Source: Anaerolineales bacterium
GTDB lineage: Bacteria; Chloroflexota; Anaerolineae; Anaerolineales; Villigracilaceae
Length of the DNA: 64,000 nt
Direction: 5' to 3'
NCBI GenBank assembly: GCA_030583925.1
Contig: CP129482.1
Coordinates: 3,634,001 to 3,698,000 of the forward strand
Part shown: one piece after another, positions 1 through 64,000 of the stretch
Layout: the number at the start of each line of letters is the position of its first letter
How positions within the stretch are numbered: the first letter of the stretch is position 1
Made by a program: the position numbers and the translations under genes
Notes under the pieces: model-generated
Seen by the model: the letters and a program-made list of their open reading frames with translations, nothing else
Told to the model about the DNA's origin: nothing
Databases searched by the model: none

Positions 1-330
1 GACATGCACAATGCCGCGATGCGGACTATCCATGCCGTGCAGTTCGATTCCGAACTCGGCGGCGTTGACTTCCATCTGTTTGATCTGCGCGGCGGCGAGC
101 GCGTCCGTCAACGGGATATCGAGCGGAGTCGTCGGGATGGAGTGATCCATCGTGGCGAGCGTCTTCTCAGGGCGGCGGACTTTGAGTCCACGCTGGCGGA
201 GTCCCGTAAAGGCTTGCGGCGATGTCACTTCGTGGACCAGATGAAGGTCAATGTAAAGAACCGCAGGCGCGCCGTCTTGTTGCGCGACGATGTGCGAATC
301 CCAGATTTTGTCGAAGATGGTTTTTGGCAT
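1..330 (-). CDS. leuC: 3-isopropylmalate dehydratase large subunit, 5' part (runs off window start)
   Basis: Manual translation from ATG at 330: [15 protein letters not shown]...[16 protein letters not shown]...[11 protein letters not shown]...RGIVHV, a typical LeuC N-terminus. Not in the ORF track; follows leuA. Confidence 0.95.
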
Positions 331-364
331 GTTTGATTTCCAATTTTGACGCTTGAGGAAAACC

Positions 365-424
365 GTAAACACTTACACAGGTGAAAACGTGTTTACGTGT
401 CTACCTGTTTATGCGTTTCACTAC
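365..424. repeat. Inverted octamer-periodic array
   Basis: gtaaacac ttacacag gtgaaaac | gtgtttac gtgtctac ctgtttat, in the leuA-leuC spacer. Confidence 0.6.
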
Positions 425-2074
425 CTACCCCAACATCACTCCATGCATCTGATTCGCCGGGATCGGGTTCAACCCTTCCGTCTGCGCGACGATCAGTTTG
501 TTGAGCGCGTTGACGTATGCCTTGACGCTGGCGACGATGATGTCCGAGTCTGCGCCGTGACCGCCGAAGACGCGCGTGTATGGGATTTCGGTCTGCGCAT
601 CCATCGTTTGCTTTGCGTCGTCCCTCGGCAAAATGCGGACGGTCACTTCGCCCAGCGCGTCGATGCCCTCGGTGATGGCGTGAACGTTGAACTCGAGCAG
701 GGTGATATCCGCCTTGACGATCGCATCAACGGCTTTGAACGCGGCGTCAACAGGACCCGACCCCATCGAAGCGTGAAGATGAGTTTTGCCGTCTGGTCCT
801 TTGAGACGCACAGTGGCGGTGGGCATTCCCATCGTGCCGCAGGTCACCTGTAAACCTTCAAGGCGATATACGTCGCGCGGACGATAGAACTCGTCGGCGA
901 TGAGCGCTTCAAGGTCGGCATCCACGATGACCTTCTTGCGGTCGGCGAGTTCCTTAAACCGAGCGAAGGCTTTGTCGAGTTCAACCTCATCGAGCGCGTG
1001 ACCCATCTCCGCGAGACGATTGCGAAGCGCATGACGACCCGAATGTTTGCCGAGCACCAACTTAGTTTGATTCACGCCCACGTCCTCAGGTCGCATGATC
1101 TCATACGTGGTCTGATGTTTCAACATGCCGTCCTGATGAATGCCCGCCTCATGCGCGAACGCGTTCGCGCCGACAATGGCTTTGTTCGGCTGCACGACCA
1201 TGCCCGTGTAATTGCTCACCAACTTGCTCACGCGCGAGATTTGCGTTGTATCAATTCTCGTTTCGATGTTGAACACCGGCTTGCGGGTCTTCAAAGCCAT
1301 CACCACTTCTTCCATCGAAGTGTTGCCCGCGCGTTCGCCGATTCCGTTCACCGTCACTTCGGCTTGACGCGCGCCCGCACGGATTCCCGCCAGCGTGTTG
1401 GCGGTCGCCATGCCGAGATCATCGTGACAATGCACCGAGATCGTGATGCCCTCGTGCATCCCCGGCGTGTGTTTGATAATGCCGTCAATCAACGCGAAGT
1501 ATTCTTCGGGCGTGGTGTAGCCCACCGTGTCAGGGATGTTCAAGGTCGTCGCGCCAGACTTGATGGCTTCGCCCAACACCACATACAAAAATTCCGGGTC
1601 AGAGCGCCCCGCGTCTTCCGGCGAAAACTCAACATCGGCGCACAACGATTTGGCATACGCGACCATTTCAGACACGTGTCGAACCACTTCTTCCGCGTCC
1701 ATCTTCAACTTGTGCTTCATGTGAATCGGCGACGTGGCAAGGAACGTGTGGATGCGCGGGTGTTGCGCCTCTTTGACTCCCATCCACGCTTTATCAATAT
1801 CGGATTTATTCGCGCGCGCCAGCCCTGCGATGATGGGGACTCTCGCGTCATCCCCACTTACGGTTGGTCTACCCACCTCAACCGCGATCCGCCGTACGGC
1901 TTCCAGATCGTCCGGCGACGCGGCAGGGAAGCCGGCTTCGATGATATCCACGCCCATGCGCGCCAGCGACCGCGCCACTTCCAGCTTTTCAGCCGAAGTC
2001 ATCGTCGCGCCGGGCGATTGTTCGCCGTCTCTTAGCGTTGTATCGAATATCCTAACGTAGTTATTGTTGATCAT
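425..2074 (-). CDS. leuA: 2-isopropylmalate synthase
   Basis: [29 protein letters not shown] and HEAGIHQDG motifs; C-terminal regulatory domain. Confidence 0.97.
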
Positions 2075-2134
2075 GGTATTTTCCTTTCATCAAGTACCGT
2101 TCGTCGAGGAGCGAGCGTATCGAGACCGCCGAGA

Positions 2135-3187
2135 TTACTTCTTCCAATTCTCCGGTCTCAACGCTCTCACCGCTGCGCCGGCGCGCCACATTTCCGAGTC
2201 GCGGATGGCGGCGAGTTCTTTATCCAATCGTTCGCGATAATCGGGTTTACTGTTCGCCTCGAGCGTGACGCGCGCTTCGTGACCGCTCTTCACCGATTCG
2301 TATAATTCGTCGAACACCGGCGCGACCGCGTCACGGAAGCGCGGATGCCAATCAAGCGCGCCGCGCTGGGCGGTGGTGGAGCAGTTGGCGTACATGTAAT
2401 CCATGCCGTTCTCACCGACGAGTCGGATCAACGATTGAGTCAATTCCTCGACCGTTTCGTTGAACGCCTCGCTCGGCGAATGTCCGTGCTTGCGGAGGAC
2501 GTTGTACTGCGCTTCCATGATCGCCGACAACGCGCCGATCAACACGCCGCGCTCGCCCGTAAGGTCTGAATACACTTCGTTTTTGAACGTGGTCGGAAAT
2601 AAATATCCCGCGCCGATGGCGATGCCGAGCGCGACCGTCCGTTCGTAGGCGCGACCCGTCGCATCCTGATGCACGGCGAAACTGGCGTTGATACCCGAAC
2701 CGTCGAGGAAATTTCTGCGGACGCTGCGACCCGCTCCCTTAGGCGCGACCAGCGCCACGTCTACGTGAGGAGGCGGGATGACGCCCGTGTCATCCTTGAA
2801 GGTGACGGAAAATCCATGCGAGAAATAAAGCATGTCTCCTTCGTTCAAACATTCGACGATCTTCGACCATTGCGAACGTTGACCCGCATCCGATAACAGA
2901 TATTGGACAACTGTCCCGCGTTCGGCGGCTTCTTCGATGGAGAACAACGTCTTGCCCTCGACCCAGCCGTCGGCGACAGCCTTATCCCAATTCTTCGTCC
3001 CCTTGCGCTGACCGACGATAACGTTGACGCCGTTATCGCGCATGTTCAACGCCTGCGCCGGTCCTTGCACGCCGTAGCCAAGCACCGCCACCACTTCATC
3101 TTTTAGAACCTCGCGCGCTCTTTCAAGCGGAAATTCCTCACGCGTAACAATTTCTTCTTCTACACCGCCAAAATTGATTTTTGCCAT
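2135..3187 (-). CDS. ilvC: Ketol-acid reductoisomerase
   Basis: VLGYGVQG Rossmann motif, VAPKG, SDLTGERG; start placed at MAKINF with AGGAG upstream. Confidence 0.95.
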   Translation of the reverse strand: MAKINFGGVEEEIVTREEFPLERAREVLKDEVVAVLGYGVQGPAQALNMRDNGVNVIVGQRKGTKNWDKAVADGWVEGKTLFSIEEAAERGTVVQYLLSDAGQRSQWSKIVECLNEGDMLYFSHGFSVTFKDDTGVIPPPHVDVALVAPKGAGRSVRRNFLDGSGINASFAVHQDATGRAYERTVALGIAIGAGYLFPTTFKNEVYSDLTGERGVLIGALSAIMEAQYNVLRKHGHSPSEAFNETVEELTQSLIRLVGENGMDYMYANCSTTAQRGALDWHPRFRDAVAPVFDELYESVKSGHEARVTLEANSKPDYRERLDKELAAIRDSEMWRAGAAVRALRPENWKK

Positions 3188-3210
3188 TACGAATGCTCCT
3201 ATTTGCTTTT

Positions 3211-3291
3211 GTAAATACGTAGACACGTACACAGGTAAACACGTAACTCCGTGTGTACTTTGTTTACCTGTGTACCTGTTTGCCTGTCTAC
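3211..3291. repeat. Inverted octamer-periodic array
   Basis: gtaaatac gtagacac gtacacag gtaaacac ... tgtttacc tgtgtacc tgtttgcc tgtctac; same family as 365-424. Confidence 0.7.
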
Positions 3292-3295
3292 TCCC

Positions 3296-3856
3296 TCACG
3301 GCGCCATCTCTGCCAATTCCATCACATCTTCGTAGCGATTGCCGTTCGTGCCAGCCACGCGGCGGATTCCATCATTGACGCCGCGCGTCATCGTGATCTG
3401 TCCCGTCCGCACCACTTCGACGATGCCAAGCGGGCGGAGCAACTCGATCATGCTTTCGATCTTGTCCTCCGTGCCGGTCATTTCGAGGATCAGCGAATCT
3501 CTCGCCACATCCACGATGCGGGCGCGGAAGATCTCAGCCAGCCCATTGACGTCGGCGCGGCGTTCGGGCCCGACGCGCACTTTGATCAGCGCCAGATCGC
3601 GCGTCACCGACGGTTGATGCGTCACATCCTGCACGTCAATCACGTTGACGAGTTTGTACAGGTTCGCTTCGATGCGATGCGCGTCAATGTCGCCGTTGGG
3701 GCAATCCACAACTACGGTAATGCGCGAAACGTCCGGGTCCTCCGTCCGCCCCGCCGCAAGCGACTCGATGTTGAAGTTGCGCCGTCGAAACAACGACGCC
3801 ACGCGGTTCAACACGCCAGGCTTGTTTTCCGCTAATGCGATAAAGGTGTAGTTCAT
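3296..3856 (-). CDS. ilvN: Acetolactate synthase small regulatory subunit
   Basis: ACT domain ENKPGVLNRVASLFRRRNFNIESL; start placed at MNYTF. Confidence 0.95.
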   Translation of the reverse strand: MNYTFIALAENKPGVLNRVASLFRRRNFNIESLAAGRTEDPDVSRITVVVDCPNGDIDAHRIEANLYKLVNVIDVQDVTHQPSVTRDLALIKVRVGPERRADVNGLAEIFRARIVDVARDSLILEMTGTEDKIESMIELLRPLGIVEVVRTGQITMTRGVNDGIRRVAGTNGNRYEDVMELAEMAP

Positions 3857-3878
3857 TTCATTTCTCCAATTTTCATCA

Positions 3879-3967
3879 CGTCGTTGCAAGCCAAAGGCGA
3901 AGCAATTTCATCGAAACAACCATTTGCCTGATAACAGAAGATTGCTTCTCGAAGACTCGCAACGACA
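3879..3967. repeat. CGTC/TGTC-tagged REP doublet, copy 1
   Basis: cgtcgttgcaag...cgaagcaatttc ... gattgcttc...ctcgcaacgaca; abuts the ilvB stop codon. Confidence 0.8.
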
Positions 3968-5653
3968 TTATGCTTTTACTGGTCTCCGTATCATCTCATG
4001 CAGCGCGGCGCCCTGCGGGACCATCGGGTAGACGGCTTCTTCCTGTTCCACTTTGAATTCCAGCACAACAGGTCCATTGATCTGACGCGCCCACGCGATG
4101 GCGTCGTCCACTTCGTCGCGTTGAGTCACGCGCCGCGCAGGAACTCCGTGCGCCTCCGCCAATTTCACAAAATCAGGCGTGAGCATGTTCACCGCCGAAT
4201 ATCGCTTGTCGAAGAAGAACTCCTGCCACTGACGAACCATGCCGAGGAAATTGTTGTTCATAATGGCGACCTTGACGTTCGCACCCTCTTGTACGGCGGT
4301 CGTCAACTCGGCGGCGGTCATTTGGAATCCGCCGTCGCCAGCTACCGCCCAAATTTCCTGATCCTTCGCCGCGAACCACGCGCCGATCGCCGAAGGGAGG
4401 CCAAAGCCCATCGTTCCCGCGCCGCCCGAAGTCAGCCAGCGATTCGGTTTTTCCAGCTGATAGTATTGTGCGGTCCACATCTGATGTTGACCCACGTCCG
4501 TAGCGACGATCGCTCCGCCGCCGGTCGCCTTCCAAATGTCCGCGATGAGATGCGCCACATAGAGTTTGCCGTCGCCGTCCCAATTCTTGATGTCGCGCGA
4601 ATCGGAGTCATCCTTCCAGTTTTGAATTTCCTGCTTCCATTCATCGTGATCGTATTCATCCACCAGCGGGATCAAATCGCCGACCACCGTTTTCACATCG
4701 CCGACGAGCGGAACGTCCACCTGCACATTCTTGTGCATCTCAGACGGATCGATCTCGATGTGGATCTTCTTCGCCTTCGGCGCGTATGTTTTCAGCGTGC
4801 CGGTCACGCGGTCGTCGAAACGCATTCCAAACGCAAGGATCAAGTCGGAATTTTGAATCGCAAGGTTTGCGTATGCCTCGCCGTGCATGCCCATCATGCC
4901 AAGACTCAATTCATGCGAAGCGGGGAACGCGCCCAATCCAAGCAACGTGCTGGCGACCGGCGTTTGCGTTTTCACCGCGAACTGCATCAACTCGTCTTCG
5001 GCTTTCGACATCAACACGCCATGTCCGCATAAAATGACCGGCTTCTTTGCTTTTTCGATCAGCGCAACAGCTTGCTCCAACAAGTTACGCGGCGAACGCG
5101 TCACAGGCTTGTACCCCACCAGTTTTACTTCTTCGGGGTACACGAACTCGCACGATTCGACTTGCGCGTTCTTGCAAATATCAATCAACACAGGACCGGG
5201 TCGCCCACTGCGAGCAATATAAAATGCCTCACGGATTGTTTCCGCAATTTCATCGGCGCGCGTAACCAAATAATTATGTTTTGTGATCGGCAACGTAATG
5301 CCCGTCACATCGGTCTCTTGAAACGCGTCGCCGCCGATCAAATGCGACGCGACCTGACCCGTGATAAAAACAGTCGGCACTGAATCCATCATCGCGGTGC
5401 AAATGCCCGTTACAAGATTCGTCGCGCCGGGTCCTGAAGTCGCCATCGCCACACCCACCTTCCCCGACGTGCGCGCGTACCCATCCGCCATGTGCGCCGC
5501 GCCTTGCTCATGCCGCACCAACACATGATGCACCGGGTAATTCAGCATCGCGTCGTAGATTGGCATGTTCGCGCCGCCCGGATAACCGAACACCACCTCC
5601 ACGCCTTCACGCACCAAACATTCCCAAACAATTTCTGCGCCTTTCTTTTTCAT
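3968..5653 (-). CDS. ilvB: Acetolactate synthase large subunit
   Basis: FGYPGGA, RHEQGAAHMADGYAR, TSGPGATN, DVGQHQMW and the GDGGF...NN TPP motif. Confidence 0.97.
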   Translation of the reverse strand: MKKKGAEIVWECLVREGVEVVFGYPGGANMPIYDAMLNYPVHHVLVRHEQGAAHMADGYARTSGKVGVAMATSGPGATNLVTGICTAMMDSVPTVFITGQVASHLIGGDAFQETDVTGITLPITKHNYLVTRADEIAETIREAFYIARSGRPGPVLIDICKNAQVESCEFVYPEEVKLVGYKPVTRSPRNLLEQAVALIEKAKKPVILCGHGVLMSKAEDELMQFAVKTQTPVASTLLGLGAFPASHELSLGMMGMHGEAYANLAIQNSDLILAFGMRFDDRVTGTLKTYAPKAKKIHIEIDPSEMHKNVQVDVPLVGDVKTVVGDLIPLVDEYDHDEWKQEIQNWKDDSDSRDIKNWDGDGKLYVAHLIADIWKATGGGAIVATDVGQHQMWTAQYYQLEKPNRWLTSGGAGTMGFGLPSAIGAWFAAKDQEIWAVAGDGGFQMTAAELTTAVQEGANVKVAIMNNNFLGMVRQWQEFFFDKRYSAVNMLTPDFVKLAEAHGVPARRVTQRDEVDDAIAWARQINGPVVLEFKVEQEEAVYPMVPQGAALHEMIRRPVKA

Positions 5654-5710
5654 CTCTTCTCCTTTTCATTGCGTAGCGCACAGCGACGTTAGAGAACGTC
5701 GCTTACGCAA

Positions 5711-7378
5711 TTAGATTTCCAACACCGCGCCGGTATCCGCGCTGGTGACAAAATGTGAATACCGCTTCAACCACTTGGATGTGATCTTGGATTCAAACGG
5801 AGGCAGCGCCTCCAGCCGACTCTGAATCTCCGCCTCGTTCAACCGGACGTTGAGGCTGCGTGCCGCTAGGTCAATTTGGATCGCGTCCCCAGCCTGCAAC
5901 GCCGCAATCGGACCGCGCGCCGCGGCTTCCGGCGAAACGTGACCAATGCACGCGCCGCGCGTCCCGCCGCTGAATCGCCCATCCGTAATGAGCGCGACCT
6001 TATCGCCGAGACCCATCCCCATGATCGCGGAGGTGGGCGAGAGCATCTCCTGCATCCCCGGTCCGCCCTTCGGACCTTCGTAGCGAATCACAACGCAATC
6101 TCCCGCTTTGATCTTGCCAGCCAAAATCCCAGCCATCGCTTCGTCTTGCGATTCAAAGATCACAGCGGGTCCCTCGAACTTCATCATCGCTTCGCTTACA
6201 CCGCCGACCTTGACCACCGCGCCGTTCGGAGCCAGATTGCCAAACAGAATCGCTAACCCGCCGCGCTTGGAATGAGCGTTGTCGTACCGTCGAATTACTT
6301 CTTCATCTTTGATATCGAATCCTTGAATCGATTCCCCCAACGTTTTGCCGGTTACAGTCAAACGATCAAAATGCAACATACCTGTCCCCCATTGGATCTC
6401 GTTCAATATCGCCGGAATTCCGCCCGCACGATGGACATCTTCCATGTGCCACTTGCCTGCGGGACTCACTTTGCAGATGTGCGGAACTTTATCCGCCACC
6501 GCGTTGATCCGCTCCAGCGGATAGTCCACGCCTGCTTCATTTGCTAATGCCAGCGTGTGCAATACCGTGTTCGATGAACCGCCCATCGCCATGTCTAATG
6601 CAAAGGCATCGTCAATCGCTTCGGGTGTAACGATATCGCGTGGCTTGATGTCGCGTTCGATCAACGTCCCAATTTGCGCAGCGGCTTGTTTCGCCAGCGC
6701 TTCACGCTCGGGAGTCTTTGCCAATGCAGAACCGTTATACGGCAGAGCCAAACCGAGCGCCTCCATCAAACAATTCATCGAGTTCGCTGTGAACATGCCT
6801 GAACATGAACCACAAGAGGGACATGCAAATTTTTCCAATGTCGCCAATCGTTTTTCGTCTATCTTCCCCCCCGAATATGCGCCCACGCCTTCGAATACCG
6901 AGATCAGATCAATCGTCTCGCCTTCGGGCGTCATCCCTGCTTTCATCGCTCCGCCGGAGACGAAGATGGTTGGGATGTTGACGCGCATTGCGCCAAGCAA
7001 CATTCCGGGCACGATCTTGTCGCAGTTGGGGATGCAGACCATCCCGTCGAAACGATGCGCTTCGATCATCGTCTCCACGCAGTCCGCGATCAACTCTCGC
7101 GACGGAAGCGAATACTTCATCCCCGCGTGACCCATCGCGATGCCGTCGTCCACGCCGATGGTGTTGAACTCGAATGGCACGCATCCCGCCGCTCTCACGG
7201 CATCCTTCACCAGTTTGCCGAACTCCTGCAAGTGAACGTGACCCGGCACCACATCTACATACGAATTGACGACGGCAACGAACGGTTTGTTGAAATCGTC
7301 ATCGTGCAAGCCCGTTGCGCGCAGTAAGGCGCGGTGCGGCGCTTTATCGAATCCTTTTTTGACGGTATCTGAACGCAT
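5711..7378 (-). CDS. ilvD: Dihydroxy-acid dehydratase
   Basis: [38 protein letters not shown] and TDGRFSGG motifs. Confidence 0.97.
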
Positions 7379-7449
7379 AATTTTCCTTTGGTTTGAAGAT
7401 AGACCATTGACAATGGACGATGCTTTGGTCTATGCTCTGAACAGATAAC

Positions 7450-7481
7450 AAAAAAGCCGCCCGTGGCTAGGGCGGCTTTTT
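7450..7481 (-). terminator. Attenuator terminator hairpin upstream of ilvD
   Basis: Minus strand AAAAAGCCGCCC-tagccac-GGGCGGC-TTTTTT, about 70 nt before the ilvD start. Confidence 0.9.
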
Positions 7482-7499
7482 GCACTACTAAGGTGTGTG

Positions 7500-7604
7500 T
7501 TATTTCTTCACTCTCACCGTCGCCATCCTAACCGAAAATAGATCCTTAATAATAAGGACCGCAAGAAGGACGACAATAAGGGAGAGGGTGAAGATTTGGT
7601 TCAT
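7500..7604 (-). CDS. ilv-leu operon leader (attenuator) peptide, 34 aa
   Basis: Manual translation MNQIFTLSLIVVLLAVLIIKDLFSVRMATVRVKK*, with an I/L/V run directly before a terminator; below the ORF-track size cutoff. Confidence 0.85.
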   Translation of the reverse strand: MNQIFTLSLIVVLLAVLIIKDLFSVRMATVRVKK

Positions 7605-7670
7605 GTCGGCTTGAGATATTTCGCCCGATTATAGGCTGATTTATAAATCCGTCAAGGGCTTGTGGGAACT

Positions 7671-7790
7671 GGGAGTAGCTAATTGAGTGAGTGAAACCAC
7701 AGAGCCCACAGCGATTTTGAGTTTTTCTCTCAAAGAACTCCGTGCTCTCAGTGGCTAAGTTAGTTTTTACTCACCCTTTTCGCCACTCCC
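7671..7790. mobile_element. 120-bp MITE-like element, copy A
   Basis: Ends GGGAGTAGC...GCCACTCCC form an imperfect TIR; internal CCACAGAG...CAGTGG palindrome; homologous to 30896-31013; no TSD seen. Confidence 0.65.
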
Positions 7791-7864
7791 TCAAAAAAAC
7801 CCTCATGGGATGGTACTTCTTGCACTACGATTTGGTTTTCCTTTCCAACAATTGGTTAAAATAT

Positions 7865-9418
7865 TTAATACCCTCCCCTAAAATACGCGGCGATCAAATC
7901 CGAAATATCCGCAGTCGTGTTCTGCCTTGCGACGGCGAAGAAATCGTACGCGGTGGCGCGACCGCGTCCGTAGCGCGAGGCGTAATCTTTGAGAAAGGCG
8001 AAGAACGCGTCGTCGCCCATGCGGATGTTGAGCGCCTCCAAAAAGTTCGCGCCGTTGAGATAACTCGCGTTGACATACGCGCGGAAGGTCGGCGCTTCGT
8101 AGATGGTCGTATCCACGTAGCCCGACGGACCGAAATAATTCACGCGAAAGTTCCACCACCAATCGTACGAGTTGGGGTAAATGTACTCGTAAAACAACGC
8201 CTCGCTATACACCGACATCGCCTCGTCCAGCCACGGCTCCATCGCCTGGTCGCTCCCCACCAGTCCAAACCACCACTGATGCGCGATCTCATGCACGCCG
8301 ATCGCCACAAGATTACTGCGCGCCGAGCCATCGTACTCATTGTAAAACTTCGTCGCCAAAAAAACGAGCCCGTCATATTCCTGCCCGTCGTTCAGATCCG
8401 ATTGCACAACAGACAAGCTCCCATACGGATACGCGCCGAACAACGACTCGAAGAGTCCCACCGAGCGGACTGCCGCGTTCAGGATGGCGAGTCCCTCCGC
8501 TTCGTAGCCTGGGAAATAATACGCACGCATCACCGCGGACCCTGCGGCTGCCTCGACCATTTGGAACTGATCGCTCGCCGACAGCGCGAACGTCCGCGCG
8601 CCAAGCAGACGATAGCGCGTCCACTCGTTGTTGGGTTCAGGAACTCCGCTTGCGGCAAACGTGACGCTTCCCTCGGTTGTCCGCACGTTCACTTCAAAAT
8701 CCGCCGCGTCGTAGACGAGATGCTCGCCCAGATAATATTCGTCGTGCAAAAGCCATCCTCCATTGACGAACGGCACAACGAACGGATACCAATCCGTGAG
8801 ATTGGTCTGCGACGAGTCGTAGCCGTAAGGATGATCCTTCACCTTTTGCGGAATCGAAATGCGGAAGCGCATCGCCAGCGTGATCTGCGCGTTCGGTTGA
8901 AGCGGTTGCGGAAGATACACCGTGAGGCGATGTCCGCTCATATCGTAGTTGAGCAAATTACTGTCAAGCAAAATGTTTTCGAGCGTGAACCCGCCGCGAT
9001 GATTCGGCTCGACTGCCAGCACTAATTCATTCAGCGAAACGCCCGTTTGATTCGTGTACCGAATCGTTTCATCCACGGCGAGTTGATGACCGTAATAATC
9101 GAGCAGTGCGAACAGCGTGTATTGAGTTCGTGAGGATTGCGGCGGCGAAGTCGGTTGAGGGAGCGAGGTGGCGGTGAAGGCAAAGGTCGGCGGAGGCGTA
9201 TTCGTCGGCGGTTCGGGCGTGAAGGTGGGAATCAACGTGGGCGAGGCGAGGGCGGTGGGAGTCAACGTCACAGGTTGGAAGGGCGTGGGCGTTGACGAAG
9301 CGTTGGGGTTGGGCGTGACAGTTATAACGGAGGAAAGAGGCGTTTGTCCCTGCGGTAACGCGCAAGAGGCGAGAAAAAATAAAAGCGCGAAAAAATTCAA
9401 TCGAAGTGGAATTTTCAT
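7865..9418 (-). CDS. M1-family (gluzincin) metallopeptidase lipoprotein
   Basis: LASC lipobox-like signal, Pro/Thr-rich linker, HEIAH-X18-E (WLDE). Confidence 0.8.
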   Translation of the reverse strand: MKIPLRLNFFALLFFLASCALPQGQTPLSSVITVTPNPNASSTPTPFQPVTLTPTALASPTLIPTFTPEPPTNTPPPTFAFTATSLPQPTSPPQSSRTQYTLFALLDYYGHQLAVDETIRYTNQTGVSLNELVLAVEPNHRGGFTLENILLDSNLLNYDMSGHRLTVYLPQPLQPNAQITLAMRFRISIPQKVKDHPYGYDSSQTNLTDWYPFVVPFVNGGWLLHDEYYLGEHLVYDAADFEVNVRTTEGSVTFAASGVPEPNNEWTRYRLLGARTFALSASDQFQMVEAAAGSAVMRAYYFPGYEAEGLAILNAAVRSVGLFESLFGAYPYGSLSVVQSDLNDGQEYDGLVFLATKFYNEYDGSARSNLVAIGVHEIAHQWWFGLVGSDQAMEPWLDEAMSVYSEALFYEYIYPNSYDWWWNFRVNYFGPSGYVDTTIYEAPTFRAYVNASYLNGANFLEALNIRMGDDAFFAFLKDYASRYGRGRATAYDFFAVARQNTTADISDLIAAYFRGGY

Positions 9419-9427
9419 AATGGCTCA

Positions 9428-9516
9428 TGTCATTGCGAGGGCGATGCTTTTCGCCCGAAGCAATCCCCTCGCATTGAGGAGATTGCTTCGACGGCTGAAG
9501 CCATCTCGCAATGACA
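9428..9516. repeat. TGTC-tagged REP doublet, copy 2
   Basis: tgtcattgcgagggcg...cgcccgaagcaatc ... gagattgcttcg...ctcgcaatgaca; fills the intergenic gap. Confidence 0.9.
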
Positions 9517-11022
9517 TTAATGTGTGTTTTTAAAATACTCCGCCATCAAATCGGAAATATCTGTCGCAGAATGTTCGCGGAAGACGCGGAAAAAATCTGC
9601 CGACGTGGCGCGCTTGCCCGCGTATTGCGAATAATAATCTTTGAGGAAGGCGAAGAAAATTTCATCGCCCACGCGCTCGCGCAACTTCTGCAAAAAGCGC
9701 GCGCCCGAAAGATAGACCTTGTCCCAATACGGTCTCTGCCCGCCGCCGTCGTAGACTTGCGTATCCACATAGCCCGCATTTTGAAATTCAAAATAACGAT
9801 AGCCCCACCACCACGAAACGAGATCGGGATAAATTGATTCGTAATAGATCACTTCGCTGTACGTGGCAAGCGCCTCATCGAGCCACGGCTCGAGCGCCTG
9901 ATCGTTCGCCACCGCGTCGAACCACCATTGATGCGCGGTCTCGTGCGCGCCGATGGTCACGAGATAATTCGCAGGCGTGTTATCGTACAAATTAAAATAA
10001 TCACGGCTGATGAAATAAAAACCAGAGAACTCCATGCCGTCGTTGAAATCGCCTTGCACGGCGGTCAACGTTTTGTGGCGATACGGTCCAAACTTTTCGG
10101 TGAAGACCTCCAGCGCTTGCGCGGTGGTCTGCAACAACGCCTCGCCCTGCGTATCGTAAAACGAAAAATAATACGCGTAGACTTTCACATCGCCGACGGT
10201 CTGCGTGGCGACTTTGTACACCGTGCTGATGGATAACGCAAACGTGCGCCCCGCTTCCAACTCGAACTTACGGCTGTCCGCAGACCCTGAAGCCACCTCC
10301 GCCCCCGACGCGGCGATCTGCAGCGTCGTCCCATCGGTGAATGAAACGGTCACATCAAAATCAGCGACATCATAGACGAGATGCTCGCCATAGAACCAGG
10401 GGTTGTGCAAGACCCATCCCTCGCCCGATTTGTATGGCACAACGAACGGATACCAATCCACAAAATTGATTTGCCGATCCGAGTATCCATAAATCTGCGG
10501 GCGGACTTCGTTCGGGTTGCTGTACGCCTGCATCTGCGGGAGGATGAGTCCATAACTCATTGTGATGGTGATCGTTCCGCTTGGAGGCAAAGGCTGAGGG
10601 AGAGGGATTTCGAGGCGTTGCGATTGAGGTTCAAGAACGTAATTGGTAATTGGTAATTGGTCAACGGTGAGAGAGCGAAGATCGAATCCGCCGCTCCATA
10701 AATTTGGTTCGACAGCAAGGACGATGCTCGTTAGCGTTTCGCCTGTCCAGTTGGGATAGGTGATTGTCTGATTCACTTCCGCCGCTTTCGCCGAGTAGTT
10801 GAACTGCAAGTCAATCACATACTGCGGACGTTCCAATTCGGGCGTGAGCGTGGGAAATGGAGTCGGAGTCTCGGTGGGAAGCGCGGTTTCGCTCGGTGCG
10901 GCTGTCGGCGAGGGAGGTTGGGTTTCGGTTGGGAGAGGAGGGGGGGATGAGGGAGAACAGGAGATTAAGAGAGAAATGCAAAAAACAGAAACCAGAATGC
11001 GCGGCGCGATGGATTTGGACAT
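9517..11022 (-). CDS. M1-family metallopeptidase lipoprotein, paralog of 7865-9418
   Basis: LISC signal, HETAH-X18-E; shared LTDWYPFVVP/FVDWYPFVVP and GEHLVYD blocks. Confidence 0.8.
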   Translation of the reverse strand: MSKSIAPRILVSVFCISLLISCSPSSPPPLPTETQPPSPTAAPSETALPTETPTPFPTLTPELERPQYVIDLQFNYSAKAAEVNQTITYPNWTGETLTSIVLAVEPNLWSGGFDLRSLTVDQLPITNYVLEPQSQRLEIPLPQPLPPSGTITITMSYGLILPQMQAYSNPNEVRPQIYGYSDRQINFVDWYPFVVPYKSGEGWVLHNPWFYGEHLVYDVADFDVTVSFTDGTTLQIAASGAEVASGSADSRKFELEAGRTFALSISTVYKVATQTVGDVKVYAYYFSFYDTQGEALLQTTAQALEVFTEKFGPYRHKTLTAVQGDFNDGMEFSGFYFISRDYFNLYDNTPANYLVTIGAHETAHQWWFDAVANDQALEPWLDEALATYSEVIYYESIYPDLVSWWWGYRYFEFQNAGYVDTQVYDGGGQRPYWDKVYLSGARFLQKLRERVGDEIFFAFLKDYYSQYAGKRATSADFFRVFREHSATDISDLMAEYFKNTH

Positions 11023-11067
11023 GGGGAGTATTTTAACCGAATTGAGATTTTCCCCTGCTTAACGACA

Positions 11068-11099
11068 AACCCTCCCGCTATGTTTCCACGCGGGAGGGT
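11068..11099 (-). terminator. Probable terminator hairpin
   Basis: ACCCTCCCGC...GCGGGAGGGT stem downstream of the 11117-13222 gene. Confidence 0.5.
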
Positions 11100-11116
11100 G
11101 TTGGTTGAGTACTCTA

Positions 11117-13222
11117 TTATTTTCTGCCACCTTTGCTTTTTTTCTTCCTCTTCTTCGGCTCATTATTCCACAACCAAATCGCCAGCCCAACTCCAAGTAA
11201 GGATAAAACGGCGCCTAAAGGCATATCCCAGGGGCGGTAGCGAAATTTGTAAACATGCTCTCCGGCAGGAGCTTTCGTCGACAGCCAGGGAGACTCAATA
11301 AGCGACACCCTTCTGCCATCCAACCTAACGTTCCACCCAGACCAGGAATTCTCCATGACCATCAATTGACCGGGAGCGTCGGTCTGACAGGTCACATCAA
11401 TATTCCCACCTGTTGCTGTAGCCTCGCAAGGGATCTTCGTTCCGTCAACTTCTACGTATGCATAATAGTTATCGGGAAAACTCAATACATTGACATATTC
11501 GATACGACGGGAATAATGCAGGTCGGAAGTATCTACATCATCGCGCGTGACGTGAATGAAAGACGGCGGTGGCGTTCGATCGCGCCAAGTCCAGTGATTG
11601 TACGCGTTCGTAAGTTTAATATCATTATCCAAGAAAGCGATATGGAAACCCCAATCACCGTAGGGCGGCTCCACCCATTGAACGCCCTCCGGCTTTATCT
11701 GCGATGCGATATCGTAGAACTTCGCATCTTCAGGAACCGTCCAGACTTCAAGCCATGGGCTGACAAAATTGTAGACATCCCGCACTGACCAAATCAGCAA
11801 AAGTACAGTCAACCATGTCAAGTTAACATTGAACGTTCTCCCAGCAGAGAGGTTCAAGGTCAATTTGGGCCACTTCAAATTCAGGATGAGATCCAACCCC
11901 CAGGTGGCAAGCGCCAGGATAAATGGAACTGCCATACCTGAGATCAAAGAGGGGAAGCGCGCCATGGAAAGGATCGCTTCTGAGGCGGGAATCAGATTGA
12001 TCAACCACCGAATTGTTACAGCGCTACTCAAACCATAGATTAAAATGATGGATAGCCAGAAAAAGGCGACGATCCGCAGTTTGGAACGCGGAATCAACCG
12101 CCACGAGATTAACGCCAACAGCACCGGTATCCAGCCGATGTAATTGACCGTCATTCCGGGCCAGGGGGGTTTTCCTAAATACTCGGATTGGTAAAAGGGA
12201 TAGTCGTTTATAACCAGATTGAGGGGCTGATAGCCCATAGCCTGGACATCGCCAGGCTCGATCCCGGTTGGCTTTGAGATCTGGGAATAGATATGAAAAA
12301 AAGGAATCCACAGCACAGCGGAAATTAAAATTGCAACTCCAGCCGCCCACGCAAACTCCCTCCAGACTGGGCGAAACTTGAAGTTCTTGTCAAGTAATAG
12401 GATGAGAAGCGCTGGACACACACCAAGCAGAAATCCAAGTTGCAGATACCCCTGTCCGGAGAGAAATGCCAAGCCCGCAAGAACACCCAATCCAACTGCT
12501 ACGCGTCTTTTGCCTGTTTCAGCCAGGTGGAGAGAGGCGGCTACGACTAGGCTAAATGAAGCAGTCGAAAATGCCACCTCGACCAAGCCGCCCTCAAAAC
12601 GACCTACCAAATATCCACCCACAACCGCCAAACATGCACTCCAGATGCGAGGGATTAAGCCCAGCCTTAATACTTTACTCCAATACCATTGTGCCAATCC
12701 AGCCAGAATCAAAGTGGAAACTGCGAGCAGTTTAGATCCGTTGATCGCTCCCGCAAGCAATACCAGCAGTATCGCAAACGGATGAGCCATGGGCGCCAAA
12801 ATATCCGTAAACAGAGGCGCTCCGCCGTTGAACGAGCCGTCCCAAAACACACATGCGCCGCATTGACTCAATCGTTCCCAGGCAAAATAACTCTGCACAT
12901 TCAGCTGCCAGTCGACGGGCAGCCACTGAGTGGTGTTGTTGAGTAGAAAGTTCCGCCCAAGCCAAAGCGCCCAAAGAATGATAACCGCCCATTCCGCAGC
13001 GACCGCCAGCCAGCCACGGACTTTAATCCATTCAGATTGCTGGAATTCCGTTTGGATGTTACGACGATATTTCAGCCGGGTCAGAATATGGGAGTAGTAC
13101 CCGAATATTCGCACCTGCGGAGAAGACACAACGGGCTGCCATAGCATTCCTCTGATTTTTAGAGCAAAAATAGTCGTCAGAAAAATTATGATAAAAACGA
13201 AAAACAACCCTAACAGTGACAT
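11117..13222 (-). CDS. Polytopic membrane protein with YfhO-like C-terminus
   Basis: Many TM segments; C-terminal ENSWSGWNVRLDG...PAGEHVYKFRYRP resembles the YfhO family. Confidence 0.6.
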   Translation of the reverse strand: MSLLGLFFVFIIIFLTTIFALKIRGMLWQPVVSSPQVRIFGYYSHILTRLKYRRNIQTEFQQSEWIKVRGWLAVAAEWAVIILWALWLGRNFLLNNTTQWLPVDWQLNVQSYFAWERLSQCGACVFWDGSFNGGAPLFTDILAPMAHPFAILLVLLAGAINGSKLLAVSTLILAGLAQWYWSKVLRLGLIPRIWSACLAVVGGYLVGRFEGGLVEVAFSTASFSLVVAASLHLAETGKRRVAVGLGVLAGLAFLSGQGYLQLGFLLGVCPALLILLLDKNFKFRPVWREFAWAAGVAILISAVLWIPFFHIYSQISKPTGIEPGDVQAMGYQPLNLVINDYPFYQSEYLGKPPWPGMTVNYIGWIPVLLALISWRLIPRSKLRIVAFFWLSIILIYGLSSAVTIRWLINLIPASEAILSMARFPSLISGMAVPFILALATWGLDLILNLKWPKLTLNLSAGRTFNVNLTWLTVLLLIWSVRDVYNFVSPWLEVWTVPEDAKFYDIASQIKPEGVQWVEPPYGDWGFHIAFLDNDIKLTNAYNHWTWRDRTPPPSFIHVTRDDVDTSDLHYSRRIEYVNVLSFPDNYYAYVEVDGTKIPCEATATGGNIDVTCQTDAPGQLMVMENSWSGWNVRLDGRRVSLIESPWLSTKAPAGEHVYKFRYRPWDMPLGAVLSLLGVGLAIWLWNNEPKKRKKKSKGGRK

Positions 13223-13426
13223 ATATTCTCCTTCCAGCCAACTGAAAAATATCAGAGTTGGACCGGCGCGATCCTATGTTTTGCAATCATAAGCAACTCG
13301 GTTGCTGCTTAAGTTTAGTCTGATTCTTTTGTTTGGAGCGTCCTAAAACAATTCTGTAAGGTTTGCTGTTCCTCGATCAACGCCTTCATTACGCCGAGCG
13401 TGGCAAAACGGGAAGCAACCGATAAA

Positions 13427-14266
13427 TTATATCGTTTTTATCTTCCTTCCCCCAAACGCGACCACGAAGAAAAACGTTGCTACCAGCACAATCGCCGCTC
13501 CCGACGCAATACTCAAATAATACGAAAGATACAAGCCGATAACTCCCGATAACGAAGCAAAGATCGCCGCGAGAAGCATCATCCTCGGCAGGCGGTTCGT
13601 GAGCAGGTATGCGGTCGCGGCGGGGGTGACGAGCATGGCAACCATGAGCGCCACGCCGACTGTTTGAAGCGAGACCGCGACCGTGACGGCGATCAACACG
13701 AGCAACAAGTTATTGAGCAAGTCCACGGGGAGGCGGAGCGTGGCGGCAAGGATGGGGTCAAAGGAGAGCGTGGTGAATTCCTTGTAGAAGGCGAAGATGA
13801 TGAAGAGGACGATTCCGCCGAAGAGAAGAATCAGCCACAAACTTTGAATCGAAACAGACAGCACATCCCCAAAGAGGAAGTGACTCAGGTCCACGGCGTA
13901 ACTGCGGACGGTGGAGATGAGTGCAATTCCCAGCGCGAACATGCCCGCGAAGATAATCCCGATGGCAGTGTCTTCCTTGATCTGGGAATTTTTGCTGATC
14001 GCGCCGATGCCCAGCGAGGCGATAATGGCTGTGCCAAGCGCCCACCAAAATAACTCGTTGCGCGCGCCGCCACTGACGAGATAACCGAGGGCGATGCCAG
14101 GCAGAATCGTGTGTGCGAGCGCGTCGCCGAAGAACGCCATGCCGCGCAAGACGACGAAGGTTCCAACAATTGCACAAACAATTCCAACAAGAACTGCAGC
14201 GATCATGCCTCTTTGCATAAATTCATATTGAAGCGGTTCAAGCAAGAAATTAATGAGTGTGGTCAT
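13427..14266 (-). CDS. Zn/Mn ABC transporter permease (ZnuB/MntB-like)
   Basis: VVLRGMAFFGDALAHTILPG and TVGVALMVAMLVTPA; start placed at MTTLINF. Confidence 0.9.
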   Translation of the reverse strand: MTTLINFLLEPLQYEFMQRGMIAAVLVGIVCAIVGTFVVLRGMAFFGDALAHTILPGIALGYLVSGGARNELFWWALGTAIIASLGIGAISKNSQIKEDTAIGIIFAGMFALGIALISTVRSYAVDLSHFLFGDVLSVSIQSLWLILLFGGIVLFIIFAFYKEFTTLSFDPILAATLRLPVDLLNNLLLVLIAVTVAVSLQTVGVALMVAMLVTPAATAYLLTNRLPRMMLLAAIFASLSGVIGLYLSYYLSIASGAAIVLVATFFFVVAFGGRKIKTI

Positions 14267-15059
14267 GTTCCCCATCGTTACAGCAATCATCAACAGTCAA
14301 AACATTTCCGTTTTCGGTGGAGCGTAATCGTCCGCCATAGGCTTGCAAAAGTTTTTCGGTTTGCAAAACCTGATTTGGTTCGCCAAAGGCCACCATGCGA
14401 TGATTGAGCAACATAATTCTATCGAAATGACTCGCGGCTTGCTCCAAATCATGCGTAGCGACCATCACCGTGACTTTTTCCGCTTTGAGGCGATCAAGCA
14501 ATTCGAGGATACCTTCCTGCGAGGGGGTATCCAGCCCGGTCAGCGGCTCATCCATTAACATCAGTTCGGCTTCCTGCGCGAGGGCGCGGGCGATGAACAT
14601 ACGTTGTTGCTGTCCACCAGATAACTGACCGATCTGCCGCGCGGCGAGGTCGCTCATCTCGACGGTTTCGAGCGCGTGACGGACGAACTCCCAATCTTTT
14701 TTATGGGGCCAGTTGAACGGACCGAGCTTCGCCGAACGCCCCATCATCACCACGTCGGCAACCGAGACGGGAAATTTCCAATCCACTTGCGCGCGTTGCG
14801 GAATGTAGCCAATGCACACGTGCTTATTCGGGCGTGAGCCGAAGATATTCACCTCGCCCGACGACGGTTGCAAAACGCCAGCCACAACCTTGAATAAGGT
14901 GCTCTTCCCCGCGCCGTTTGGTCCGACGACCGCGATACGCTCGCCTTCGTGTAAATGGAAAGTTATGCCCTCGAGCGCGTTCATCCCGTTGTAGCGGACG
15001 GTGAGACGCGCAACATCGAGGATGGGCTGATTGGTTTCGTGATGGGTGTGAGAGTACAT
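14250..15059 (-). CDS. Zn/Mn ABC transporter ATPase
   Basis: GPNGAGKST Walker A, LSGGQQQR signature, MDEP Walker B. Confidence 0.9.
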   Translation of the reverse strand: MYSHTHHETNQPILDVARLTVRYNGMNALEGITFHLHEGERIAVVGPNGAGKSTLFKVVAGVLQPSSGEVNIFGSRPNKHVCIGYIPQRAQVDWKFPVSVADVVMMGRSAKLGPFNWPHKKDWEFVRHALETVEMSDLAARQIGQLSGGQQQRMFIARALAQEAELMLMDEPLTGLDTPSQEGILELLDRLKAEKVTVMVATHDLEQAASHFDRIMLLNHRMVAFGEPNQVLQTEKLLQAYGGRLRSTENGNVLTVDDCCNDGEHDHTH

Positions 15060-15077
15060 GGTATTGAAGGTTGCGCG

Positions 15078-15172
15078 CTTCGACTACGCTCTTTACAAGA
15101 GCATGGTATCGTCCTGAGCGGAGTGAGGAGCGATCTTTGCGACGAACGCAGACGAAGGACGCTCCGCTCAGC
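15078..15172. repeat. REP-like palindromic unit (GTCCTGAGCGGAG...GAAGGAC family)
   Basis: cgtcctgagcggag...cagacgaaggacg; related sequences near 38760, 45583 and 52464. Confidence 0.55.
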
Positions 15173-15180
15173 GCGAGAGA

Positions 15181-16131
15181 TTATTTCAACGCGTCAACGA
15201 TCGCCGTCACGTTGGATTTCATCATTTCGATATACGTCGCGGCAGGCGCGCCGTCGGTCAGTGATTCAAGATGCAAATCGGTCACAACTCTTACGCCAGT
15301 TTCGTCGGCGATTTGTTGCGCCAGCGTTGGGTTATCGCTTGCATCCAAAAAGATCGCAGGCGCGCCGCTGGCTTTGATTTGGTCAATTAACGCCGCCATT
15401 TGTTGGGCAGACGGCGACGCGTCGGCGCTGAAACTTGGCAAGACATTGCCGACAACCGTAAAACCGTATCGTTTTGCAAAATAGCCAAGCGCTTCATGGT
15501 TGGTGACGAGCAATCGTTTTTCAGGCGGGATTTGATTCACTTGCTCGACGATCCACGCGTCGAGCGCCTGCAACTCAGCCACATACGCGTCGGCGTTGGC
15601 TTTGTACACCGCCGCGCCGTCGGGGTCGAGATGCGTTAGCCCTTCGCGGATGTTTTCCACGCAGACGATCACGTTGTTCGGGTCGAGCCAGATGTGCGGA
15701 TCAAAGCCGCCCAAAGCAGGGTCAAGCCGTTTGTTCACGCCCGTCGAAGCATACACAAATTCCATGTGTCCGTTGGCGGCTTGGAGCATTGGTTCGAGAA
15801 AAAGTTCGTACTTATCATCGAACAGGATTAACAACTCGACATCGGCGACCTTCGCCACGTCTTGCGGAGTGTACTGATACGAATGCGGGTCCGCGCCGAC
15901 GGGGAGGACTGACCCAATGTGGACGCGTTCGCCCGCCACGTTTTGCGCGATATCCGCCAGAAGCGTGGTGGAAGCCATCACTTCAAATTGGGGAGCAGAT
16001 TCTGATTGGGTGGGCTGGGGCGGCGCGTTGGTCGAAGTCGGCGAGACAGCCGCAATTGTGGGCGAAGCGGTTCGTCCTCCGCAAGCGGTTAAAAAGAGGA
16101 GGAGAAAAAAACTGACGAGGCGTTGTTTCAT
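15181..16131 (-). CDS. Zn/Mn ABC transporter substrate-binding lipoprotein
   Basis: LTAC lipobox, ADPHSY, DPHIWLDP and TNHEALGYF metal-ligand motifs. Confidence 0.9.
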   Translation of the reverse strand: MKQRLVSFFLLLFLTACGGRTASPTIAAVSPTSTNAPPQPTQSESAPQFEVMASTTLLADIAQNVAGERVHIGSVLPVGADPHSYQYTPQDVAKVADVELLILFDDKYELFLEPMLQAANGHMEFVYASTGVNKRLDPALGGFDPHIWLDPNNVIVCVENIREGLTHLDPDGAAVYKANADAYVAELQALDAWIVEQVNQIPPEKRLLVTNHEALGYFAKRYGFTVVGNVLPSFSADASPSAQQMAALIDQIKASGAPAIFLDASDNPTLAQQIADETGVRVVTDLHLESLTDGAPAATYIEMMKSNVTAIVDALK

Positions 16132-16686
16132 CTAAGAGGAGGTCTCCAATTCAACGGTTTCACTCGGCAAGAATTCTTTTTTGAGCAGGAAATACGCGCC
16201 GCTGAAATATTCGTCGACACTGCCGACCATCAGCGAGCCGCGCATGGGGAGGATGTTCACCACTTCCCAGCCTTCGAGCCCGAACTCGTCGAGCGCGTGG
16301 ACTTCAAAACCTTTGCCGAACGGATCGTCCGCCATCAACGCGTGCGCGGACAAGCGAACCATTTTGTAGCGATAGACCTTGCCGCCCTTTTGCAAACGCT
16401 TCTGCGCGGACACGAGCCGCGCGCGATGTTCCTGTTCGCGTTCCGATTCGATCTCGCGCTTCATCCTTGCCAATTCAGGCGAAGCGAGAATCTCTTTCGC
16501 CACTTCGATCATTTCATCGTCGTCGCCCATCGTCACCATGATGAGAAATTCATAGCCGCGCCGGTCGTTCAGTTCGACGAGTCCTTCCGCCGCTTCGAGA
16601 CGGGTCAACCATTCGCCGTCTTCGGTCATCAGTTCGTAGAGGCTCTCGCGGTCGCGCATTTTTACAAGTTCATCAATCTGAGTCAT
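16132..16686 (-). CDS. Hypothetical protein (HEAT-like N-terminus, DUF4177-like C-terminus)
   Basis: YRYKMV...LDEFGLEGWEVVNI resembles DUF4177; GGAGG upstream. Confidence 0.55.
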   Translation of the reverse strand: MTQIDELVKMRDRESLYELMTEDGEWLTRLEAAEGLVELNDRRGYEFLIMVTMGDDDEMIEVAKEILASPELARMKREIESEREQEHRARLVSAQKRLQKGGKVYRYKMVRLSAHALMADDPFGKGFEVHALDEFGLEGWEVVNILPMRGSLMVGSVDEYFSGAYFLLKKEFLPSETVELETSS

Positions 16687-16733
16687 TTTGTCCTCCAGAA
16701 TTCAATAACAATATTGTATCATCCGAAAATAAA

Positions 16734-16758
16734 ACAGCCTCGGATGTCTCGAGGCTGT
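16734..16758 (-). terminator. Intrinsic terminator
   Basis: ACAGCCTCG-7nt-CGAGGCTGT followed on the minus strand by TTTATTTT. Confidence 0.7.
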
Positions 16759-16764
16759 GACTTT

Positions 16765-16917
16765 TTAGCGTGCGCCGCTGGTGAGGATGATGTAAACGAC
16801 CAAGGCGGCGATGACCACGATGAGAATTTGCACTTCGGGTCGCATCCGCCAGCGACGCCCCTCATCCGAATTGTAGTGACGTCGGCGACGGCGACGCTCC
16901 CGATAGCGTTGATACAT
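16765..16917 (-). CDS. Small Arg-rich single-TM protein, 50 aa
   Basis: MYQRYRERRRRRRHYNSDEGRRWRMRPEVQILIVVIAALVVYIILTSGAR*; AGGAG SD upstream and terminator downstream; not in the ORF track. Confidence 0.7.
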   Translation of the reverse strand: MYQRYRERRRRRRHYNSDEGRRWRMRPEVQILIVVIAALVVYIILTSGAR

Positions 16918-17048
16918 GGCTGCTCCTGTTTACCTGATGATGTTATGAGGGTGCGTCGCACTTTCGCAAACAGGACGAATTCTTACGTAGATTCATCCAC
17001 TATGGCTGACACATCTACCTGCGTGGCGCGACGCACTGCGTAAAGGAA

Positions 17049-18332
17049 TTACCTGAAATTAAACTCTTCGAAGTGAATGTTTTCGCTCGGCACACCGAGG
17101 TCGAGGAACTTCTTCTCGAACGCTTGCACCATGGGGAGCGGACCGCACATGTAAATGTGATGCCCGCGCACGTCGCCGCCCGCGTTCTTGGCGATCTCCT
17201 CGACGGTCAGCGAGCCGCCGATCGCCGAGTAGCGGATGTTCACTTTTAGGCGCGGGTTGCGTATCCCGGCGGTCTCGATCTCGTCGTAGAATAAGACTTC
17301 GTCCCTGTGGCGCATGGTGTAATAAAAATCCACATCGCGGTCGAGCGTTTCGCGCAGGTCGCGGATAAAGGAAAGGAACGGCGTGACGCCGATGCCGCCC
17401 GCGATCCAGATCTGTTTTTGTCCGCCGGTCTTGTAATCGAACATGCCGTGCGCGCCTTCGACGATCGCCTCGGCACCGGGTTTCAACTCGTTGAACAAGG
17501 CACGCGTGAAATCTCCGCTGGCTTTGATGGTCAGCCGCAACACGTCTTCGTGCGGCGCGCTCGAAATGGTGAAGGGATGCGACTCGTTCAAGTTCTTCTC
17601 GCTTGGGAAGCGCACGAACAGGAATTGCCCCGCCCGGTGTTTGGCGAGGGGAGTCCCTTTGGCGCGCATCACAACTTCGGTAGTGAAATTGGTCGGATGG
17701 TTGACCTGCTCCACCGTGTACGGAATATGCTTGTTGAAAAACCGCCCAAACAGTTCGGTATACAAATACGAGACCGCGCCGATGATGAAAAAGATCTGCA
17801 CGTAATTGATGGCGATGAACGCATCGAGCGGTCTGCTGATCGTCAGCGAGTGGATGAAGGCTAGGATAAAAAAGAGTCCAACGTATTTTTTGAGATTCTT
17901 CCAGCCCTCATACGTGCCGCCGGTGATGCGGTTCAAAAACGGGATGCGCGGCGACAGACTGATCAGCGCGATCGAGACGATCCCCGTGAAAGCGATCACC
18001 GCCAGATAATTTCCCAACGCCCAACCGCTCAACGAGATAGGCACGGTCAGCACATGGACGAAGATCAACAACAGCGCCGCAGTGGAGGTGTGACGGTGAG
18101 TCATATACATTTTGTCGAGTCCGCCGAAATACGGCTCCGCCCATTTGGGTCGCGCGGCAAGCGTCAGCGAACACGCCATCAGCACAATGTTGATCGAACC
18201 GATGATCTCGCCCGCGTACTGGCGGACGAATTTTTCCCGCCCATCGTTCACCGGCGGAAAGACCAACCAGACAACAATTGTGAGAAAAACCAGAAAGACG
18301 ATGAAAAGATTGCCGAGATTACTGCGCTTCAT
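17049..18332 (-). CDS. Ferric-reductase-like transmembrane FAD/NAD(P) oxidoreductase
   Basis: TM His pairs (HRH, HVL, HSL), HPFTISSAP, WIAGGIGVTPF, YMCGP...HFEEF; start at MKRSN with SD. Confidence 0.85.
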   Translation of the reverse strand: MKRSNLGNLFIVFLVFLTIVVWLVFPPVNDGREKFVRQYAGEIIGSINIVLMACSLTLAARPKWAEPYFGGLDKMYMTHRHTSTAALLLIFVHVLTVPISLSGWALGNYLAVIAFTGIVSIALISLSPRIPFLNRITGGTYEGWKNLKKYVGLFFILAFIHSLTISRPLDAFIAINYVQIFFIIGAVSYLYTELFGRFFNKHIPYTVEQVNHPTNFTTEVVMRAKGTPLAKHRAGQFLFVRFPSEKNLNESHPFTISSAPHEDVLRLTIKASGDFTRALFNELKPGAEAIVEGAHGMFDYKTGGQKQIWIAGGIGVTPFLSFIRDLRETLDRDVDFYYTMRHRDEVLFYDEIETAGIRNPRLKVNIRYSAIGGSLTVEEIAKNAGGDVRGHHIYMCGPLPMVQAFEKKFLDLGVPSENIHFEEFNFR

Positions 18333-18346
18333 ACGCACTCCTCGAA

Positions 18347-18547
18347 TCACAACTTGATGATCCCAAACCCGAACAACGCGGCAAACGCCGCTTGAACCGC
18401 CACCCAAATCCAGAATTGGATTGGCTTCTCGCTCCGTGAAACCGAACGCTTGCGGCTGTGCGTCGCGCCATAGCGCATGGGGATTGTTCCCGTAACTAAC
18501 TCGTATACGATCAAGCCTGCCAAGATTATTGCAATGAACAGGTTCAT
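18347..18547 (-). CDS. Small two-TM hypothetical protein
   Basis: 66-aa ORF with two hydrophobic helices, codirectional with neighbours. Confidence 0.55.
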   Translation of the reverse strand: MNLFIAIILAGLIVYELVTGTIPMRYGATHSRKRSVSRSEKPIQFWIWVAVQAAFAALFGFGIIKL

Positions 18548-18613
18548 CGAAGGCTCCGTTATTTCAAGTTAAATCAAAAGCGACGTGGAACAACTCCTGC
18601 GTCGCTTCTTCGG

Positions 18614-19024
18614 TTAAAACGAGTTCAACGCGTCGTCGAGGCTCGAATGGATTTCGAAAGCGCGGTCGAAGCCGACCATCTCCAGCACACTTTTGATCTG
18701 CTCGCTCGGATTCAACAACTTGACATGCTGCTGTTTACCGGCATCCGCGGTCTTCCCCAGCGAACGATACACCGACCAGCCCTGCTCCGTATCCGGCTCC
18801 TGCTCGCCGCGCGCCAGCAAAGCAACGCTATGGACCGCCACCAACCCAGCGCTGCTGATGTACGTCAAGTCGCTCATATCCAGCAAAAAGTTGCGCGCGC
18901 CGGAGGCATACAATTCCTTTGCCCGATCCATCAACTGCTGATACGTCTGCCCATCGAGTTCCCCGTTCAACTTAATGACAGTCACTTCCACGCTACCCAT
19001 TTGTTTCGATACAGAGATGTCCAT
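18614..19024 (-). CDS. STAS-domain protein (anti-sigma factor antagonist)
   Basis: LNGELD...LLDMSDLTYISSAGL phospho-Ser motif; VLEMVGFD. Confidence 0.9.
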   Translation of the reverse strand: MDISVSKQMGSVEVTVIKLNGELDGQTYQQLMDRAKELYASGARNFLLDMSDLTYISSAGLVAVHSVALLARGEQEPDTEQGWSVYRSLGKTADAGKQQHVKLLNPSEQIKSVLEMVGFDRAFEIHSSLDDALNSF

Positions 19025-19084
19025 TGTTCCTCCTCACGCTATGTTCGCGCAAGATACCCGCTTGCGCCATGTCAACGACCCTTA

Positions 19085-20320
19085 TTATAAACCGGCTTTC
19101 TTTTCCAAACGCGCCAATCGCCGGGCAATTTCATCGAGCCAATGCTTGCGCGCATAGGCGGGCAGGTCGGCGCGTTCCGCCATGCGCCGCGCCGATTTCG
19201 TCCACTTGAGCGCGGTTTTCACATCCCGCGCCTTATGCTCGTAATATTTCGCCAGTTCAACATGCGCGTAAATGTGACCCGCCTGCGCGGCGCGTTCCCA
19301 CAAGCGGACCGCCTCCGCGTAATCGCCGCGCCGCTTTTGCAGGATGGACAACCGCCTCACCGCGACGTGGAAATCCGCCTCGCCCATCGGCGACTCGAGT
19401 CCACGCTCGAACAGCCGCGCGGCTTGGTCGAGATGACCGAGATCCTCGAACAACTTGCCCAGCGCCACAAAGTCCAAGCCATGCTGAACCGCGCCGTCGT
19501 ACGGATTCTCCAACATGTCGTTCATGTGCGCGAGCAACGCCGCCATCGCGGTCACATCCATCGCGTTGTGATAAAAGACTCCCGCCAATGGACGCGCGTC
19601 GCCGGTGCGTAAATAATCAAAATACAGCCACGGGATTTCATAGCCCGGCACTTCCTCGCTTGAACGCTTGAACTCGAGGATGTGCTCCTCCAAGAATTTC
19701 AGCGCGCGTGATTCGAGCCGGTCGCGCCACAGCCGCCGCGCCAGCGGCAGAAGATCGACATGGGAAAAGGCAGAAAATGGGTTCGGCGTATCGTGAATCG
19801 TGTATCGCGTTTTCAACAGCGGCGCATCGAATGCCTTGCCGTTGAACGTGACCAGCGCTTCGCACGGCGCAAGGAAATCCGCCAGCCCTTCGAGGAGCGC
19901 GGGCTCTTCAGCGGGGTCGCGCATGAAAAACTGCTTCAACACGAACTGATCTTCGATGAAGCGCGCCGCGCCAACGAGGAACGCGTACGTGCCAGTGCCG
20001 CCGGAAAGACCGGAAGTTTCCGTGTCGAGAAAGGCAAATTTTGAAACTGGGAGACTGGAGACTTTGGGGTCGTTCGCCCATTCGGAAATTAATGAAAGAG
20101 GAAAAGAAGAAAGAAGAGATGAGGAGCCGTAAAGGTATTGCTGTGAGAAGGTCTGTTCGGCGATAAACACCTCCCCGCGACGGGTGGCGAGAAAACTCCC
20201 CGCGAGGACCGATTCGATGGCGGGCGAATCAGGCTTCCCCTGCGAAAGAGGCGGGATGCCCTTTGTGACTCCGAGGGATTTTAATCTGTCTGCCAGCGTA
20301 GGTTTGGCGTCTGAATCCAT
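19085..20320 (-). CDS. YprB-like RNase H-fold exonuclease with TPR C-terminus
   Basis: FLDTETSGL, TFNGKAFD, HVDL, YHNAMDV; helical repeats with AHVELAKYYEH. Confidence 0.8.
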   Translation of the reverse strand: MDSDAKPTLADRLKSLGVTKGIPPLSQGKPDSPAIESVLAGSFLATRRGEVFIAEQTFSQQYLYGSSSLLSSFPLSLISEWANDPKVSSLPVSKFAFLDTETSGLSGGTGTYAFLVGAARFIEDQFVLKQFFMRDPAEEPALLEGLADFLAPCEALVTFNGKAFDAPLLKTRYTIHDTPNPFSAFSHVDLLPLARRLWRDRLESRALKFLEEHILEFKRSSEEVPGYEIPWLYFDYLRTGDARPLAGVFYHNAMDVTAMAALLAHMNDMLENPYDGAVQHGLDFVALGKLFEDLGHLDQAARLFERGLESPMGEADFHVAVRRLSILQKRRGDYAEAVRLWERAAQAGHIYAHVELAKYYEHKARDVKTALKWTKSARRMAERADLPAYARKHWLDEIARRLARLEKKAGL

Positions 20321-20337
20321 CGTGGGTGATTATAACC

Positions 20338-20370
20338 AAACATGCCCATCGAAATCCGATAGGCATGTTT
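20338..20370 (-). terminator. Probable terminator after the sortase-like gene
   Basis: AAACATGCCCATCG-aaatc-CGATAGGCATGTTT stem. Confidence 0.5.
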
Positions 20371-20394
20371 CGCGTATGAAGTTATAGAGATCTA

Positions 20395-21048
20395 TTAATC
20401 GTTCAACCACGCAAGGCTCTCGTATTCAGCCTTCGGTATGGCAATGACGAACAACCTGCCCCAACTTAGTTCACCGTCTTTTTCAATGCAGGTTTGGAAG
20501 GTCACGTTTCCGTCGCTGAAGAATACGCGCTTGAAGGTTTGCTCCACCGAGAGGACTTTATCCGTATCCAGGTCGCGGAAGGAACTATACGTGCTATGCG
20601 GCTGTAAAGCCTGATAACGCAGGATTTCGTACACCACAAAAATTTCTACCTTGCCGTCGCCATAAACGAGGCGGACCTCATCCCCCACTTTCAAATCAAA
20701 AAAGGAAGCGCCGGCAAGGTAGTTGTGGGCAAGCAAACCGGTCGTTCCATACCGGCTTGCCATGCGGAATTGGGTAATTGCCTCTGGCTCTTCGGACAAA
20801 AATGATCCGTGACCATACGGCTGTTGAACGATGGGCAGGGCAAGAACGTTCGATACATAAACTCCTCGTACGAGATCCGCGCGTCCATCTTGTACAGAGG
20901 TTGAAAATTCCGAAAAAGTGGGAAAGACGGTCGCTTCGGCGAGCTCCATTGCCAGAACTGTGGAAGGGTTCAGAACAACGGAAGCAAACAGAGCCAGCAG
21001 GATACCGATGATAAAGATCGTTCGGGAGGTTAATTTTTTGAGCGCCAT
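20395..21048 (-). CDS. Sortase-like membrane-anchored protein
   Basis: N-terminal signal/anchor; LAHN, FQTC and GRLFV give the His-Cys-Arg order of sortases; AGGAG SD. Confidence 0.65.
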   Translation of the reverse strand: MALKKLTSRTIFIIGILLALFASVVLNPSTVLAMELAEATVFPTFSEFSTSVQDGRADLVRGVYVSNVLALPIVQQPYGHGSFLSEEPEAITQFRMASRYGTTGLLAHNYLAGASFFDLKVGDEVRLVYGDGKVEIFVVYEILRYQALQPHSTYSSFRDLDTDKVLSVEQTFKRVFFSDGNVTFQTCIEKDGELSWGRLFVIAIPKAEYESLAWLND

Positions 21049-21101
21049 TTGTTTCTCCTTGATTCGACAAAGGCGCTCTAACCCATCTTGAAGATGGAAT
21101 C

Positions 21102-21196
21102 GTCTTCGGCAACCTGGCTATCGTGATCCCGCGAGGCGGGATGGTAGATCCATGGTTTTGCGTCCCCGCCTTTCGACGGGTTTGCCTTTATCGAAC
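21102..21196 (-). ncRNA. GEMM-I (c-di-GMP-I class) riboswitch, gene-proximal copy, G at the specificity position
   Basis: Minus strand GAUAAAGGCAAACCCGUCGAAAGGCGGGGACGCAAAACCAUGGAUCUAC...GAUAGCCAGGUUGCCGAAG matches the GEMM-I consensus (GAAA tetraloop, GACGCAAA junction). Confidence 0.9.
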
Positions 21197-21215
21197 ATGC
21201 TATGATGTACCCAAT

Positions 21216-21240
21216 AAAAAAGCCCGACACAATGTCAGGC
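21216..21240 (-). terminator. Intrinsic terminator between the two riboswitches
   Basis: Minus strand GCCTGACA-ttg-TGTCGGGC-TTTTTT. Confidence 0.85.
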
Positions 21241-21261
21241 GCCAAAAATCAAACAGACGTT

Positions 21262-21356
21262 ATCTTCGGCAACCTGGCTATCGTGATCCCGCGAGGCGAG
21301 ATGGTAGATCCATGGCTTTGCGTCCCCGCCTTTCGACGGGTTTGCTCTTATCGGAT
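21262..21356 (-). ncRNA. GEMM-I riboswitch, promoter-proximal copy, A at the specificity position (putative 3',3'-cGAMP type)
   Basis: GAUAAGAGCAAACCCGUCGAAAGGCGGGGACGCAAAGCCAUGGAUCUAC...GAUAGCCAGGUUGCCGAAG; repeats with a 160-bp period; TATACT box just upstream at 21369-21374. Confidence 0.9.
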
Positions 21357-21563
21357 GTTGTTGAACGCAGTATAGCAAAAGGTTACAGGTTTTGGCTTTG
21401 CATTTTAGTTATATCGATTTACAGGAATGCAATGCCTCATCGCCCAAAAAATGCCACAACCAGGTTTATTGGGGAACGTGAAACCAATACCCATACAAAA
21501 CCTCCGCAAAATCGTCACATTTTGCAGTATCAACTGTTCTATAATCGTGCAACCTGCAACCCC

Positions 21564-22994
21564 ATGACAACCCCCACAACGCATTCTCCCCTACCCTTTT
21601 GGATCAAACTGCTCTACGGCTCAGGCGATTGGGGCATCTCCAGCATCGGCATGATGCGCTCGATCTTCCTTGCCCTCTATCTGACCGACGTGGTGGGGCT
21701 GATGCCTCGCCTAGCATCCTTTGGCGTCCTCATCGGGATCGTTTGGGATGCCGTCAACGATCCCATCATCGGACGATTGAGCGACCGCCTCCAAACGCGC
21801 TGGGGGAGGCGGCGTCCATTCCTGCTTTGGTTCGCCGTGCCGTTCGGTTTGAGTTTCGTCATCCTGTGGTCGGCGCCAAATTGGGATAATCAAATTGCAT
21901 TATTAGCCTATGTGACTCTCGCATTCATGATCTCCGACACATTGACGACTCTCGTCTCCGTGCCGTTTCTTTCGCTGACCCCAGAACTGACCCCCGATTA
22001 CGACGAACGCACCACGCTGACAAGTTTCCGTTCGTTCTTTCAATTGGTCGGCGCGTTCACAGTCGTGGTCGCCGCGCCATCCATTGTGGATATAGTCGTT
22101 GCATCGGGCGGCACACAGCAACAAGGCTTCATGCTGGTCGGCGCGATCTTCGGCGCGCTCGGCGCGATTCCCCTATTCCTGATCGGACTTTTCGTCCGGG
22201 AGCGGTCAACGCCCGAACAACAGGAAAGCATCCCCTTCCGCGAAACCCTGCGAATCGCGTGGCAGAACATTCCGTTTCGCTATGCCGTTGGCATTCACAT
22301 GCTCAACTGGTCCGCCGTAGATATGATGATAGTGGTCTTTCCCTATTTCCTGCTCTATTGGGTTGCACGCGGAGATCTGCTCGCTACCATCAACGTGTTT
22401 GGCATAGACATGGCGTATGAATCCGCATTCTTCGGCACACTCATGCTCGTTTGTATTTTGTTCGTGCCGTTCTGGTTGTGGGTTTCAAAATTAAGGAACA
22501 AACGGGAAGCGTACGCCATCGGTATGGTCTTTTGGGTCATCGTCACGTTCCTAATCTACTTGATCCAACCGGGTGATACTTCGCGCTTGTTCATCCTCTC
22601 CGCTCTGGCGGGCATCGGCGTCTCCGCTGCATACACGCTGCCCGACGCGATGTTCGCCGATGTGATCGAATGGGATGAACTGCGGACGGGCCGCCGCCAG
22701 GAGGGAATTTTCTACGGCATCCGCACGCTCATCCGCAAATTGACCGGGGCTCTCGTCCTCTTCCTGACTCTGCAGGCGTTGGGCTGGTCCGGTTACGTTG
22801 CCCCGCCGGATGGCGCCCTACAATTCACACAAAGCGACACAGCGTTACACATCATTCGTTTATTGGTTTCGCCGCTGGGCGCGATCTTGCTTTCAGGTAC
22901 GATCGTCCTCGCCTGGTTATTTCCGCTTTCGCGCGAAAACCATCACCGTATTCAACGTCTGCTCGAAAAACGAAGGGAGCGGTTAACCAAGTAG
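21564..22994 (+). CDS. MFS transporter, glycoside-pentoside-hexuronide (MelB-like) family
   Basis: WDAVNDPIIGRLSDR...RWGRRRPF, YDERTTLTSFR, DVIEWDELRTGRRQEG; start placed at MTTPT rather than the ORF-track 21123. Confidence 0.88.
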   Translation: MTTPTTHSPLPFWIKLLYGSGDWGISSIGMMRSIFLALYLTDVVGLMPRLASFGVLIGIVWDAVNDPIIGRLSDRLQTRWGRRRPFLLWFAVPFGLSFVILWSAPNWDNQIALLAYVTLAFMISDTLTTLVSVPFLSLTPELTPDYDERTTLTSFRSFFQLVGAFTVVVAAPSIVDIVVASGGTQQQGFMLVGAIFGALGAIPLFLIGLFVRERSTPEQQESIPFRETLRIAWQNIPFRYAVGIHMLNWSAVDMMIVVFPYFLLYWVARGDLLATINVFGIDMAYESAFFGTLMLVCILFVPFWLWVSKLRNKREAYAIGMVFWVIVTFLIYLIQPGDTSRLFILSALAGIGVSAAYTLPDAMFADVIEWDELRTGRRQEGIFYGIRTLIRKLTGALVLFLTLQALGWSGYVAPPDGALQFTQSDTALHIIRLLVSPLGAILLSGTIVLAWLFPLSRENHHRIQRLLEKRRERLTK

Positions 22995-23043
22995 ATAAAA
23001 GATTTTGACGGCAAGCCGGGTTTCGGCGTTCATATTCGAGCTT

Positions 23044-25554
23044 CTAGTTTTTGATCGTCACCTGAATGATCGCCGTATCCACTCGCTGATCGCTTCGGAT
23101 CACCTGCAATTGCACGGCATATAGCCCGCTCAAGCCTTCGGTGTTCCACTCGGCAAGTAGACCATTGGGCACGGGCGCATTCCCCTCGCCGATCTGAATC
23201 CACTCTTGCGGATTGAGTCCCTGCCCGATCAACACGCGGTACGACACGAAATCTGTCCCAGCCGCGGCGCCAGTGATTTGAACCACACCGCCTACTTCAG
23301 AAAATAATTCCGGGAAAGTGATATTGACATCGCTATTGAAAGGCGGCGCTTGAATCACATCGTACGCTGAAGGCGGAATCGCCACCCCGGCGCTGTCTGC
23401 CCACGCGCGCGCGTCAGATGGCACGACGAGATAGACGCGCTCTTCGATCAATTGCGGAAGCGTGAACACTGTTGCAAGCAAACCCGTCTCGCGGTTGATC
23501 GCGTATTTGCGATACATGTTATCCGCCTGCACAGGTTCGTTGCCCTGCAAGAACACTTCATTCACCACGTTCGGACAATCCGAAGTAGGCAACATCCCCG
23601 ACGGATCGCACACATTGACCACCGAAACTCCCGCAGGCAACGACCAATCTTCCGCGGGCAAATTCTGCGAGGCGATTTGCATCAACGCGTTCCACAATAC
23701 GGGCGCGACCCCCCTCCGTCCCCCCTGAGGGGGGGAAGATTCTCGCGAGCCAACCCACACCGCTACAACGCGCAAAGGCGAATATCCGATCGTCCACGCG
23801 TCGAGCGCGTCTTCGGTCTGACCAATTTTTATGGCAGTGGGAAACCCAACATTGAACGCGCTTGAACGGTCTTGGCGCGCGGTCTCGTCGCTCAACGAAT
23901 GATTCATCAAATATGCCAGCGCGGGCGTGACCACTGGCTTCGCTTGCGGCGTCGTCCAATCGAGCCACACGCTATCGTCGTTCCCTTCCACGCGCAAAAT
24001 CGTCACAGGCTCGAACGCGTCGCCCACATTCTGTCCAAAATAAACGCCTTGTTCCGCGAAGACTCCGTACGCGCCCGCCGCATTCAACAACGACAAATCC
24101 GCATCACGTTGAACGCCAAACGACGACGCGATATTGTCCACATTTTCAACTCCCATTTGCGCGAACACTTGCGCGGCGGGCGCGGGATAATCGTTCGCCA
24201 ACGCGGTCCGCAAACGGATCGGTCCGTGATACACGCCGTCGAAGTTTTGGACATCCGTCTTGCCTGGGATATCCCACACCAGCGACGCGGGACTCAAGCC
24301 TCGAGTGAATCCCGCCAAGTAGACAAACGCGTCTAACGTGGACCCAGACCTGTGCGCGCCTACGAGCGGCGTTTCTCGCCCCTCGAACGTTTCACCGACG
24401 ACCGCAAGGACTTGTCCCGTTGTGGGATCGGTGACGATAGCGCTCGCGGACGAATCAGGAATCGTTATCGAAGGCGGCAGCGCAGATAAAAATCTCAGCG
24501 AGTCGCATTGGATGGACGGGTCAGGCAGACCTGCAAGTCGCGCGGCATAAAACGCGGCGACACACGACGATTGCTTTTGCACGTTGAAATCGAGGGTTGA
24601 AATTATCGTCAAGCCGCCGCGCTCGATGCGGGCGCGGGGGAATTGCGAATCCAATTGGGCGAGGAGCAGGTTGACGAAAGCCGCGGCAGGTTGAACGTCG
24701 GAAAGAAGCGGCGGCTGAAAGAAGGGAGATTCTCCCAGCGCGTTGGCGGTCGCTTCGTCGGATAAAAATCCAAGAGCCGACATCTTCCGAATCGTTTCGC
24801 GCCCGCGTTCGAGGGCGGTCTGCGGCGCGTCGTGCGGATTCAGACTCGGCGATTCGTTCACCGCCGCGAGGATGGCGGACTCGGCGGTGGTGAGTTGCGT
24901 TGCCGATTTTCCGAAGTAGAGTTGCGCCGCGCTTTCCGCGCCGAATGCATAGCGACCGAAGTTCGCCGAGTTGAGGTACCACTCGAGGATTTGCGTGCGC
25001 CCAAACTCCGAGGTGATCTGCGCGGCGAGGATGCGCTCGCGCAGCGCGCGGCGAAGGGATGGCGGCTCGTTGAAGAGGAGGAGGTCGGAGACGAGTTTTT
25101 GCGCGAGGGTGTTGTGGCTTTCGTAATTAGTAAGTGTGGTGAGATCGTAGCCCGCGTGTTCGTAAAAGTTTGGGTCGGAGGTTGCAATGATAGCGTCTGC
25201 GAGGGATTGCGGAAGATGTTGCGGGTTCGTGTCGCTGAGGGGGATGTAGCGACGCGGCGAATCGTCGGGCGCGAATGTAAATAAGAGATTATCACCTGTG
25301 CGATCGTAGATGTGCGTGGGCTGGAGGAGGAGACCATTGGGAGGATTCAGGAGAATTGGGAGAATTTCGGTTGAGGGTAGATCGCGCGTGAGGTTGACGT
25401 ACGCGAACGCGGCGACGGCGATCAGCGCGGCGAGAACGAGCGAGAAGATCATCCCCGCGCCGAGGAAAGCATTACGCGCGCGGGCTTCGTCCTTGTGCCG
25501 CTTTTCGATACGGCGCTCGCGCCTCGCGCGCAGGATCGGAATCGTGGAGGGCAT
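23044..25554 (-). CDS. Class A PBP (transglycosylase-transpeptidase) homolog with degenerate active sites
   Basis: ILEWYLNS...FGAESAAQLYFGK transglycosylase scaffold, transpeptidase domain and C-terminal beta-rich domain; catalytic motifs altered (see findings). Confidence 0.8.
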   Translation of the reverse strand: MPSTIPILRARRERRIEKRHKDEARARNAFLGAGMIFSLVLAALIAVAAFAYVNLTRDLPSTEILPILLNPPNGLLLQPTHIYDRTGDNLLFTFAPDDSPRRYIPLSDTNPQHLPQSLADAIIATSDPNFYEHAGYDLTTLTNYESHNTLAQKLVSDLLLFNEPPSLRRALRERILAAQITSEFGRTQILEWYLNSANFGRYAFGAESAAQLYFGKSATQLTTAESAILAAVNESPSLNPHDAPQTALERGRETIRKMSALGFLSDEATANALGESPFFQPPLLSDVQPAAAFVNLLLAQLDSQFPRARIERGGLTIISTLDFNVQKQSSCVAAFYAARLAGLPDPSIQCDSLRFLSALPPSITIPDSSASAIVTDPTTGQVLAVVGETFEGRETPLVGAHRSGSTLDAFVYLAGFTRGLSPASLVWDIPGKTDVQNFDGVYHGPIRLRTALANDYPAPAAQVFAQMGVENVDNIASSFGVQRDADLSLLNAAGAYGVFAEQGVYFGQNVGDAFEPVTILRVEGNDDSVWLDWTTPQAKPVVTPALAYLMNHSLSDETARQDRSSAFNVGFPTAIKIGQTEDALDAWTIGYSPLRVVAVWVGSRESSPPQGGRRGVAPVLWNALMQIASQNLPAEDWSLPAGVSVVNVCDPSGMLPTSDCPNVVNEVFLQGNEPVQADNMYRKYAINRETGLLATVFTLPQLIEERVYLVVPSDARAWADSAGVAIPPSAYDVIQAPPFNSDVNITFPELFSEVGGVVQITGAAAGTDFVSYRVLIGQGLNPQEWIQIGEGNAPVPNGLLAEWNTEGLSGLYAVQLQVIRSDQRVDTAIIQVTIKN

Positions 25555-25619
25555 GGGGCAAGTATACAGGGAAACAAGTAAACAGTCGCTCCCCCATCAC
25601 CAACTTATCTGTGTAGAAA

Positions 25620-25952
25620 TCAGAGTAACTTTTCCAGTTCAGGAATCAGCGGCGGTAAATCATTTTGGATGGTATCCCACATCACTTTTTCATCCACTTT
25701 GAAATAGACATGCACAATGCGATTCCGCATGGCGCGCATTAGACTCCACGGAATGGCTATATATTTCTCTTCGATCTCTTCTGGAATTTGGCTCGCCGCC
25801 TCGCCAATGATAATGAAATTCATCTCAACGGCGCGTACCGCCATATCGTCATCTTTGAATGTTTCAAAATCCATGCCGTCCGTAAACTTCTGAATTTCGG
25901 CAATCGCATCAAGAATATCCCGAATGCGATCCTGCCAACCTCTAGGCGACAT
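25620..25952 (-). CDS. HepT-like HEPN ribonuclease toxin (DUF86)
   Basis: IIGEAASQI and the RNRIVH (R-X4-H) motif; overlaps the upstream nucleotidyltransferase gene. Confidence 0.88.
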   Translation of the reverse strand: MSPRGWQDRIRDILDAIAEIQKFTDGMDFETFKDDDMAVRAVEMNFIIIGEAASQIPEEIEEKYIAIPWSLMRAMRNRIVHVYFKVDEKVMWDTIQNDLPPLIPELEKLL

Positions 25953-26235
25953 GGATTAACTCTCTCATCACACGTTCACGGATGTAGGGCTTCAAACTAT
26001 CGGGAGTGCCCAAGTCCACATGGCAACCGAGCAATTTTTCAAGGTAATCTTGCAAGGCAAACAAACCGAAATAGCCAACGGGGCGGTTGAACTCTACGAG
26101 CAAGTCCACATCGCTGGCAGAAGAGGCTTCATTCCTCGCTACCGAGCCAAACAACTGCAGAGATTTGACACCGAACTTACTACTCATCTCGGCATTCTTC
26201 TGCTTCAAGAGCTGGACGACTACTTCCTGTTTCAT
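25942..26235 (-). CDS. Minimal nucleotidyltransferase antitoxin (MntA-like)
   Basis: LFGSVARNE...SDVDLLVEF motif. Confidence 0.9.
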   Translation of the reverse strand: MKQEVVVQLLKQKNAEMSSKFGVKSLQLFGSVARNEASSASDVDLLVEFNRPVGYFGLFALQDYLEKLLGCHVDLGTPDSLKPYIRERVMRELIHVA

Positions 26236-26250
26236 GTTGAATATTATACG

Positions 26251-27567
26251 CTATCCCTCGATCAAATCCCCCAGCCACTCCATCAAGCCGCCTGATTCTT
26301 TTTCGGGCAGGTCGCTTCGGACTTCGCCGTTCATCCCGTTGATCAACACCAAATGCTCGCGTCCGCCGAATGGGAGTTCGGTCATCCACACGGGGAGGAG
26401 GGTCAGGCGGAACGATTCGACCATCATGTTTGCCGAGGAGGCAGAGACCAGTTTTACAGGTTCGACCAGCACGGGCAATTCGTTTTTGTAGCGCGCAAGC
26501 GCTTGTGCGCGTGCATCCAACGAGGCTTCCGCCATGGGAATATCGTAGACCTCGGCGGGCCAATTGGCGAGATAGCCCGCTTCGTATGGCTTGACCGCGC
26601 GCAGTTCAAACGTGGGGATCAAACGCTGGAACACGCCCGAAAGTTTGCGCGCGGCAGGGATCGGCAGATCGTTGACCTGGACGGGATACGAATCGGACAC
26701 GCGCCTCAACCGCGTCTCACGCGTCCGCTGACCAAACAGATCCTCCTCGTTCTCATAGACTTCGCCCGTATATTGAATCTCGCCGCCGATATCGAACGTC
26801 CACAATGGCAGATACACTCCGCGCGGCGGCTCGACCTTCCCCTCGGGCTGGATCTTGTTTCCTTCGACCCATTCCACCAGACGCCTGATCGCGCGCTGCC
26901 TGTCGAACGCGTGCGGGATGACGCCGTCGGGCGCGAGCAACTGCTCCTCCGATTCCCAATTGACGACGTGCGCCGAGCCGCAATAGACGCACGTGGTCGA
27001 GATTTGATTCGGCGGCAAAATGAATTCACATCCGCACCCCTCGCAGTGAAAGACTTGTTGATTCAACGGCTTGCCGTGTCCGCGCGCAGTTGCCATGGCA
27101 ATGATGAAATCCTTTTCATCGGCTGTGCCAGGTTGGGCGGCGAATTTCTGGTTGCGCGCGCAATATTCGCAAGTCAGCGATTGACCGTCGGGAGAAAACG
27201 TCATCCGCCCGCCGCATTTGGGGCAGACGAATCGTTGGGCATCCGCCGCTTGCAAACCTTCAGGCGCGGGAGGCAAATGATCGGGGTCAACGATCTCGTC
27301 TGCTTTGAGTTTGCCGTCGAGGATCGCCAGCGCTCGCCGCGCCCGCGCGTGTTGCAGGTCATGTGCGAGACAATTTTCCAACGCTTTGCGTTTTTCAATT
27401 TTGTCGTCCTTCAACTGGCTAATCCAAAACCAGCCTTCGGCAAGCGCGTTATGATCGTTGCTCATATAGACGGCGCGATCCAAATAGCGCAGCGCGCTTT
27501 CACGGTTGCCCGCCTTCGCCTCGATAATTCCGCTTTTGAGAAGTTCTCTTCCGTAATCGCTAAACAT
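26251..27567 (-). CDS. Hypothetical protein: TPR-like N-terminus plus two Zn ribbons
   Basis: CPKCGG/CEYC and CEGCG/CVYCGS; start placed at MFSDY with AGGAG. Confidence 0.65.
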   Translation of the reverse strand: MFSDYGRELLKSGIIEAKAGNRESALRYLDRAVYMSNDHNALAEGWFWISQLKDDKIEKRKALENCLAHDLQHARARRALAILDGKLKADEIVDPDHLPPAPEGLQAADAQRFVCPKCGGRMTFSPDGQSLTCEYCARNQKFAAQPGTADEKDFIIAMATARGHGKPLNQQVFHCEGCGCEFILPPNQISTTCVYCGSAHVVNWESEEQLLAPDGVIPHAFDRQRAIRRLVEWVEGNKIQPEGKVEPPRGVYLPLWTFDIGGEIQYTGEVYENEEDLFGQRTRETRLRRVSDSYPVQVNDLPIPAARKLSGVFQRLIPTFELRAVKPYEAGYLANWPAEVYDIPMAEASLDARAQALARYKNELPVLVEPVKLVSASSANMMVESFRLTLLPVWMTELPFGGREHLVLINGMNGEVRSDLPEKESGGLMEWLGDLIEG

Positions 27568-27578
27568 CGCTCTTTCTC

Positions 27579-29438
27579 CTATGGACCGGCGCACACATAA
27601 TGGATCAGCAGATCATTCCTTTCTCGCGCAACTCCGCCAACGGATAATTCGCCGGGGTAATAATCGCCGCGCGTGAGTAGAACGCTGATCTCCTCTTGCG
27701 GCGTCGAGACGATTGCGCCCAATTGTATTTCAAACTCCCCGCCGCGCGCATCGGGGGGCAAATCCACATCCACTCTCAGGTAATCTTCGGGAACGATCTC
27801 CTTGAAAGGTATCTCGCGCTGGATCACCGCGTTTCGATTTTCATCGAGCAAGGTGAACAACAGCGCGCCGTCCAAGTCCACCGGCACAGATTTGACGAAC
27901 ACATGCACCGACTCTAACCTCCCGCAGAAATTGGTGAACGATTGGACGATCTCAACATCCGCGTTGATGTCTTCCGCCGGAGAATCTTCCTTCTCAAGAT
28001 TCTTGTAAGTAGGTAATACGCATATGGCGCCCGTATAAGCGTCATAACCGCAATAGCTATAGTAGGTTGTGTAGATGCCCAATGAATAGAACGCCGTCAC
28101 GATCAGAAAAGCGCCAACGGTACTATATTCCGCCAGTTTTTGTCGTTTCTCGTCCACGGCAAACAGCCCTGAGATACCCAGAAAGAACATCGGCGCAAAG
28201 GGGATGTAATACCGTCCGTGTTTGGCGAGGGCAAGTACGCCCCCGGTGGCGTAATTCCCCACAAAGGCGATCGTATAGAAAGCGACGCAACAAAATATGG
28301 AAAAACCGATCAAAAAGGCGCGAACGTCGGAGGGAATCGTTATCCGTCGAGGCTCGGCGAAGAATGCCGCCACGAGGCAGACAGCCCAAAATAGATATAA
28401 AGGATCCGGCACTTTGCCCGTCCAGTATCCGTAGACGGCGATCCAGCCTTGGATTTGAGCGAAAAACGTCAACGCCATACCCTGCAAAAGCGGGATGATG
28501 AATCCCAGCGGATCCGCCAAGATCAGGCTGGTCTGAAGTGGGACGCTTTGATTCCCGCCCTCGCCGTACGTCGAAACGCTGGTCGCAAAAGCCGACCAGC
28601 CAACATTGAACAGGACCGATGCGAATAACACAAGACCCAAAAACCAGACCCACTTCTTTGACGGAAAAGGATGCTTGACGATAAGGAGCAACAAAGGGAA
28701 CAAAATGATCGCGCCGGGTTTTGCGCTTCCAAGCAATAAAGATAAGAGAACCAATATCCAAAAAGATGACGGCTTAATCCCGGTCTTCTCGTTCAGATAC
28801 ATTCCAAGCGTCAAGCCGATAAAGGCGAAACTGATCGCGTTCGTGAAACCGTCCGCGTTCAGCGTAGCGGCTTGAAACATGGCGCTCGGCGAAAGCGCCA
28901 GCGCCGCGAAGACCCACTTGCCAAACGGAAGTACACGAACCGCAAAATATCCTGCGCCGATATAGATCAACATGCCGAGAATTCTTTGCAGAATGATCGT
29001 CGGCAGGATCGGAAAATCAAATTTCCACCACAACAATCTTCCCAGCAACGCCTGCGGCAAAAAGATCACGGGCGAATAGATAGATTGGGTCTTTTGCCCA
29101 TAGCGAAGTTCGTTGAATGTGCTAAATTTCCGCGTGAAATTTTCACGGCTGAACATATCGAACGCGGGAGACTGCGCGAGTCGGCGTTGATAGGAAAGGT
29201 CAAAGACATCCTGATGAATACTCAAACCCGAAAAGACCGGCAGGTACTCGTTCTTCGACATGTAGTAAATGCGAACAAGGTGACGCTCTTCATCGAAGCC
29301 CGCCCCGTATGGAATCGCAATGCAATAGAAAATTCCGACTAACAGACCGACGGTCAGAAAAAAGTTTGCCGGGTTAATAAAAGAATTTCTTTTTTCGATC
29401 ACGCTATCGTATCCCTTCCGAGTCGCGGACGATCGCAT
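27579..29438 (-). CDS. DUF2142-like polytopic membrane protein (probable GT-C glycosyltransferase)
   Basis: IPYGAGFDEERHL loop, YSPVIFLPQALLG, KPG, HGRYYIP; true start may be the GTG at 29402. Confidence 0.65.
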   Translation of the reverse strand: MRSSATRKGYDSVIEKRNSFINPANFFLTVGLLVGIFYCIAIPYGAGFDEERHLVRIYYMSKNEYLPVFSGLSIHQDVFDLSYQRRLAQSPAFDMFSRENFTRKFSTFNELRYGQKTQSIYSPVIFLPQALLGRLLWWKFDFPILPTIILQRILGMLIYIGAGYFAVRVLPFGKWVFAALALSPSAMFQAATLNADGFTNAISFAFIGLTLGMYLNEKTGIKPSSFWILVLLSLLLGSAKPGAIILFPLLLLIVKHPFPSKKWVWFLGLVLFASVLFNVGWSAFATSVSTYGEGGNQSVPLQTSLILADPLGFIIPLLQGMALTFFAQIQGWIAVYGYWTGKVPDPLYLFWAVCLVAAFFAEPRRITIPSDVRAFLIGFSIFCCVAFYTIAFVGNYATGGVLALAKHGRYYIPFAPMFFLGISGLFAVDEKRQKLAEYSTVGAFLIVTAFYSLGIYTTYYSYCGYDAYTGAICVLPTYKNLEKEDSPAEDINADVEIVQSFTNFCGRLESVHVFVKSVPVDLDGALLFTLLDENRNAVIQREIPFKEIVPEDYLRVDVDLPPDARGGEFEIQLGAIVSTPQEEISVLLTRGDYYPGELSVGGVARERNDLLIHYVCAGP

Positions 29439-30336
29439 CCGTCATCTTTGCCACGCGCGCCATCTCTTTCACATCATGCACACGGACAATGTCCGCGCCG
29501 CGCGCAATGCCGACGGCGACCGTGGCGGCTGTCCCTTCGACGCGCTGATCGGCGGGCAAGTCGAGCGTAAAACCGATGAACGATTTGCGGGATGTGCCCA
29601 AAACGACGGGATACCCCAAGGCGCGGATTTCGTCCAGGCGGTCAATCAACTCCAGATTTTGTTTACGCGTCTTTCCGAATCCGATGCCTGGATCCAAAAT
29701 GAGACGCGTTTCCTCCACCCCAGCCTTGACCGCGATCTCGACGCTGGCAAGCAAATCGCGCTTTACATCTTCGATCAAATCCTGATATTGTGACCCGGCA
29801 TACGCATTGCCCAACCTCTCACGGACTTCGACGCTGGCGGGGTTACTGCGGTTGTGCATCAGAATCACGGGCACGCGAAATGTCGCCGCAACCGAAGCAA
29901 GCTGAGGGTCGGCGCGAAGCGCCCACACATCGTTGAGTATCTGCGCCCCGGCGATAAAAGCCGCTTGCGCCACTTCGGCTTTCGATGTGTCGATGGAAAT
30001 AATGGCTTCAGGGTAATTTCTATGAATTGCCTGAACAACGGGAAACACACGCTCAATTTCCTCCTTTGCATTGACAGGCATTGATCCGGGCCGCGTCGAT
30101 TCGCCGCCGATATCGAGGATGTCCGCGCCATGTTTGAGGAAGTATTCGGCTTGCCGAAGCGAATGTTCGAGCGCGCGGTGTTCCCCTTCCCCTTTAGCCT
30201 CTTTCCCGTTAGGTAAGGGAGAAATCAGCCCATCGCCTGAAAACGAATCAGGCGTGATGTTGAGGATGCTCATCACAAACGTGCGGCTTCCCCATTTGAA
30301 TTCATGGTTTCCGATTTGGAGGGTGGGGGATTTCAC
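29404..30336 (-). CDS. folP: Dihydropteroate synthase
   Basis: ILNITPDSFSGDG, DIGGESTRPG, DPGIGFGK, GTSRKSF, RVHDV. Confidence 0.96.
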   Translation of the reverse strand: MKSPTLQIGNHEFKWGSRTFVMSILNITPDSFSGDGLISPLPNGKEAKGEGEHRALEHSLRQAEYFLKHGADILDIGGESTRPGSMPVNAKEEIERVFPVVQAIHRNYPEAIISIDTSKAEVAQAAFIAGAQILNDVWALRADPQLASVAATFRVPVILMHNRSNPASVEVRERLGNAYAGSQYQDLIEDVKRDLLASVEIAVKAGVEETRLILDPGIGFGKTRKQNLELIDRLDEIRALGYPVVLGTSRKSFIGFTLDLPADQRVEGTAATVAVGIARGADIVRVHDVKEMARVAKMTDAIVRDSEGIR

Positions 30337-30346
30337 AAAAAATCTG

Positions 30347-30403
30347 ACACAGAGTCACAGAGACGCGGAGAAAAAAACTCTGTGTCTCAGCGTCTCTGTG
30401 GCT
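30347..30403. repeat. 9-bp-periodic CACAGAG palindromic repeat
   Basis: acacagagtcacagagacgcggag-aaaaaa-ctctgtgtctcagcgtctctgtggct. Confidence 0.7.
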
Positions 30404-30409
30404 AATGAA

Positions 30410-30832
30410 CTACGGTATCTGATCGAGCGGGCGGGCGAGCCAGGCTTCAGCTTCGTTGATGTCGGCGAAGATCTTCATGGCGGAGGCAGTGCCAGCCAGC
30501 GCGAGCGCGGCAACTTCGCGAATGGCGTCCGCCACTTTTTCATCGGCGACAACAACAGCGACTCGAATATTGCGCGCGGAAGGATCGCTATTCGCCTCGA
30601 CCGCGGCGCGGATGGCTTTTTCGGGAATCTCTTTGACTGCACGCAGATCATACAAATTGCGCGTGCGACCGGTTGAGCCAAGCAAATGCTCCATGGCAAA
30701 TTCGCGCCAGTTGCTGAGAGTCGCGTCTGATAGATCGGTGAAAGTAAGGGTCATACCGCCGTCGCCGCGCCGTACAACGGTCATGCCGACGCCGGGTTTG
30801 GGGGTCCAGTTGAGGGGTTTGATTTCGGTCAT
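30410..30832 (-). CDS. Hypothetical protein (STAS/SEC14-like fold possible)
   Basis: LYDLRAV...VAVVV...FADINEAEAWL; GGAGG SD. Confidence 0.6.
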   Translation of the reverse strand: MTEIKPLNWTPKPGVGMTVVRRGDGGMTLTFTDLSDATLSNWREFAMEHLLGSTGRTRNLYDLRAVKEIPEKAIRAAVEANSDPSARNIRVAVVVADEKVADAIREVAALALAGTASAMKIFADINEAEAWLARPLDQIP

Positions 30833-30869
30833 GGGAGTTCCTCCGGGAGGGATTATATCTCACGCTTCA

Positions 30870-31087
30870 TGACATTGCGAGGAAGCGCAAAGCGGAGGAG
30901 TGACTAATTTGGTATATAAGCCACAGAGCGCGCAGAGATTTTGAGTTTTTTCTCAAAAGACTCAGTGACCTCTGTGGCAGAGAAAATTTTTACGCACCTT
31001 TCTCGCCACTCCCAAAGCGGTAACGAAGCAATCGCCAACTCAACAAGGGAATTGCTTCGTCGGGCTACCGCCCTCTTCGCAACGACA
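30870..31087. repeat. REP doublet, copy 3, interrupted by MITE copy B
   Basis: tgacattgcgaggaagcgc[MITE]aaagcggtaacgaagcaatc...attgcttcg...ttcgcaacgaca. Confidence 0.75.
30896..31013. mobile_element. 118-bp MITE-like element, copy B, with target duplication
   Basis: AGGAGTGAC...GCCACTCCC ends, flanked by AAAGCGG at 30889-30895 and 31014-31020. Confidence 0.75.
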
Positions 31088-32531
31088 TTTGATCGAGGAT
31101 ATTCAAAATAAACTCCGCCGTGCGTTTGCCAGATGCTCCATCGGTAAACGTAATTTCATTTTGGATGAACTTCCGCCTCTCTTCCGCGCTTACGGTTGGA
31201 TCCGCCAAGTAGACGTTTAACGCGTCCCGAAGTTGGTCCACGTTTTCCGCTACTCGACCTGCTTTCGCTTCCCTGAATCTTTTATGCGTGGGCCAATCGC
31301 CGATCTCTTTCAGCGACAGTGAAAATTTATTTTTCTTGTTCCACCCGCCAGGGACGTCAATCGTCGCGGCGATCATCGGCGTATCATGGACAGCGGTCTC
31401 GACCAGCATCGTCGAGTAGACGGTTACCACCACATCCGAATACGCCATCATGGACGATTTCTCGTCCATGTCTTCGCCGCCGTAGTAGCCGAGCGATCCG
31501 CCCAACGCCACAGGCTGGACAACATGCACGTGCGGATATTTCTTCTCCAGTTCAAAAACTCTTGCGCGTTCTTCGGCAAAAATCTTCGGCTTGTTTTGAA
31601 AGTGACTTGGATGCAGTCGAATCAACAACTGCGAAGGCTCTGCCAACGAATCGGATGAAACCAATTTCGCCAACGCTTCGATGTTCGGGAAGTTCGGCGC
31701 AAAATGGACAAAACTGCTGGCGTACGAAATCAACTTGCGGTTCGGGTCGAGGTTGTGTAGTTTGAAATACTCGTCACGAGGCATGAGCCATTGCTTGCGG
31801 AAATATCCGTCATACGATGGGATGCCGCCGATGTTCACGTTATCGGGATTCCAGTCTGAGCCGTAGACCAGTTCATCTTTTTGCAATTGCGACCAGCAGG
31901 TTGCGTACTGCACATCCGCGCCTGAGACGTTGTATGACGACGAATTGTCCCAGCCGACGATGACGGTCATGTTCGGGATGCCGCGCTTGGCAGACTCACG
32001 CAGGAGGTAACGATCCAACCTCCAGCCTGGAGTCGAAGCGATGACCATGTCGGGTTGATATTTGTCGAAGAGGTCGGCGTAAATTTCAGGGTCAGGGATG
32101 AAGCGGTTTTGCATCCGCACGAGAAGTTTGCGGGCGAAGGAAAAATTCCGCAGGAGGAGAATCATCAGCGCGGAGGGAATCCAAATGCCCAAACGGAATT
32201 TCCACGAGTTCTCCGCCCAGACTTCCCAGATGTGACTGTCCATGGCTTCGGTGTTGATACGGCGCGAGCCGCCGACGCGGCGCAGGTAGGCGAGGAGCCA
32301 TTGCAAGCGCGGTTGAAACGTAGTGGCGAATTTATTCGCCTGTTTGAGGCGGAGACCTTCGATGGTGAGACCGTGTTGCGAGAAACGCGAGGCGAGTTGT
32401 GCGACGATCTCGTCGTCGGTGAGAAGGATGACTTCGATGCCCGCTTTCAGCAGAGTCGGAACGACGTCGCTTTGTAAAAAATAGATGATCGCCATGCCGT
32501 GGTCGGCGGAGATGAAGATTCGTTTGGACAT
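31065..32531 (-). CDS. Putative GT-B-type polysaccharide transferase
   Basis: LLIRLHPS and SDVVVTVYSTMLVETA resemble glycerophosphotransferase/capsule-synthesis C-termini; last codons read into the REP. Confidence 0.55.
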   Translation of the reverse strand: MSKRIFISADHGMAIIYFLQSDVVPTLLKAGIEVILLTDDEIVAQLASRFSQHGLTIEGLRLKQANKFATTFQPRLQWLLAYLRRVGGSRRINTEAMDSHIWEVWAENSWKFRLGIWIPSALMILLLRNFSFARKLLVRMQNRFIPDPEIYADLFDKYQPDMVIASTPGWRLDRYLLRESAKRGIPNMTVIVGWDNSSSYNVSGADVQYATCWSQLQKDELVYGSDWNPDNVNIGGIPSYDGYFRKQWLMPRDEYFKLHNLDPNRKLISYASSFVHFAPNFPNIEALAKLVSSDSLAEPSQLLIRLHPSHFQNKPKIFAEERARVFELEKKYPHVHVVQPVALGGSLGYYGGEDMDEKSSMMAYSDVVVTVYSTMLVETAVHDTPMIAATIDVPGGWNKKNKFSLSLKEIGDWPTHKRFREAKAGRVAENVDQLRDALNVYLADPTVSAEERRKFIQNEITFTDGASGKRTAEFILNILDQMSLRRGR

Positions 32532-32545
32532 AATTTCTTATCAAG

Positions 32546-32652
32546 TGTCATTGCGAGGGCGATAGCCCGAAGCAATCTCGTGGTTTTATGTGAGGTGCCT
32601 GGTTCATGTTAACATGAGATTGCTTCAATCGCTCTGCTCCTTCGCAATGACA
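32546..32652. repeat. REP doublet, copy 4 (downstream flank of the GIY-YIG gene)
   Basis: tgtcattgcgagggcgatagcccgaagcaatctc...gagattgcttc...ttcgcaatgaca; abuts the TAG stop. Confidence 0.9.
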
Positions 32653-32949
32653 CTACGGATAAAACTCTTCCGATAAATCCTTCCAGTCGGGATTCATGGT
32701 GTTGATCAAGTCAAGTTTCTTTTGGCGTGAACCAGCCTTAATCTGTTTCTCTCTAGCGACGGCAATATTGATGTCGTCACCCGATTCGTAAAACACCAAT
32801 TTGCTCACATTGTATTTCTTCGTAAAAGCGCTGCCTTTTCCATTTTTATGTTCTTCAACCCTGCGCGGCAAATCATTGGTCACGCCTGTGTATAAAACAG
32901 TGTGACGAGAATTGGTCATGATGTAAACACAATATTCTTTCTTGCTCAT
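32653..32949 (-). CDS. Stand-alone GIY-YIG nuclease
   Basis: YCVYIMTN...LYTGVTNDLPRRVEEH...AREKQIK...NPDWKDL; catalytic Arg and Glu present. Confidence 0.92.
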   Translation of the reverse strand: MSKKEYCVYIMTNSRHTVLYTGVTNDLPRRVEEHKNGKGSAFTKKYNVSKLVFYESGDDINIAVAREKQIKAGSRQKKLDLINTMNPDWKDLSEEFYP

Positions 32950-32963
32950 GATTCAATCCCAAG

Positions 32964-33067
32964 TGTCATTGCGAGCGTAGCGAAGCAATCCAGTTGTTTT
33001 CATCAAAACACCTGTTTGTAGGTTCGTTGAGATTGCTTCGTCGGGCTACGCCCTCCTCGCAATGACA
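32964..33067. repeat. REP doublet, copy 5 (upstream flank of the GIY-YIG gene)
   Basis: tgtcattgcgagcgtagcgaagcaatc...gagattgcttcg...ctcgcaatgaca. Confidence 0.9.
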
Positions 33068-33070
33068 CTG

Positions 33071-34018
33071 TTAACTGTAATACCAACCAAAAATCCTGTT
33101 ATACACCGCCAGCAAAACTTTCTTGATAACCCCAATTTCCAACAAACGCTTTCCAAACCCTCCCTTCCGCCTTCTGCTTTCTGTTTTCAGTTCCCCTCTC
33201 AAATACCCCAGCGTATTGGACATATTCATCGCCAGCGGATCGCTCACCATCAGCCGCAGTAAGCCTGCATCGTTCATGCGTTTGTCTAGTTGGCGGACTT
33301 GTCCCATTGGCTTGTCCATGTCAAAGGGCAGGAATTGTTGAAGCGTGGATTTATACGCCGTGAACTGCCAGTGACTTGCGCCAGCCATTGCCGTCACGCC
33401 TTTGTAAACCAGTCTCCAGTCTCTAGTCTCTGCATAAACCTTCTTATTCTCCTCCTCCGTCTGCCCCAGCGACAAGTTGAACTCCAAGAATGTTTCCCAC
33501 GGAATGAATTGACCTTCTTCGAGTTGGGCGTTTGCCTTCGCCCATTTCAACGTCGCTTCGTAAAACTCAGGCGGCGTTCTGAACGGTCTGGCAGTGACCA
33601 TGCCGACGTTCGGAAACGTTTCGAGAATTTCCACAGAACGTGAGAGCCACTTTGGGGAAAATAAAACGTCGCTGTCGGTGTAGGCGATGATCTCGCCAGG
33701 CGCGCCCGCCAGCATCACATTCCACGCGCCGCCTTTGCCGACATTTTTCTCGGACAAAATCAAATATTGGATTCGTCCCGCCTCTTTTTCGCCGATCAAA
33801 TAATCACGCGCTTCGGCGCACGAGCCGTTATCGAAGACCATCAAGTCGAACGGCAAGCCCGCGTCGTTTCGCATCGAGTCCATGCAGACTTTCAGCACAT
33901 CCAGCGTCTCGGTGTAGAATCCGCTCAGGAAGGGGATGTAATTCAACAACGCCACAGTCACCCGTTCGGGCTTGGCAACGTCTTTGACGAACTTGGCGGG
34001 GTTTTGTCCTTTGCGCAT
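33071..34018 (-). CDS. Glycosyltransferase family 2 (GT-A)
   Basis: VFDNGS, NVGKGGAWN, YTDSD DxD motif. Confidence 0.85.
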   Translation of the reverse strand: MRKGQNPAKFVKDVAKPERVTVALLNYIPFLSGFYTETLDVLKVCMDSMRNDAGLPFDLMVFDNGSCAEARDYLIGEKEAGRIQYLILSEKNVGKGGAWNVMLAGAPGEIIAYTDSDVLFSPKWLSRSVEILETFPNVGMVTARPFRTPPEFYEATLKWAKANAQLEEGQFIPWETFLEFNLSLGQTEEENKKVYAETRDWRLVYKGVTAMAGASHWQFTAYKSTLQQFLPFDMDKPMGQVRQLDKRMNDAGLLRLMVSDPLAMNMSNTLGYLRGELKTESRRRKGGFGKRLLEIGVIKKVLLAVYNRIFGWYYS

Positions 34019-34032
34019 CTAACCTCATGTCA

Positions 34033-34164
34033 CGGTGGTTGAGTAGCCCTGAGCGTTCGTTGCGAAGGGCGTATCGAAACCACCAATTAATTGAAAATGA
34101 AGTATTTTCATGAAGCCTGCTGATCTCGATACGCCCCGACGAGCACGGGGCTACTCGACCAGCG
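34033..34164. repeat. Second REP-doublet family (GTYGAGTAGCCC...GCGTATCGA)
   Basis: Left unit cggtggttgagtagccc...gggcgtatcgaaa; inverted right unit tctcgatacgcccc...ggggctactcgaccagcg; related single unit at 2097-2128. Confidence 0.7.
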
Positions 34165-34167
34165 AGT

Positions 34168-35073
34168 TTACTTGAAAATATTTTTCAATCGTTTTTGCCA
34201 TCGTTTTGGGCGGGCGATATTCTCAATCATGTTTTCAGGCAAAAAGAAAAAGACTGCTCGCAAGAATAATTCCAACTTGCGAGTAAACCGAAGCGACGTC
34301 ATCTTCGGGCGCGACAGTTTACCATCAATTAATTCGTGTGTCGCATCCAAAATTGTATATCGCACGTTCGCCTGTCCGCCCGCGAGCCGAATATTTTCAT
34401 TCGTCTCAGGATGTTCGTAGTGCGGCTTACCATCGGGCAGGTGCGAGTAATCGTGGTTCTGATGCACGATCATCACCGACGGCGTGCAATCAATCGCCGC
34501 CCAATTTTCTGCCCGCGCTTTGTAGATCATCCAATTATCCCAGCCCGCGCGACCGATCGTAAAATTCGGGACGTCTTGATAACAATTTTTTGGGAAGAGG
34601 AAAAAATCGCTTCCCGCGGGACGGTGAAGCTGGTTCAGTCTTCGGACAGATTCTCTCAGCCTCGATTCCCACCCCTCGGCAAAATCCAGCGGCGACGTGA
34701 TGTCATAATCCCAACGTTGACTCAGCAAAACGAATTTCGACCTTTGACCTTCGACCTTTTTCGCCGCCTCGACAAAATCATCCATTAAAATCATATCGGC
34801 GTTGACGATGCACAACAATTCGCTGTTTGAATTTTCCCTCGCAACCTCAAACATGGACGAGATCAACGGCACGCCATTTTCATTGACTTTCACTTTGGGA
34901 AAATGCCTGACGTTCAATTCTTTTGCAATCTCCGCAACCCCCGCCTCATCGCCAAGCAAAATGACTTCAACATCGGGAAGCATTGTCCACGATTTGATGG
35001 CGTTGCGTTGAATCATGGCAACATGCTGATTCGTGAAAGGCTTGGGGGCGGAGAAGAAAGTGATTAGGGGCAT
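34168..35073 (-). CDS. Hypothetical glycosyltransferase-like protein
   Basis: NADMIL DxD-like motif, GRAGWDNW; glycan-locus context. Confidence 0.55.
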   Translation of the reverse strand: MPLITFFSAPKPFTNQHVAMIQRNAIKSWTMLPDVEVILLGDEAGVAEIAKELNVRHFPKVKVNENGVPLISSMFEVARENSNSELLCIVNADMILMDDFVEAAKKVEGQRSKFVLLSQRWDYDITSPLDFAEGWESRLRESVRRLNQLHRPAGSDFFLFPKNCYQDVPNFTIGRAGWDNWMIYKARAENWAAIDCTPSVMIVHQNHDYSHLPDGKPHYEHPETNENIRLAGGQANVRYTILDATHELIDGKLSRPKMTSLRFTRKLELFLRAVFFFLPENMIENIARPKRWQKRLKNIFK

Positions 35074-35092
35074 GAGTAATCAGTGAACAGTA

Positions 35093-35181
35093 TGTCGTTG
35101 CGAGCCCGATAGGGCGAAGCAATCTCCTCGAAACAGGAGATTGCTTCGTCGCAAAGAGCAAGAACGCTCCTCGCAACGACA
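35093..35181. repeat. REP doublet, copy 6
   Basis: tgtcgttgcgagccc...gggcgaagcaatctcc...ggagattgcttcg...ctcgcaacgaca; abuts a stop codon. Confidence 0.9.
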
Positions 35182-35994
35182 TTATTTTAGAGCACGGTCA
35201 TCAAAATCTTTCAACGTCTTATGCTGAACGCCTGCGTTAATCTTCATCAGTTCGGGGTGGTCGTGAACCAAATCGAGAACTTCCTTCCATGAGAAATCAT
35301 CACGACCATTGAAATGACTGTACACCTGCCGCATGAATTCCAAATCTTCGGGCGCATCCACCGTCCAGCGGTAATCGCCGAAGTCGGTGGTGTGGTGGAG
35401 GAGGGCGATGTTGTAGCCGCGTGGGGAAGCGCCAGTTTGCAGTTGACGGTTGACAGTTGTCAGTTCGACGCCTTCGTAGAAGTAAGGCATGACATGTTCA
35501 CGGTGCTGAGGTTCTTTAGCTTCTTTCCATGCTTGCTTCAATACTTTGAACGTGCAGGCTTCCACATCCAAGCCAATGGGGTAAGTGCGATGATAAGGCG
35601 GGGGCAGACGGTTGCAGACAAAATCATATTCATCTTCAAGCAAAGTATTGACCACATCATCAATCAACATAGGCTCAATCACTGGACAATCCGCAGTGAT
35701 TCGCACAACCACATCCGCTTTGGCTGACTTGGCGGTCTGATAATAACGGTCCAGCACGTCGTAGAGGCTGCCGCGCGTGAATGGGATTCCGCTGAAGTCG
35801 CAGTATTCGGCGACGGGGTCGTCGGAGGGATCGGTCGTCGTGGCGAAAACGGTTTGGGAAACTGAGGCAGACCGCGAGGTCCGAACGAAGACGCGTTGGA
35901 GCATGGGCTGTCCCGCGATGTCCGCGAGAATCTTCCCAGGCAGTCGCGATGAACTCATCCGCCCTTGTATGATGGCAACGACACGCGCTGTCAC
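35182..35994 (-). CDS. SpsF-like cytidylyltransferase (CMP-nonulosonate synthetase-like)
   Basis: IIQGRMSSSRLPGK, GSLYDVLDRY, VRITADCP, RWTVDAPED. Confidence 0.85.
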   Translation of the reverse strand: MTARVVAIIQGRMSSSRLPGKILADIAGQPMLQRVFVRTSRSASVSQTVFATTTDPSDDPVAEYCDFSGIPFTRGSLYDVLDRYYQTAKSAKADVVVRITADCPVIEPMLIDDVVNTLLEDEYDFVCNRLPPPYHRTYPIGLDVEACTFKVLKQAWKEAKEPQHREHVMPYFYEGVELTTVNRQLQTGASPRGYNIALLHHTTDFGDYRWTVDAPEDLEFMRQVYSHFNGRDDFSWKEVLDLVHDHPELMKINAGVQHKTLKDFDDRALK

Positions 35995-36350
35995 TGTTTG
36001 TCGGCGGGCGGCGGGGTGGCGGAGGATTTGGAAGATTCAGGCGAAGGGGTTACGGGCATGGGTTTTTCCAGACCCGCGACGCGGCTTTTATGCTCATCCA
36101 GTTCTTTTTCAAGCGCGCCGACTCGTTTGCGATGAGAGGAAGCTGCGAGGGAATTTTTGATCGCAGACGGGGAAAGCACCAGCAAGCCAATGACCACGCC
36201 AATGGCAAGTGTGACCAGCAAGACGAGGGACAGCGAACCCGTGACCTCCCACGCCAGAAAAGAGATGGTGACGGTGATCGTATTTTGCAAAGCAAAAATG
36301 ACCGCAATGACTGCGATCACCAGCGCGAAAATCAAATAAACAGTAGCCAT
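35991..36350 (-). CDS. LapA-domain (DUF1049) membrane protein
   Basis: AVIFALQNTITVTISFLAW...SLSLVLL pattern followed by a coiled coil. Confidence 0.75.
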   Translation of the reverse strand: MATVYLIFALVIAVIAVIFALQNTITVTISFLAWEVTGSLSLVLLVTLAIGVVIGLLVLSPSAIKNSLAASSHRKRVGALEKELDEHKSRVAGLEKPMPVTPSPESSKSSATPPPADKQ

Positions 36351-36394
36351 TTTGCCTCCGTGAATTTGCAGATGGAATTGCCTTCCGAATAATT

Positions 36395-37714
36395 TTACAC
36401 CGCTTGCGCCTCAGACGGTATGGGCAGGGGAACGACAAATCCTTTCGCTCGAAATTTTTCGACATACTCACGCACGACCCAATAATCCAAACCGACCTGT
36501 TCGGCGATGTCGAAGATGGAATGTTCGCCCTCGAAGCGCATCATGATCTTTTCGATGGCGCGGTTGAGCGCCCAATTGTCGCGCCAATCCACCCAGAGAC
36601 CGTGTCCGCTGAGAAACACAGGACCACGGAACGTGCGCTTCGGAATGTAATTGCTGGCGTAGATGCGGACGATGTCTTCGGCAATCTGCGCCGCGCCGAC
36701 GAGCATATCTTCGTGGATGATGTCGAGATTGTCGTCGGTGGTGTGATACTCGTCGTAGGGAAAACGGTTGAGCGAAATGCACGGCACGTTGACGCCAGGT
36801 CCGTTGATGACGCGTTCATCGTTGGCGGGAGCGGAGGCGAAGTCACGTTCATCGTGTTCGATATTGTGTAATTGGTAATTGGTAATTCGGTCGAGGAGAT
36901 GATCGTGCTGTCGCGTATGATGCCATGCAATTTTGTTTTTATTACCCGTCATCTCCATAAAGATTCCGCCGCGTAGATTTGGAATCAGCGACTCGTTGTG
37001 CGCCAGCCAGGCGATCGTGCCGATCGTCTCGGGTCCAAACCAAAAGCGGACGCTCATCGCGCCAGCGGGAAGCGGATTCTCCGCCAGCCGCCGCGCCAAC
37101 TCGATGGCGCTGACCACGCCTGCCCCATCGTCGTTGGCTTGCATGGGGTGACAGGTATGCGCCTGCACAAGGAACTCGCCCGCTTCGGGATTCGCCCCAC
37201 CTTGCGGATGGACAACCGCCGTAGCGACTTTGAATCCCTGCCTGGGATCGGTGACGAACTCGGACCTGATCACCGCATGATATTTTTTGTCGCGTGGGAG
37301 TTTATCGAATGTGTTTTTCGGCAAACAGAAGCCCCAGTCACGTTCGTAATATTTGAAAATCCACGGCACAGTGTGCGGACGCTTCTCGTTGAAATACAAA
37401 TGCGGCTGGAGTTCGTCGAAGCTCAAGACCACGTCAACGGGCAACGAATACGAAACAATGTGAAGCGGATTATCTTTGAAATCCACAATTCGCTCGCCTT
37501 CTTCGGTTTCGAGATACGCCTCATGGACAACGTACCGCTCAGGCACTTTCCACGTCCAGACGGGAGTCAGCGGCGCGTAGGTTTCAATCGTGTAATTCGA
37601 CGAATCGGGCATGTACGAGCCGACGATCTCCAACGTTTTGTCGTGGTCGTCTGAGGCGAGGGTGCGGTGCAGAGGAAAAAATTCTGCGAGGATGGATTTG
37701 AGGGAGGGTCTCAT
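36395..37714 (-). CDS. DUF4910-domain protein (peptidase M28-like fold)
   Basis: TWKVPERY, NPLHIVSYS, YYERDWGFC, CHPMQANDDGAG, PETIG, YHTTDD. Confidence 0.8.
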   Translation of the reverse strand: MRPSLKSILAEFFPLHRTLASDDHDKTLEIVGSYMPDSSNYTIETYAPLTPVWTWKVPERYVVHEAYLETEEGERIVDFKDNPLHIVSYSLPVDVVLSFDELQPHLYFNEKRPHTVPWIFKYYERDWGFCLPKNTFDKLPRDKKYHAVIRSEFVTDPRQGFKVATAVVHPQGGANPEAGEFLVQAHTCHPMQANDDGAGVVSAIELARRLAENPLPAGAMSVRFWFGPETIGTIAWLAHNESLIPNLRGGIFMEMTGNKNKIAWHHTRQHDHLLDRITNYQLHNIEHDERDFASAPANDERVINGPGVNVPCISLNRFPYDEYHTTDDNLDIIHEDMLVGAAQIAEDIVRIYASNYIPKRTFRGPVFLSGHGLWVDWRDNWALNRAIEKIMMRFEGEHSIFDIAEQVGLDYWVVREYVEKFRAKGFVVPLPIPSEAQAV

Positions 37715-37725
37715 AAAATCATTTT

Positions 37726-37884
37726 GCCACGGATTTCACGAATTATCACGGAAGTTCTCTTTTGAACCACTGAGTCACGGAATCACCGAAAATAATTTAA
37801 AAACTCCGTGACTCAGTGTCTCCGTGGTAAAAGTTTTGAATCTCTCTAAAAATAAATCCGTGTAGATCTGTGTCAATCTGTGGC
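37726..37884. repeat. Nested 9-bp-periodic palindromic repeats
   Basis: Outer gccacggatttcacga...tccgtgtagatctgtgtcaatctgtggc; inner accactgagtcacgga...tccgtgactcagtgtctccgtggt at 37766-37828. Confidence 0.7.
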
Positions 37885-37901
37885 TGAATCTCTTTCTTCT
37901 T

Positions 37902-38657
37902 TCAATCTTTCTTCACATAATACAACAAAAACGGATCCCTCCTCATCTCCCGCGCCGTAAACGCATAGACCTCGTTCGCCTTCATCAACTTCACATCCGC
38001 TTCGCCGATTCTTGCAGACTTAATCACGCCCGCCTGCTCCATCAACGCGCCCATCGGGTCAACCTCTGTAACGACGCCCTTGTCAATGTCGCGCACCAAC
38101 ATCTCGAACGTATCGGTGTACGTGTTCCCGTTCTCATCCGTCACCTCGCCCGTGAACTGTTTCAAGAACCGATAATCCACGCCCTCCATTTGCTCGATGT
38201 GATGGAAGAACGTCATGCTGTTCGTATACGACAGCCCGATCACCATGATCTTCCCATCCAAATCGCGCAACTTCCCGAACACCGAGTTCCGTTCATACGC
38301 GCTCTTGTATCGCAGGCTTCCCAGCGCCTCGGCATGTTTCCCCAACACCGCAAACGAATAAAACGGATGAAATACCCGCTTCGCGCGCGGGTCGAGCCGC
38401 ACCAGTTCCGTCAACACACCCATCTTCGACGGCGTCGTCCGCACATCCCATGCCGCGCCCTTGTTGAAATCGAAATTGAACGTCGGCATGATCAGCGTCC
38501 CCTCCGCGCCAAGTGCTGCCTCCAACGCACGGATCACCGTCTGCGGACCGCCGTCCACCTCGCCCAACGATTTATACGAACTATGCAAAAGCAACGTATC
38601 CCCCTCCTCCACGCCCAACCCTCGAAAACCCTCGACAAGATTTTCAAACGTCAACAT
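37902..38657 (-). CDS. AAC(3)/YokD-family N-acyltransferase
   Basis: LLLHSSYKSLG, IMPTFN, TPSKMG, FHPFYSF, TFFHHIE. Confidence 0.85.
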   Translation of the reverse strand: MLTFENLVEGFRGLGVEEGDTLLLHSSYKSLGEVDGGPQTVIRALEAALGAEGTLIMPTFNFDFNKGAAWDVRTTPSKMGVLTELVRLDPRAKRVFHPFYSFAVLGKHAEALGSLRYKSAYERNSVFGKLRDLDGKIMVIGLSYTNSMTFFHHIEQMEGVDYRFLKQFTGEVTDENGNTYTDTFEMLVRDIDKGVVTEVDPMGALMEQAGVIKSARIGEADVKLMKANEVYAFTAREMRRDPFLLYYVKKD

Positions 38658-38821
38658 GATTCCTCCAGAATTCCAACTCTTCAACCTTTATCCACACTGA
38701 CGCACGCTTCATTCCCAATTCAACCTGCCTCGCTTCGACCAGCCTTTCTCTCCCCCCTCGCGCTGAGCGGAGGACGAAGTCCGCAGTCGAAGCGTCTCCG
38801 TGTTCTCTGTGCTCTCTGTGG

Positions 38822-39955
38822 CTAAATGCCTTTGACCTTCTCGTAAGCCTCAAGAAGTGTACCAAAATTCCTCCTCCAATCCGCCCTCGCCTCCGCCGTC
38901 TTGCGCGCCGATTCTCCAATCCTCTTAAATTCTCTCTTTCTTTTTATCGCGGACAGAATTTTCTCCGCCAAATCCTCCACATCTCCATCACGGAACAACC
39001 ACCCGTTGACTCCATCCTCGATCCATTCCCTGTTGCCCGCAATATCCGACACCAAACACGGAAGCCCACTCGCCATCGCCTCCATCAACGTCACAGACGA
39101 ACCGTCCACATGCGACGGCGAGATGTACACATCCGCCATGTGATACCAGCGCGGCAGGTCGCGTTGTCCCACCTGTCCCCCAAAATGGACTCGTTCCATC
39201 ACCCCGCCCTTCATCAATATCTGGCGGATCTGATTCCCCTGCGAACCGCCTCCCAGCAAAATCAGATTCACATGTGGATTTTCATTCGCCACCATCACGA
39301 ACGCCTTCGCCAACACATCCACCCCATAGATCGCCTCCCACGTGCGGCTACAAAACAAAGTCACTGACTTTCGACTTTCGATTTTCGATTGACGACTTCT
39401 GTCTCCTGCCTTCTGCTTTCCGCTTTTTGCGCCCTTCGGCTTAAAACTTCCCAAATCAATCCCCCACGGAAACACCACCGTCCGCTCAGAATCCATCCCA
39501 AACGCAACTGCTTTTTCCCGCGTCACATTGGCGTCACATGTAAAATACGCGCTCCTTTGTAACGTGTACCTCGTAACCCATCGCATCCACGCGCTCTTAT
39601 CCGCCTCCATCACCAAATCATATCCCCACGACATCGCCAGCAAATGACGGAATCCGCTCAACGCCACAAGGAAGGCGCAATTCTGAATCGGTCCCGCATG
39701 GATGATGTCAGGCTGAATCTCCTGAATCACTCTTCGCAGGCTGAATACCAACCTCGGCACATCCCGCCAACGAAATTCGTTCCGCCCGCCCGCCCACAAA
39801 ATCTGCCGAACCTCCGCAGGGACAGGACGATCCTCCGTCTGCCGTTGAGTCGACTCCAATTGCAAAAAGCAGATTTCATGCTTCGTCTTCGACAACGATG
39901 ACAGAAACCGATAATCGTGCGGGGTATAGTTTTTACTGAAATAGATAATTTTCAT
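38822..39955 (-). CDS. Glycosyltransferase family 4 (GT-B)
   Basis: DGSSVTLMEAMASGLP...SDIAGNRE; start placed at MKIIYF because the ORF-track extension is REP sequence. Confidence 0.88.
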   Translation of the reverse strand: MKIIYFSKNYTPHDYRFLSSLSKTKHEICFLQLESTQRQTEDRPVPAEVRQILWAGGRNEFRWRDVPRLVFSLRRVIQEIQPDIIHAGPIQNCAFLVALSGFRHLLAMSWGYDLVMEADKSAWMRWVTRYTLQRSAYFTCDANVTREKAVAFGMDSERTVVFPWGIDLGSFKPKGAKSGKQKAGDRSRQSKIESRKSVTLFCSRTWEAIYGVDVLAKAFVMVANENPHVNLILLGGGSQGNQIRQILMKGGVMERVHFGGQVGQRDLPRWYHMADVYISPSHVDGSSVTLMEAMASGLPCLVSDIAGNREWIEDGVNGWLFRDGDVEDLAEKILSAIKRKREFKRIGESARKTAEARADWRRNFGTLLEAYEKVKGI

Positions 39956-39966
39956 AGCGCCAGTTA

Positions 39967-40070
39967 TGTCGTTGCGAGACCCCGAAGGGGTCGAAGCAAT
40001 CTCCTCGATACAAGCAATCACCTGAAACGAGGAGATTGCTTCGGCAGAAGAACGCCGCCTCGCAATGACA
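39967..40070. repeat. REP doublet, copy 7
   Basis: tgtcgttgcgagaccc...gggtcgaagcaatctcc...ggagattgcttcg...ctcgcaatgaca; abuts a TGA stop. Confidence 0.9.
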
Positions 40071-41138
40071 TCACGCTCCCAAATCCGTCCATCTCAACTC
40101 TTGACCATATTTGAAATCATGCAACGCCTTCGTGCCGACGACATTCTGGATCTGGTCAGGTTTGATCGCTCCAGGCGTGGCGGGACGCAACACGTCAATC
40201 ATGTCGCGGTTAAAAATCTCGCCAGCCTTGATGTCACGCGCCGCCCGCAGACAGCGACGTTGCACAACTTGAGTCTCCTGCTCGTTACCAGCGATAAATT
40301 TATCCGCCGAGCCAAGCGAACGTTCCAGCAGGCGCGTCTCTTCGACCATGCGCGCCCATTTGGCGGGATCCATCGCAAACTTGTGGTCGGGACCCTCGCG
40401 GTCGTTGCTGTCGGTGAAGTGACGCTCGATGACGCGCGCGCCAAGCGTCACTGCGCCGAGAACGGGAGCGACCGCGTGCGTATGGTCGGAGAGTCCCAGA
40501 ATCACATCAGGGAACATCGTCGCGTAGGTTTTGAGTACATTCAAATGCAAGTGGTCGTAGTTGTCGGGCGAGGCGGTGTAATTCGTGTTGCATTGCATCA
40601 ATACAAGTTGCTTGTTGATTTTCAAAATCGCATGGACAGCCTTCTGCACCTCGCCGATCGTGGACGCGCCTGTCGCGATAAAGAACGGCTTGCCCTTGCT
40701 TGCCATGCGCTCCAGCGCTTCGATCCAATCAATCTCGCCAGAGCCAGCCTTGTAGACAGGCACGTATTGGTCAAGGAAATCAATCGCGGCGAAATCATAC
40801 GGCGACGAGAAATAATCAATGCCCGCTTCCTGACATTCCTCCATCAACGTCATCGTCCACTCGAAGGGAATCGACGCGGCGCGGTAGACCTCGGTCACGG
40901 ATTTCTTCCACGATGCCTGATGGCTGACCTGCGCGTTCATGTGCGAGAAACCGTAATCCGACACGATCTTCGGCGCGTCGAAATTCTGGAATTTGGCGGC
41001 GTCCGCCCCCGCTTCCTTCGCCAAACGGATGAGCAGTTTCGCTCGTTGCAGATCGCCATCATGGTTGGCGGCAATGTCGGCGATAAAGTACGTCGGGTGG
41101 TTCAAACCGATCGTGCGATTTCCGAATTTGATTTCCAT
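40071..41138 (-). CDS. Nonulosonic acid synthase (NeuB/PseI family) with SAF domain
   Basis: IAANHDGD...AKFQ, GLSDHT, IERHFT...GPDH, C-terminal RAARDIKAGE...VLRP. Confidence 0.92.
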   Translation of the reverse strand: MEIKFGNRTIGLNHPTYFIADIAANHDGDLQRAKLLIRLAKEAGADAAKFQNFDAPKIVSDYGFSHMNAQVSHQASWKKSVTEVYRAASIPFEWTMTLMEECQEAGIDYFSSPYDFAAIDFLDQYVPVYKAGSGEIDWIEALERMASKGKPFFIATGASTIGEVQKAVHAILKINKQLVLMQCNTNYTASPDNYDHLHLNVLKTYATMFPDVILGLSDHTHAVAPVLGAVTLGARVIERHFTDSNDREGPDHKFAMDPAKWARMVEETRLLERSLGSADKFIAGNEQETQVVQRRCLRAARDIKAGEIFNRDMIDVLRPATPGAIKPDQIQNVVGTKALHDFKYGQELRWTDLGA

Positions 41139-41199
41139 GTTGTCCTCCGATGTATTTGACTCTATTTTATCTCACTGCTTTTCGGCTTATAATCTACGC

Positions 41200-41547
41200 A
41201 TGTCCATCCACATTCTCACAAGCAAGGCAACGCCGTTACAAGTGCGAGAAATGTTGGAGGCATTTTCTGAAATTCGTATGATCAAGATCGTCGTCGATAT
41301 CGAGCGTGAAATCGTCGCTGGCGGAAGCGGAATGCACTATGAATGCGAGCAACTCCTGCTTGAAGATGGAAGTCAACAGGATAACCTGTGGGGCGCAAAC
41401 TGGTTCCCAGATGAGCAAGAGATTGAATTCGAATCGTTGATAAACATCCGTCCACATCAAAATCGGAGCATTATTATTCAAGACGAGAACATTTGCAAAG
41501 AAGTCGAGCGGGTGACTCGCAAAGTTCTTGAAGGAGTAAAGCCATGA
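41200..41547 (+). CDS. DUF5674-like protein
   Basis: IKIVVDIEREIVAGG..MHYECEQLLLEDGSQQDNLWGANW...IEFESLINIRP; start placed at MSIHI. Confidence 0.75.
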   Translation: MSIHILTSKATPLQVREMLEAFSEIRMIKIVVDIEREIVAGGSGMHYECEQLLLEDGSQQDNLWGANWFPDEQEIEFESLINIRPHQNRSIIIQDENICKEVERVTRKVLEGVKP

Positions 41548-41888
41548 CACTGCTTGCCGAATCCTTTACCAAAGAAACTCCCGCACGACAAATGGGAGCG
41601 CTTGCCTCTACGCTGGGACGCATCGCCTCCTCTGCCGAGAAGACCGCCCGTGTCAATGCGATCATCCCAATGCTGGATGAGTGCCTGCGATTCATCGAAT
41701 GGACCGCCTCCCACCAAACCCCAGCCGCCAGCAAAGAGTTACAAGACATCAGCGCTATGCTGAAATTGTGGCGTGACGCCTGGGAGCATGCTCAGACAGA
41801 TGAACGCTTGCGAAGACTCTTATCGGTGCAGGCAAGGAAATGGTCCGATCTGGCATTGGAATATTCGGGGTTGTTAATCCAGACCTGA
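41544..41888 (+). CDS. Hypothetical helical protein coupled to the DUF5674-like gene
   Basis: ATGA overlap with the upstream gene; MGALASTLGRI...FIEWTA...WSDLALEYSGLL. Confidence 0.7.
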   Translation: MTLLAESFTKETPARQMGALASTLGRIASSAEKTARVNAIIPMLDECLRFIEWTASHQTPAASKELQDISAMLKLWRDAWEHAQTDERLRRLLSVQARKWSDLALEYSGLLIQT

Positions 41889-41931
41889 CGGGCGATGTGA
41901 AACCCAGGGGCTTCTCCTTTGAAGCAAAGGA

Positions 41932-42654
41932 TTAATGCCCATCCAAAATCTTTTTGGCGTCTACAGGGTTACCAACTGACAACACATCAATATCATACTC
42001 TCGGAATATATTGCTATTTTGATCCCAATATTCGATCAAAGCCATCGCCACTCCCACCGAATGGATTTGTTCGATATCCATGGGATGGAGCATTCCATAT
42101 GAGAGACTAACACAATCTGCTTTAATTTTTTGTAGATATTCAGCAATGTTTAAGAGCCTTCCCGTTAGCAAAGCACGGACGGTTAAATCAGGGTGAGCGA
42201 GTTTTGTGTGGAACAACTCTTCGTGGTCGAAGTACAACAAGAGCACATTATCTTTCGTGTTCGTCCGCCCCAGCAAACGAATGACTTCTTTTGCCAAGAT
42301 ACCTTCTGGCTTGAAAAAAGTTTTCATATCCAGAGATAAATGCACGCCCGTATCCCGCGCCCAGACAAGAACGTCTTCCAATAATGGCAAAGGCTCGCTG
42401 TTAATCTTGAGCTCCTTCAACTCATCCCAAGTTAGATCATGACACCAGCGCCCATCAGGAAGTTGGTAATTATGGCGAAGAAATGCAACACTATCCCGAC
42501 TCAGTTGCACATCTATTTCAATTAAGTCTGCGCCCAATCGCTGACCAAGCCGAATCGCTGTCCACGAATTTTCGGGCACATCGCCATTTTCCACGCCACG
42601 ATGCGACTCGATGAGCGTGCGTCTCGTTTTGGATTTGAGAAGTTCAAGAGGCAT
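41932..42654 (-). CDS. Glycerophosphodiester phosphodiesterase family protein
   Basis: SHRG...PENS...IEIDVQLSRD motif. Confidence 0.85.
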   Translation of the reverse strand: MPLELLKSKTRRTLIESHRGVENGDVPENSWTAIRLGQRLGADLIEIDVQLSRDSVAFLRHNYQLPDGRWCHDLTWDELKELKINSEPLPLLEDVLVWARDTGVHLSLDMKTFFKPEGILAKEVIRLLGRTNTKDNVLLLYFDHEELFHTKLAHPDLTVRALLTGRLLNIAEYLQKIKADCVSLSYGMLHPMDIEQIHSVGVAMALIEYWDQNSNIFREYDIDVLSVGNPVDAKKILDGH

Positions 42655-43006
42655 TCTGATCTCCAATCCTCCCCAAATGCGTATTCTGGAACGCGTCCTC
42701 GTGTTTCAAGCCGTAGCCGAAGACACGATCAAGGCTGGAGTGACCGAGGAGGACTGTCCCTGCGAACATGAGCGGCGGGGCGGAGAGGAGCGCGCCCAAC
42801 GCGTAAAGGGCGACAGAAACTCCCTTATGGTGAATCAGGTTATACGTCCACGCGCCGAAGCGGGGGTTTGCCAAATAGCCGATCATGCTCAGATCGGGCG
42901 CAAAAAACCACAGGGCGTACCATCCCCACCCGTAGTCCAATCCAGAAAAAAGAAAAAGGGCGAGACCGAACAAAAACAATTCTTCGAGTTTGAGCAGGTT
43001 TTTCAT
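42644..43006 (-). CDS. DUF4260-family membrane protein
   Basis: FFAPDLSMIGY...YNLIHH...HSSLDRVFGYGLK...THLG. Confidence 0.8.
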   Translation of the reverse strand: MKNLLKLEELFLFGLALFLFSGLDYGWGWYALWFFAPDLSMIGYLANPRFGAWTYNLIHHKGVSVALYALGALLSAPPLMFAGTVLLGHSSLDRVFGYGLKHEDAFQNTHLGRIGDQNAS

Positions 43007-43064
43007 GCGGCTCCTAAAGTGCGTCGCACCAGATGGTTGAGCGAATCACATCCATCGGCAGACT

Positions 43065-44030
43065 CTACTGGGCGAATTTGTCGCCGTCGGCAGAGTGCGA
43101 CGCACCCTCGCCTGGCTGTTGATAACCCCTGATTTTCTGTGGATAACCCTGCTGGAACTGCGTATAAAACCCGTCTAAGCCTGTGGAGAACGGGGGGAGT
43201 TCGTGCCCCAGCGCGGTGGATAACTTGTGGACAGACAGCCATAAATTGTGGGAACGTTTGGCGGTCAAGCCCGACCTTTCGACTGACTGCGGCTCGATGA
43301 GGCTTTCTTTCAGCCCGAACTTTCTTGCCACCTCCACCCCGAACTGATACTTGTTCATCGCCTGCGCGCCGACGACGTGATACAAACCATGCAAATCTTT
43401 CTTGAGCATTTCGATCAGGATGCGGCTGAGATGGTTGACCCACATCGGGCAGAAGACGACATCGGTGAAGCCGTTGACATTTTTGCCCGCGCTCAAGTTG
43501 TTGACAAAGAATTCGCCGAGACTCCTCCGCCCACCCAGCGACCAACCGTAGAAGTTGACGCGCGCCACGATCGCCTGCGGATTGGCGGACAGAACCGCCC
43601 GTTCTCCCTCCAATTTGGTCTGGGCATAGGCACCCAGCGGATTCGCCTCGTCAGCCTCGGTGTATGCGCCCTCTTTTGTGCCGTCGAATACCGCGTCGGT
43701 GGAGAAGTGAATGAACTTGACGCTTCGCCTCGCACACTCATTCGCCATCTCGGCTGGAACTTCGGCGTTCAGAATTCTCGCCTCGTCGGGACGCTCCTCG
43801 CACTCTTCCAGATTCGCAAATGCGGCGCAATTGATCAGCCAATCGGGTCTGGTTGAATCGAGGATGGATGCGACACTGCCCGCCCTGAGCAAATTCGCAT
43901 GAAGCACCCGAAACGGTGCGGACTTCAATTTGTCCCTGTCCACGCCAATGACATCATGCTCGCGCTTGGTTTCAAGAGCGAGGTTGATTCCGAGCAGTCC
44001 GCTTGCGCCAGTGATTAATATTCGAGCCAT
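43065..44030 (-). CDS. RmlD-like NDP-4-keto-6-deoxyhexose reductase (SDR)
   Basis: ITGASGLLG, INCAA, HFSTDAVFDG, YAQTK (YxxxK). Confidence 0.85.
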   Translation of the reverse strand: MARILITGASGLLGINLALETKREHDVIGVDRDKLKSAPFRVLHANLLRAGSVASILDSTRPDWLINCAAFANLEECEERPDEARILNAEVPAEMANECARRSVKFIHFSTDAVFDGTKEGAYTEADEANPLGAYAQTKLEGERAVLSANPQAIVARVNFYGWSLGGRRSLGEFFVNNLSAGKNVNGFTDVVFCPMWVNHLSRILIEMLKKDLHGLYHVVGAQAMNKYQFGVEVARKFGLKESLIEPQSVERSGLTAKRSHNLWLSVHKLSTALGHELPPFSTGLDGFYTQFQQGYPQKIRGYQQPGEGASHSADGDKFAQ

Positions 44031-44033
44031 GGG

Positions 44034-44082
44034 TTAAGTTCCAAGTTTCAAGTTCAATGTTTCAAGTTCGAGGTTTCACGTT
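44034..44082. repeat. Heptamer array (7 units, consensus TCAAGTT)
   Basis: ttaagtt ccaagtt tcaagtt caatgtt tcaagtt cgaggtt tcacgtt. Confidence 0.85.
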
Positions 44083-44084
44083 GG

Positions 44085-44483
44085 CTATGAAGCAGGCGAA
44101 GGCTTGTTTGGACGGTGGGGATTCTTCAGGATGCCTTTCTTCAGTCCGCCGATGATCGCTTGTGTCTTTTTAGCTTGGTCATAATGGGCTTTGAAAGATT
44201 CATCATTTATGTAACGAACGTCCAAAGCAACGTAAAGAAGGGATTGAACTTCCACAGCAGAACGACGCGCCATTCCCAAAAACCGTGCAAACTCCGCAGT
44301 AGATTCGTTGTCGAATCCTTCTGCAATATTGGTCATGGCAGAAACAGCGGCTCGTTGAACTTGATCCTTCATTCCAAAGTCTTTTGAAAACGCTCCCTCA
44401 GCCGTTATTTTGTAAATCATCTTCACCAACTTGCGAGCCTCCTGCCATGCGATCAAATCTTCAAATTTCGTTATAGCACCCAT
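44085..44483 (-). CDS. Four-helix-bundle protein (23S rRNA IVS/bAvd-like family)
   Basis: FEDLIAWQEA...DQVQRAAVSAMTNIAEG...ARRSAVEVQSLL. Confidence 0.92.
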   Translation of the reverse strand: MGAITKFEDLIAWQEARKLVKMIYKITAEGAFSKDFGMKDQVQRAAVSAMTNIAEGFDNESTAEFARFLGMARRSAVEVQSLLYVALDVRYINDESFKAHYDQAKKTQAIIGGLKKGILKNPHRPNKPSPAS

Positions 44484-44502
44484 TTTTCGCTCCTTCGGAA
44501 TG

Positions 44503-44534
44503 AACTTGAGACTTGAAACGTCGAACGTGAAACT
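44503..44534. repeat. Heptamer array, inverted relative to 44034-44082
   Basis: aacttga gacttga aacgtcg aacgtga; reverse complements are tcaagtt, tcaagtc, cgacgtt, tcacgtt. Confidence 0.8.
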
Positions 44535-44536
44535 CT

Positions 44537-45547
44537 CTATCCTTCGAGTTTGCCTTGCTTGAACAACTCCTCAAATGGCGCGACGAATTTTTTGATGCCG
44601 TCAATATCCAGCCATTCGGAATTGTTATCGCTCGTGTATGTGAAACCTTCGGGGAGCGGCTTACCTTTGTCCTTCCACGAGTAGCCGAACCACGAAGCCT
44701 CGGCGGGTTGGATGACATACATCCCGTCGAGTTCGACCGTGTGGCGGGCTTCGTCGTCCGAGATCAAATCTTCGTGGAGTTTTTCGCCAGGACGGATGCC
44801 TATGATGTCAATCTTTGCATTCGGCACGATGGCTTTGGCGAGGTCAACGACTTTCGTGCTGGGAATCTTCGGCACGAACACTTCGCCGCCTTCCATCTGT
44901 TCGATGCACTCGATCACAAATTTGACTCCCTGGTCCAGCGACAGCCAGAAGCGCGTCATGCGTTCGTCCGTGATGGTGACTGCACCGCTCTCCCGTTGTT
45001 TAAGGAACAACGGCACAACCGAGCCGCGCGAGCCGACGACATTCCCGTATCGGACGCACGAGTAGCGGGTCGCTGAGCCTGCGGCATAGGCGTTACTTTG
45101 CACGGTCAGTTTTTCGGCGGCTAGTTTTGTCGCGCCGTATAAATTCGCAGGGCTGACGGCTTTATCGGTGCTGATGGTCATCACCTTTTTCACGCCCGCA
45201 TCCAGCGCGGCTTCGACCACGTTCGCCGTGCCCATGATGTTGGTCTTGATGGCTTCCATCGGGTTGTACTCGCAGGCTGGCACCTGCTTCAACGCCGCCG
45301 CATGGACAACGATATCCACCCCGTGCATGGCACGGACGAGCCGCTCACGGTCGCGGATGTCGCCGATGAAATAGCGCAGTGACGGATGGTTGAATCCCTG
45401 CACCTGCATTTCGTGCTGTTTCAACTCGTCGCGGCTGAAGATGATGATCTTCTTCGGCTGTTTCTCGTCCAGCAACGTCTGCGTGAACTTCTTGCCGAAC
45501 GACCCCGTCCCGCCTGTGATGAGGATGACTTGATTTTTCCAGTCCAT
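44537..45547 (-). CDS. pseB: UDP-GlcNAc 4,6-dehydratase (inverting)
   Basis: ITGGTGSFG, FSRDELKQ, HAAALKQVPACEYNP, STDKA, YGATKL, RYGNVVGSRGS; start placed at MDWKN. Confidence 0.92.
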   Translation of the reverse strand: MDWKNQVILITGGTGSFGKKFTQTLLDEKQPKKIIIFSRDELKQHEMQVQGFNHPSLRYFIGDIRDRERLVRAMHGVDIVVHAAALKQVPACEYNPMEAIKTNIMGTANVVEAALDAGVKKVMTISTDKAVSPANLYGATKLAAEKLTVQSNAYAAGSATRYSCVRYGNVVGSRGSVVPLFLKQRESGAVTITDERMTRFWLSLDQGVKFVIECIEQMEGGEVFVPKIPSTKVVDLAKAIVPNAKIDIIGIRPGEKLHEDLISDDEARHTVELDGMYVIQPAEASWFGYSWKDKGKPLPEGFTYTSDNNSEWLDIDGIKKFVAPFEELFKQGKLEG

Positions 45548-45564
45548 AAAAACTCCTAATTTCA

Positions 45565-45700
45565 TGTCGTTGCGAGGGCGCTCGTCCTGAGCGGAGCCCG
45601 AAGGGCGCAGACGAAGGAGCGCCCGAAGCAATCTCCTGTTATCAGGCAAATGCTTGTTGCGAGGAGATTGCTTCGCCGCCTTCGGCGTCTCGCAACGACA
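45565..45700. repeat. REP doublet, copy 8, with an extra palindrome in its loop
   Basis: tgtcgttgcgagggcgctc[gtcctgagcggag...gacgaag]gagcgcccgaagcaatctcc...ctcgcaacgaca. Confidence 0.85.
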
Positions 45701-45704
45701 TTAT

Positions 45705-46505
45705 CTATTTTATCGCCTCAAACAAACCAGAATCTTTTTGAATAAAAATTTTGCCTTTGCTCTTCAATTCTTGTTCAAGTTCGCTTTCGAGCTCTGCCAT
45801 TTTCTCTCTCGATACTTCCTTGGCATGGCTAGTGGAAAGGATAAAACCGATGATCGGTTTGATTTCTGTTACTTGCAAACTATCAGGATATCGAGTCTGT
45901 GTAACCTGCAGGAAGAAAGGTTTCAACTGCTCCGAACCATTTTCCAGCGTAAACGGACTGCCAAATGAAACAAAGTCAGTTCCTGGACTTACTTGTCGAA
46001 TCCAACTAGCCATTTCTTTTAGATGGTCTTGCCCAATTGTTGTCGCAAACAAACGACCGCCTGTTTTCAACACACGTTTGATCTCGGCGATTGCCTTCGG
46101 TCTGTCTGGGACATGATACAGCATGTGATTGGCGATGACCGCGTCGAACGTTTCGTCCGCAAACGGAATCGCCTGTGCGTCGATCTCTTTGAACTGGAAA
46201 GCACGTCCAGTGACGACCAGATTCCGCCATGCCGAATCAAGCATCCCTGAGGAAAGATCCGAGAGGGTGATGTTCCAACCAGCGGGGATTCGGCTGACGT
46301 TCTCCTTCCATAAATATCCAGGACCGCATCCCAATTCCAATATCTTTGCATCCGCTGGCAGTTTCAGTAGAATGTCAAAGACCCAATTCATCCAGCCGTA
46401 GGAATTCGTACTGAAGCGTTTATGAAGCTCCACACGCGCATCGAGATTGGACGAGTCTTTATACTGATCGGTCTTGAGATAATTTTGGTCAGTAAATTTG
46501 GACAT
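45705..46505 (-). CDS. Class I SAM-dependent methyltransferase
   Basis: ILELGCGPG, SDLSSGM, FDAVIANHMLYHV. Confidence 0.88.
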   Translation of the reverse strand: MSKFTDQNYLKTDQYKDSSNLDARVELHKRFSTNSYGWMNWVFDILLKLPADAKILELGCGPGYLWKENVSRIPAGWNITLSDLSSGMLDSAWRNLVVTGRAFQFKEIDAQAIPFADETFDAVIANHMLYHVPDRPKAIAEIKRVLKTGGRLFATTIGQDHLKEMASWIRQVSPGTDFVSFGSPFTLENGSEQLKPFFLQVTQTRYPDSLQVTEIKPIIGFILSTSHAKEVSREKMAELESELEQELKSKGKIFIQKDSGLFEAIK

Positions 46506-46506
46506 T

Positions 46507-47328
46507 TTATTTCTTGATCACGATCAACGGATACTGCCCGTTCTCGGCGAAAAATTTCGGGAAGGCGCCTTCGAGCCAGAAGATAAACTTCAAAAATAAT
46601 TTTCCGCCAAACGGACGGACGAACCAGCGCAAAATTCTCGTGCTTAAACTGCGCCAGGGTTTAATTTCGATCGTCATGCGCGAGCCGATCTCTTTTTTCA
46701 ACCAGGCGGGCGTCATCTTTTGCACGAACGTCCCAGCGGGGGCATCCTCGTTGAGCCATTCTTTTTTCTTCTTCGCCGATTTGCCCGACAGCCGACGCAT
46801 CAAGCCGATCAACGGTTCCGCCATGCGACTCAAGAACGGATCATGCCACCCATTGACGATTGCCGCAGTCCGTCCGCGTGACAGCGTCCTGTGAATTTCC
46901 GCGTAGGCTTTGGGGTGCTCGCTCAGCGCGAGGTGATGGATGGCGTGCATCGAGACCGCGCCGTCGAACGCTTCGGCTTTGAATGGCAGGTTGGCAAGGT
47001 CGCCGACCACGAACAGACCGTGATCGCCGATGCGCGTCCGCGCTTCACGCAAGGCTTGGATGGAAATGTCGAGGCAGACGCGCTTCTCGTAGCCGCGTGA
47101 ATATTCAAAGTATTCGTCGTATTGCACAGGACCCGAACCCGCGTCGAGCAGAAGTTTGCCTGTGGGAATCAATCCATTCATCACGCGCAAGCGCGTCTTG
47201 TGGATGTATTCGCGCGAGACGGGGCGCAGGTCTTCGTAACGGGCGTTTTGATAATTCCCGTCATCTTCCTGCCGCCAGCCGATCTCGTCGTAAAATTCAC
47301 GGACTTGTTTTTTAGTTTCGTTTGTCAT
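46507..47328 (-). CDS. Class I SAM-dependent methyltransferase
   Basis: LLDAGSGP, CLDIS, GDLANLPF...FDGAVSMHAIHH. Confidence 0.85.
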   Translation of the reverse strand: MTNETKKQVREFYDEIGWRQEDDGNYQNARYEDLRPVSREYIHKTRLRVMNGLIPTGKLLLDAGSGPVQYDEYFEYSRGYEKRVCLDISIQALREARTRIGDHGLFVVGDLANLPFKAEAFDGAVSMHAIHHLALSEHPKAYAEIHRTLSRGRTAAIVNGWHDPFLSRMAEPLIGLMRRLSGKSAKKKKEWLNEDAPAGTFVQKMTPAWLKKEIGSRMTIEIKPWRSLSTRILRWFVRPFGGKLFLKFIFWLEGAFPKFFAENGQYPLIVIKK

Positions 47329-47343
47329 TTTTTGATTCGATCA

Positions 47344-47430
47344 TGTCATTGCGAGGAGGGTGATCTTCCCGACGAAGCAATCTCCTGAAAACTTGGGGAT
47401 TGCTTCGTCGCTTCGCTCCTCGCAATGACA
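47344..47430. repeat. REP doublet, copy 9
   Basis: tgtcattgcgaggag...gacgaagcaatctcc...gattgcttcgtcgcttcgctcctcgcaatgaca; abuts a stop codon. Confidence 0.9.
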
Positions 47431-49047
47431 TTATTTCCACGTAAACGGCTCACCAACGAGAAAACCGAACGTATCGCCAAATTGACTCATACCTTCGTCG
47501 CTCAACACTTTCTCCAACGACCACACATCCAGATCATCCCAAAAGTTCATCAGCCGCCACGGAAACGGACGCGGGTATTCAAAAAAGAAGCGATAGGCGT
47601 AGTTCCATGCTTTCGCGGTCTGCTCTTCGCTCAAACGATGCGCGGGCAAATCGGATAAAACATTTTCGAGCGCGGCAAAATAGTCGTCCCACGAGTTCGG
47701 GTCGATCGTGAAGCCGCGCCTGCGATAATGCGTGTCGCCACACACGATCACTGGGCGTCCGTTCATCGCAGTCTCGACGCCGACCGTGGTTGTATATGCC
47801 AACCCCAGATCGGCGATCTCGATTAGATCGTACGTGTTGACGTTGTCCAGCGCGCCGATGACGTGAATATGTTTTGGGATTTCGGGCAACGCTTCGCTCA
47901 CGACGGTTCCCATCGACTTCGCCTGCGGGACAAGTTTCTCGCCTGGATGCACACGCACCACTAACTGGACCTGAGGTCTGCTCGCAAAAAACTGGACCGT
48001 CCGCGTCATCCACTCGGACATCGACTCGGCGAAGACGTTTCTTCCCAACGTGAGGCTGTCTCCCAGCACGTTAGCCGCCAACAAAACGACGGGGCGGTCG
48101 TCAAGCCCCAACGATTTCTTTGTCGCTTCCGCGCCTTGCGATGAGACGTACTGCCACAGCCGCTTCGATTTTCCCCACACTCGCGCGCCGCGTCGAGCAT
48201 TTTCCAAGTCGGCGAGACGTTCGTACATCTCGTTTGTCATTGGCAATTTGCAGCGCGCTTCGACGAGATAATCCGTATCCTGCCGCATGATGGATGTGTT
48301 TTGCGCCAGCCAAATTTGTTCACGCTGGTCGTTGAATTCAAACGTCACGGCAGGGATGTTCAAATACTTTGCCACACGGAAGACGATTCCCATTTCAAGG
48401 ATCAGCCCGTTTGGAATCAAAACTACATCGGGCTTGTTGGCTTGCATCCATTCGAGGGCGGCGAGGGCGGCGAAAGTGTTGCGTTTGACGCGCAGGTCGT
48501 AGATGGCTTTGTCGCCCACGTCTGACATGTCCACTTCTTCGCGCATGAGGGTGTATTGCGCGTCCCACAGCGAGACTTCTTCGATGTCGGCGGCGAGAGA
48601 GGCGGGGAGAGTGGAGGCAGGCTTCAAATCCAAGAGAGAAACGTGCTGGACGAAAGAGGAAAGAGGAAAGAGGGCGTCGCGCGTATGAAGTCCACGCTGT
48701 CGTTGAGTCAGTTTATCCTTTTCTTTATGCCACTCAGAGTATGGAAGAGTCATCAGCGTGACTTTGTGTCCCAGCCCTGCGAGGGCGAGGGAGATGTACG
48801 CGGCTTGTTCGATCCAGTAGTGGAGGGTGGCGAAGAATAAAATATTCTTTGCTTCGTACTTCGTACTTCGTATTGGTTGTTGCAGGATTGGTTTGATGCG
48901 TTCGATGTCGCGGGGTAATGATTTTTGCAAGCGCGAGAGATTGAAGTGATCTTTGCGGGCGCGGCTTTTTTGCCGAAGCGCGTAATCCAGTTCGGCGGCG
49001 AGAGGCAGTTCGCCAAGAAAGTTGCGGAGGGAGGTTTTGTTGAGCAT
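47431..49047 (-). CDS. Capsule-polysaccharide-synthesis-like transferase (GT-B)
   Basis: LVVRVHPGE and TTTVGVETAMNGRPVIVCGDTHY resemble KpsS/Capsule_synth C-termini. Confidence 0.65.
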   Translation of the reverse strand: MLNKTSLRNFLGELPLAAELDYALRQKSRARKDHFNLSRLQKSLPRDIERIKPILQQPIRSTKYEAKNILFFATLHYWIEQAAYISLALAGLGHKVTLMTLPYSEWHKEKDKLTQRQRGLHTRDALFPLSSFVQHVSLLDLKPASTLPASLAADIEEVSLWDAQYTLMREEVDMSDVGDKAIYDLRVKRNTFAALAALEWMQANKPDVVLIPNGLILEMGIVFRVAKYLNIPAVTFEFNDQREQIWLAQNTSIMRQDTDYLVEARCKLPMTNEMYERLADLENARRGARVWGKSKRLWQYVSSQGAEATKKSLGLDDRPVVLLAANVLGDSLTLGRNVFAESMSEWMTRTVQFFASRPQVQLVVRVHPGEKLVPQAKSMGTVVSEALPEIPKHIHVIGALDNVNTYDLIEIADLGLAYTTTVGVETAMNGRPVIVCGDTHYRRRGFTIDPNSWDDYFAALENVLSDLPAHRLSEEQTAKAWNYAYRFFFEYPRPFPWRLMNFWDDLDVWSLEKVLSDEGMSQFGDTFGFLVGEPFTWK

Positions 49048-49057
49048 GATTTGTTTT

Positions 49058-49127
49058 ACCGCTAAGCACGCCAAGAACGCTAAGGTTTTTTAAAGGTTTT
49101 CTTTGCGGACTTTGCGCTCATAGCGGT
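49058..49127. repeat. 9-bp-periodic palindromic repeat variant
   Basis: accgctaagcacgccaagaacgctaag...ctttgcggactttgcgctcatagcggt. Confidence 0.6.
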
Positions 49128-49134
49128 TAATTCT

Positions 49135-50424
49135 TTAATCGATCTTTTCGATCTTCCAATTCAAGCGCGGGCGGATGGGACCCTGTCGAAGTTCGGGCCA
49201 TTGCGTGCCAGGCGCGCCTGAAATGTCCACGTTGAACGACAGCGCGTTTTCATCCATGAAATATCGCTTCACGCCGAATGAACTCGCATTCACACCGAGA
49301 TAATAACGACCCTCGTTGAAAAAATCGGCGGGGATTTCGCAACGGCTCACATAACGTCCCGCCGCGCGCGCGCCGAACTGCTCGTATTGTCCCGCGTCGT
49401 CGGTGTCGAAGGCGGTGAACACGTATTCGCCGCGCATCGTGTTGAGATACATCCCCACGCGCAGTCCCGTGAGCGGCGCGTCGAGTTGATATTCGAATTC
49501 GACGGAGACAGGTTCCGTCGAGCGGACGGTGTCTACGACCTTCCCGCTTCTTTCCCGAAGTCGAATTGACACAGGTCTAAAGGGCGCGCTCGCCGCTGGG
49601 ACATCGTCCGCCTCCCAGACGCGCTCGCCCGATTCGGCTTGACCCGAGGCGAGATAAAAATCCACCGCTTCGGGAGTCGGCGCGCGCTTGATGAGTTGTC
49701 CCTTTTTCAAGACGATCGCTTCTTGAGTCAATCGCAGAATCGCCGACATGTTGTGACTCACGAACAACACCGTGCGTCCCTGCTGCGCGACGTCGTTCAT
49801 TTTGCCGAGACACTTCTTTTGAAATTCAGCGTCGCCGACGGCAAGCACTTCGTCCACGACGAGGATCTCTGGTTCGAGATGAGCCGCAACCGCAAACGCC
49901 AGCCGCAAATACATTCCCGACGAATAGCGTTTGACAGGCGTATCAATGAATTGCCCGACCTCGGAGAACTCGACCATCTCATCGAATTTTTTGTCAATCT
50001 CGCCGCGCTTCATGCCGAGGATGGCGCCGTTCATGTAAATGTTCTCGCGCCCCGTCAATTCTGGATGAAAACCCGTTCCCACTTCGAGAAGGGAGCCGAC
50101 TCGCCCGCGCACGGACACGGTCCCTTCGGTGGGTTCAGTGACGCGCGAGAGAATCTTGAGCAAGGTGCTCTTCCCCGCGCCGTTGCGCCCAACGATGCCG
50201 AGCACTTTCCCCTCGTCGAGGTCGAACGAAACGTCTTTCAACGCCCAGACAAAGTTTTGATTATTGCGACGCTCCGATTTGCCGACCAGCGCTTTCGCCA
50301 ACCGCACAGGCGCGTAGAGTGTGTCCACGAGCACGTCGCGGAGCATGTTGTAGCGGAATTTGGTCTCCGCCGCGCCGATCTGGTATCGTTTGCCGAGGTT
50401 TGAAACGCTGATTGCGGTGGTCAT
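49135..50424 (-). CDS. wzt: Polysaccharide ABC exporter ATPase with C-terminal Wzt-C domain
   Basis: GRNGAGKST, YSSGMYLRLAF, VDEVLAVGD; start placed at MTTAIS. Confidence 0.9.
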   Translation of the reverse strand: MTTAISVSNLGKRYQIGAAETKFRYNMLRDVLVDTLYAPVRLAKALVGKSERRNNQNFVWALKDVSFDLDEGKVLGIVGRNGAGKSTLLKILSRVTEPTEGTVSVRGRVGSLLEVGTGFHPELTGRENIYMNGAILGMKRGEIDKKFDEMVEFSEVGQFIDTPVKRYSSGMYLRLAFAVAAHLEPEILVVDEVLAVGDAEFQKKCLGKMNDVAQQGRTVLFVSHNMSAILRLTQEAIVLKKGQLIKRAPTPEAVDFYLASGQAESGERVWEADDVPAASAPFRPVSIRLRERSGKVVDTVRSTEPVSVEFEYQLDAPLTGLRVGMYLNTMRGEYVFTAFDTDDAGQYEQFGARAAGRYVSRCEIPADFFNEGRYYLGVNASSFGVKRYFMDENALSFNVDISGAPGTQWPELRQGPIRPRLNWKIEKID

Positions 50425-50434
50425 AAAATTCAAA

Positions 50435-50533
50435 TGTCTTTGCGAGGAGCGTTCGTTGCGACGAAGCAATCTCCTCGCCAGATAATCACCTCTCGATGAG
50501 GAGATTGCTTCGCAACGTGCGCTCGCAATGACA
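50435..50533. repeat. REP doublet, copy 10
   Basis: tgtctttgcgaggagcg...cgacgaagcaatctcc...ggagattgcttcg...ctcgcaatgaca. Confidence 0.9.
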
Positions 50534-50535
50534 TG

Positions 50536-51378
50536 CTAGATCGTATCCGCAAAGGTTTTTTCCATACTGCGGAAATAGAACAAGCCCGAAACGAAGATCA
50601 ACACCGACACGGCGACCGAAATCCAGAACGTAAGGTCGGGTCCATTGCCGACGCCGAGGAGCGCCCAGCGGAATCCGTTGACGACGCCTGCCATCGGGTT
50701 GAGCGCGTAGAGGATCTGCCACTTTTGCGAAACGATCGAGGCGGAGTAAGCGACGGGGGTTAGAAACAGCCAAAACTGAGTCAGAAACGGGAGGGCTTGG
50801 TTTACATCCCGATATTTCACGTTGACCGCCGAAAGCCAGAGCGCGACTCCCAGCGCAGTCAGGAGCGCGAGCAAAAGGAAGAGGGGCAGAGTCCAAAGCA
50901 GATTCCAGGCGGGCGTCACTTGAAAATAAAACATCAACCCAATGAGGATGACGGATGCGATAGCGAAATCCACCAGCCCCGCGAAGACCGACGCCATCGG
51001 CAGAATGAGGCGCGGGAAATAAATTTTTGTGACCATGTTGTTGTGCGCCACTAATGAACGGGCGCCTTGATTCAACGCGGTGATAAACAAGCCCCACGGC
51101 AACAGCGCGGTGAACGAAAACACGGGATAGGGAATGCCCTCGGAGGGAAGTTTCGCCACCCTGTCGAAGAGGAAGGTGAAGACCAGCATCGTCATGACGG
51201 GTTGAATCACCGCCCACGCCATGCCGAGCAAGGTCTGTTTGTATTTCACTTTTACGTCGCGCCACACCATGAAGTAGATCAGTTCACGATAAAGCCACAG
51301 GTCGCGCAAGTTGAGCGCGGCGAGTCCTTTGGTGGGTTTGATGTAGATGATGGAGGGTTGTTTGGTGAGTTCGGTCAT
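50536..51378 (-). CDS. wzm: Polysaccharide ABC exporter permease
   Basis: RDVKVKYKQTLLG, KIYFPR, YRDV, TPVAY, LNPM. Confidence 0.9.
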   Translation of the reverse strand: MTELTKQPSIIYIKPTKGLAALNLRDLWLYRELIYFMVWRDVKVKYKQTLLGMAWAVIQPVMTMLVFTFLFDRVAKLPSEGIPYPVFSFTALLPWGLFITALNQGARSLVAHNNMVTKIYFPRLILPMASVFAGLVDFAIASVILIGLMFYFQVTPAWNLLWTLPLFLLLALLTALGVALWLSAVNVKYRDVNQALPFLTQFWLFLTPVAYSASIVSQKWQILYALNPMAGVVNGFRWALLGVGNGPDLTFWISVAVSVLIFVSGLFYFRSMEKTFADTI

Positions 51379-51386
51379 ATTTCTTT

Positions 51387-51474
51387 GTTGAAAGTCAAAG
51401 GTTGAAAGTTGAAGGTCAAAAGTGGAAAGTGGAAAGTGGAAAACCTGCGACCTTCGACCTTAAACTTTCGACCT
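51387..51474. repeat. Head-to-head heptamer arrays with no intervening gene
   Basis: gttgaaa gtcaaag gttgaaa gttgaag gtcaaaa gtggaaa x3 | acctgcg accttcg accttaa actttcg. Confidence 0.8.
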
Positions 51475-52410
51475 GTTTTCTTTGAACCACTCGATCGTTC
51501 GCCGCATCCCTTCCTCAAAGGGAACTTGCGCGCTCCAGCCGAAATATTCTTTCGCGCGGTTGACGTCGAGGGCGCGGCGCGGCTGACCGTTGGGTTTGTC
51601 CGTTTGCCAGACAATTTTGCCCGTAAAGCCCGTCATCTTCGCCGTCATTTCCACGAGGTCTTTGATCGAGATTTCGTAGCCAGAGCCGAGGTTGACTGGC
51701 TCCGAGCCGTTGTATTTTTCGGCGGCGGTGACGATTCCGTCGGCGGCGTCTTCCACGTAGAGGAATTCACGCGTCGGCGAGCCGTCGCCCCACGCGGGGA
51801 TATCCATGTCGCCGCGTTCGGTTGCTTCGACCGTTTTGCGAATCAACGCGGGGATGACGTGCGAGGTCTGCAAGTCGAAGTTGTCGCGTGGACCGAACAG
51901 ATTCACAGGCATGAGATAGATCGAGTTGTATCCGTATTGCTGGCGATAGGATTGCGACTGTACCAACAGCATCTTCTTCGCCAAGCCATACGGCGCGTTC
52001 GTCTCTTCGGGGTAGCCGTTCCAAAGTTCTTCTTCTTTGAAGGGAATCGGCGTAAATTTTGGATACGAGCAGATCGAACCGACCGCGACGAATTTTTCAA
52101 TTCCTTTTTGCCACGCCTGGTGGAGGAGCGGTACGCCCATCATCAAGTTGTCGTAAAAGAATTCGGCGGGACGCCCCATGTTGGCGCCGATTCCGCCCGC
52201 CAGCGCGGCGAGGTGGATGACCATGTCGGCTTTGAAGTCGGTTAGAACGCGTGTGATGTCTTCGGATTTGCGTAAGTCGTATTGCGAACTACGCGGCACG
52301 AAAATATCTTTTGCGCCGTGCTGTTGAAGTTTTTCGACGACGAATGAGCCGAGGAAGCCAGAGCCGCCTGTGACGATTACTTTTTTGGATTGCCAGAAGT
52401 TGTTGGTCAT
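51460..52410 (-). CDS. fcl: GDP-L-fucose synthase
   Basis: [52 protein letters not shown]. Confidence 0.92.
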
Positions 52411-52462
52411 AGAGTTCCTTTGAAAACCTGCGCTTCGTCTTCGCTCTCTCCAAGAAGAATTT

Positions 52463-52570
52463 TCGTCCTGAGCGGAGGGCTGAGCGATTGTTGCGAAGCC
52501 CGAGATAGCGAAGCAATCTCCGACACTGCGAGGGGATTGCTTCGTCGGCTATCGCCTCCTCGCAATGACA
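52463..52570. repeat. REP doublet, copy 11 (left arm degenerate)
   Basis: ...gcgaagcaatctcc...gattgcttcgtcgg...ctcctcgcaatgaca. Confidence 0.7.
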
Positions 52571-52576
52571 TAATGG

Positions 52577-53581
52577 TTATTGCACAATAAACTGCGCGTT
52601 GCGGTAGCGCGTGTCGGTTGGGTTTTGGATTAAGCCAGACTTCAACGCGAATAACAATTCACGGATGCCGTCGTCCACGTCGAGGGTGGTGTCGAAGCCG
52701 AGGGCTTTCTTGATCTTGGCAAACGACACGGTGATGTCGCGCATGTCGCCGCCGAAGGTCAGGTCTTTGTACTCGATCTCCACTTCGGGCATACGTTTAC
52801 GCACCAACGCGACGATATCGTCTTTGGAATAATTGCCGTTATCGGTTCCGAGATTGAATATCTGCCCGCGAATTTTTGCCTGATCCGCTTCGAGACCCAT
52901 AATCACGCCGCGCGCCACGTCGCGGATGTGGACGAACGAGCGCGAGTAGCCGCGCTGATAGATGATCAGCGCTCGTTTTGTAAACGCTTCCAACACAAAT
53001 TGATTCACGATCAAATCAAAGCGTGTGCGCGGCGAAAGTCCGTACAACGTAGCGAAGCGAAACAGCAACGGCGCGGTCGAGGAATCTTTTTGGGCGAGCA
53101 AAAATTCTTCCGCCGCGATCTTCGTCTCGGCGTACAACGATTGCGGATTCAACGGCGACTCTTCGGTGACGGGTTTGCCGTCGGCGCTCAAGCCGTAGTT
53201 GCTGTAGGTGGATGCGAACACGAATCGTTCCACGCCCAGATCTACCGCCTGCCCATAGACCAATTTCGTAGATTCAACGTTGTACTTCCACGCGACCTGC
53301 TTCCCCACCGCCTGGCACGCGGGGAACCCGACGATCGCCGCAAGATGGATCACCGCGTCGGGTTTCTCCCAGTCGCTTTTGAGAGCCTCCTTCACCGCGC
53401 GCGGTTCGGTCACGTCGGTTTTCACAAAATGAAAATTGGGATGATTCAAAAACGGGACGATGGCTTCCCCGCCGAAGAGCAAAGAGTCGAGGACGGTGAC
53501 GCGGTATCCAAGCCGAAGCAGTTCGGAGGTCAGAAGAGAACCGATATAGCCCGCGCCGCCCGTTATCAAGATATGTTTCAT
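52577..53581 (-). CDS. NAD-dependent sugar-nucleotide epimerase/dehydratase
   Basis: ITGGAGYIGS, HLAAIVGFPAC, YAETK, RFATLYGLSPRTRFDL. Confidence 0.88.
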   Translation of the reverse strand: MKHILITGGAGYIGSLLTSELLRLGYRVTVLDSLLFGGEAIVPFLNHPNFHFVKTDVTEPRAVKEALKSDWEKPDAVIHLAAIVGFPACQAVGKQVAWKYNVESTKLVYGQAVDLGVERFVFASTYSNYGLSADGKPVTEESPLNPQSLYAETKIAAEEFLLAQKDSSTAPLLFRFATLYGLSPRTRFDLIVNQFVLEAFTKRALIIYQRGYSRSFVHIRDVARGVIMGLEADQAKIRGQIFNLGTDNGNYSKDDIVALVRKRMPEVEIEYKDLTFGGDMRDITVSFAKIKKALGFDTTLDVDDGIRELLFALKSGLIQNPTDTRYRNAQFIVQ

Positions 53582-54063
53582 GAGTTGCCGTCCATGTTGA
53601 GAGTCACTTTGAATCCATCCACATGAATCGTCGGAATATTTTTTTCATTCACAATGGCGACGCCTTGTTCGATGCAAGTGAGTTTGCACACGTCCACCAC
53701 ATCGCCTTTGCCGACGATGCGCACGCGCTCATATCCCGCGGCGCGGATCTTTGTGACATGTTCCTTCACGCGTTGGCGAGTCTTGCGATAGATCGAAAAT
53801 GAACGCTCGACGTAATCCACCGCGAGGCGGGCGCGCAGGGCAATGCCTTCGGGCGTGATGATGTAGCGGAGTTTCTTCCGCTCGGCGCGCTTGACCTTGA
53901 CCGCGCCTTTGGCGATGAGCCGCTTGAGATGCCAATTCACGGTTCCAACCGCGACGCCAAGCTGGGTCGCCAGCGTAGACTGATTCACATCGGGATCGTT
54001 TTCGATGTTTTCGAGCAGGGTGAGTTCACGTAGTTCTTCGTTTGTGGTTTCCATAGGATTCAT
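53578..54063 (-). CDS. Winged-helix (MarR-like) regulator of the EPS-locus type
   Basis: QSTLATQLGVAVGTVNWHLKRL...YIITPEG; start uncertain (54063 or 54054). Confidence 0.75.
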   Translation of the reverse strand: MNPMETTNEELRELTLLENIENDPDVNQSTLATQLGVAVGTVNWHLKRLIAKGAVKVKRAERKKLRYIITPEGIALRARLAVDYVERSFSIYRKTRQRVKEHVTKIRAAGYERVRIVGKGDVVDVCKLTCIEQGVAIVNEKNIPTIHVDGFKVTLNMDGNS

Positions 54064-54138
54064 CGGTTCAAAATTCAGTGGCTGAATTATAACCGAGAAT
54101 AAGGAGGTGTCAAACGAGGGATTCAACTTCTGATGAAA

Positions 54139-56727
54139 TTAATTGATCTCAGGAAACGGACAAACAAGCGGCTGTGCCGGCGTGCGCGTATAAATCAATG
54201 GCGGCTCAGATTGGACAACCACAATCAACGCGTCAACATAGCCGGGGAGACCCGAAAACGGATTGTCTTTGTAACAACCAAACACCGTCACATCTGCCCC
54301 ACTCGGAAAATACTCCGGCTTCTCCACCAGAGGAAGAACAACACCGATCTCCGTGGGTCCGATAAGTTGAAATACGAGGCGCTTAAACGGTCTTGACGCA
54401 AACGCGAGGAAAAAGTGATTAGACTCCCCCTCGTCTTTCGGCAGATAACTGGGATACAAACCCCGCCCGTGATATGCGACAGCGCCCTTTTGAAGAATAA
54501 AGGATTCCAAATCGCTGGCGGATAAGATCGAGTTTCCGTTTACAGCCGATTCTCGATATTCGAGCAATAACGCGTCGGATGTCGTTTCAAGATAGCGTGT
54601 CCGCGTCAGTAGTTGCCCCTTAGTCAACCCCAAGCTGATCCCGATCAAAACGAGCGAAACCGCCAATACGCCGCCCCACTGCAATCGGCCTGTACGATTC
54701 TTTGCCGATGATTCTGGACGATGGTCAACGTCAGAAGAGCCTGCGGGTACGAAAGAACGGCCACGCAGAATTTCCGCCAATTGCATCAAGCCTGCAGAGT
54801 AGAAAATGAGCGTGACCCAATCCACTGGTTGGATCAGCCTCCACCCCGATAATCGTCCAATCGAAACGCTCAAGTTATAGCCAATACCCAACAGCAAGGG
54901 AAGCGCCAGCAAGCCCCTGGATTTATTCCATGTGACCGCGATGCCGCCAGAAAGCAACAGCAAATTCAGCAGTAGAAATCCTCGCGCCTCACTGGGAAGT
55001 TCGCCAAGCCAGCCGGACCAATATGGCGTTCGCCTGACAAATTCAGTGGGCGTCTCAAGATACAACGATTGAGGCAGATACAAATAACTATAAATCGCAT
55101 TATGAAAATAGTGAGCAGAAACGAAGCCCGCGACCACCCGAGGATGTTCGAGCAGAAAATCAAGAGGCTGGCTTTTGATTCGATCATAGTAAGCCTCGTC
55201 GGTTTCATTCGGCAGTCGTTTCGGGTTTTCAAAAGGATTTAGGCTATACAATCTAGCAATTTGAGTGGTATAGGTGGATACCGGAGTTTGGAGCGCAAAC
55301 TTTCCCATAATTTCATAATTCCTCCACACCCAGACGCCAAGAACCAGAAACAAACCAAGAACGAACAAGAGCGCAGGTTCGAACAATTTCCTTGCCCAAT
55401 CTTTGCTTCTTTTGTTCAGCCACACCGCCAATGCAATAAAGGGAATTAAAAGTAAGGCATGTCCCCGCGTAAGCACAAGAAAACCAAAGACTCCGCCAAT
55501 GATCAGCGGCAGGATGCGGCGCTGGTCAGTCTTGCGAAGCCAATAGATCAAAAGTAAAGTCAGTAACAGGATCAATTCCATCGCAAAAATATCGCTCATC
55601 AGCAGTTTTGTGTGAGAGACAAGCACAACATTGGACAGCGATAAGCCATTGATTTCACGAAAGATCAACAAAACGCCCGCGATCAAACCTGCAGGGCGAT
55701 TAACGACCAGGCGTACGATTAAAAATAACAATACTGGATTCAGAGCAAAGACTGCGATCTGGAGAAGTACGAGCAGATCATAATTCTGCCCGGCAATGCC
55801 ATGCAAGAGCGCGAGGAAAAAAGAGTAAAACGGCTTTTCCCAAAAATCATTAGGAATCGGAATCCCGATCCAATAATTCTGGGCGTTAATATCAAAAAGG
55901 AGCGCGTCAGCAAACGGATAGCTTTGAAAATTGGGTGGGCGAGGCGCCAGCGACCCATACGAAGGGCTGACGGGAAAGGTTGACCAACTCAGAAAAGCGC
56001 CCACCCACAGCAAAATACAAAGAAACCAGTCCGCATGTTTAGGAGTAAAAGCAAAGCGCTGGTTTACAGTAGTTTCCAAAGCCGACAGCGCCATCCCAGC
56101 CGTGCATGCAAGCATAACTTGATAAAATAAAATGGGAACCCCCGGACCCTGCCAATAATCCACATCGGGCGTCAAACCGATCTTTGTTATCGCGATGAAC
56201 AACACGATGGACATCGTCAAAATCAACGCGACAATTGTCCCAGGCGCAAGAACGCGCATCATGGTCAGAGTTGATGAAGCGGGTCGCTCAACAAACAGAA
56301 TCTGCACGATCACCTGAAGAGCAAGCAACCCAAGCCAGAGAGCGATGGGGTACAATCTTTCGGCAAATGGCGCCAGATCTCCAAGTAACGACTGAGAGGA
56401 AAACAAGATCACATAAGACACACCAAGCAACAACGCGCTCACAGCGCCCCCCGCTCGATAGAGGAGAGCGTCAACGCTTCCGCCTAGTGGAGACCGCCAA
56501 AAATCCTGTCGCATGGATCTGCGTAACACAAATCCAAGGATCGTCAGAAGCGCAACGACGCCAGCCAACAGCGCCGCCCGGTACGGAGAATAACCGAAAA
56601 TAACCGCGCTCCCCTTTTCGCTGGAACTCCGCGTAAGCATGATCAAGACTCCTATCCCGCCCGCTAGAGCCACGATCAGGTTAATTTGTAATATGCGTGT
56701 TTTATTTACTTTAGATTCCACGATCAT
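54139..56727 (-). CDS. Large polytopic membrane protein, possible GT-C glycosyltransferase
   Basis: More than 12 TM helices, luminal loop FADALLFD...KPFYSFFL, LTRGH, WVWRNY. Confidence 0.6.
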   Translation of the reverse strand: MIVESKVNKTRILQINLIVALAGGIGVLIMLTRSSSEKGSAVIFGYSPYRAALLAGVVALLTILGFVLRRSMRQDFWRSPLGGSVDALLYRAGGAVSALLLGVSYVILFSSQSLLGDLAPFAERLYPIALWLGLLALQVIVQILFVERPASSTLTMMRVLAPGTIVALILTMSIVLFIAITKIGLTPDVDYWQGPGVPILFYQVMLACTAGMALSALETTVNQRFAFTPKHADWFLCILLWVGAFLSWSTFPVSPSYGSLAPRPPNFQSYPFADALLFDINAQNYWIGIPIPNDFWEKPFYSFFLALLHGIAGQNYDLLVLLQIAVFALNPVLLFLIVRLVVNRPAGLIAGVLLIFREINGLSLSNVVLVSHTKLLMSDIFAMELILLLTLLLIYWLRKTDQRRILPLIIGGVFGFLVLTRGHALLLIPFIALAVWLNKRSKDWARKLFEPALLFVLGLFLVLGVWVWRNYEIMGKFALQTPVSTYTTQIARLYSLNPFENPKRLPNETDEAYYDRIKSQPLDFLLEHPRVVAGFVSAHYFHNAIYSYLYLPQSLYLETPTEFVRRTPYWSGWLGELPSEARGFLLLNLLLLSGGIAVTWNKSRGLLALPLLLGIGYNLSVSIGRLSGWRLIQPVDWVTLIFYSAGLMQLAEILRGRSFVPAGSSDVDHRPESSAKNRTGRLQWGGVLAVSLVLIGISLGLTKGQLLTRTRYLETTSDALLLEYRESAVNGNSILSASDLESFILQKGAVAYHGRGLYPSYLPKDEGESNHFFLAFASRPFKRLVFQLIGPTEIGVVLPLVEKPEYFPSGADVTVFGCYKDNPFSGLPGYVDALIVVVQSEPPLIYTRTPAQPLVCPFPEIN

Positions 56728-56890
56728 CTCTGGAGATTCTAGCCATTCATGGATTTTAACGTATTCTCACTTGAGAACGCCAATATGCTGAAAACTGTCT
56801 CGCCAAGAAATTGTTCGAATCAGTTCGCCGGGCAGGTTAAGAACAACCATGGGTTGGCTTTGTCCTAATTCCTAAAACGCCGCCATATAC

Positions 56891-58699
56891 ATGAAAAAGA
56901 CTTTTCCTCGTTGGGATTTACCTATTCACCCCATCTTTTGGGGGCTATACCCGCTCGCATCCTTGTATCTGGCTAATATTGCGGAGGTTCCGCTCCGCGC
57001 GGTCGCGCCGTCGCTGGCGTTTGCGAGCGCCGTGACGATCTCGGTCCCTTTTATTGTTTTGATTTTCTTGACGTTCGGATCTGCGGGGCGCAAGAAGCAG
57101 GCAATATGGCTAACGGCTTGTGAGATCGTCTTCTTCATCGCTCTGTATTTTCCTCTCTATCGGATCGCAAAAGATGTATCCATTCACGACACACTCATCG
57201 GTCGTCACCGCTATCTTCTTCCTGTTTGGAGCGCCCTATGCTTTACAGCGCTGTTCTATACGCTGACGCCCAGCGCGTTGTTAAGCGATATAAAAAAGCG
57301 GTCAACCTGGGAAGACACTGCTCTGGTTAGCAGTCTGCTCTTAATTCTATTTTTCTCCTATGGCCATATTTTCAACATTATCGTTGCAGACAAAGCTGAC
57401 ACTTCGAACTTTTGGGGCTTGCACAAAACATTGCTCGCCTTATGGGGCTTGATCCTTGCCGTTAGCCTGTGGCTTCTTTGGAAAGCAAAAAATAAGACAA
57501 AGATCACACAAACAGCCAATGTGGTCGGCGGACTCCTGCTCCTCATTACATTGATTCAGATCGGCATTTGGGCGCTACAGAGCGCAAGCAAACCAAAAGA
57601 TATTGATTTTGCTCAAACATCCAGCCCGGCGGATGTGCCCGTTGCATCTGATTCACCGGATATCTACTACATTGTGCTGGATGGATACGGCAGGTCCGAT
57701 TATTTGCTTGACAACTTTCAAATTGACAATTCCGAATTTATTGCCGGGTTAAAATCAATGGGGTTCATAATTCCCGACTGTACTCAAAGTAATTATCATT
57801 TGACCATTCTTTCCATGACTTCCTCGCTCAACATGGATTACCTGACCGCCCTTCCGCCCGGACGCGAAGAAAATGCGGCGTATTTAGATTTTGAGCCCTA
57901 TTTACAAAACAATCGAGTGTTGGGTTTTTTCGAAAACCTCGGCTACGAAACCTTTACCTTCTCCGGGATCAATCCATATACTGAGATTCCCAATTCAACC
58001 CATTTCATAACATCAGACGGCGGGGCGGGAAATTCAGAACATATCGCCGCGCTCAATTTCCAATTCCTGTTTCTCCAAACGACCGCCTTACGCCCCATAT
58101 TAGATTACCGGGATTCTCTCACCGAAAGGGAAACAGTTTCCATACCGCTGCTCGATCGGTTGACGCCCTCGAATATGGACCTGCTGAACCGGCGATATTT
58201 TCGTTACCAGCAAAACAAATATCATCTGGAAGTCCTCGAAGGGATACCCGAACTACCGGGGAAAAAATTTGTCTATGCCCACCTGTATATGGCTCACGAA
58301 CCGTTCGTCTTCACCGCGGAAGGCGAGTTCCGTTCAGCCTCCTCACAGGACAAAGCCGCTTACAAGGATCAAATCTTATTCCTTAACAGCCGCATTCCCG
58401 CCATCCTGCAAAAGATAATTGCCCAATCCTCCGTCCCGCCCATCATTATCGTCCAGGCGGATCATGGATGGGGCTGGAACAAAAGACGCGACGAGATTTT
58501 AAATGCGTATTATTTGCCAAACGGCGGAGATCAATTGATCTATCCGAATATAACGCCGGTCAATACCTTCCGGTTGGTGATCAACAAATATTTCGAGGGA
58601 AATTACGATCTCCTTCCCGACGTTTCGTATTATGCGCCGCACGGCGATTTCCAAACAAAGAATTTATCCGCCGTACAAACCACCTGCGCATCAAAATAG
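56891..58699 (+). CDS. Membrane protein with alkaline-phosphatase/sulfatase-superfamily domain (LTA-synthase-like)
   Basis: N-terminal TMs, then IYYIVLDGYGR, HLYMAHEPF and IVQADHG metal-site motifs. Confidence 0.7.
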   Translation: MKKTFPRWDLPIHPIFWGLYPLASLYLANIAEVPLRAVAPSLAFASAVTISVPFIVLIFLTFGSAGRKKQAIWLTACEIVFFIALYFPLYRIAKDVSIHDTLIGRHRYLLPVWSALCFTALFYTLTPSALLSDIKKRSTWEDTALVSSLLLILFFSYGHIFNIIVADKADTSNFWGLHKTLLALWGLILAVSLWLLWKAKNKTKITQTANVVGGLLLLITLIQIGIWALQSASKPKDIDFAQTSSPADVPVASDSPDIYYIVLDGYGRSDYLLDNFQIDNSEFIAGLKSMGFIIPDCTQSNYHLTILSMTSSLNMDYLTALPPGREENAAYLDFEPYLQNNRVLGFFENLGYETFTFSGINPYTEIPNSTHFITSDGGAGNSEHIAALNFQFLFLQTTALRPILDYRDSLTERETVSIPLLDRLTPSNMDLLNRRYFRYQQNKYHLEVLEGIPELPGKKFVYAHLYMAHEPFVFTAEGEFRSASSQDKAAYKDQILFLNSRIPAILQKIIAQSSVPPIIIVQADHGWGWNKRRDEILNAYYLPNGGDQLIYPNITPVNTFRLVINKYFEGNYDLLPDVSYYAPHGDFQTKNLSAVQTTCASK

Positions 58700-58708
58700 A
58701 GTAATCGG

Positions 58709-60148
58709 ATGAACTCGGAACCCATTGTCCATTATTTAGACTCTGCTGCGGTAGATTACCAAAACGCCCGCATCGCGCACTGGGACGCAATCGCTCGCAA
58801 ACGCGACCATTGGCGCGGCATGGGCGGCTGGTATCACAAGCGGCTGGCGGAAGTGTATCGCTTTCACATCCCGCCGAACTCGCGCGTACTCGAACTCGGG
58901 TGTGCGGACGGGAAATTGCTCGCGGCTTTAAACCCATCTCGCGGCATGGGGGTGGACTTTTCGCCTGAGATGATTCGTCGAGCGAAACAAAAACACCCGA
59001 ACATCGAATTCATCCAAGCGGACGCGCACGATCTTTCCGCCATCAACGAATCATTAGACGTAATCATCCTCTCCGACCTCGTCAACGACTTGTGGGATGT
59101 GCAGCGCGTGTTCGAGCAGATCAAAAAACTTTGTACGCCGCGCACACGAATCATCCTCAACTTTTATAGCAGGCTTTGGCAATTGCCGCTTGGCGTCGCG
59201 CAAAGTCTCAACCTCGCCACGCGCAACCTCTATCAAAATTGGTTGACGCGCGAAGACATCCGCGTACTTCTGCGTCTCGCGGGGTTCGAGCCTGTGAAGA
59301 TCACGCAGGAAATTTTGTTTCCGCTTCCGCTCGGCGGGCTGGCGAACAAATTCCTCGTCCGTTTGTGGCCCCTGCATCACCTCGCGCTGTCGAACTTCGT
59401 GGTGGCGCGCCCAGCCCCCCAACGCGCGCCAGAGCCGACGGTGTCGGTCATCGTCCCCGCGCGGAATGAAGCGGGTAACGTCAAAGCGATCTTCGAGCGG
59501 ATTCCAAAAATGGGGCGCGAGACGGAAATCGTTTTCGTCGAGGGACATTCGAAAGACGACACGTACGCGGCGATCCAACGTGAAGCCGCTTCGCATCGGA
59601 CCTCCAGCCTGATTCTCCAACAGTCGGGCGTCGGCAAAGCGGACGCGGTGCGACTCGGTTTCGCCAAAGCCGCTGGCGATGTGTTGATGATTCTCGACGC
59701 CGACCTGACCGTGCCGCCCGAAGACCTGCCGCGTTTTTACGAGGCGCTTGTTTCGGGCAAGGGCGAATTTATCAACGGCGTGCGGCTGGTGTACCCGATG
59801 GAAAAAGAAGCGATGCAGACGTTGAATTTTTTCGGCAATAAATTTTTTAGTCTCGCGTTCTCGTGGCTGTTAGGTCAACCGATCAAAGATACATTATGCG
59901 GAACAAAAGTTTTATGGAAAGAGGATTACGAGCGTATCGCCACGAACCGTTCGTATTTCGGCGACTTCGATCCTTTCGGCGATTTCGATCTGATCTTCGG
60001 CGCGGCGAAATTGAATCTGAAGATCGTTGACCTTCCCATCCGCTACCGCGAACGGACGTACGGCTCGACCAACATCTCGCGCTGGAAACACGGTTTGCTG
60101 TTGTTCCGCATGGTCGCCTTCGCCGCGCGGCGGATAAAATTTATATAA
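58709..60148 (+). CDS. Fusion: SAM methyltransferase plus GT2 (polyprenol-P glycosyltransferase-like)
   Basis: VLELGCADG; VSVIVPARNE, GVGKADA, ILDAD, DTLCGTK. Confidence 0.85.
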   Translation: MNSEPIVHYLDSAAVDYQNARIAHWDAIARKRDHWRGMGGWYHKRLAEVYRFHIPPNSRVLELGCADGKLLAALNPSRGMGVDFSPEMIRRAKQKHPNIEFIQADAHDLSAINESLDVIILSDLVNDLWDVQRVFEQIKKLCTPRTRIILNFYSRLWQLPLGVAQSLNLATRNLYQNWLTREDIRVLLRLAGFEPVKITQEILFPLPLGGLANKFLVRLWPLHHLALSNFVVARPAPQRAPEPTVSVIVPARNEAGNVKAIFERIPKMGRETEIVFVEGHSKDDTYAAIQREAASHRTSSLILQQSGVGKADAVRLGFAKAAGDVLMILDADLTVPPEDLPRFYEALVSGKGEFINGVRLVYPMEKEAMQTLNFFGNKFFSLAFSWLLGQPIKDTLCGTKVLWKEDYERIATNRSYFGDFDPFGDFDLIFGAAKLNLKIVDLPIRYRERTYGSTNISRWKHGLLLFRMVAFAARRIKFI

Positions 60149-60149
60149 A

Positions 60150-60178
60150 GTAGGGGCGACCCGGCGGGTCGCCCCTAC
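60150..60178. repeat. GTAG-type REP palindrome
   Basis: GTAGGGGCGACCC-ggc-GGGTCGCCCCTAC, 1 nt after a stop codon. Confidence 0.7.
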
Positions 60179-60191
60179 AAACAAAATCACC

Positions 60192-60935
60192 ATGGGCATC
60201 AACCTTCACCAAGATCTCATCAACAAGAATCACGAGTTATGGAATCGCAAACCAATCCTCCAAGTCGCTTATCGGGATTTGTATCGGCTGGCGGCGGGAC
60301 AGTTGAGCGAACTGCCGAATCCAAGAATCGTCGAACTCGGCTCAGGCATGGGACACATCCGCGAGGTGATTCCGCAATGCATCACCACCGAATTGTTCCC
60401 CTTCCCGTGGATTGACCGAATCGAGAACGCGTACAAATTGTCGTTCGAGGATGAATCGATCTCCGATTTGATCTCCACCGACGTGTTCCATCACTTGAAA
60501 TACCCTGGCGCCGCCTTGACGGAATTCCACCGCGTCCTCCGCCCAGGCGGACGGGTCATTCTGCTCGAGCCGTGCATGAGCCTGCTAGGATTGATCGTGT
60601 ATGGTCTGCTCCACGTCGAGCCGATCGCCATTACGAAAAGAATCGAATGGCTCGCCCCCGCGGACTGGTCGCCTGAGAATTTAGATTACTATGCCGCGCA
60701 GGGAAACGCCACACGCATCTTCGTTGGAAAGAAATTCCGCCCACAACTCGCCGCGTGGAAAAGCATCAAGACCATCCGCCTCTCGGCTCTCACCTACGCC
60801 GCCTCGGGCGGGTACTCAGGTCCGCAACTCTACCCGACGGGGATGTATTCGGTTGTAAGATCGTTCGAGAAAGTTTTAAATCTGTTTCCGTTATTATTTG
60901 CGACGAGGTTGTTGGTGGTTTTGGAAAAGCAGTGA
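60192..60935 (+). CDS. Class I SAM-dependent methyltransferase
   Basis: IVELGSGMG, DVFHHL, RVLRPGGR. Confidence 0.85.
   Translation: MGINLHQDLINKNHELWNRKPILQVAYRDLYRLAAGQLSELPNPRIVELGSGMGHIREVIPQCITTELFPFPWIDRIENAYKLSFEDESISDLISTDVFHHLKYPGAALTEFHRVLRPGGRVILLEPCMSLLGLIVYGLLHVEPIAITKRIEWLAPADWSPENLDYYAAQGNATRIFVGKKFRPQLAAWKSIKTIRLSALTYAASGGYSGPQLYPTGMYSVVRSFEKVLNLFPLLFATRLLVVLEKQ
60897..60929 (+). repeat. 33-bp direct repeat (second copy at 61577-61609)
   Basis: tttgcgacgaggttgttggtggttttg(g/a)aaaag, one mismatch between copies. Confidence 0.9.
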
Positions 60936-60979
60936 AACTGACTTCCCTTTAAATGCTATAATTCCTAGCGAGGTGTACT

Positions 60980-61177
60980 ATGGCTCTCACAACGTATGAA
61001 GGCATTGTAGAAAAAGGCAAGATCCGCTTGAAGACGGGCGTGCGCCTGCCTGAGAACGCGAAAGTGTACGTGATCGTGCCAGAGGCGCAAGCGAAGAAAA
61101 GCGTCCGCGTGCAAACGCCGCGCCTGCTTCATCGAAAGCAGGCATCGGACTTCAAAATGAAGGTCGGCAAGGCATAA
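60980..61177 (+). CDS. Small DUF104/AF2212-like antitoxin-fold protein
   Basis: YEGIVEKGKIRL...LPENAKVYV; TATAAT and GAGG upstream. Confidence 0.65.
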   Translation: MALTTYEGIVEKGKIRLKTGVRLPENAKVYVIVPEAQAKKSVRVQTPRLLHRKQASDFKMKVGKA

Positions 61178-61181
61178 CCTC

Positions 61182-61562
61182 ATGCCGAAGTACGACACTG
61201 AAAATTTCGACCCGCCCGCGCCAGTTGCAACCGTGACCCTGCGTCACCCTGCAACTGGCGCTTCGTTATCCGACGTGCCCATGTTGATTGACACAGGCGC
61301 GGACGTCACCCTGTTGCCGCGCGAATATGTGGAAAGGCTGGGCGTCGAAACGGAAAGCGAAGCCTATGAGGTGCAAGGTTATAACGGGGAAACCAGTTTT
61401 GCCGATGCGGTCAAACTTGAGATGGTTTTTCTCGATCGAAAGTTTACTGGGCAATTCCTTTTGATGGATCAACCCATGGGCATCCTCGGCAGGAATGTCT
61501 TGAATGTGATTTCCGTCCTCCTCGACGGTCCCGCTGGAACGTGGGAAGAACAGAAACCATGA
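61182..61562 (+). CDS. Retropepsin-like (clan AA) aspartic protease
   Basis: LIDTGADVTLLP and ILGRNVL motifs. Confidence 0.85.
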   Translation: MPKYDTENFDPPAPVATVTLRHPATGASLSDVPMLIDTGADVTLLPREYVERLGVETESEAYEVQGYNGETSFADAVKLEMVFLDRKFTGQFLLMDQPMGILGRNVLNVISVLLDGPAGTWEEQKP

Positions 61563-61614
61563 TTGATCTGCGCCCGTTTGCGACGAGGTTGTTGGTGGTT
61601 TTGAAAAAGTAAGC

Positions 61615-62055
61615 ATGAAGAAAATTTCAAAAATTACTTTAATAGCCTTCTTGGTTATTGTGTTTGCCTGTGTCTTGACGATTTGGATTTACAATTCGCC
61701 CGCTGTAGATGATTACAGATGGATTCGAAATCGTGAAACAGAACGTGAATTGGTTGCAGCCTTTGTCACTGCGCTCAGGATCAATCACCCTGCCGCCTAT
61801 GAAATGATCGATCCAAGTTTGAGTCCCCGCCTTGATGAATGGATGAATACTCACCAAGCTAAGAAATGTGCCCGAAAAGCTTACATTTTTTTGAGTGGAA
61901 ATGCAACGCGTGCCAATGGTCAAAAACTAGGATGGGATGTTGTGTTTGGCTGTGTGGCCGAGAATTACACTCATCTAACTTTCAAAGTTGACCGTATTTT
62001 TATCAAAGACATGAAAGTGATTGAGTGGGGAGAAGTGATTGAGGAAGAAGATTGA
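61615..62055 (+). CDS. Hypothetical membrane-anchored protein
   Basis: N-terminal TM helix; AT-richer than neighbours by eye. Confidence 0.6.
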   Translation: MKKISKITLIAFLVIVFACVLTIWIYNSPAVDDYRWIRNRETERELVAAFVTALRINHPAAYEMIDPSLSPRLDEWMNTHQAKKCARKAYIFLSGNATRANGQKLGWDVVFGCVAENYTHLTFKVDRIFIKDMKVIEWGEVIEEED

Positions 62056-62327
62056 TTGACTTCAAGTTGTAAAATGAAATTGTTTTGCACTTCACAAACT
62101 TGAGTCCTCGACTTATGTCAACCAATCTACGGACACACCCTCTCCTCTTCCTGCGGAACATACAAAGCGACCCCCTCTAACGAATCTCCGTCGAGACTTT
62201 CGATAGGTTCTCCCCCAAATACGAAAGAAAAAGTCAGGATAATTATCCATACTACGCAGTTCGTATTTGGGATGCACCTAAAGGTGTGCTTCGCGAAGAT
62301 GCCGACAGGCAGAGGGGGTTGGTTTCC

Positions 62328-64000
62328 TCACGGACAAACCCTCTCCCCTTCCTGCGGAACATACAAAGCGATCTCATCTTCGGGGAATGATTCTTCCAAG
62401 CGATAATTGCACAAAATCGGACGCATGATGCCGCGCACCCAAACGTTGTTCTCTTCCGAGAAGGCGCGGCGGCGGGCGAGGATCTTGAACGTCAGCGGGT
62501 CAACGACGATCAGGTCGAAGCGCTGGGATTCCATCTCCTGTTTGAAGCGGTCAAGAAACGCCTCGTTGTTCGACATCGCCATTTCCATCAATTCCTCACG
62601 CTCATATTCCTGAACGAGCGTCACATCGTGGAGCATTCCCATCGAAACGAGGTGTCGCTGGGTGATGAAGAGGACCTCGCCGCCTTCGGCGTTCACGCGG
62701 TCAATTTCGGATTGCAGGGTTGAGAGAGTTTTCTTCGTGCGAGACGGGTCGTAGGATTTGAAGCCAATATTCGTTTGGGTGATGAAAAGAATGGGGATGA
62801 CGATCACGGACATAACACTGCCCCAATTTAGCGGAATGAATTCCGCAGTCCGAGTATTTTGGGGTGAGTAACGCGCAAAGACGAGATAGGAAAGCACGAT
62901 CCACAACATCGTGAAATAAGCATCCAAGTTGTGCAAGTCTGCGCCGCCGCCGATTTTGAGGGAGACGATCAGCCCGCCGAGGAAGAGGGCGAGCAACGCG
63001 GCGACGATGAAAAATATCCGCACAGGATGCCAGTCCGCGCGACGGGAGCGGAATTGTTGAATCAGCACGATCCACATCGGGAGCGAAACGAAGACCGAAG
63101 CGGGGAGCAAACCGTACACGTACGATTCGTTCGGCAAAAGCCGATACCACAACAACGGCGAGGACAAACTGGTGAAAAAATCGCTCGGGTTGGCGATGCC
63201 TGAAAAGGCGATGTAGACCTGCATCGAAACGTAAGCGGTCAACGTCCCGACGATAAACCACAGCGCGGGCTTGAAAATGTATCGCCAAAAATTTTTCCCA
63301 TCGAACGGGACTTCGAGAAAATACAACACGGCAGCGATCATGCCTGGCATCACGTACCAGTTGATGCGACTCGTCCCAGCCCAGACGGAAGCCAAAAGGA
63401 GGGCGAACCAACTCCGCGTCGGGTGATGAAGCGAAAAGCCGAAGAGGAGAATCAACACGGGGATCGTCAAATGCAGATAGATGGGTCCCATCATCAAGAA
63501 GAGGAACATCCACATGCCGACAAAAATTTTCAGCGTGCGATTCTGAATCGAGAGTCGATTCGTCAACGCGGGAATCATCAAGCCGACCAACGCAAAGCGC
63601 AACAACACTTGCCAAAAACGATGCGCCCACAACGGCGCGTCGATGAGATACGGCGCGGCGAGTAAAAAATGTAACGTGGGATGAAGGATGGGCAATGAAA
63701 ATTTTTCGCCAAAAATTTTTTGCGCGAGAAACAGCGACGGATAATAATAGCGGCTCGTCTCCGACCAGCCCATCGCAAACGGATACGCCGTGATGAGCGG
63801 CAGGTTGATGAGCGCGAGTTGCAACAGCGCTTGCGGCAAAATAAAAACGATCAACGCAACATGCCAATCAATGTTGCGAAAATTTTTTACGCCGATCATG
63901 CCGACGAGACTGAACACCCAAAACACGAGCAGATGAATCCAACCCGCGCTGCCCAACACCGTTTTGAAAAATGAATTGGATACGACGAGAGGAAATCCGA
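62328..64000 (-). CDS. Polytopic membrane protein, 5'-truncated (possible GT-C-like)
   Basis: Frame is open to the window end; WSETSRYYY loop, many TM helices, extracellular C-terminal domain. Confidence 0.65.
   Translation of the reverse strand, partial: GFPLVVSNSFFKTVLGSAGWIHLLVFWVFSLVGMIGVKNFRNIDWHVALIVFILPQALLQLALINLPLITAYPFAMGWSETSRYYYPSLFLAQKIFGEKFSLPILHPTLHFLLAAPYLIDAPLWAHRFWQVLLRFALVGLMIPALTNRLSIQNRTLKIFVGMWMFLFLMMGPIYLHLTIPVLILLFGFSLHHPTRSWFALLLASVWAGTSRINWYVMPGMIAAVLYFLEVPFDGKNFWRYIFKPALWFIVGTLTAYVSMQVYIAFSGIANPSDFFTSLSSPLLWYRLLPNESYVYGLLPASVFVSLPMWIVLIQQFRSRRADWHPVRIFFIVAALLALFLGGLIVSLKIGGGADLHNLDAYFTMLWIVLSYLVFARYSPQNTRTAEFIPLNWGSVMSVIVIPILFITQTNIGFKSYDPSRTKKTLSTLQSEIDRVNAEGGEVLFITQRHLVSMGMLHDVTLVQEYEREELMEMAMSNNEAFLDRFKQEMESQRFDLIVVDPLTFKILARRRAFSEENNVWVRGIMRPILCNYRLEESFPEDEIALYVPQEGERVCP

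Follow-up and report, generated by a model that had tools for sequence, protein, structure and literature searches.

Among riboswitches built on the GEMM-I scaffold, the base at position 20 of the aptamer contacts the ligand. In the GEMM-Ib riboswitches of Geobacter, it decides between 3′,3′-cGAMP and c-di-GMP, and A20G and G20A swaps exchange selectivity (PMC6456294). An A at this position is nevertheless insufficient for cGAMP selectivity on its own. The G20A variant of Vc2 binds c-di-GMP at 53 nM and cGAMP at 120 nM, and Cbe 1-2 from Clostridium beijerinckii, which carries a natural A20, binds the same ligands at 30 nM and 463 nM, respectively; both RNAs are bispecific and hold c-di-GMP through a protonated A20 (PMC6140456). 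The pocket of a further member, Gs1761, reads A12-U13-A14 (PMC7288161). With regard to expression platforms, Cd1 exemplifies a design in which the aptamer and the terminator coexist and the antiterminator is assembled from the 3′ strand of the aptamer and the 5′ strand of the terminator (PMC9262584). Tandem c-di-GMP-I riboswitches are common: the accessible parts of a 2022 catalogue report 347 doublets and 12 triplets, including a characterized triplet from Bacillus thuringiensis, and the logic-gate table in those parts holds no c-di-GMP/c-AMP-GMP pair (PMC9481103). Tandem c-di-GMP-I riboswitches and A20 variants are thus each already known, and within the accessible portions of the literature, no description of a cGAMP/c-di-GMP two-input NOR gate was found.

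Here we describe a tandem GEMM-I leader that pairs an A20 aptamer with a G20 aptamer. The window is a 64,000-nucleotide stretch from the genome of an Anaerolineales bacterium, a single contig of 3.97 Mb, and all coordinates refer to this window unless another genome is named. An earlier note on the window had read the leader as a natural two-input gate for cGAMP and c-di-GMP. We find that the anatomy is genuine, that it is conserved, and that it holds more elements than that note described, and that the ligand of the upstream copy calls for a more guarded reading.

Two GEMM-I Aptamers in One Leader

On the minus strand, Infernal detects two GEMM-I aptamers over their full length, at 21355–21264 and 21195–21104. 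Their starts lie exactly 160 nt apart, the spacing that the earlier note had given. The features are as follows:

21264–21355, minus strand: aptamer 1, the upstream GEMM-I aptamer of A20 type (RF03167, RF01051, and our own covariance model R1)
21346, minus strand: A of aptamer 1 at the ligand-contact position equivalent to G20 of Vc2 (cmscan and pairwise alignment)
21104–21195, minus strand: aptamer 2, the downstream GEMM-I aptamer with canonical G20/A47/C92 (RF03167, RF01051, and R1)
21186, minus strand: G20 of aptamer 2 (sequence and alignment)

Aptamers 1 and 2 score 77.4 and 81.7 bits against RF01051 (model positions 1–87; threshold 35 bits) and 69.3 and 76.2 bits against RF03167 in cmscan, above the threshold of 59 bits. 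R1, which was built from 65 aptamers and with which 113 loci were searched, assigns them 109 and 114 bits; L-numbers used below are labels of loci in this comparison set. A chance origin of the tandem is excluded because the E-values run from 1e-14 to 1e-16 and the same tandem recurs in about 40 other species. P1, the hairpin capped by a GAAA tetraloop, the second long hairpin, and the three-way junction are all present in the cmscan alignments and in the RNAalifold consensus of the 65 aptamers.

Pairwise alignment of the two copies reveals just five differences in 92 nt (positions 12, 19, 20, 50, and 67). Aptamer 1 reads A18 G19 A20 G21, with A20 at 21346, and aptamer 2 reads A18 A19 G20 G21, with G20 at 21186. 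This register is fixed by the G21–C46 and C22–G45 pairs in the cmscan model alignment, with which the pairwise alignment agrees, and both positions coincide exactly with those singled out before. A47 and C92 are kept in both copies, so that aptamer 2 displays the canonical c-di-GMP-I contacts G20/A47/C92 and aptamer 1 departs from them as A20/A47/C92. The combination of A20 with a retained C92, the latter inside GUUGCCGAAG, is the one expected of GEMM-Ib. A shifted register, in which G19 stands in for G20 in aptamers with an AGA triplet, was rejected as a general account, given that position 19 may be G, A, U, or C in the A20 aptamers of the genus.

The top-scoring family in cmscan, c-di-GMP-I-GGC (RF03167), was considered and rejected as an assignment, since position 47 is A rather than G and RF01051 is also far above its threshold. 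Both aptamers read GACGC-A-AA where the RF03167 consensus reads GACGC-G-AA, the cmscan match line is blank at that column, and A occupies position 47 in 65 of 65 aligned relatives. The name GGC presumably refers to positions 20, 47, and 92. With A at the distinguishing G position of RF03167, both copies are therefore ordinary c-di-GMP-I scaffolds. As an aside for annotation, Rfam with clan competition labels both as c-di-GMP-I-GGC, and an automated pipeline would mislabel them.

A Transcriptional Platform Behind Aptamer 1

The elements that surround the first unit are as follows:

21369–21377, minus strand: putative extended −10 element TGCTATACT, from sequence; the transcript start would lie a few nucleotides before P1 of aptamer 1
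21236–21249, minus strand: switching strand AUUUUUGGCGCCUG, complementary to 21276–21262 (3′ end of aptamer 1)
21216–21240, minus strand: intrinsic terminator of unit 1, GCCUGACA-UUG-UGUCGGGC plus U6, from a terminator scan

The −10 element remains a putative promoter element read from the sequence. A generic promoter scan did not list TGCTATACT, and orthologous leaders L017, L084, and L099 carry an equivalent, TGCTATAAT, at the same distance. Some 50–80 nt further upstream of the −10, orthologous leaders share a conserved element resembling CCTGTAA...TTACTGAAATGMAAG, which falls at about 21395–21425 on the minus strand of the window and may be a protein-binding site.

The earlier note had placed an intrinsic terminator after the first aptamer and had taken this unit to act on transcription, and both points hold. 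The stem spans 21240–21222 and is followed by a run of six U to 21216; a terminator occupies the equivalent position in nearly all tandem loci scored. It does not overlap P1. The switching strand can pair with the aptamer's 3′ end and shares nucleotides with the terminator 5′ arm, which makes it the predicted partner in an antiterminator. The complementary stretch of the aptamer runs from the 3′ strand of P2 through the 3′ strand of P1, and RNAduplex gives the duplex −18.2 kcal/mol versus −7.9 for shuffled sequences (z −3.9). Of the 32 orthologous loci that were scored, most show this antiterminator complementarity, mostly at −15 to −25 kcal/mol, with a mean z of −3.3 against shuffles.

Aptamer and terminator thus occupy separate segments, and the antiterminator draws on the 3′ strand of the former and the 5′ strand of the latter. 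This is the Cd1 design, in which a coexisting aptamer and terminator compete with an antiterminator, and it predicts that ligand promotes termination. In the ligand-free RNA, the aptamer 3′ end would pair with the switching strand and terminator 5′ arm, and RNA polymerase would read through; with ligand, the aptamer would keep its own 3′ end, the terminator would form, and transcription would stop. Unit 1 consequently looks like an OFF switch, a polarity read from the pairing pattern. The opposite polarity, an ON switch, was considered and rejected, as the terminator lies off P1 and the conserved complementarity joins the aptamer 3′ end to the terminator 5′ arm.

A Translational Platform Behind Aptamer 2

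No U-tract follows the second aptamer, as the earlier note had observed; a GGAG and the ATG come next. The conserved elements between the aptamer and the third codon are as follows:

21184–21196, minus strand: strand a, GUUCGAUAAAGGC, the 5′ strand of aptamer 2 (5′ arm of P1 plus pocket A18–G21), which pairs with element b
21062–21074, minus strand: element b, GCCUUUGUCGAAU, an anti-P1/anti-pocket sequence just upstream of the Shine-Dalgarno sequence, complementary to strand a
21067–21078, minus strand: 5′ arm of helix H, GAGCGCCUUUGU, from the MFE fold and covariation
21055–21058, minus strand: Shine-Dalgarno sequence GGAG in the loop of helix H, from sequence and conserved in orthologous leaders
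21040–21052, minus strand: 3′ arm of helix H, ACAAAUGGCGCUC, which includes the AUG (21048–21046) and codons 2–3, from the fold and covariation

Strand a and element b form a duplex of −19.5 kcal/mol (z −7.2) in the window, with a mean z of −5.3 across 31 loci. A complement of 12–13 bp is present in all 31, with 97.2% of cells paired versus at most 57% when the elements are slid against each other. Formal covariation of this duplex is nil in the 31-locus alignment, where the 5′ strand is invariant and the pairing therefore cannot covary; the sole compensatory case is L048, in which AGG pairs with GCCCUUGUC.

Helix H, by comparison, does covary. It pairs GAGCGCC(UUUGU) with (ACAAA)UGGCGCUC across the AUG, at −15.6 kcal/mol here and a mean z of −3.7 over the 31 loci. 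Compensatory changes occur in four of nine pairs, a score reached by none of 500 shuffles, and the 5′ arm and codon 2 change together, GCG appearing with CGC and ACA with UGU. Codons 2–3 of the sortase gene (21040–21048; alignment columns 185–193) are in this respect constrained by RNA pairing, with codon 2 being Ala-GCG or Thr-ACA/ACG.

Since the 5′ arm of H overlaps element b, H and the a:b duplex are mutually exclusive. Without ligand, strand a would pair with b next to the Shine-Dalgarno sequence, which would keep H from forming and leave the start codon accessible. Once c-di-GMP is bound, the 5′ strand would be locked in P1 and the pocket, b would be released, and H would form and bury the AUG. 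A ligand that locks strand a in this way frees b for sequestration of the start codon, and unit 2 therefore also looks like an OFF switch, again as a predicted polarity. The translational role that the earlier note had considered possible for this unit is supported, with the difference that the switching elements are the anti-P1 strand and the start-codon-sequestering helix. The hairpin that the note had seen before the Shine-Dalgarno sequence, at about 21095–21081, was rejected as the platform because it is a variable spacer hairpin and the conserved elements are b and H. Each aptamer is accordingly followed by a platform of its own, a terminator after aptamer 1 and b/H after aptamer 2, in about 40 species.

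The Regulated Gene and Its Surroundings

20395–21048, minus strand: putative YLP-type sortase gene, encoding a membrane-anchored protein of 217 aa (NCBIfam NF053836)

The encoded protein matches NCBIfam NF053836 (sortase_YLP) with 221 bits, against a cut-off of 125 bits, and matches the Pfam Sortase family weakly. Orthologues with 46–80% identity lie behind the same leader in relatives, several of whose genomes come from activated-sludge samples. A gene for an MFS_2 transporter is transcribed divergently from the sortase gene. On the other side, 75 nt downstream of it on the minus strand, a 411-aa open reading frame (19085–20320) encodes an RNase_H_2-superfamily domain and TPR repeats and received no NCBIfam name.

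Only one other GEMM-I RNA was found in this genome. It is a single G20 aptamer of 39 bits (L003, G000:C1:3015830–3015925) upstream of a gene that, from inspection of its translation by eye, encodes a probable secreted S8 (subtilisin-like) protease. Aptamer 1 is hence the one A20 aptamer of its genome.

Concerted Evolution of the Aptamer Bodies

Across 60 scanned relatives, GEMM-I pairs with a spacing of about 165 nt turned out to be very frequent in the genus. Upstream of sortase orthologues, 41 distinct tandem leaders were collected from about 40 species of one Anaerolineales genus; more distant relatives carry a single G20 aptamer before the same gene. The downstream aptamer of the sortase module has G20 in every resolved case. 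Its upstream partner has A in 24 of 39 species, G in 14, and C in one, with one further instance of U. At upstream positions 18–20, 18 cases have the triplet AGA, about six have AAA, AUA, or ACA, and 14 have AAG or AUG, with single cases of AUC and AAU. Mapped onto the sortase protein tree, upstream position 20 has changed at least nine times among the 39 species and its downstream counterpart not once; the sister species represented by L011 (G) and L015 (A) differ at the upstream site. Every other nucleotide of the upstream pocket is strictly conserved.

Divergence was compared from position 21 to the end of P1. Within a locus, the two aptamers diverge by 0.14 on average and by 0.024 in the window, versus 0.21–0.23 between orthologous copies of different species. 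An upstream copy resembles the upstream copies of other loci no more than it resembles their downstream copies, and 24 of 64 aptamers have their own partner in the locus as nearest relative. The bodies have therefore been homogenized by recombination, and the origin by duplication suggested earlier is supported, both by the 97.6% identity of the bodies at this locus and by their concerted evolution across the genus. The difference at positions 19 and 20 has persisted through this homogenization. These positions sit about 8 nt inside the repeat, and escape from gene conversion may be an alternative to selection as the cause.

Collapsed or rearranged leaders are evidence of recombination between the two repeats. 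In L084, the only aptamer has a P1 of upstream type and is joined directly to the translational platform. The only aptamer of L099 is of A20 type, and the b element of the platform joined to it has ceased to match it. L017 has an A20 aptamer with its terminator but has lost the downstream aptamer.

Other genes of the genus carry related leaders. A second tandem GEMM-I leader, absent from the genome studied here, lies upstream of ruvB in same-genus relatives (L086, at G017:C1:4167600–4169300, and L070, L074, L082, L089–L092, L094, L095, and L103). In L086, the one leader inspected closely, a terminator follows the downstream aptamer. Among the position-20 pairs of these tandems are A20/A20 (five loci, AAA/AAA), A20/G20, and G20/C20. 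It is unusual for a cyclic-dinucleotide riboswitch to precede the gene of a Holliday-junction helicase. Single A20 aptamers also precede Tad-like genes in relatives, with AUA, the same triplet as in Gs1761.

Search for a cGAMP Synthase

A Hypr-type GGDEF protein or another cGAMP synthase had been predicted to be encoded elsewhere in this genome, a prediction to which our searches lend no support. The genome encodes ten GGDEF domains, about seven of them with an intact GG[DE]EF motif; at the Hypr position, nine have Asp and one, a degenerate domain, has Asn, with no Ser or Thr among the ten. A search for SMODS CD-NTases returned no hit in this genome or in any of 41 from the genus. A DncV-like search of the genome also returned nothing, a result that carries no information because its control was silent. 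At the DNA level, the pattern N-D-x-x-G-H-x-x-G-[S/T] retrieved nothing real from the 41 genomes, and its Asp version recovers six of the seven matching domains in the genome studied here. Two candidates for the Hypr pattern, L065 and L066, were rejected, one containing a stop codon and the other not being a GGDEF domain. Three further near-complete genomes contributed 27 GGDEF domains, every one with Asp instead of the Hypr Ser/Thr. Neither enzyme type associated with hosts of GEMM-Ib, a Hypr GGDEF protein with Ser/Thr348 or a DncV/CD-NTase, was thus recovered by these searches.

What Aptamer 1 Reads

The reading that we prefer, at about even chances of being right, is that the leader is a two-stage c-di-GMP repressor in which both units sense c-di-GMP. 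The anatomy and its conservation, the complementarities, the covariation of helix H, and the lack of Hypr-type GGDEF signatures and SMODS matches are observed; the two polarities and the ligand of aptamer 1 are inferred. c-di-GMP is the most likely input to both units because A20 accepts c-di-GMP, the host has c-di-GMP cyclases, and no cGAMP synthase is recognizable in it. The leader would then comprise two complete, independently acting GEMM-I riboswitches in series. The A20 pocket would take c-di-GMP, via the protonated A, as well as cGAMP and would serve as a lower-affinity, faster-exchanging sensor on transcription, with the G20 copy as a tight c-di-GMP sensor on translation; acting together, the two would afford a two-stage, steeper shut-off of the sortase as c-di-GMP rises. 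The flips between A and G, and rarely C or U, at upstream position 20 among close relatives are more in keeping with tuning or tolerance than with a second-ligand channel that is fixed. Several observations pull the other way. The A20 majority in the upstream copy despite repeated homogenization hints at selection for the difference, the A20 aptamers before ruvB and Tad-like genes resemble a separate regulon, the benefit of weaker affinity in a kinetically controlled terminator switch is not obvious, and the synthase searches bear on known enzyme types, so that another kind may exist.

Of the two-input gate proposed in the earlier note, the succession of a transcriptional and a translational platform stands; its cGAMP input finds no support here, with no synthase found and A20 not sufficient for selectivity by itself. 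Restated with the polarities predicted here, the proposal becomes a NOR gate, in which the A20 aptamer senses 3′,3′-cGAMP and terminates transcription, the G20 aptamer senses c-di-GMP and blocks translation, and the sortase is expressed only with both messengers low, the synthase being of a kind unrecognized in Chloroflexota. We regard this as possible but doubtful. Aptamer 1 does have A at the specificity position with C92 and A47 retained, swaps at this position exchange selectivity in Geobacter (PMC6456294), and most species keep A20 in the face of concerted evolution. A20 aptamers also occur in at least three gene contexts in the genus, A20/A20 tandems included, the AUA variant of the pocket (L027, L031, L067, and L077) equals A12-U13-A14 of Gs1761 (PMC7288161), and no cGAMP/c-di-GMP gate figures in the accessible part of the catalogue's logic-gate table (PMC9481103). 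Against this stand the negative searches of genome and genus for Hypr GGDEF proteins and SMODS CD-NTases, the bispecificity of A20 pockets (PMC6140456), the nine or more flips among relatives as close as L011 and L015, and the solitary A20 aptamer of the genome itself. The broader claim, that the genus runs two cyclic-dinucleotide channels through near-identical GEMM-I scaffolds, strikes us as unlikely. It would have the A20 aptamers upstream of sortase, ruvB, and Tad-like genes read 3′,3′-cGAMP made by a synthase that is neither a Hypr GGDEF protein nor a CD-NTase, and would make the sortase leader a cGAMP/c-di-GMP NOR gate.

At the opposite extreme, upstream position 20 might be nearly neutral. 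Both copies would sense c-di-GMP, the A20/G20 difference would be without regulatory meaning, and the variation among A, G, C, and U would be drift tolerated by a kinetically driven terminator switch; downstream G20 would be held fixed by two constraints at once, the pocket and the pairing with element b. The lability of the upstream site, rare C and U included, agrees with this account, as do the nearly invariant downstream 5′ strand that pairs with b (divergence 0.036) and the ruvB tandems, in which both units appear to have terminators and both positions vary (A, G, and C). Gene conversion, moreover, may not reach positions 19 and 20. Drift is harder to reconcile with the over-representation of A, with the frequent company of G19 (AGA in 18) in the A20 aptamers of sortase leaders, which suggests a selected state, and with the strict conservation of the remaining upstream pocket, and we consider it distinctly improbable. 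A last account has aptamer 1 sense another adenine-containing dinucleotide, such as a linear turnover product of pApG type or another mixed cyclic compound, the pair being a gate for that compound and c-di-GMP. An A20 pocket with C92 in a genome where no known cGAMP synthase was found speaks for it indirectly. No precedent for such a ligand among GEMM-I RNAs was found in the literature consulted, and no feature of the sequence sets this account apart from the others, which leaves it with a very small chance of being correct.

Tandem riboswitches are the simplest natural logic or dose-shaping devices, and this lineage supplies about 40 natural replicates of one tandem pair, in which recombination keeps the sensors near-identical and yet they usually differ at the single base that reads the ligand. 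Under the preferred reading, with c-di-GMP as the ligand of the A20 copy, the leader would be a clear natural case of affinity tuning, combining transcriptional and translational control on one messenger. If the A20 copy instead reads cGAMP, the leader would represent a new two-messenger gate and imply an unknown Chloroflexota cGAMP synthase. The pairing also serves as a warning against calling cGAMP riboswitches from A20 alone, and the putative YLP-type sortase as target would link cyclic-dinucleotide signaling to cell-surface protein anchoring in filamentous Chloroflexota.

Comparison with Known Systems

The GEMM-Ib riboswitches of Geobacter, including the tandem pairs before omcAHG (GSU2885), share with aptamer 1 the GEMM-I scaffold, A20, and a retained C92, and share with the sortase leader the tandem arrangement in one leader and the intrinsic terminators. 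They differ in that the Geobacter tandems are A20/A20 ON switches, whereas the sortase leader is A20/G20 with both units predicted to be OFF and one of them translational. Geobacter genomes, furthermore, encode the Hypr GGDEF protein GacA, of which no counterpart was found in the present genome (PMC6456294). Vc2 G20A and Cbe 1-2 resemble aptamer 1 in that their pocket has A20 and the c-di-GMP-I aptamer is canonical in other respects; they were studied as isolated aptamers, whereas aptamer 1 is the conserved partner of a G20 copy (PMC6140456). Cd1 of Clostridioides difficile, a transcriptional OFF switch, has the same antiterminator/terminator arrangement as unit 1 but consists of a single G20 aptamer before flagellar genes rather than a tandem (PMC9262584).

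In the accessible parts of the 2022 catalogue, the c-di-GMP-I tandems are, like the sortase leader, two full riboswitches of the same class in series, each with its own expression platform, from which a sharper response is expected. The tandems there are not divided by position 20, and the sortase leader differs in joining a transcriptional to a translational unit (PMC9481103). The same parts describe clusters in Desulfobacca acetoxidans in which near-identical GEMM-I aptamers of one genome differ at the same pocket nucleotide as the two copies reported here, the A variant having gained affinity for cGAMP and still binding c-di-GMP (PMC9481103). As presented there, the A and G variants of Desulfobacca acetoxidans belong to different clusters, each with an AdoCbl riboswitch as partner, and an ON polarity is predicted for them, unlike the A20/G20 pair of the sortase leader (PMC9481103).

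Follow-up and report, generated by a model that had tools for sequence, protein, structure and literature searches.

A GIY-YIG nuclease gene bracketed by its probable target hairpins in a Chloroflexi-type genome: very probably a further example of the Ssn/SRM system, with a variant repeat

Introduction

Why is a small nuclease gene in a glycan locus of an Anaerolineae-like Chloroflexi genome bracketed on both sides by inverted hairpin repeats, and are these repeats the targets of the enzyme that it encodes? The gene lies within the stretch of DNA analysed here (64,000 nucleotides, hereafter the window). An earlier note on this DNA proposed that a GIY-YIG nuclease cleaves the hairpins of the surrounding REPs and spreads or maintains them, in a RAYT-like arrangement with a different nuclease chemistry. 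It also stated that CGTC-tagged REPs had been described without a dedicated transposase, which was correct for 2013, when the description of four such families identified no transposase of their own (Di Nocera et al., BMC Genomics 2013; PMC3733652). That statement has since been overtaken by Chenal et al. (Nat Commun 2025), who described SsnA proteins of ~94 aa flanked by NTS/SRM hairpins (PMC11893778). The family corresponds to the CDD model cd10448 (GIY-YIG_unchar_3). The arrangement is not new: the link between gene and repeat, the enzymology and a comparison with IS200/RAYT had all appeared in that 2025 paper (PMC11893778).

The tested Ssn enzymes bind the hairpin in single-stranded DNA (ssDNA), and their cut falls a few nucleotides to the 5′ side of its GTC tag; cleavage is confined to ssDNA and to the tagged strand, the three nucleotides before the palindrome governing cleavage and the C after it governing binding (PMC11893778). 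Knock-out and complementation in N. meningitidis altered the transformation rate for NTS-bearing DNA only (PMC11893778). Here we describe the window locus, its repeats and its relatives. The cassette is very probably an Ssn/SRM locus, with the repeats as cognate SRMs of a 'TGC/GAG-type'.

The ssn gene and its flanking doublets

The cassette and its neighbours are arranged as follows.

31065-32531, minus strand: Glyphos_transf-like (glycerophosphotransferase-like) glycan gene, 488 aa, Pfam PF04464; left edge of the insertion site
32544-32654: doublet 3′ of ssn (SRM pair), units 32547-32577 (+) and 32618-32651 (-), 40-nt spacer
32653-32949, minus strand: ssn gene, 98 aa, single-domain GIY-YIG nuclease assigned to the Ssn family (ORF list and Pfam)
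32962-33069: doublet 5′ of ssn (SRM pair), units 32965-32990 (+) and 33031-33066 (-), 40-nt spacer
33071-34018, minus strand: family-2 glycosyltransferase (GT2) gene, 315 aa, Pfam PF00535; right edge of the insertion site

The sole Pfam match of the 98-aa protein was PF01541 (GIY-YIG; E 4.7e-15, residues 6-78), NCBIfam has no specific model for it, and the nearest solved structures were the UPF0213 proteins 1ZG2 (E 3e-6) and 1YWL. Its predicted catalytic residues are Y9, Y20, R30 and E67; across 38 diverse homologs, Y9, G22, H34 and E67 were invariant and Y20 and R30 nearly so. Y9, Y20 and E67 correspond, with a constant offset of 3 (spacing 11 and 47), to the Neisseria residues Y6, Y17 and E64, and mutations at these three residues of Nm SsnA abolish cleavage (PMC11893778). 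The published homology rule for Ssn is a blastp E < 1e-10 with at least 75% coverage against CAX49033.1 (PMC11893778). As a proxy for N. meningitidis SsnA, we used ORFs bracketed by exact NTS repeats (CGTCATTCCCGCG[MAV]GCGGGAATC) in Burkholderiales genomes (L112-L114), to which the window protein was 41-51% identical over 86-95 of its 98 residues (E 1e-20 to 1e-24). The protein has the size and domain content of the family (~90-150 aa, GIY-YIG alone, no separate DNA-binding domain), and hairpin repeats stand within 500 bp on both its 5′ and 3′ sides. Two further small GIY-YIG paralogs in the genome have no flanking units.

The last 2 nt of the left doublet overlap the TAG stop codon of ssn, and the right doublet starts 12 nt from its ATG. 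Both are inverted structures of ~110 nt with their GTC tags pointing outward, and as ssDNA they are predicted to fold at -28 to -29 kcal/mol (left; z about -6) and -32 to -34 kcal/mol (right; z -8.2). Their extended arms read AGTGTC...GACACT, compared with a genome-wide arm consensus of ATGTC...GACAT (69% of units have the consensus A and 81% the consensus T), and their 40-nt spacer occurs in only 3 of the 122 doublets of the genome, most of which have 13-18 nt. The earlier note had described a stand-alone GIY-YIG gene with REP doublets on both sides, a flank context not shared by the dispersed copies, and a cassette interrupting codirectional glycan genes; the ORF, the Pfam match, the doublet coordinates, the special arms and spacer, and the Glyphos_transf-like and GT2 neighbours bear out each of these points. 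A promoter and terminator scan of 32400-33200 returned zero sites.

A family of branched hairpin repeats

The flanking doublets belong to a family of 309 units in the 3.97-Mb genome, with the consensus GTC-ATTGC-GAG-[variable apical hairpin]-CGAA-GCAAT-C. A unit thus combines the GTC tag with a basal stem of 5 bp (ATTGC/GCAAT), an internal loop rich in GA (GAG / CGAA), an apical hairpin, and a C immediately past the stem. With at most one mismatch allowed, the core GTCATTGCGAG was found at 20 places in the window, where shuffled sequences average 1.97 (maximum 7). The window contains 19 units, whereas a 64-kb stretch would be expected to have about 5. Apart from the ssn flanks, the window holds the following copies, which are the nine dispersed copies of the earlier note.

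35094-35180: gene-less doublet of the same repeat family as the ssn flanks, 15-nt spacer
3880-3966, 9429-9515, 39968-40069, 45566-45699, 47345-47429 and 50436-50532: six other dispersed doublets
31050-31086 and 52535-52569: two single units

The tag and the base of the unit are nearly constant, with GTC in 98-99% of units, the 3′ C in 98% and a T most often preceding GTC (81%); the apical hairpin ranges from 4 to 45 nt and exists in 219 versions among the 309 units. Since the tip varies freely, the enzyme probably reads only the hairpin base. As judged from base complementarity, the conserved form of the repeat is a single-strand hairpin. In a sister family, the CT-type, 55 of 58 units have complementary bases at the inner dinucleotide of the stem, with four pair types (shuffling averages 14.4), and in 17 of 19 cases the two members of a doublet are unlike each other.

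Adjacent units were arranged almost without exception as outward-tagged '+-' pairs (122/123), with quantised spacers of mostly 13-18 nt. Among the doublets, 121 of 122 were unique and only 4 reached at least 95% likeness to another, so there is no sign of recent bursts. The same apical module was found paired with 5-7 different partners. No target-site duplication was present beyond a palindromic AT at both ends (68/122 doublets), and nothing longer. The glycan locus of the window has 15 units in its 50-kb bin, the genome mean being 3.9 per 50 kb. We considered the clusters as specific markers of surface-glycan loci and rejected this idea, because the densest cluster in the genome (17 units per 50 kb) lies in the region of a eut-like (ethanolamine utilisation) operon, a call based on protein sequences alone.

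Rfam contained no family for the repeat, either across the whole window at gathering thresholds or in 32400-33200 at E up to 10; elsewhere in the window it matched two c-di-GMP-I riboswitches. The published SRM pattern, HGTCWYN(0-2)YYVSBRHN(0-5)WNVSBRGN(0-2)RNCYNB, gave 16 matches in the genome and overlapped with 0 of the 309 units. The functional determinants of SRMs, namely GTC 5′ of the palindrome, C 3′ of it, and a hairpin, are present in the units, and it is solely from these shared elements that we propose substrate equivalence with SRMs.

Insertion, inheritance and retention of the cassette

Three congeners (G013, G006 and G010) have empty sites, in which the Glyphos_transf-like and GT2 orthologs lie 42-59 nt apart; the earlier note had suggested a search for such sites. 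The same locus in two related MAGs (L122 and L125) contains the cassette, with Ssn proteins 91% and 89% identical to that of the window. Orthologs of both flanking doublets were found in these two MAGs, the 5′ doublet there having a similar spacer. When compared with the congeners, the doublet-ssn-doublet (about 525 bp) is an insertion that was then inherited vertically; it is present in one copy and has kept its position across three species.

Flanking doublets were retained where dispersed ones were not: between G000 and G443, 2 of 2 flanking doublets and 0 of 6 dispersed doublets were conserved. The dispersed doublet at 35094-35180, for example, is missing from the orthologous intergenic site of G443. 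The intergenic DNA of G443 at orthologous positions has been replaced and is not merely shorter, and the insertion borders of dispersed doublets are therefore unreadable. At orthologous flanking doublets, the apical hairpins have been replaced between species whose Ssn proteins are ~90% identical, and one orthologous site holds a TGC-type doublet in one species and a CT-type doublet in the other.

Association of gene and repeat across homologs

Related loci were found with an 8-sequence alignment. Among 80 homologous loci in about 20 phyla, the proteins of which are 57-73% identical, units lay within 250 nt on both sides in 58 and on at least one side in 73. The unit density was 5.75 per kb within 250 nt of the homologous genes, compared with 0.78 farther out and 0.85 in reversed-sequence controls, and the layout unit(+)-ssn-unit(-) was seen in 33 of 106 loci. 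When the stem type was mapped onto the protein tree, 10 changes were required, compared with 25.3 after shuffling, and none of 200 shuffles matched the observed value. Both the enrichment of repeat flanks among homologs and the co-phylogeny of protein and repeat, proposed as checks in the earlier note, were thus found, and the density contrast and the match between stem type and protein clade uphold its view of a RAYT-like arrangement with a different nuclease chemistry. Taken at the level of sequence, the GIY-YIG gene and the hairpin repeats form a real, non-random and specific partnership.

Repeat counts within one genus range from 4 to 252, and ssn is patchily distributed there. The cognate repeat was commoner where the cognate ssn type was present (medians 140 vs 37, p 0.003; 62 vs 9, p 0.024), and cross-comparisons of a repeat type with the non-cognate ssn type were not significant. 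The expected correlation of gene presence with repeat number therefore held for cognate pairs but not throughout, since the congeners G005 (164 repeats) and G015 (207) are repeat-rich and yielded no detectable ssn, and some congeners carry ssn and none of these repeats; these genomes are MAGs, in which absence is uncertain.

Comparison with known systems

The locus shares with the Ssn/NTS-SRM system (PMC11893778) a GIY-YIG protein that has one domain, ~95 aa and an equal spacing of the catalytic Tyr/Tyr/Glu, a gene bracketed by its own hairpins, GTC directly 5′ and C directly 3′ of the palindrome, and hundreds of copies that are nearly all intergenic and clustered. It differs in that NTS is a simple stem-loop of ~28 nt, whereas the window repeat has a basal stem, internal loops and an apical hairpin, is found almost exclusively in pairs whose tags point outward and whose spacers measure 13-18 nt, and is unmatched by the published SRM pattern. 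The host also differs, being an Anaerolineae-like Chloroflexi genome. The window repeats resemble the CGTC-tagged REPs, which are likewise palindromes that bear an unpaired (N)GTC tag on one side and frequently lie close together in inverted pairs, whereas the base before GTC is mostly T (81%) here and C there (PMC3733652). The string ATTGC does not occur in the text of PMC3733652, which describes four CGTC families.

The RAYT/REPIN system, associated with Nunvar (2010) and Bertels and Rainey (2011), reportedly consists of HUH Y1 transposases with REP doublets of the GTAG type on their flanks. Like it, the present system combines a single-copy nuclease gene bracketed by inverted doublets with hundreds of dispersed gene-less doublets, the inverted pair being the rule in both, and the nuclease gene is patchy yet vertically stable once present. 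Unlike the RAYT, an HUH tyrosine enzyme that works through a covalent intermediate and is able to rejoin DNA, the nuclease here is a hydrolytic GIY-YIG enzyme; the tag is (A)TGTC and not GTAG, and nearly all doublets are unique, whereas REPIN populations have dominant master sequences. Similarity to the 'peel and paste' of IS200/IS605 lies in a small nuclease that recognises subterminal ssDNA hairpins and cuts a short distance away. In those elements, however, an HUH enzyme cuts a single strand at both ends and joins them as well, whereas the paired tags here are on opposite strands. We know of no joining activity of Ssn proteins.

Discussion

The window locus is very probably a further example of the Ssn/SRM system published in 2025, in a Chloroflexi-type genome and with a variant repeat. 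By analogy with the characterised enzymes, every unit would fold as its own hairpin when the DNA becomes single-stranded during replication, repair or DNA uptake, and Ssn would bind the hairpin base and cleave that strand close by, a few nucleotides to the 5′ side of the tag; duplex DNA, RNA and the complementary strand are not expected to be cut. Because paired units have outward tags, two cuts are predicted just outside each doublet, one per strand. More tentatively, the cassette may have originated as an IS-like selfish element, and repair of nuclease-induced breaks from other copies may have produced the uniform basal stem and the exchanged apical hairpins.

Two explanations would deny the partnership altogether. 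REP-like palindromes might pile up in short intergenic gaps and flank a small gene by chance; the window is indeed repeat-rich, and the other two small GIY-YIG paralogs are unflanked. An incidental juxtaposition is nevertheless refuted by the 58 of 80 flanked loci across phyla, by a near-gene density sevenfold that of flanks and controls, and by the covariation of protein clade and stem type; the retention of flanking but not dispersed doublets in relatives also argues against it, and its probability is close to nil. Scarcely more credible is a RAYT or IS200-type HUH transposase that mobilises the repeats from elsewhere, with the GIY-YIG gene as a passenger. The earlier note had seen no RAYT in the window, and this holds; the genome contains four Y1_Tnp domain matches (PF01797), and one such gene has a single unit about 55 nt past its stop codon. 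None of the four is bracketed by units, three lie 4.9-17.9 kb from any unit, and the nearest match forms the C-terminal domain of a protein with several domains and 545 aa. The tag is GTC and not GTAG, and the 2013 survey saw no IS200/RAYT gene flanked by CGTC units (PMC3733652). We therefore reject a RAYT as the partner of the repeats.

Given an Ssn/SRM partnership, what Ssn does to the repeats is a separate question. The earlier note held that the nuclease cleaves the hairpins, which is true of characterised homologs acting on ssDNA (PMC11893778), and that it spreads or maintains the repeats, which is a hypothesis both in the literature and here. Ssn could be the mobilising enzyme and a functional analogue of a transposase, with doublet-ssn-doublet as the autonomous form, gene-less doublets as non-autonomous derivatives, and spread by nicking on the 5′ side of the outward tags and subsequent copying by the host. 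We regard this as possible rather than probable. It is consistent with the presence or absence of the cassette at an otherwise syntenic site, the IS-like layout in 33 of 106 loci, the strictly '+-' doublets with quantised spacers, the way in which cognate repeat numbers follow the cognate ssn type, and the wide range of repeat counts in one genus; homologs 57-73% identical in about 20 phyla point to horizontal transfer of ssn, and the authors of the Ssn paper raised the same hypothesis (PMC11893778). Against it, the tested Ssn cut one ssDNA strand only (PMC11893778). A '+-' doublet offers one cleavable site per strand, the doublets are almost all unique, no target-site duplication is seen, and repeat-rich genomes without ssn exist. 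GIY-YIG enzymes have, to our knowledge, no strand-transfer or ligation chemistry. The single copy of the cassette and its stability at one position across three species also speak against a mobile-element origin. A specific form of mobilisation, which we consider unlikely, is a non-HUH, non-DDE propagation cycle driven by Ssn, in which opposite-strand nicks 5′ of the outward tags are repaired by copying other units and so give new doublets, a uniform basal stem and swapped apical modules. The apical modules shared among 5-7 partners, the replaced apical hairpins and the TGC/CT-type swap at an orthologous site would fit such a cycle.

Alternatively, Ssn may be a domesticated host nuclease for which the repeats are address labels, used in cutting incoming or exposed ssDNA and in modulating recombination or transformation, while the repeats spread independently of it. 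This is a serious possibility, although still short of probable. Vertical inheritance at one locus in three species, the old and diverged repeats, the restriction of the N. meningitidis transformation effect to NTS-bearing DNA (PMC11893778), and the clustering of units in particular operons (glycan locus, 19 units; eut-like, 17 per 50 kb) argue for it. The patchiness of ssn in the genus and its cross-phylum spread at ~60% identity, which suggests a selfish or horizontally moving gene, argue against it; it also leaves the bracketing of the gene by its own targets unexplained.

Which enzyme partners the CGTC/TGTC-tagged REPs was still open in 2013; the answer, a tiny GIY-YIG nuclease, came in 2025, so the finding in the window is a rediscovery, to which the locus adds a clean Chloroflexi example with empty sites in congeners. 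The branched 'GAG-type' hairpin adjoins close homologs in about 20 phyla and is invisible to the published search pattern; pattern-based surveys will therefore undercount Ssn substrates. Reading of the hairpin base, if it applies, would be useful for the design of ssDNA-cutting tools from the Ssn family. If the propagation cycle were true, doublet-ssn-doublet would be the autonomous form of a class of mobile element whose sole protein is a GIY-YIG nuclease of ~95 aa. Cognate nuclease and repeat types stand side by side in one genus, which provides a natural setting for the question of whether repeats are spread by Ssn.

Structure of the ssn cassette and its repeats

The earlier note had described a GIY-YIG gene sandwiched between REP doublets, and this description was confirmed by the open reading frame, its Pfam match and the repeats on both sides. 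The gene is referred to here as ssn, one hairpin repeat as a unit, an inverted pair of units as a doublet, and the doublet-ssn-doublet arrangement as the cassette.

32544-32654, left doublet, an inverted pair of units whose final 2 bases overlap the TAG stop codon of ssn
32653-32949, minus strand, ssn, a 98-aa ORF (Pfam GIY-YIG, E 4.7e-15)
32962-33069, right doublet, an inverted pair of units beginning 12 nt from the ssn ATG

The encoded protein has a single domain, with nothing beyond Pfam GIY-YIG matched. Codirectional glycan genes border the cassette, with a GT2 gene on one side and, on the other, a Glyphos_transf-like gene and then a cytidylyltransferase gene. Elsewhere in the window, two c-di-GMP-I-GGC riboswitch aptamers lie in tandem on the minus strand (21104-21195 and 21264-21355; Rfam RF03167, 76 and 69 bits).

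The repeat core GTCATTGCGAG, with at most one mismatch, occurs 20 times in the window, compared with a mean of 2 in shuffles. The window is part of a single 3.97-Mb contig, and the host genome contains 309 units of the form (A)T-GTC-ATTGC-GAG-[middle]-CGAA-GCAAT-C-TCC, termed TGC-type. Their outer parts are 97-100% conserved, and the tip varies freely: the middle (4-45 nt) is nearly always self-complementary and exists in 219 different versions. Neighbouring units are arranged "+-", with the GTC tags outward, in 122/123 cases, and the spacers within doublets fall into discrete length classes (98 pairs at 13-18 nt, 16 at 31-32 nt and 8 at 34-49 nt). Both ssn-flanking doublets have a rare 40-nt spacer and end in AGTGTC...GACACT instead of the common ATGTC...GACAT. 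Doublets form strong folds in the single-stranded state (-28 to -35 kcal/mol; z -6 to -10). Rfam contained no family for the repeat.

A sister family, termed CT-type (GTC-A-NN-CT-GAG...CGAA-G-N'N'-TC), is represented by 58 units in the host genome (outside the window, for example, at contig positions 2694-2773, 108662-108760 and 3965345-3965424), and no cognate ssn gene for it was found in that genome. The two variable stem positions are complementary within 55 of the 58 units, using four different pairs (shuffling mean 14.4, maximum 28), and doublet partners differ from each other in 17/19 cases. What is conserved is therefore the hairpin that each unit forms on one strand, and not the inverted repeat as a duplex.

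Within the host genome, units cluster most densely outside the window, at 2097413-2124165 (17 per 50 kb, mean 3.9), in an apparent ethanolamine-utilisation operon with EutB/EutC-like and aldehyde dehydrogenase-like proteins, as judged by eye from the protein sequences. A complete 2.6-Mb genome from the same order contains BIME-like tandem arrays of doublets (G038:C1:2445122-2450810, locus L130, 623-1437 and 4571-6311). These arrays have a period of ~107 nt, comprise 7.7 and 16.7 copies in one orientation throughout, and flank a two-gene segment on both sides; within each period, one ATTGC unit is paired with one ATCGC unit. A close ssn homolog was not found in this genome (best E 8.5e-9).

Relationship to the published Ssn system

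A recent study (Chenal et al., Nat Commun 2025, PMC11893778) reported that ssnA, whose 94-aa product is a single-domain GIY-YIG protein (CDD cd10448), is flanked across many phyla by the Neisseria hairpin repeat NTS (CGTCATTCCCGCGMAVGCGGGAATCYRG) and related SRM hairpins. SsnA binds the hairpin solely as ssDNA and cuts it a few nucleotides upstream, leaving dsDNA, RNA and the reverse strand uncut; cutting is governed by the three bases 5' of the palindrome and binding by the C on its 3' side, and the Y6A, Y17A and E64A variants keep binding but lose cleavage (PMC11893778). In N. meningitidis, SsnA reduces transformation by NTS-bearing DNA, and the authors liken NTS-ssnA-NTS to an insertion sequence, draw a comparison with IS200/RAYT and show no mobility (PMC11893778). 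The earlier note's statement that CGTC REPs lack a dedicated transposase is true to the 2013 survey of tagged REPs (PMC3733652) but out of date since the Ssn paper (PMC11893778).

The window protein resembles Ssn in being a single-domain GIY-YIG protein of the right size, with the predicted catalytic residues Y9/Y20/E67 spaced as Y6/Y17/E64 of SsnA; its own repeats stand on both sides of the gene and share the GTC tag, hairpin and 3' C of SRM. As a proxy for the Neisseria protein, exact NTS was searched in 401 Burkholderiales genomes, and the NTS-rich ones were then searched with the window protein. ORFs bracketed by exact NTS (loci L112-L114) showed 41-51% identity to it over nearly the full length (E 1e-20 to 1e-24). 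The published degenerate SRM pattern, which demands a pyrimidine-rich stem and a short loop, matched 0/309 units of the host genome. On these sequence features, we file the locus as a probable member of the Ssn/SRM system with a variant substrate shape.

Insertion history of the cassette

The ssn cassette is an insertion. In the host genome, the gap between the GT2 and Glyphos_transf-like genes (window 32532-33070) spans 539 nt and holds the cassette, whereas in three congeners (G013, G006 and G010) the orthologs are separated by only 42-59 nt that hold neither a gene nor a unit, providing the empty sites that the earlier note had proposed to look for. In two other genomes, the same gap contains, judging from sequence, a YefM/YoeB-like toxin-antitoxin pair together with a second copy of the transferase gene's 5' end (G021, L025) and a methyltransferase-like gene (G001, L022), and it is an insertion hot spot taking various small cassettes. 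Doublet-free gaps in relatives (the empty sites L024, L027 and L028, and the related species G443) often contain tandem repeats with short units of 7-8 nt, for example TGATAGTC or GGTTCGAA/GGTTGAAA-like ones.

The cassette is also present at this locus, in the same layout and with ~40-nt spacers, in two MAGs with 91% and 89% identical Ssn; the insertion therefore predates these species and has since passed down vertically. Among the orthologous flanking doublets, outer arms and spacers are recognisably alike and the apical hairpins have been replaced (e.g., GCGTAGC, GGGTGAAGCCC and AGGCGAAGCCC). Eight doublet sites could be mapped across 60 kb compared between G443 and the window (flanking DNA 75-86% identical). 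Of these, only the two beside ssn retain their doublets; five of the other six contain unrelated sequence in G443, and one has a CT-type doublet there opposite a TGC-type one in the window. At this last site (window 47345-47429; G443:C2, relative positions 42043-42130), the difference reflects either independent insertion at one spot or in-place replacement.

Association of ssn with its repeats

Within the order, close ssn orthologs are patchily distributed. ATTGC units lie 13-41 nt away in 8/20 fetched orthologs, mostly on both sides, and more distant orthologs are flanked by CT-type units instead. A scan of species-representative genomes across bacteria yielded 80 loci (proteins 57-73% identical) in Chloroflexota, Patescibacteria, Cyanobacteria, Planctomycetota, Bacteroidota/Ignavibacteria, Nitrospirota, Elusimicrobiota, Proteobacteria, Bacillota and others. 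A GTC-stem...stem'-C unit, its stem almost always ATTGC, was present within 250 nt on both sides in 58/80 loci and on at least one side in 73/80. Units occurred at 5.75 per kb up to 250 nt from the gene and at 0.78 per kb farther away, and reversed-sequence controls gave 0.85 and 0.69 per kb. In a phylogeny of 106 proteins (95 columns, with poor deep resolution), stem type clusters, requiring 10 changes compared with 25.3 when shuffled (matched by 0/200 shuffles), and the CT-type and NTS-like stem types each occupy well-supported clades.

The pairing is also specific in repeat number. In within-genus comparisons of mostly MAGs (one-sided MWU, kinship ignored), TGC units had a median of 140 with TGC-type ssn and 37 without (p 0.003), and CT units 62 with CT-type ssn and 9 without (p 0.024); for the cross comparisons, the medians were 53 and 50.5 for TGC units with and without CT-type ssn (p 0.71), and 24 and 9 for CT units with and without TGC-type ssn (p 0.07). 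The ssn-repeat pairing exceeds chance: fortuitous juxtaposition is excluded by the two-sided flanking, the density contrast and the clustering of stem types by clade.

Possible roles of Ssn at the repeats

By analogy with its homologs, the Ssn of the window would bind the hairpin base in ssDNA and cut 5' of GTC. Given the layout of a doublet, its two predicted cuts would lie at the outer borders, one on each strand; in IS200/IS605, by contrast, a single strand receives both cuts.

The earlier note interpreted the locus as a RAYT-like arrangement that spreads or maintains the repeats; its observation stands, and its interpretation holds in part only. The evidence on whether Ssn spreads the repeats is divided. 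The cognate correlation of repeat number with ssn type, cross-phylum transfer, IS-like layouts in 33/106 loci and widely swinging copy numbers favour spreading, but 121/122 doublets are unique, target duplication was looked for at doublets and none was found, and repeat-rich genomes without ssn exist. We also know of no joining chemistry for GIY-YIG enzymes, which counts against spreading by Ssn. There is no support for mobilisation of the repeats by a RAYT encoded elsewhere in the genome: none of the four Y1_Tnp matches in the host genome is bracketed by units, and the match nearest a unit forms the C-terminal part of a 545-aa protein. In this protein (G000:C1:3180882-3182519; locus L126, 259-1896), the IS200-like domain follows a long unrelated N-terminal region, with RPEYMQWV at the expected place of the HUH motif.

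A given tip module pairs with 5-7 different partners. Such multi-partner modules and the in situ replacement of tips both fit repair-templated exchange between copies, with hairpin-prone mutation as an alternative source. Ssn itself may have a domesticated role in "ssDNA restriction" or a selfish mobile role, and these two roles are not mutually exclusive.

Follow-up and report, generated by a model that had tools for sequence, protein, structure and literature searches.

Genes at the locus

The window, the whole stretch of 64,000 nucleotides that was analysed, comes from a sludge bacterium of the order Anaerolineales whose genome consists of one 3.97 Mb contig and is 95.9% complete. The whole gene set described here is encoded on the minus strand (Table 1). 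An earlier note on this DNA had recognised PseB, a NeuB-family synthase and an SpsF-like cytidylyltransferase, and had called the gene downstream of pseB, past a four-helix cassette, a 4-keto reductase; the family matches bear out all four assignments. The GT4, AAC(3)-type and DUF4910 genes lie inside the span that the note covered and went unmentioned there. The protein encoded beyond spsF (34168-35073) has no match in Pfam or NCBIfam. In relatives, the KpsS-like gene adjoins the module on its upstream side. Metatranscriptome contigs from sludge and a bioreactor span the greater part of the operon at shallow coverage, which is no measure of transcription, and promoter and terminator scans of the locus gave results at chance level.

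Table 1. Features of the predicted nonulosonate locus (window coordinates)
Feature	Position	Strand	Basis and remarks
Candidate CMP-ulosonate transferase (TagF/BFO_1060-like)	31065-32531	minus	Weak PF04464; NF046086 E 6e-13, under cut-off
Conserved Anaerolineales protein, probably GT-A fold	34168-35073	minus	Nearest annotated Atlas clusters GT2-like; kept after spsF
SpsF-type cytidylyltransferase (CMP activation, predicted)	35182-35994	minus	PF02348 (CTP_transf_3)
LapA-domain membrane protein, optional	35991-36350	minus	PF06305
DUF4910/DUF2172 aminopeptidase-like protein (Cj1295-like), optional	36395-37714	minus	PF16254, PF09940
AAC(3)-family N-acyltransferase, optional	37902-38657	minus	PF02522; pairs with DUF4910 in relatives
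GT4-fold protein, candidate UDP-sugar hydrolase	38822-39955	minus	GT4 by Pfam and fold
NeuB-type nonulosonate synthase, distinct clade	40071-41138	minus	PF03102 and SAF
GDPD-family phosphodiesterase, optional insert	41932-42651	minus	PF03009; 2/20 relative loci
DUF4260 membrane protein, optional insert	42644-43006	minus	PF14079; some same-genus loci only
RmlD-like NAD(P)H 4-ketoreductase, predicted	43065-44030	minus	PF04321, E 3e-63
Four-helix-bundle (23S_rRNA_IVP) insert, outside pathway	44085-44483	minus	PF05635; missing here in most relatives
PseB, UDP-GlcNAc 4,6-dehydratase (inverting)	44537-45547	minus	TIGR03589 above cut-off; start ATG at 45547 behind AGGAG
Candidate CMP-ulosonate transferase (Capsule_synth/KpsS-like)	47431-49047	minus	PF05159, weak NF046086, synteny
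Wzm/Wzt-type ABC glycan exporter, same operon	49135-51378	minus	Recognised by reading translations; synteny conserved

Dehydratase and reductase

The pseB product belongs to the PseB family (TIGR03589, 493 bits against a cut-off of 407.75) and falls far short of an FnlA-type dehydratase (TIGR04130, 259 against 730). The reductase scores below the RmlD cut-off (TIGR01214, 186 against 224), and its residues G8/G11/G14, S110-T111-D112, Y135 and K139 are conserved across 97 homologues; judged from the sequence, the catalytic triad is intact. Among the loci with enough flank, it directly precedes the synthase in 80 of 102.

A PseB dehydratase followed by an RmlD-like enzyme recalls the route to UDP-L-RhaNAc and UDP-L-QuiNAc, which consists of WbvB/FnlA, WbvR/QnlA and a 2-epimerase and likewise passes from a UDP-GlcNAc 4,6-dehydratase to an RmlD-like 4-reductase. 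Here, however, the dehydratase is PseB rather than FnlA, the cassette has no 2-epimerase, and the next genes encode a nonulosonate synthase and a predicted CMP synthetase. That the reductase is an ordinary RmlD or QnlA/WbvR-type enzyme for L-RhaNAc or L-QuiNAc, unrelated to the synthase, is hardly credible. The RmlD family match speaks for it, as does the presence in the genome of an rmlB-like gene and two non-hydrolysing 2-epimerases, but the score stays under the RmlD cut-off, RmlC is missing (no PF00908 match genome-wide, so that a dTDP-L-rhamnose pathway is not found), the dehydratase is of the other type, and the adjacency to the synthase recurs across phyla.

Absence of pseC, pseH and pseG

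The earlier note had found no PseC, PseH or PseG in the window and had proposed that complete copies elsewhere in the genome would overturn its reading. None scored above cut-off in the whole genome: PseC reached 321 against 423.5, PseH 63.5 against 93.1 (in a gene 40 kb from the cassette), and PseG gave no match at E<=1 in the profile search and nothing by tblastn with three PseG-type proteins. The hydrolysing 2-epimerase NeuC/LegG likewise reached only 90.5 against 235.9 genome-wide. Neither PseC nor PseG exceeded its cut-off in any of 26 relatives carrying the synthase. The note's proposal that the reductase stands in place of PseC is thus supported for this genome and these relatives; the replacement is not strict, since in four Acidobacteria loci a true PseC sits alongside the reductase, and these loci count against the pathway proposed here.

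The genome has three DegT genes, a WecE above its cut-off, a WbpE-like gene within a wbpA/B/D/E cluster and an FdtB-like gene, the last two called by neighbourhood. An ordinary di-amino, pseudaminic-type sugar could therefore be imagined, with C4 amination by the WecE 20 kb upstream and acylation by the AAC(3) protein or by a GNAT at genome position 3720638. WecE belongs to the same large glycan region and occurs in 14 of 18 same-genus genomes, the AAC(3) gene is within the operon, and the presence of both in this genome is a point against the pathway proposed here. WecE was not found, however, in 11 of the 26 synthase-bearing relatives, including a closed, 99%-complete genome, nor in 7 of 8 cassette-keeping genomes from other families, one of them closed. 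Several loci lack the AAC(3) gene, which goes along with DUF4910; the synthase falls outside PseI; and the conserved reductase would be left unexplained. We regard this explanation as improbable. In some loci, DegT and class III aminotransferases accompany AKR or Gfo/Idh genes, and those tested score under the PseC cut-off; we read them as later tailoring.

Three other candidates for the missing hydrolase were set aside. GT28-domain genes at other genomic sites lie at a distance from the cassette and give no PseG match, the GDPD gene is carried by just 2 of 20 relative loci, and the protein beyond spsF, considered as a universal hydrolase, is restricted to Chloroflexota loci.

Synthase and cytidylyltransferase

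The synthase scores under the cut-offs for both NeuB (271 against 400) and PseI (246 against 340), and in the tree its clade stands apart from PseI with support of 100/99. It keeps the metal, PEP and sugar residues of Neisseria meningitidis NeuB, with Glu25 replaced by Asp, and retains the aldose-binding Asp and Arg. The PseF model gives 19 bits on the cytidylyltransferase, which carries CTP_transf_3 and is SpsF-type; an SpsF- or PseF-type gene is present in 62 of 80 related loci. Another NeuB is encoded at genome position 145 kb; it is short, off-clade and in a cluster of its own.

Conservation of the cassette

Of 20 Anaerolineales loci, 19 have pseB, the reductase and the synthase in this order with the GT4 gene after them; most of the loci lack an aminotransferase. 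This conservation indicates that the gene set is more than a chance assembly. The cassette is near-core in about nine Anaerolineales families and also occurs in Bacillota, Proteobacteria, methanogenic archaea and phages. The reductase-synthase pair extends to many phyla and to archaea and phages, for the most part with no PseC beside it. Among the cultured carriers are the Lysinibacillus strain of GCA_000801965.1, Oceanobacillus chungangensis, Neptuniibacter caesariensis MED92 and Methanolobus psychrotolerans. Its minimal form, pseB-cytidylyltransferase-rmlD-neuB, lies with a Maf-family gene in a Lysinibacillus flagellin island and recurs in a second locus. The majority of 32 phage loci carry pseB, rmlD, neuB and GNAT, and none has PseG or a PseC-like score. 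Within one locus type, L125 has PseC without the reductase and L106 the reductase without PseC. Some loci (L075, L051) lack the reductase, and such loci also weigh against the pathway.

The synthase is more closely associated with the reductase than with PseB, and in L053 and L135 the reductase lies beside CDP-4-keto-sugar genes and TPP enzymes; no CMP-transferase was found within 10 kb in either locus, a further point against the pathway. These associations, together with the lack of PseG in nearly all loci, would suit a scheme without any hydrolase. In it, the UDP sugar stays intact and the synthase joins PEP to its C4 ketone, forming a C4-branched, shewanellose-like nine-carbon sugar whose branch the reductase then reduces. 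We consider it very improbable: the CMP-ulosonate synthetase accompanies most loci, flagellar versions carry Maf-family genes, the synthase active site resembles an ordinary aldose site, and one Acidobacteria locus, L110, has a real PseG. That locus combines PseB, SpsF, RmlD and the clade synthase with this PseG and lacks GT4, and PseC was not found in its genome, which argues that the route passes through a freed aldose.

The gene beside the synthase

Four unrelated genes, GT4 here and GT2, GNAT-fold or TIM barrel elsewhere, can occupy the slot beside the synthase, and they are mutually exclusive. Double filling was seen in 1 locus where 18.5 were expected, a difference that is overstated and carries no p-value, since the slot follows the synthase tree and the four-way exclusivity thus reflects few independent events. 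The slot GNAT-fold protein lacks the usual CoA-binding motif and may be no acetyltransferase. In L054 a GNAT occurs with a PseG about 11.5 kb away, an arrangement that does not favour the pathway.

The earlier note gave no account of how UDP is removed. Because the Acidobacteria locus without GT4 has a real PseG, the GT4 protein appears the best candidate for the missing UDP-sugar hydrolase, a role to which we give roughly even odds. By hhalign it matches the L110 PseG with a probability of 23%, and in sequence and fold it is not a GT28-like PseG. The top 50 folds matched by its structure model are GT4 enzymes and glycogen synthases, with the retaining transferases BshA and MshA closest, a likeness that tells against the pathway. 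The model confirms the fold and does not distinguish a hydrolase from a transferase; a fold other than that of PseG lowers the chance that the protein is a PseG, not that it works like one.

Alternatively, the locus could serve two products, PseB and the reductase supplying a UDP-6-deoxy-HexNAc building block that GT4 transfers as an ordinary transferase, and the synthase and SpsF making a nonulosonate from a precursor that an unrecognised hydrolase or another route provides. The BshA/MshA-like fold and the loci with both PseC and the reductase are consistent with this, as is the use of L-6dAltNAc itself as a glycan residue in Fusobacterium nucleatum. It is unlikely, however. In Chloroflexota, Acidobacteriota, Gemmatimonadota and Proteobacteria one and the same GT4 family accompanies the synthase while the neighbouring glycan genes change; in L109, L118 and L230 the GT4 gene has pseB or the reductase on one side and the synthase on the other; and it is missing where PseG is present (L110, L077).

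A proposed branch of the pseudaminic acid route

Taken from gene content, the pathway is probably (at about 0.7) a branch of the pseudaminic acid route free of PseC, PseH and PseG, with a 5-acylamino-7-hydroxy-9-deoxy nonulosonate as its predicted product, a sialic-acid-like sugar bearing a hydroxyl at the position of the second amino group of pseudaminic acid. PseB, whose family is established, would convert UDP-GlcNAc to UDP-2-acetamido-2,6-dideoxy-L-arabino-hexos-4-ulose, and the RmlD-like enzyme would reduce C4 to a hydroxyl, giving UDP-6-deoxy-L-AltNAc or its L-ido epimer. UDP would then be removed, most likely by the GT4-fold protein with water as acceptor; the gene-replacement pattern points to this step at the even odds given above, and names candidates for the missing hydrolase elsewhere. 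The clade synthase, with PEP, would form a 5-acetamido-3,5,9-trideoxy-non-2-ulosonic acid of the fusaminic acid class, SpsF would make the CMP sugar, and the KpsS/BFO_1060-like proteins would move the sugar onto an ABC-exported surface glycan. More broadly, and only tentatively, there may be a separate, widespread nonulosonate pathway to 7-hydroxy-9-deoxy sugars in which the four unrelated folds filled the hydrolase step independently; we lean against this wider claim.

Compared with the Campylobacter/Helicobacter CMP-pseudaminic acid pathway (PseB, PseC, PseH, PseG, PseI, PseF), the locus shares a true PseB first step, a NeuB-fold synthase with SAF, a predicted CMP activation step and a tailoring pair like Cj1295/Cj1296. 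It differs in lacking PseC, PseH and PseG, with an RmlD-like reductase instead, in its separate synthase clade and in a cytidylyltransferase of SpsF rather than PseF type. In C. jejuni, formation of an N5-acyl variant of Pse depends on Cj1295 (DUF4910; PMC3068675). The gene here shares the Pfam family of Cj1295, and as with Cj1295 and the N-acetyltransferase Cj1296/7 the pair is adjacent and beside nonulosonate genes. The optional DUF4910 and AAC(3) proteins may thus replace the acetyl group at N5 with a different acyl group, the first deacetylating and the second re-acylating, although the deacylation mechanism is itself a hypothesis in C. jejuni.

The comparison with fusaminic acid made in the earlier note finds backing in the literature. 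F. nucleatum 25586 encodes a CTP transferase (FN1686), an RmlD-like protein (FN1685), NeuB (FN1684) and a GNAT (FN1683) without neuC (PMC4045943, Table 4), and its O-chain contains L-6dAltNAc and fusaminic acid (PMC13014188), so that the predicted precursor sugar and the product class are both present. By published order, FN1682-FN1686 of ATCC 25586 (CTP transferase-RmlD-like-NeuB-GNAT, no neuC) has the form of the Lysinibacillus cassette, and the CTP transferase, RmlD-like and NeuB genes stand in one operon without neuC here as well. A GNAT lies beside the synthase there and GT4 here, and F. nucleatum fusaminic acid carries a 5-acetamidino group and a tentative L-glycero-L-gluco configuration. 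The link rests on these two papers, with no Fusobacterium record among the matches listed, and the literature searched yielded neither a paper tying FN1682-FN1686 to fusaminic acid nor, with subscription carbohydrate journals outside its scope, a description of the pathway.

If correct, the assignment would give genes to a sugar class that is known, in the papers searched, from one F. nucleatum strain, and would suggest that this class is common instead of rare, a reductase orthologue having been found in 99 of 151 sampled Anaerolineales genomes. Annotation pipelines call such synthases 'N-acetylneuraminate synthase', and where sialic or pseudaminic acid has been claimed from the genomes of sludge and sediment Chloroflexota, the sugar may be misnamed as a result. 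Cultured carriers of the cassette exist.

Organization of the cassette

The genes at 35182-45547 constitute a real, conserved and undescribed variant of nonulosonate synthesis, organized, as judged from translations and family profile searches, as a minus-strand operon in a single-contig genome of 3.97 Mb and 95.9% completeness. The PseB, NeuB-family synthase and SpsF-like cytidylyltransferase named in the earlier note were all confirmed, and the closest named homologues of the synthase are from Anaerolineales/Chloroflexota. Wzm/Wzt-type genes and a Capsule_synth protein lie upstream of the operon and a TagF-like protein downstream; the latter two proteins match weakly to the model of BFO_1060, a nonulosonate transferase.

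Genes of the minus-strand operon and ORFs within it, in operon order
Feature	Coordinates	Strand	Remarks
pseB	44537-45547	minus	above NCBIfam PseB cut-off, below FnlA cut-off
Four-helix insert			23S_rRNA_IVP family; next after pseB
RmlD-like reductase	43065-44030	minus	below RmlD cut-off
DUF4260, GDPD			between reductase and synthase
Two small ORFs	41200-41888	plus	between GDPD and synthase; first DUF5674-like by eye
NeuB+SAF synthase	40071-41138	minus	below both NeuB and PseI cut-offs
GT4	38822-39955	minus	
AAC(3)-family acyltransferase, DUF4910, LapA-domain			between GT4 and cytidylyltransferase
SpsF-type cytidylyltransferase	35182-35994	minus	

Heptamer-like short repeats (TTGAAAC / TTTCAAG) at 44030-44085 and 44483-44537 flank the four-helix gene and suggest that it is a mobile cassette. 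Palindromic intergenic repeats of the GAGATTGCTTCG / CTCGCAACGACA type, which draw reads originating elsewhere, separate genes of the operon at 39960-40060, 45570-45700, about 32540-32580 and 35100-35180, accompanied by a small GIY-YIG nuclease gene at 32653-32949. A small gene pair at 25620-26235 (minus strand) is MNT/HepT toxin-antitoxin-like by eye.

Search for canonical pathway enzymes

The absence of PseC, PseH and PseG that the earlier note reported for the window held across the whole genome, and its claim of a non-canonical pathway withstood this search: PseG gave no match at E<=1, the best of three DegT genes scored 321 against the PseC cut-off of 423.5, and the best PseH score was 63.5 against 93.1. 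One DegT gene is WecE, above its cut-off; the second has wbpA/B/D-like genes and a 2-epimerase as neighbours, and the third adjoins an FdtA/C-like gene. No hydrolysing NeuC was found in the genome. Nor was RmlC, which rules out a place for the reductase in rhamnose synthesis. None of 26 relatives carrying the synthase had PseC or PseG above cut-off, and WecE was not found in 11 of them, including a closed, 99%-complete genome. The cassette lacks four defining features of the pseudaminic acid pathway and is not a member of it, though it would work alike.

Elsewhere, at 145-150 kb (locus L023, 10435-15028), a second NeuB, which is short and lacks the C-terminal domain, is grouped with an SDR, a PseF-like cytidylyltransferase and a Capsule_synth-like gene; for this synthase, too, no NeuC that could supply the precursor was found in the genome. 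At 3728.5-3734.2 kb (locus L021, 12520-18173), in the same glycan region as the cassette, wbpA/B/E/D-like genes and a 2-epimerase likely encode a 2,3-diacetamido-uronic acid pathway.

Proposed chemistry and N5 tailoring

The enzymatic steps proposed here draw on protein families, synteny and one literature parallel. By alignment and conservation, the synthase retains the residues of N. meningitidis NeuB that bind metal, PEP and sugar, with Asp replacing Glu25. PseB produces a UDP-4-keto-6-deoxy-L-sugar (PMC5109656), which the RmlD-like enzyme would reduce at C4 to 6-deoxy-L-AltNAc or its L-ido epimer; condensation of either with PEP would give a 5-acetamido-3,5,9-trideoxy nonulosonate. The O-chain of F. 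nucleatum 25586 contains L-6dAltNAc plus fusaminic acid (PMC13014188), and its operon, which lacks neuC, is listed as CTP transferase, dTDP-4-dehydrorhamnose reductase, NeuB, GNAT (PMC4045943); in this published gene list the order matches that of a Lysinibacillus cassette.

In C. jejuni, Cj1295, which adjoins the N-acetyltransferase Cj1296/7, is needed for 5-N-dimethylglyceroyl pseudaminic acid and was proposed to cleave the N5 acetamide (PMC3068675). The DUF4910 and AAC(3) genes probably play the same role here, which would account for an acyltransferase in a pathway without a C7 amine, and the product of this organism may therefore bear a non-acetyl N5 group.

Conservation of the cassette

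The order pseB-reductase-synthase-GT4 was kept in 19/20 Anaerolineales loci from nine families; the exception lacks pseB and stops at a contig edge. AAC(3) and DUF4910 are optional and co-occur, and inserts differ from locus to locus. A reductase orthologue was present in 99/151 Anaerolineales genomes, with near-fixation in certain families and no match in others. A same-genus locus (L044, genome G023) has no pseB between methyltransferase and reductase.

The synthase clade is separate from PseI and NeuC-linked synthases (tree support 100/99) and occurs in Bacillota, Proteobacteria, Acidobacteriota, Bacteroidota, methanogenic archaea and others. Across 80 such loci, several of which stop early at contig ends, we found the reductase in 71, PseB in 63 and a cytidylyltransferase in 62. 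Among the 102 loci with sufficient flank, 80 have the reductase immediately upstream of the synthase, and homologues of the reductase conserve both the NAD(P) motif and the Ser/Thr-Tyr-Lys triad. A Lysinibacillus flagellin island holds only maf, pseB, spsF, rmlD, neuB and GNAT. The 32 phage loci are mostly pseB-rmlD-neuB-GNAT and none has PseG; the scan did recover PseG in a canonical PseI locus. In viral contigs L151-L176 and L181 the order pseB-rmlD-neuB-GNAT is followed by two genes that by eye resemble a PIG-L deacetylase and a formyltransferase, which suggests a further exchange of the N5 acyl group.

The earlier note placed the reductase in the position of PseC. This stands for most loci, true PseC occurring in only 5/80, but not as a strict swap: Acidobacteria loci of the same type carry PseC alone (L125), reductase alone (L106), both (L092, L096, L121, L127) or neither (L075), a pattern consistent with both enzymes using the same ketone as substrate.

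Among other arrangements, reductase-synthase-GNAT adjoins a TPP enzyme with no CMP synthetase within 10 kb in loci L053 (2795-11603) and L135 (3994-11607); in Brevibacillus migulae, CDP-3,6-dideoxy-sugar genes also lie beside these genes. Loci of a sister synthase clade (L050 8071-12261, L177, L178) have SpsF, a non-PseC DegT and DUF218 in the position beside the synthase, with neither reductase nor PseG.

The gene beside the synthase

The position beside the synthase, a proposed place for the UDP-sugar hydrolase, is filled in the 80 loci by GNAT (35), the GT4 family of the window (22), a short GT2 (15) or a TIM-barrel protein (2); it is empty in five and doubly filled in only one. Because the choice follows the synthase tree, these counts represent a handful of switches. 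PseG exceeded its cut-off in only 5/43 genomes tested, in two of which it belongs to separate canonical Pse clusters. Locus L110 reads pseB-spsF-rmlD-neuB-X-pseG; next comes the deacetylase gene known from behind GT4 in sister loci, and neither GT4 nor PseC was found in that genome. Locus L077 is a split cassette with reductase and PseG and no gene in this position. The fifth case, L054, is ambiguous: it is a GNAT locus whose PseG lies at a distance of 11.5 kb.

L110 provides good evidence that the route passes via a freed sugar. That GT4 itself frees the sugar draws on the same single clean event, weaker evidence for this step than for the freed-sugar route, and we put it at even odds (about 0.5). 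The GT4 structure model resembles BshA and MshA rather than PseG, and the gene lies between pseB and reductase in L109 and L118 and between reductase and synthase in L230. The GNAT scores below the PseH cut-off and has L-Y-I-D at the usual place of the R/Q-x-x-G-x-G CoA motif; PseC-free cassettes offer it no obvious amine to acetylate. In L126 (9920-11729), the synthase and short GT2 form a two-gene unit inserted among unrelated genes.

Follow-up and report, generated by a model that had tools for sequence, protein, structure and literature searches.

A PF05635 four-helix-bundle gene framed by inverted heptamer arrays in an operon of an Anaerolineales bacterium: a candidate protein-repeat cassette

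The closest described counterparts of the locus reported here are the intervening sequences (IVSs) of 23S rRNA that carry an open reading frame, known from Coxiella burnetii and Leptospira (PMC4990558). The Coxiella IVS has three tandem GACAGAT heptamers ahead of its S23p ORF, and RNase III cuts its 28-bp stem (PMC4990558). Two other systems, REP/RAYT (REPIN) and the Ssn nucleases with their hairpin repeats, enclose a gene in inverted copies of a repeat that occurs elsewhere in the genome as gene-less hairpins. Tandem 7-nt units are known as well from the STRR repeats of heterocystous cyanobacteria, from Beggiatoaceae (TAACTGA), Xanthomonas (GGGAATC) and Geobacter; they are mostly intergenic with some in genes, evolve rapidly in copy number, and occur in taxa that are rich in PF05635 genes, but the papers describing them tie none to a protein family. 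The arrays reported here as a rule come in head-to-head pairs and are able to enclose a gene. Since 2007 it has been remarked that bacterial genomes contain heptamer repeats in excess, with no mechanism offered. The DGR accessory protein Avd, a four-helix bundle, forms pentamers and binds nucleic acid as part of an RNP. To our knowledge PF05635, a large family with structures solved since 2006, is still without a known function. Its members share a conserved helix-2 motif, RxxxSxxxNxxE, and have been reported within cas loci (PMC3936711). We found no link between this family and inverted heptamer arrays in the literature, save the description of the Coxiella IVS.

The locus lies within a window of 64,000 nucleotides, the whole stretch of DNA analysed here, in a genome assembled as a single 3.97-Mb contig of Anaerolineales-type Chloroflexota from bioreactor sludge. 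The genes of the region are all on the minus strand, where a Polysacc_synt_2 (pseB-like) gene is followed by a 132-aa ORF and then by an RmlD-type reductase gene (Table 1). The ORF runs from an ATG at 44483 to a stop codon at 44085-44087 and is preceded and followed by tandem heptamers, those of the 3' arm being of the reverse complement type of those in the 5' arm. The 3' arm starts 2 nt past the stop codon and ends 5 nt ahead of the reductase ATG, and TRF reports period 7/14 at 44036-44082. Individually the arms are short (35-47 nt) and imperfect; an inverted-repeat search gave complementarity of 24 nt at 88% and of 33 nt at 73%, and the isolated arms fold as RNA with an energy of -31.3 kcal/mol. 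When the 531-nt stretch was folded as RNA, a 26-bp closing stem appeared in both the MFE and the centroid structure, with the gene enclosed in the loop. Sequence, TRF and RNA folding together confirm the first-pass annotation, which had described heptamer arrays on either side of a four-helix-bundle gene, able to pair around the whole of it, and had placed this cassette between the pseB-like and reductase genes. The locus may well be one copy of a conserved cassette, in which a PF05635 gene occupies the apical loop of a hairpin with inverted arms of 7-nt units.

Table 1. Features of the cassette, the adjoining operon genes and the gene-less hairpin, in window coordinates
Feature	Position	Strand	Basis or remark
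Downstream operon gene, RmlD_sub_bind reductase	43065..44030	-	Pfam domain; ATG at 44030
3' arm, ~7 heptamers AACGTGA AACCTCG AACTTGA AACATTG AACTTGA AACTTGG AACTTAA	44036..44082	-	sequence, TRF
3' half of predicted 26-bp closing stem	44044..44072	-	pairs with 44505-44534
PF05635/TIGR02436 four-helix-bundle gene, 132 aa	44085..44483	-	Pfam E 2.8e-32; TIGR02436 98.6 bits; PDB 2gsc E 3.8e-14
Shine-Dalgarno GAAGGAG of four-helix-bundle gene, outside 5' arm	44490..44496	-	sequence
5' arm, five heptamers GTTTCAC GTTCGAC GTTTCAA GTCTCAA GTTCATT	44500..44534	-	2 nt past pseB-like stop
Upstream operon gene, Polysacc_synt_2 (PseB/CapD-type dehydratase)	44537..45649	-	Pfam domain; stop codon 44537-44539
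Gene-less head-to-head heptamer hairpin between fcl-like and ABC-2 permease genes	51387..51474	-	TRF, fold

Comparison with the ORF-bearing 23S IVS reveals a shared protein family, an ORF in the loop of a stem of about 26-28 bp formed by terminal inverted repeats, tandem heptamers of variable copy number adjoining the ORF, and a position inside a transcribed unit. Taking as the mark of an IVS an S23p ORF enclosed by terminal inverted repeats that form a stem of at least 20 bp, the present locus has such a stem of 26 bp (44505-44534 with 44044-44072). The hosts differ: the rRNA elements occupy helix 25/45 of 23S rRNA, whereas the cassette lies in an mRNA operon spacer, and an rRNA location was rejected for the family in this genome, as no Rfam family was found at any of its eight loci and the neighbours are protein-coding. 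Here both arms are heptamer arrays in their entirety, and the ORF has a strong Shine-Dalgarno sequence and is under purifying selection, while the Coxiella ORF is decaying. Cleavage by RNase III has been demonstrated for the Coxiella stem; the stem of the cassette is predicted from folding, and RNA contigs from four low-depth runs end at its borders. The cassette would represent the design of the ORF-bearing 23S IVS set in ordinary operons.

The 132-aa protein matches PF05635 with 111.5 bits (cut-off 33.8) and TIGR02436 with 98.6 bits (cut-off 24), and by sequence it resembles the solved pentameric proteins XCC0516 (2gsc) and BT_0352 (2rld), whose PDB entries contain five chains each. An AF2 monomer model (pLDDT 89.9) has four long helices, and Foldseek aligned it to 2gsc with a TM score of 0.80 and an rmsd of 1.5, to 2rld with a TM score of 0.74 and to Avd (4dwl) with a TM score of 0.70. 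The kinship in fold with Avd given in the first-pass annotation is borne out; no similarity between the two proteins was found at sequence level, and the cassette, unlike Avd, has no adjacent reverse transcriptase or TR/VR. A DGR link was rejected, the sole RVT_1 match of the genome being at 1866746, about 100 kb from any of the eight PF05635 copies. The helix-2 motif is present as R44, S48, N52 and E55; R44, S48 and E55 are invariant among the eight paralogues, and N52 and E55 among 40 homologues. Domain searches of the protein returned PF05635 as the sole match, with no catalytic domain and neither HUH nor GIY-YIG, and the PADLOC defence-system models gave no match. Five intact orthologous copies of the cassette gave dN/dS of 0.05-0.16 at dS of 0.6-1.9. 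The four-helix-bundle protein is functional, long-resident and under strong purifying selection.

The arrangement is not peculiar to this locus. The genome has eight PF05635 genes, and in all eight the tandem units of 7 or 8 nt found upstream recur downstream as the reverse complement. The unit changes from locus to locus (GAGACTG, GGATGAA, AGGTCGA, ATGGNNN and others), while the two arms of any one locus match each other. Flanks were compared by an ungapped flank-complementarity score, and a score of at least 12 was reached by 6/8 PF05635 genes, against 6/600 random genes (~1%) and 13/1184 small genes, these 13 including four of the PF05635 genes themselves; in the two PF05635 genes below 12 the arms overlap the gene's own stop codon. 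Seven or eight of the eight paralogues are co-oriented with, and lie between, closely spaced genes, in contexts that include tgt/uppP, HlyD/ABC ATPase, two ABC half-transporters and der/oxidoreductase. A single-protein query yielded 80 homologous loci, mostly from Anaerolineales MAGs but also from Acidobacteriota and Desulfobacteraceae, and most of the 76 with both flanks share the layout of gene plus arms. Across these 76, mean flank complementarity was 12.8 for a locus's own flanks and 8.2 for cross-locus pairs, and the flank duplex energy was -46.7 kcal/mol for own flanks, -36.4 for cross-locus pairs and -29.2 for shuffled flanks. Units vary by clade (GTTTCAA, GTGTCAG, GTACAAG, GGACTGA). 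Within the class, PF05635 was found in 130/201 genomes, at 0 to 20 copies each.

Plasmid-borne homologues extend the pattern to other phyla. We examined 18 of them, from Nostoc, Calothrix, Anabaena, Picosynechococcus, Geminocystis, Leptolyngbya, Azospirillum and Gemmatirosa, among others; 16/18 have heptamer arrays, inverted in about 13 and direct in two or three, and several are wedged within operons (cas6/cas4, cas10/cmr3, nrdB/nrdA). The first-pass annotation had suggested a survey of the flanks of four-helix-bundle genes, and the arms at 8/8 genes of the genome and at 16/18 plasmid homologues, together with most homologous loci, support the gene with its inverted heptamer arms as a recurrent unit. 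Direct arrays, which cannot form a stem, occur at some loci (L120, L124 and L125). At the first of these, between cas6 and cas4 on a Pseudanabaena galeata plasmid, the direct arrays consist of AAAAGCT x16 upstream and AAAAGCC x10 downstream, and no closing stem is possible.

With REP/RAYT and Ssn the cassette family shares the nesting of a gene between inverted copies of a dispersed repeat, and at five or six of the eight paralogues the unit family of the arms has 7-41 other arrays in the genome. In contrast to those systems, the cassette protein lacks any HUH or GIY-YIG catalytic domain, what defines the repeat, a variable tandem array, is its period and not a fixed palindrome, and the family comprises several old paralogues, each with different units. 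An encoded nuclease or transposase was not found, PF05635 being the only domain match. Membership of a transposon or MITE class was rejected as well, there being neither target-site duplication nor transposase. The eight paralogous proteins are only 15-47% identical to one another, which marks them as old paralogues and not as recent copies, and neither a recombinase nor recent or near-identical copies were found. No target-site duplication was seen at the cassettes, whose arms abut stop and start codons. The age of the paralogues, the strong selection and the lack of any encoded catalytic function argue against an active selfish element, and this part of the first-pass annotation is not upheld.

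We favour, at about even confidence, a protein-repeat system that combines an array-binding pentamer, an RNase III-type stem and rare, host-dependent spread; array binding by the protein, cleavage of the RNA and the mode of spread are all putative. The cassette lies between two cistrons and is co-transcribed with them. Its presumably pentameric, Avd-like protein would be the cognate binder of tandem heptamer arrays, each protomer taking up approximately one unit, in a relation like that of RAYT to REP or of Ssn to its hairpins. Within the polycistronic RNA, the 26-bp stem may offer a site for double-strand-specific processing of the RNase III type, the kind found in the S23p-bearing 23S IVS, and processing there would detach the cassette transcript from the operon message. 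Spread would be a rare event that depends on host functions.

The strongest alternative, which we consider possible but clearly less probable, is that the hairpins are a generic class of intercistronic repeat, STRR-like products of slippage that are tolerated or stabilise mRNA and have no functional relation to the protein; PF05635 genes would favour hairpin loops as insertion targets, just as they enter helices of 23S rRNA, and the arms would be the halves of a split target. The genome-wide distribution of arrays bears on this on both sides. The genome holds 205 tandem arrays at lag 7 and 81 at lag 8, with at most 23 at each of the other non-multiple lags. They fall into roughly a dozen unit families and include about 46 adjacent head-to-head pairs, which are gene-less hairpins, and a crude ORF call places 110/286 arrays deep within long ORFs; so many gene-less pairs and in-ORF arrays are what a generic repeat would leave. 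No PF05635 gene is resident in the largest unit families (GGTAATT, TACGCAA, GAAAGAG and the 8-mer GTANACAN), which again suits a generic repeat and excludes, within this genome, a simple rule of one paralogue to one unit family, and the unit family of the 44085-44483 cassette is itself rare in the genome. Heptamer SSRs are known, moreover, from many bacteria, and no such link was suggested for them (PMC4692102, PMC4679880, PMC2700814). Against a generic repeat, the arms match within each paralogue locus and differ between loci.

Array density was further compared with PF05635 copy number in 60-100 kb sampled away from known PF05635 copies in 24/201 genomes of the class, together with the present genome. 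The density of lag-7 arrays correlated with the PF05635 count (Spearman 0.65, p 4e-4, n=25, kinship ignored), while the control lags did not (-0.04), and this too is difficult to reconcile with a repeat unrelated to the protein. At least two arrays per 100 kb were present in 10/13 gene-bearing and in 2/12 gene-less genomes (Fisher p 0.005), and three within-family contrasts agree with the predicted direction. Genomes richer in PF05635 genes carry more dispersed heptamer arrays. There are exceptions: two genomes (G098 and G093) have arrays but no PF05635 match, in line with a generic repeat, and in three (G050, G163 and G161) the sample contained no arrays although the gene is present. In G098, a heptamer hairpin array of GATTGGG / TCCCCAA (L271, 13155-13216) and a second array at 13814-13849 are translated in frame within a 906-aa mutS (GIGDWGLILNPQSPVPNPQS).

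Several arrays were also observed elsewhere in the window. Head-to-head 8-nt arrays at 3211-3246 and 3252-3291 (GTAAACAC / TGTGTACC) belong to the GTANACAN octamer hairpin family, of which the genome has about 21 arrays or more. Short arrays with a period of 7 and about three units lie at 10639-10661, 33409-33430, 34739-34759, 35440-35465, 36863-36887, 39366-39388, 48652-48673 and 48852-48872; all eight are of unit families common to intergenic hairpins. Three heptamer units amount to 21 nt and so keep the reading frame.

Sites with and without the cassette in related species speak to the same alternative. In a survey of the pseB/reductase spacer, for which the orthologous reductase gene and its surroundings were taken from 30 species of the genus, 6/30 species have the cassette, one of these copies with two in-frame stops, so that presence/absence polymorphism, looked for by the first-pass annotation in relatives, is found at this very spacer. 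In six species the heptamers stand head to head as a hairpin with no gene, of the same GTTTCAN/NTGAAAC family as the cassette; five have an 8-mer hairpin of the GTANACAN family, two a TACGCAA hairpin, and seven a REP-like palindrome, with a remnant of the 3' arm kept in two. Such a variety of hairpins in one spacer is what a generic repeat class would show. The species with the cassette are dispersed over a tree built from the flanking genes, where even sister taxa differ. One 73-nt spacer (L105) is identical to the start of the cassette at 35/42 nt and to its end at 20/23 nt, and it retains GACAACC, the sequence 3' of the stop codon in L098; the retention of both ends and of this sequence indicates a cassette that lost its interior by deletion. 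The spacer between two ABC half-transporter genes is a second such site: a cassette with GGATGAA arms is present in seven of about 25 species, and in another (L259) a 14-codon remnant persists with the 3' arm. The empty spacers of this ABC/ABC site, 13-47 nt long, contain a Shine-Dalgarno sequence or simple stem-loops, or REP-like elements, and no heptamers, whereas every filled site is armed; gene and arms therefore arrive together, contrary to insertion of the gene into a hairpin already in place. The two remnants likewise give the direction from cassette to gene-less hairpin, and a route by which the gene enters a pre-existing heptamer hairpin is not needed to explain the sites. Cassettes are acquired whole and passed on vertically, over long periods and under purifying selection; they are lost either by internal deletion, which leaves a gene-less heptamer hairpin, or when a different hairpin repeat takes their place.

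Two observations were made on the pseB/reductase spacer in addition. In two sequencing runs (X25 and X31), contigs of relatives leave the start of the reductase gene at window position 44034 and continue as GTAAAGTAGACACGTAGACAAGTAAACAAG; the same reactors hence also house a strain or species that has an 8-mer hairpin in place of the cassette. Two loci (L106 of G018 and L107 of G017) have an additional gene, about 0.85 kb long, that separates the cassette, or a REP, from the reductase gene; in the former a second AACTTGA-type array follows this gene, so that the arrays there bracket more than one gene.

If the protein-repeat system that we favour is taken further, PF05635 pentamers would be the sequence-reading partners of heptamer arrays in general. 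The gene with its inverted arrays would be the autonomous form, the heptamer repeats of cyanobacteria, Xanthomonas, Beggiatoaceae, Geobacter and Chloroflexota would be its gene-less descendants, and the ORF-bearing 23S IVSs would be copies in rRNA helices. We offer this extension tentatively, as the less probable part of our reading. The recurrence of gene plus repeats ties an orphan protein family to heptamer repeats that lack an explanation in bacterial genomes, and both puzzles gain a testable hypothesis from the physical coupling of gene and repeat, of gene-bearing and gene-less alternatives at the same operon junction, and of an array load that scales with copy number.

A further alternative, unlikely in our judgement, is that the arms form a purely cis-regulatory, non-mobile device, evolved in place, whose long-range RNA stem controls the gene or insulates the operon, with the dispersed arrays being independent. 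The robustness of the stem in both predicted structures, the vertical inheritance and purifying selection, and the co-orientation of nearly all paralogues with their neighbours would fit such a device, and so would RNA contig ends at the borders of the stem. The transcript data also count for the protein-repeat system that we favour. Sludge metatranscriptome contigs from several studies cover the four-helix-bundle ORF, and a contig at 44347-44669 spans the 5' arm and continues into the pseB-like gene, indicating co-transcription with it. In four RNA runs, contigs (assembled, 2-8x) stop at 44072/44073 or at 44041/44045, where the 3' half of the stem has its inner and its outer border, and no contig from those runs extends to the first 170 nt of the reductase gene, while three DNA-like libraries cross the 3' arm. 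The coincidence of these ends with the stem borders, in low-depth assembled contigs, hints at processing, and an RNase III (rnc) gene is present in the genome.

Other evidence weighs against arms that act in cis alone. The arm duplex is slightly more stable in antisense than in sense RNA (49/74 loci, p 0.002), so the G-U wobble asymmetry that we sought as the signature of selection on an mRNA stem is absent, and this, together with the direct arrays at some loci, argues against a reading in terms of RNA only. The polarity of arm composition was dropped as a marker of transcription direction, since an inverted repeat reads alike on both strands. Related cassettes, 72-76% identical, occupy other gene contexts in other genera, and some plasmid copies are antisense to the neighbouring genes. 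At the ABC/ABC site the cassette protein is 85-91% identical between species and the flanks 72-73%. That the flanking arrays are a chance or low-complexity artefact, as their short and imperfect arms might suggest, is extremely improbable and was already refuted, given a signal far above the shuffled, cross-locus and other-gene controls and its recurrence across phyla.

The heptamer hairpin at 51387-51474 had been put forward as an empty counterpart of the cassette. The array is real (-30.1 kcal/mol, z -3.6) and contains the stop codon of the fcl-like gene (51460-51462), but it is of another unit family than the 44085-44483 cassette, and its GGTCGAA/GGTCGCA units are a better match to the arms of the paralogue at genome position 3350030. 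The related proposal of non-autonomous derivatives is supported in that gene-less hairpins can derive from a cassette, as the two remnants attest. One RNA contig (51257-51583) reads through the hairpin, and in two other runs contig ends coincide 18 nt outside it. In some cassette copies an arm substitutes the C-terminal codons and stop of the upstream gene. In the present genome, the 5' arm of the GGATGAA cassette (C1:2126361-2126392) encodes the last residues (…RMNDEG) and the stop codon of the upstream ABC transporter. The GGATGAA cassette has rewritten the C-terminus of its host transporter, as the 51387-51474 hairpin does for the fcl-like gene. The design of the intervening sequence would in this way extend from rRNA to ordinary operons, where it alters gene ends, supplying the fcl stop codon at one locus and an ABC transporter C-terminus at another.

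The genome also has examples of both the REP/RAYT and the Ssn systems. At C1:2306010-2306570, outside the window, an IS200/RAYT-like gene is flanked by inverted REP palindromes (cagcagtgcaactgctga), a classical REP/RAYT pair that coexists with the heptamer system, and at C1 2103522-2104178 a BMC-domain-like gene is flanked by another REP type.
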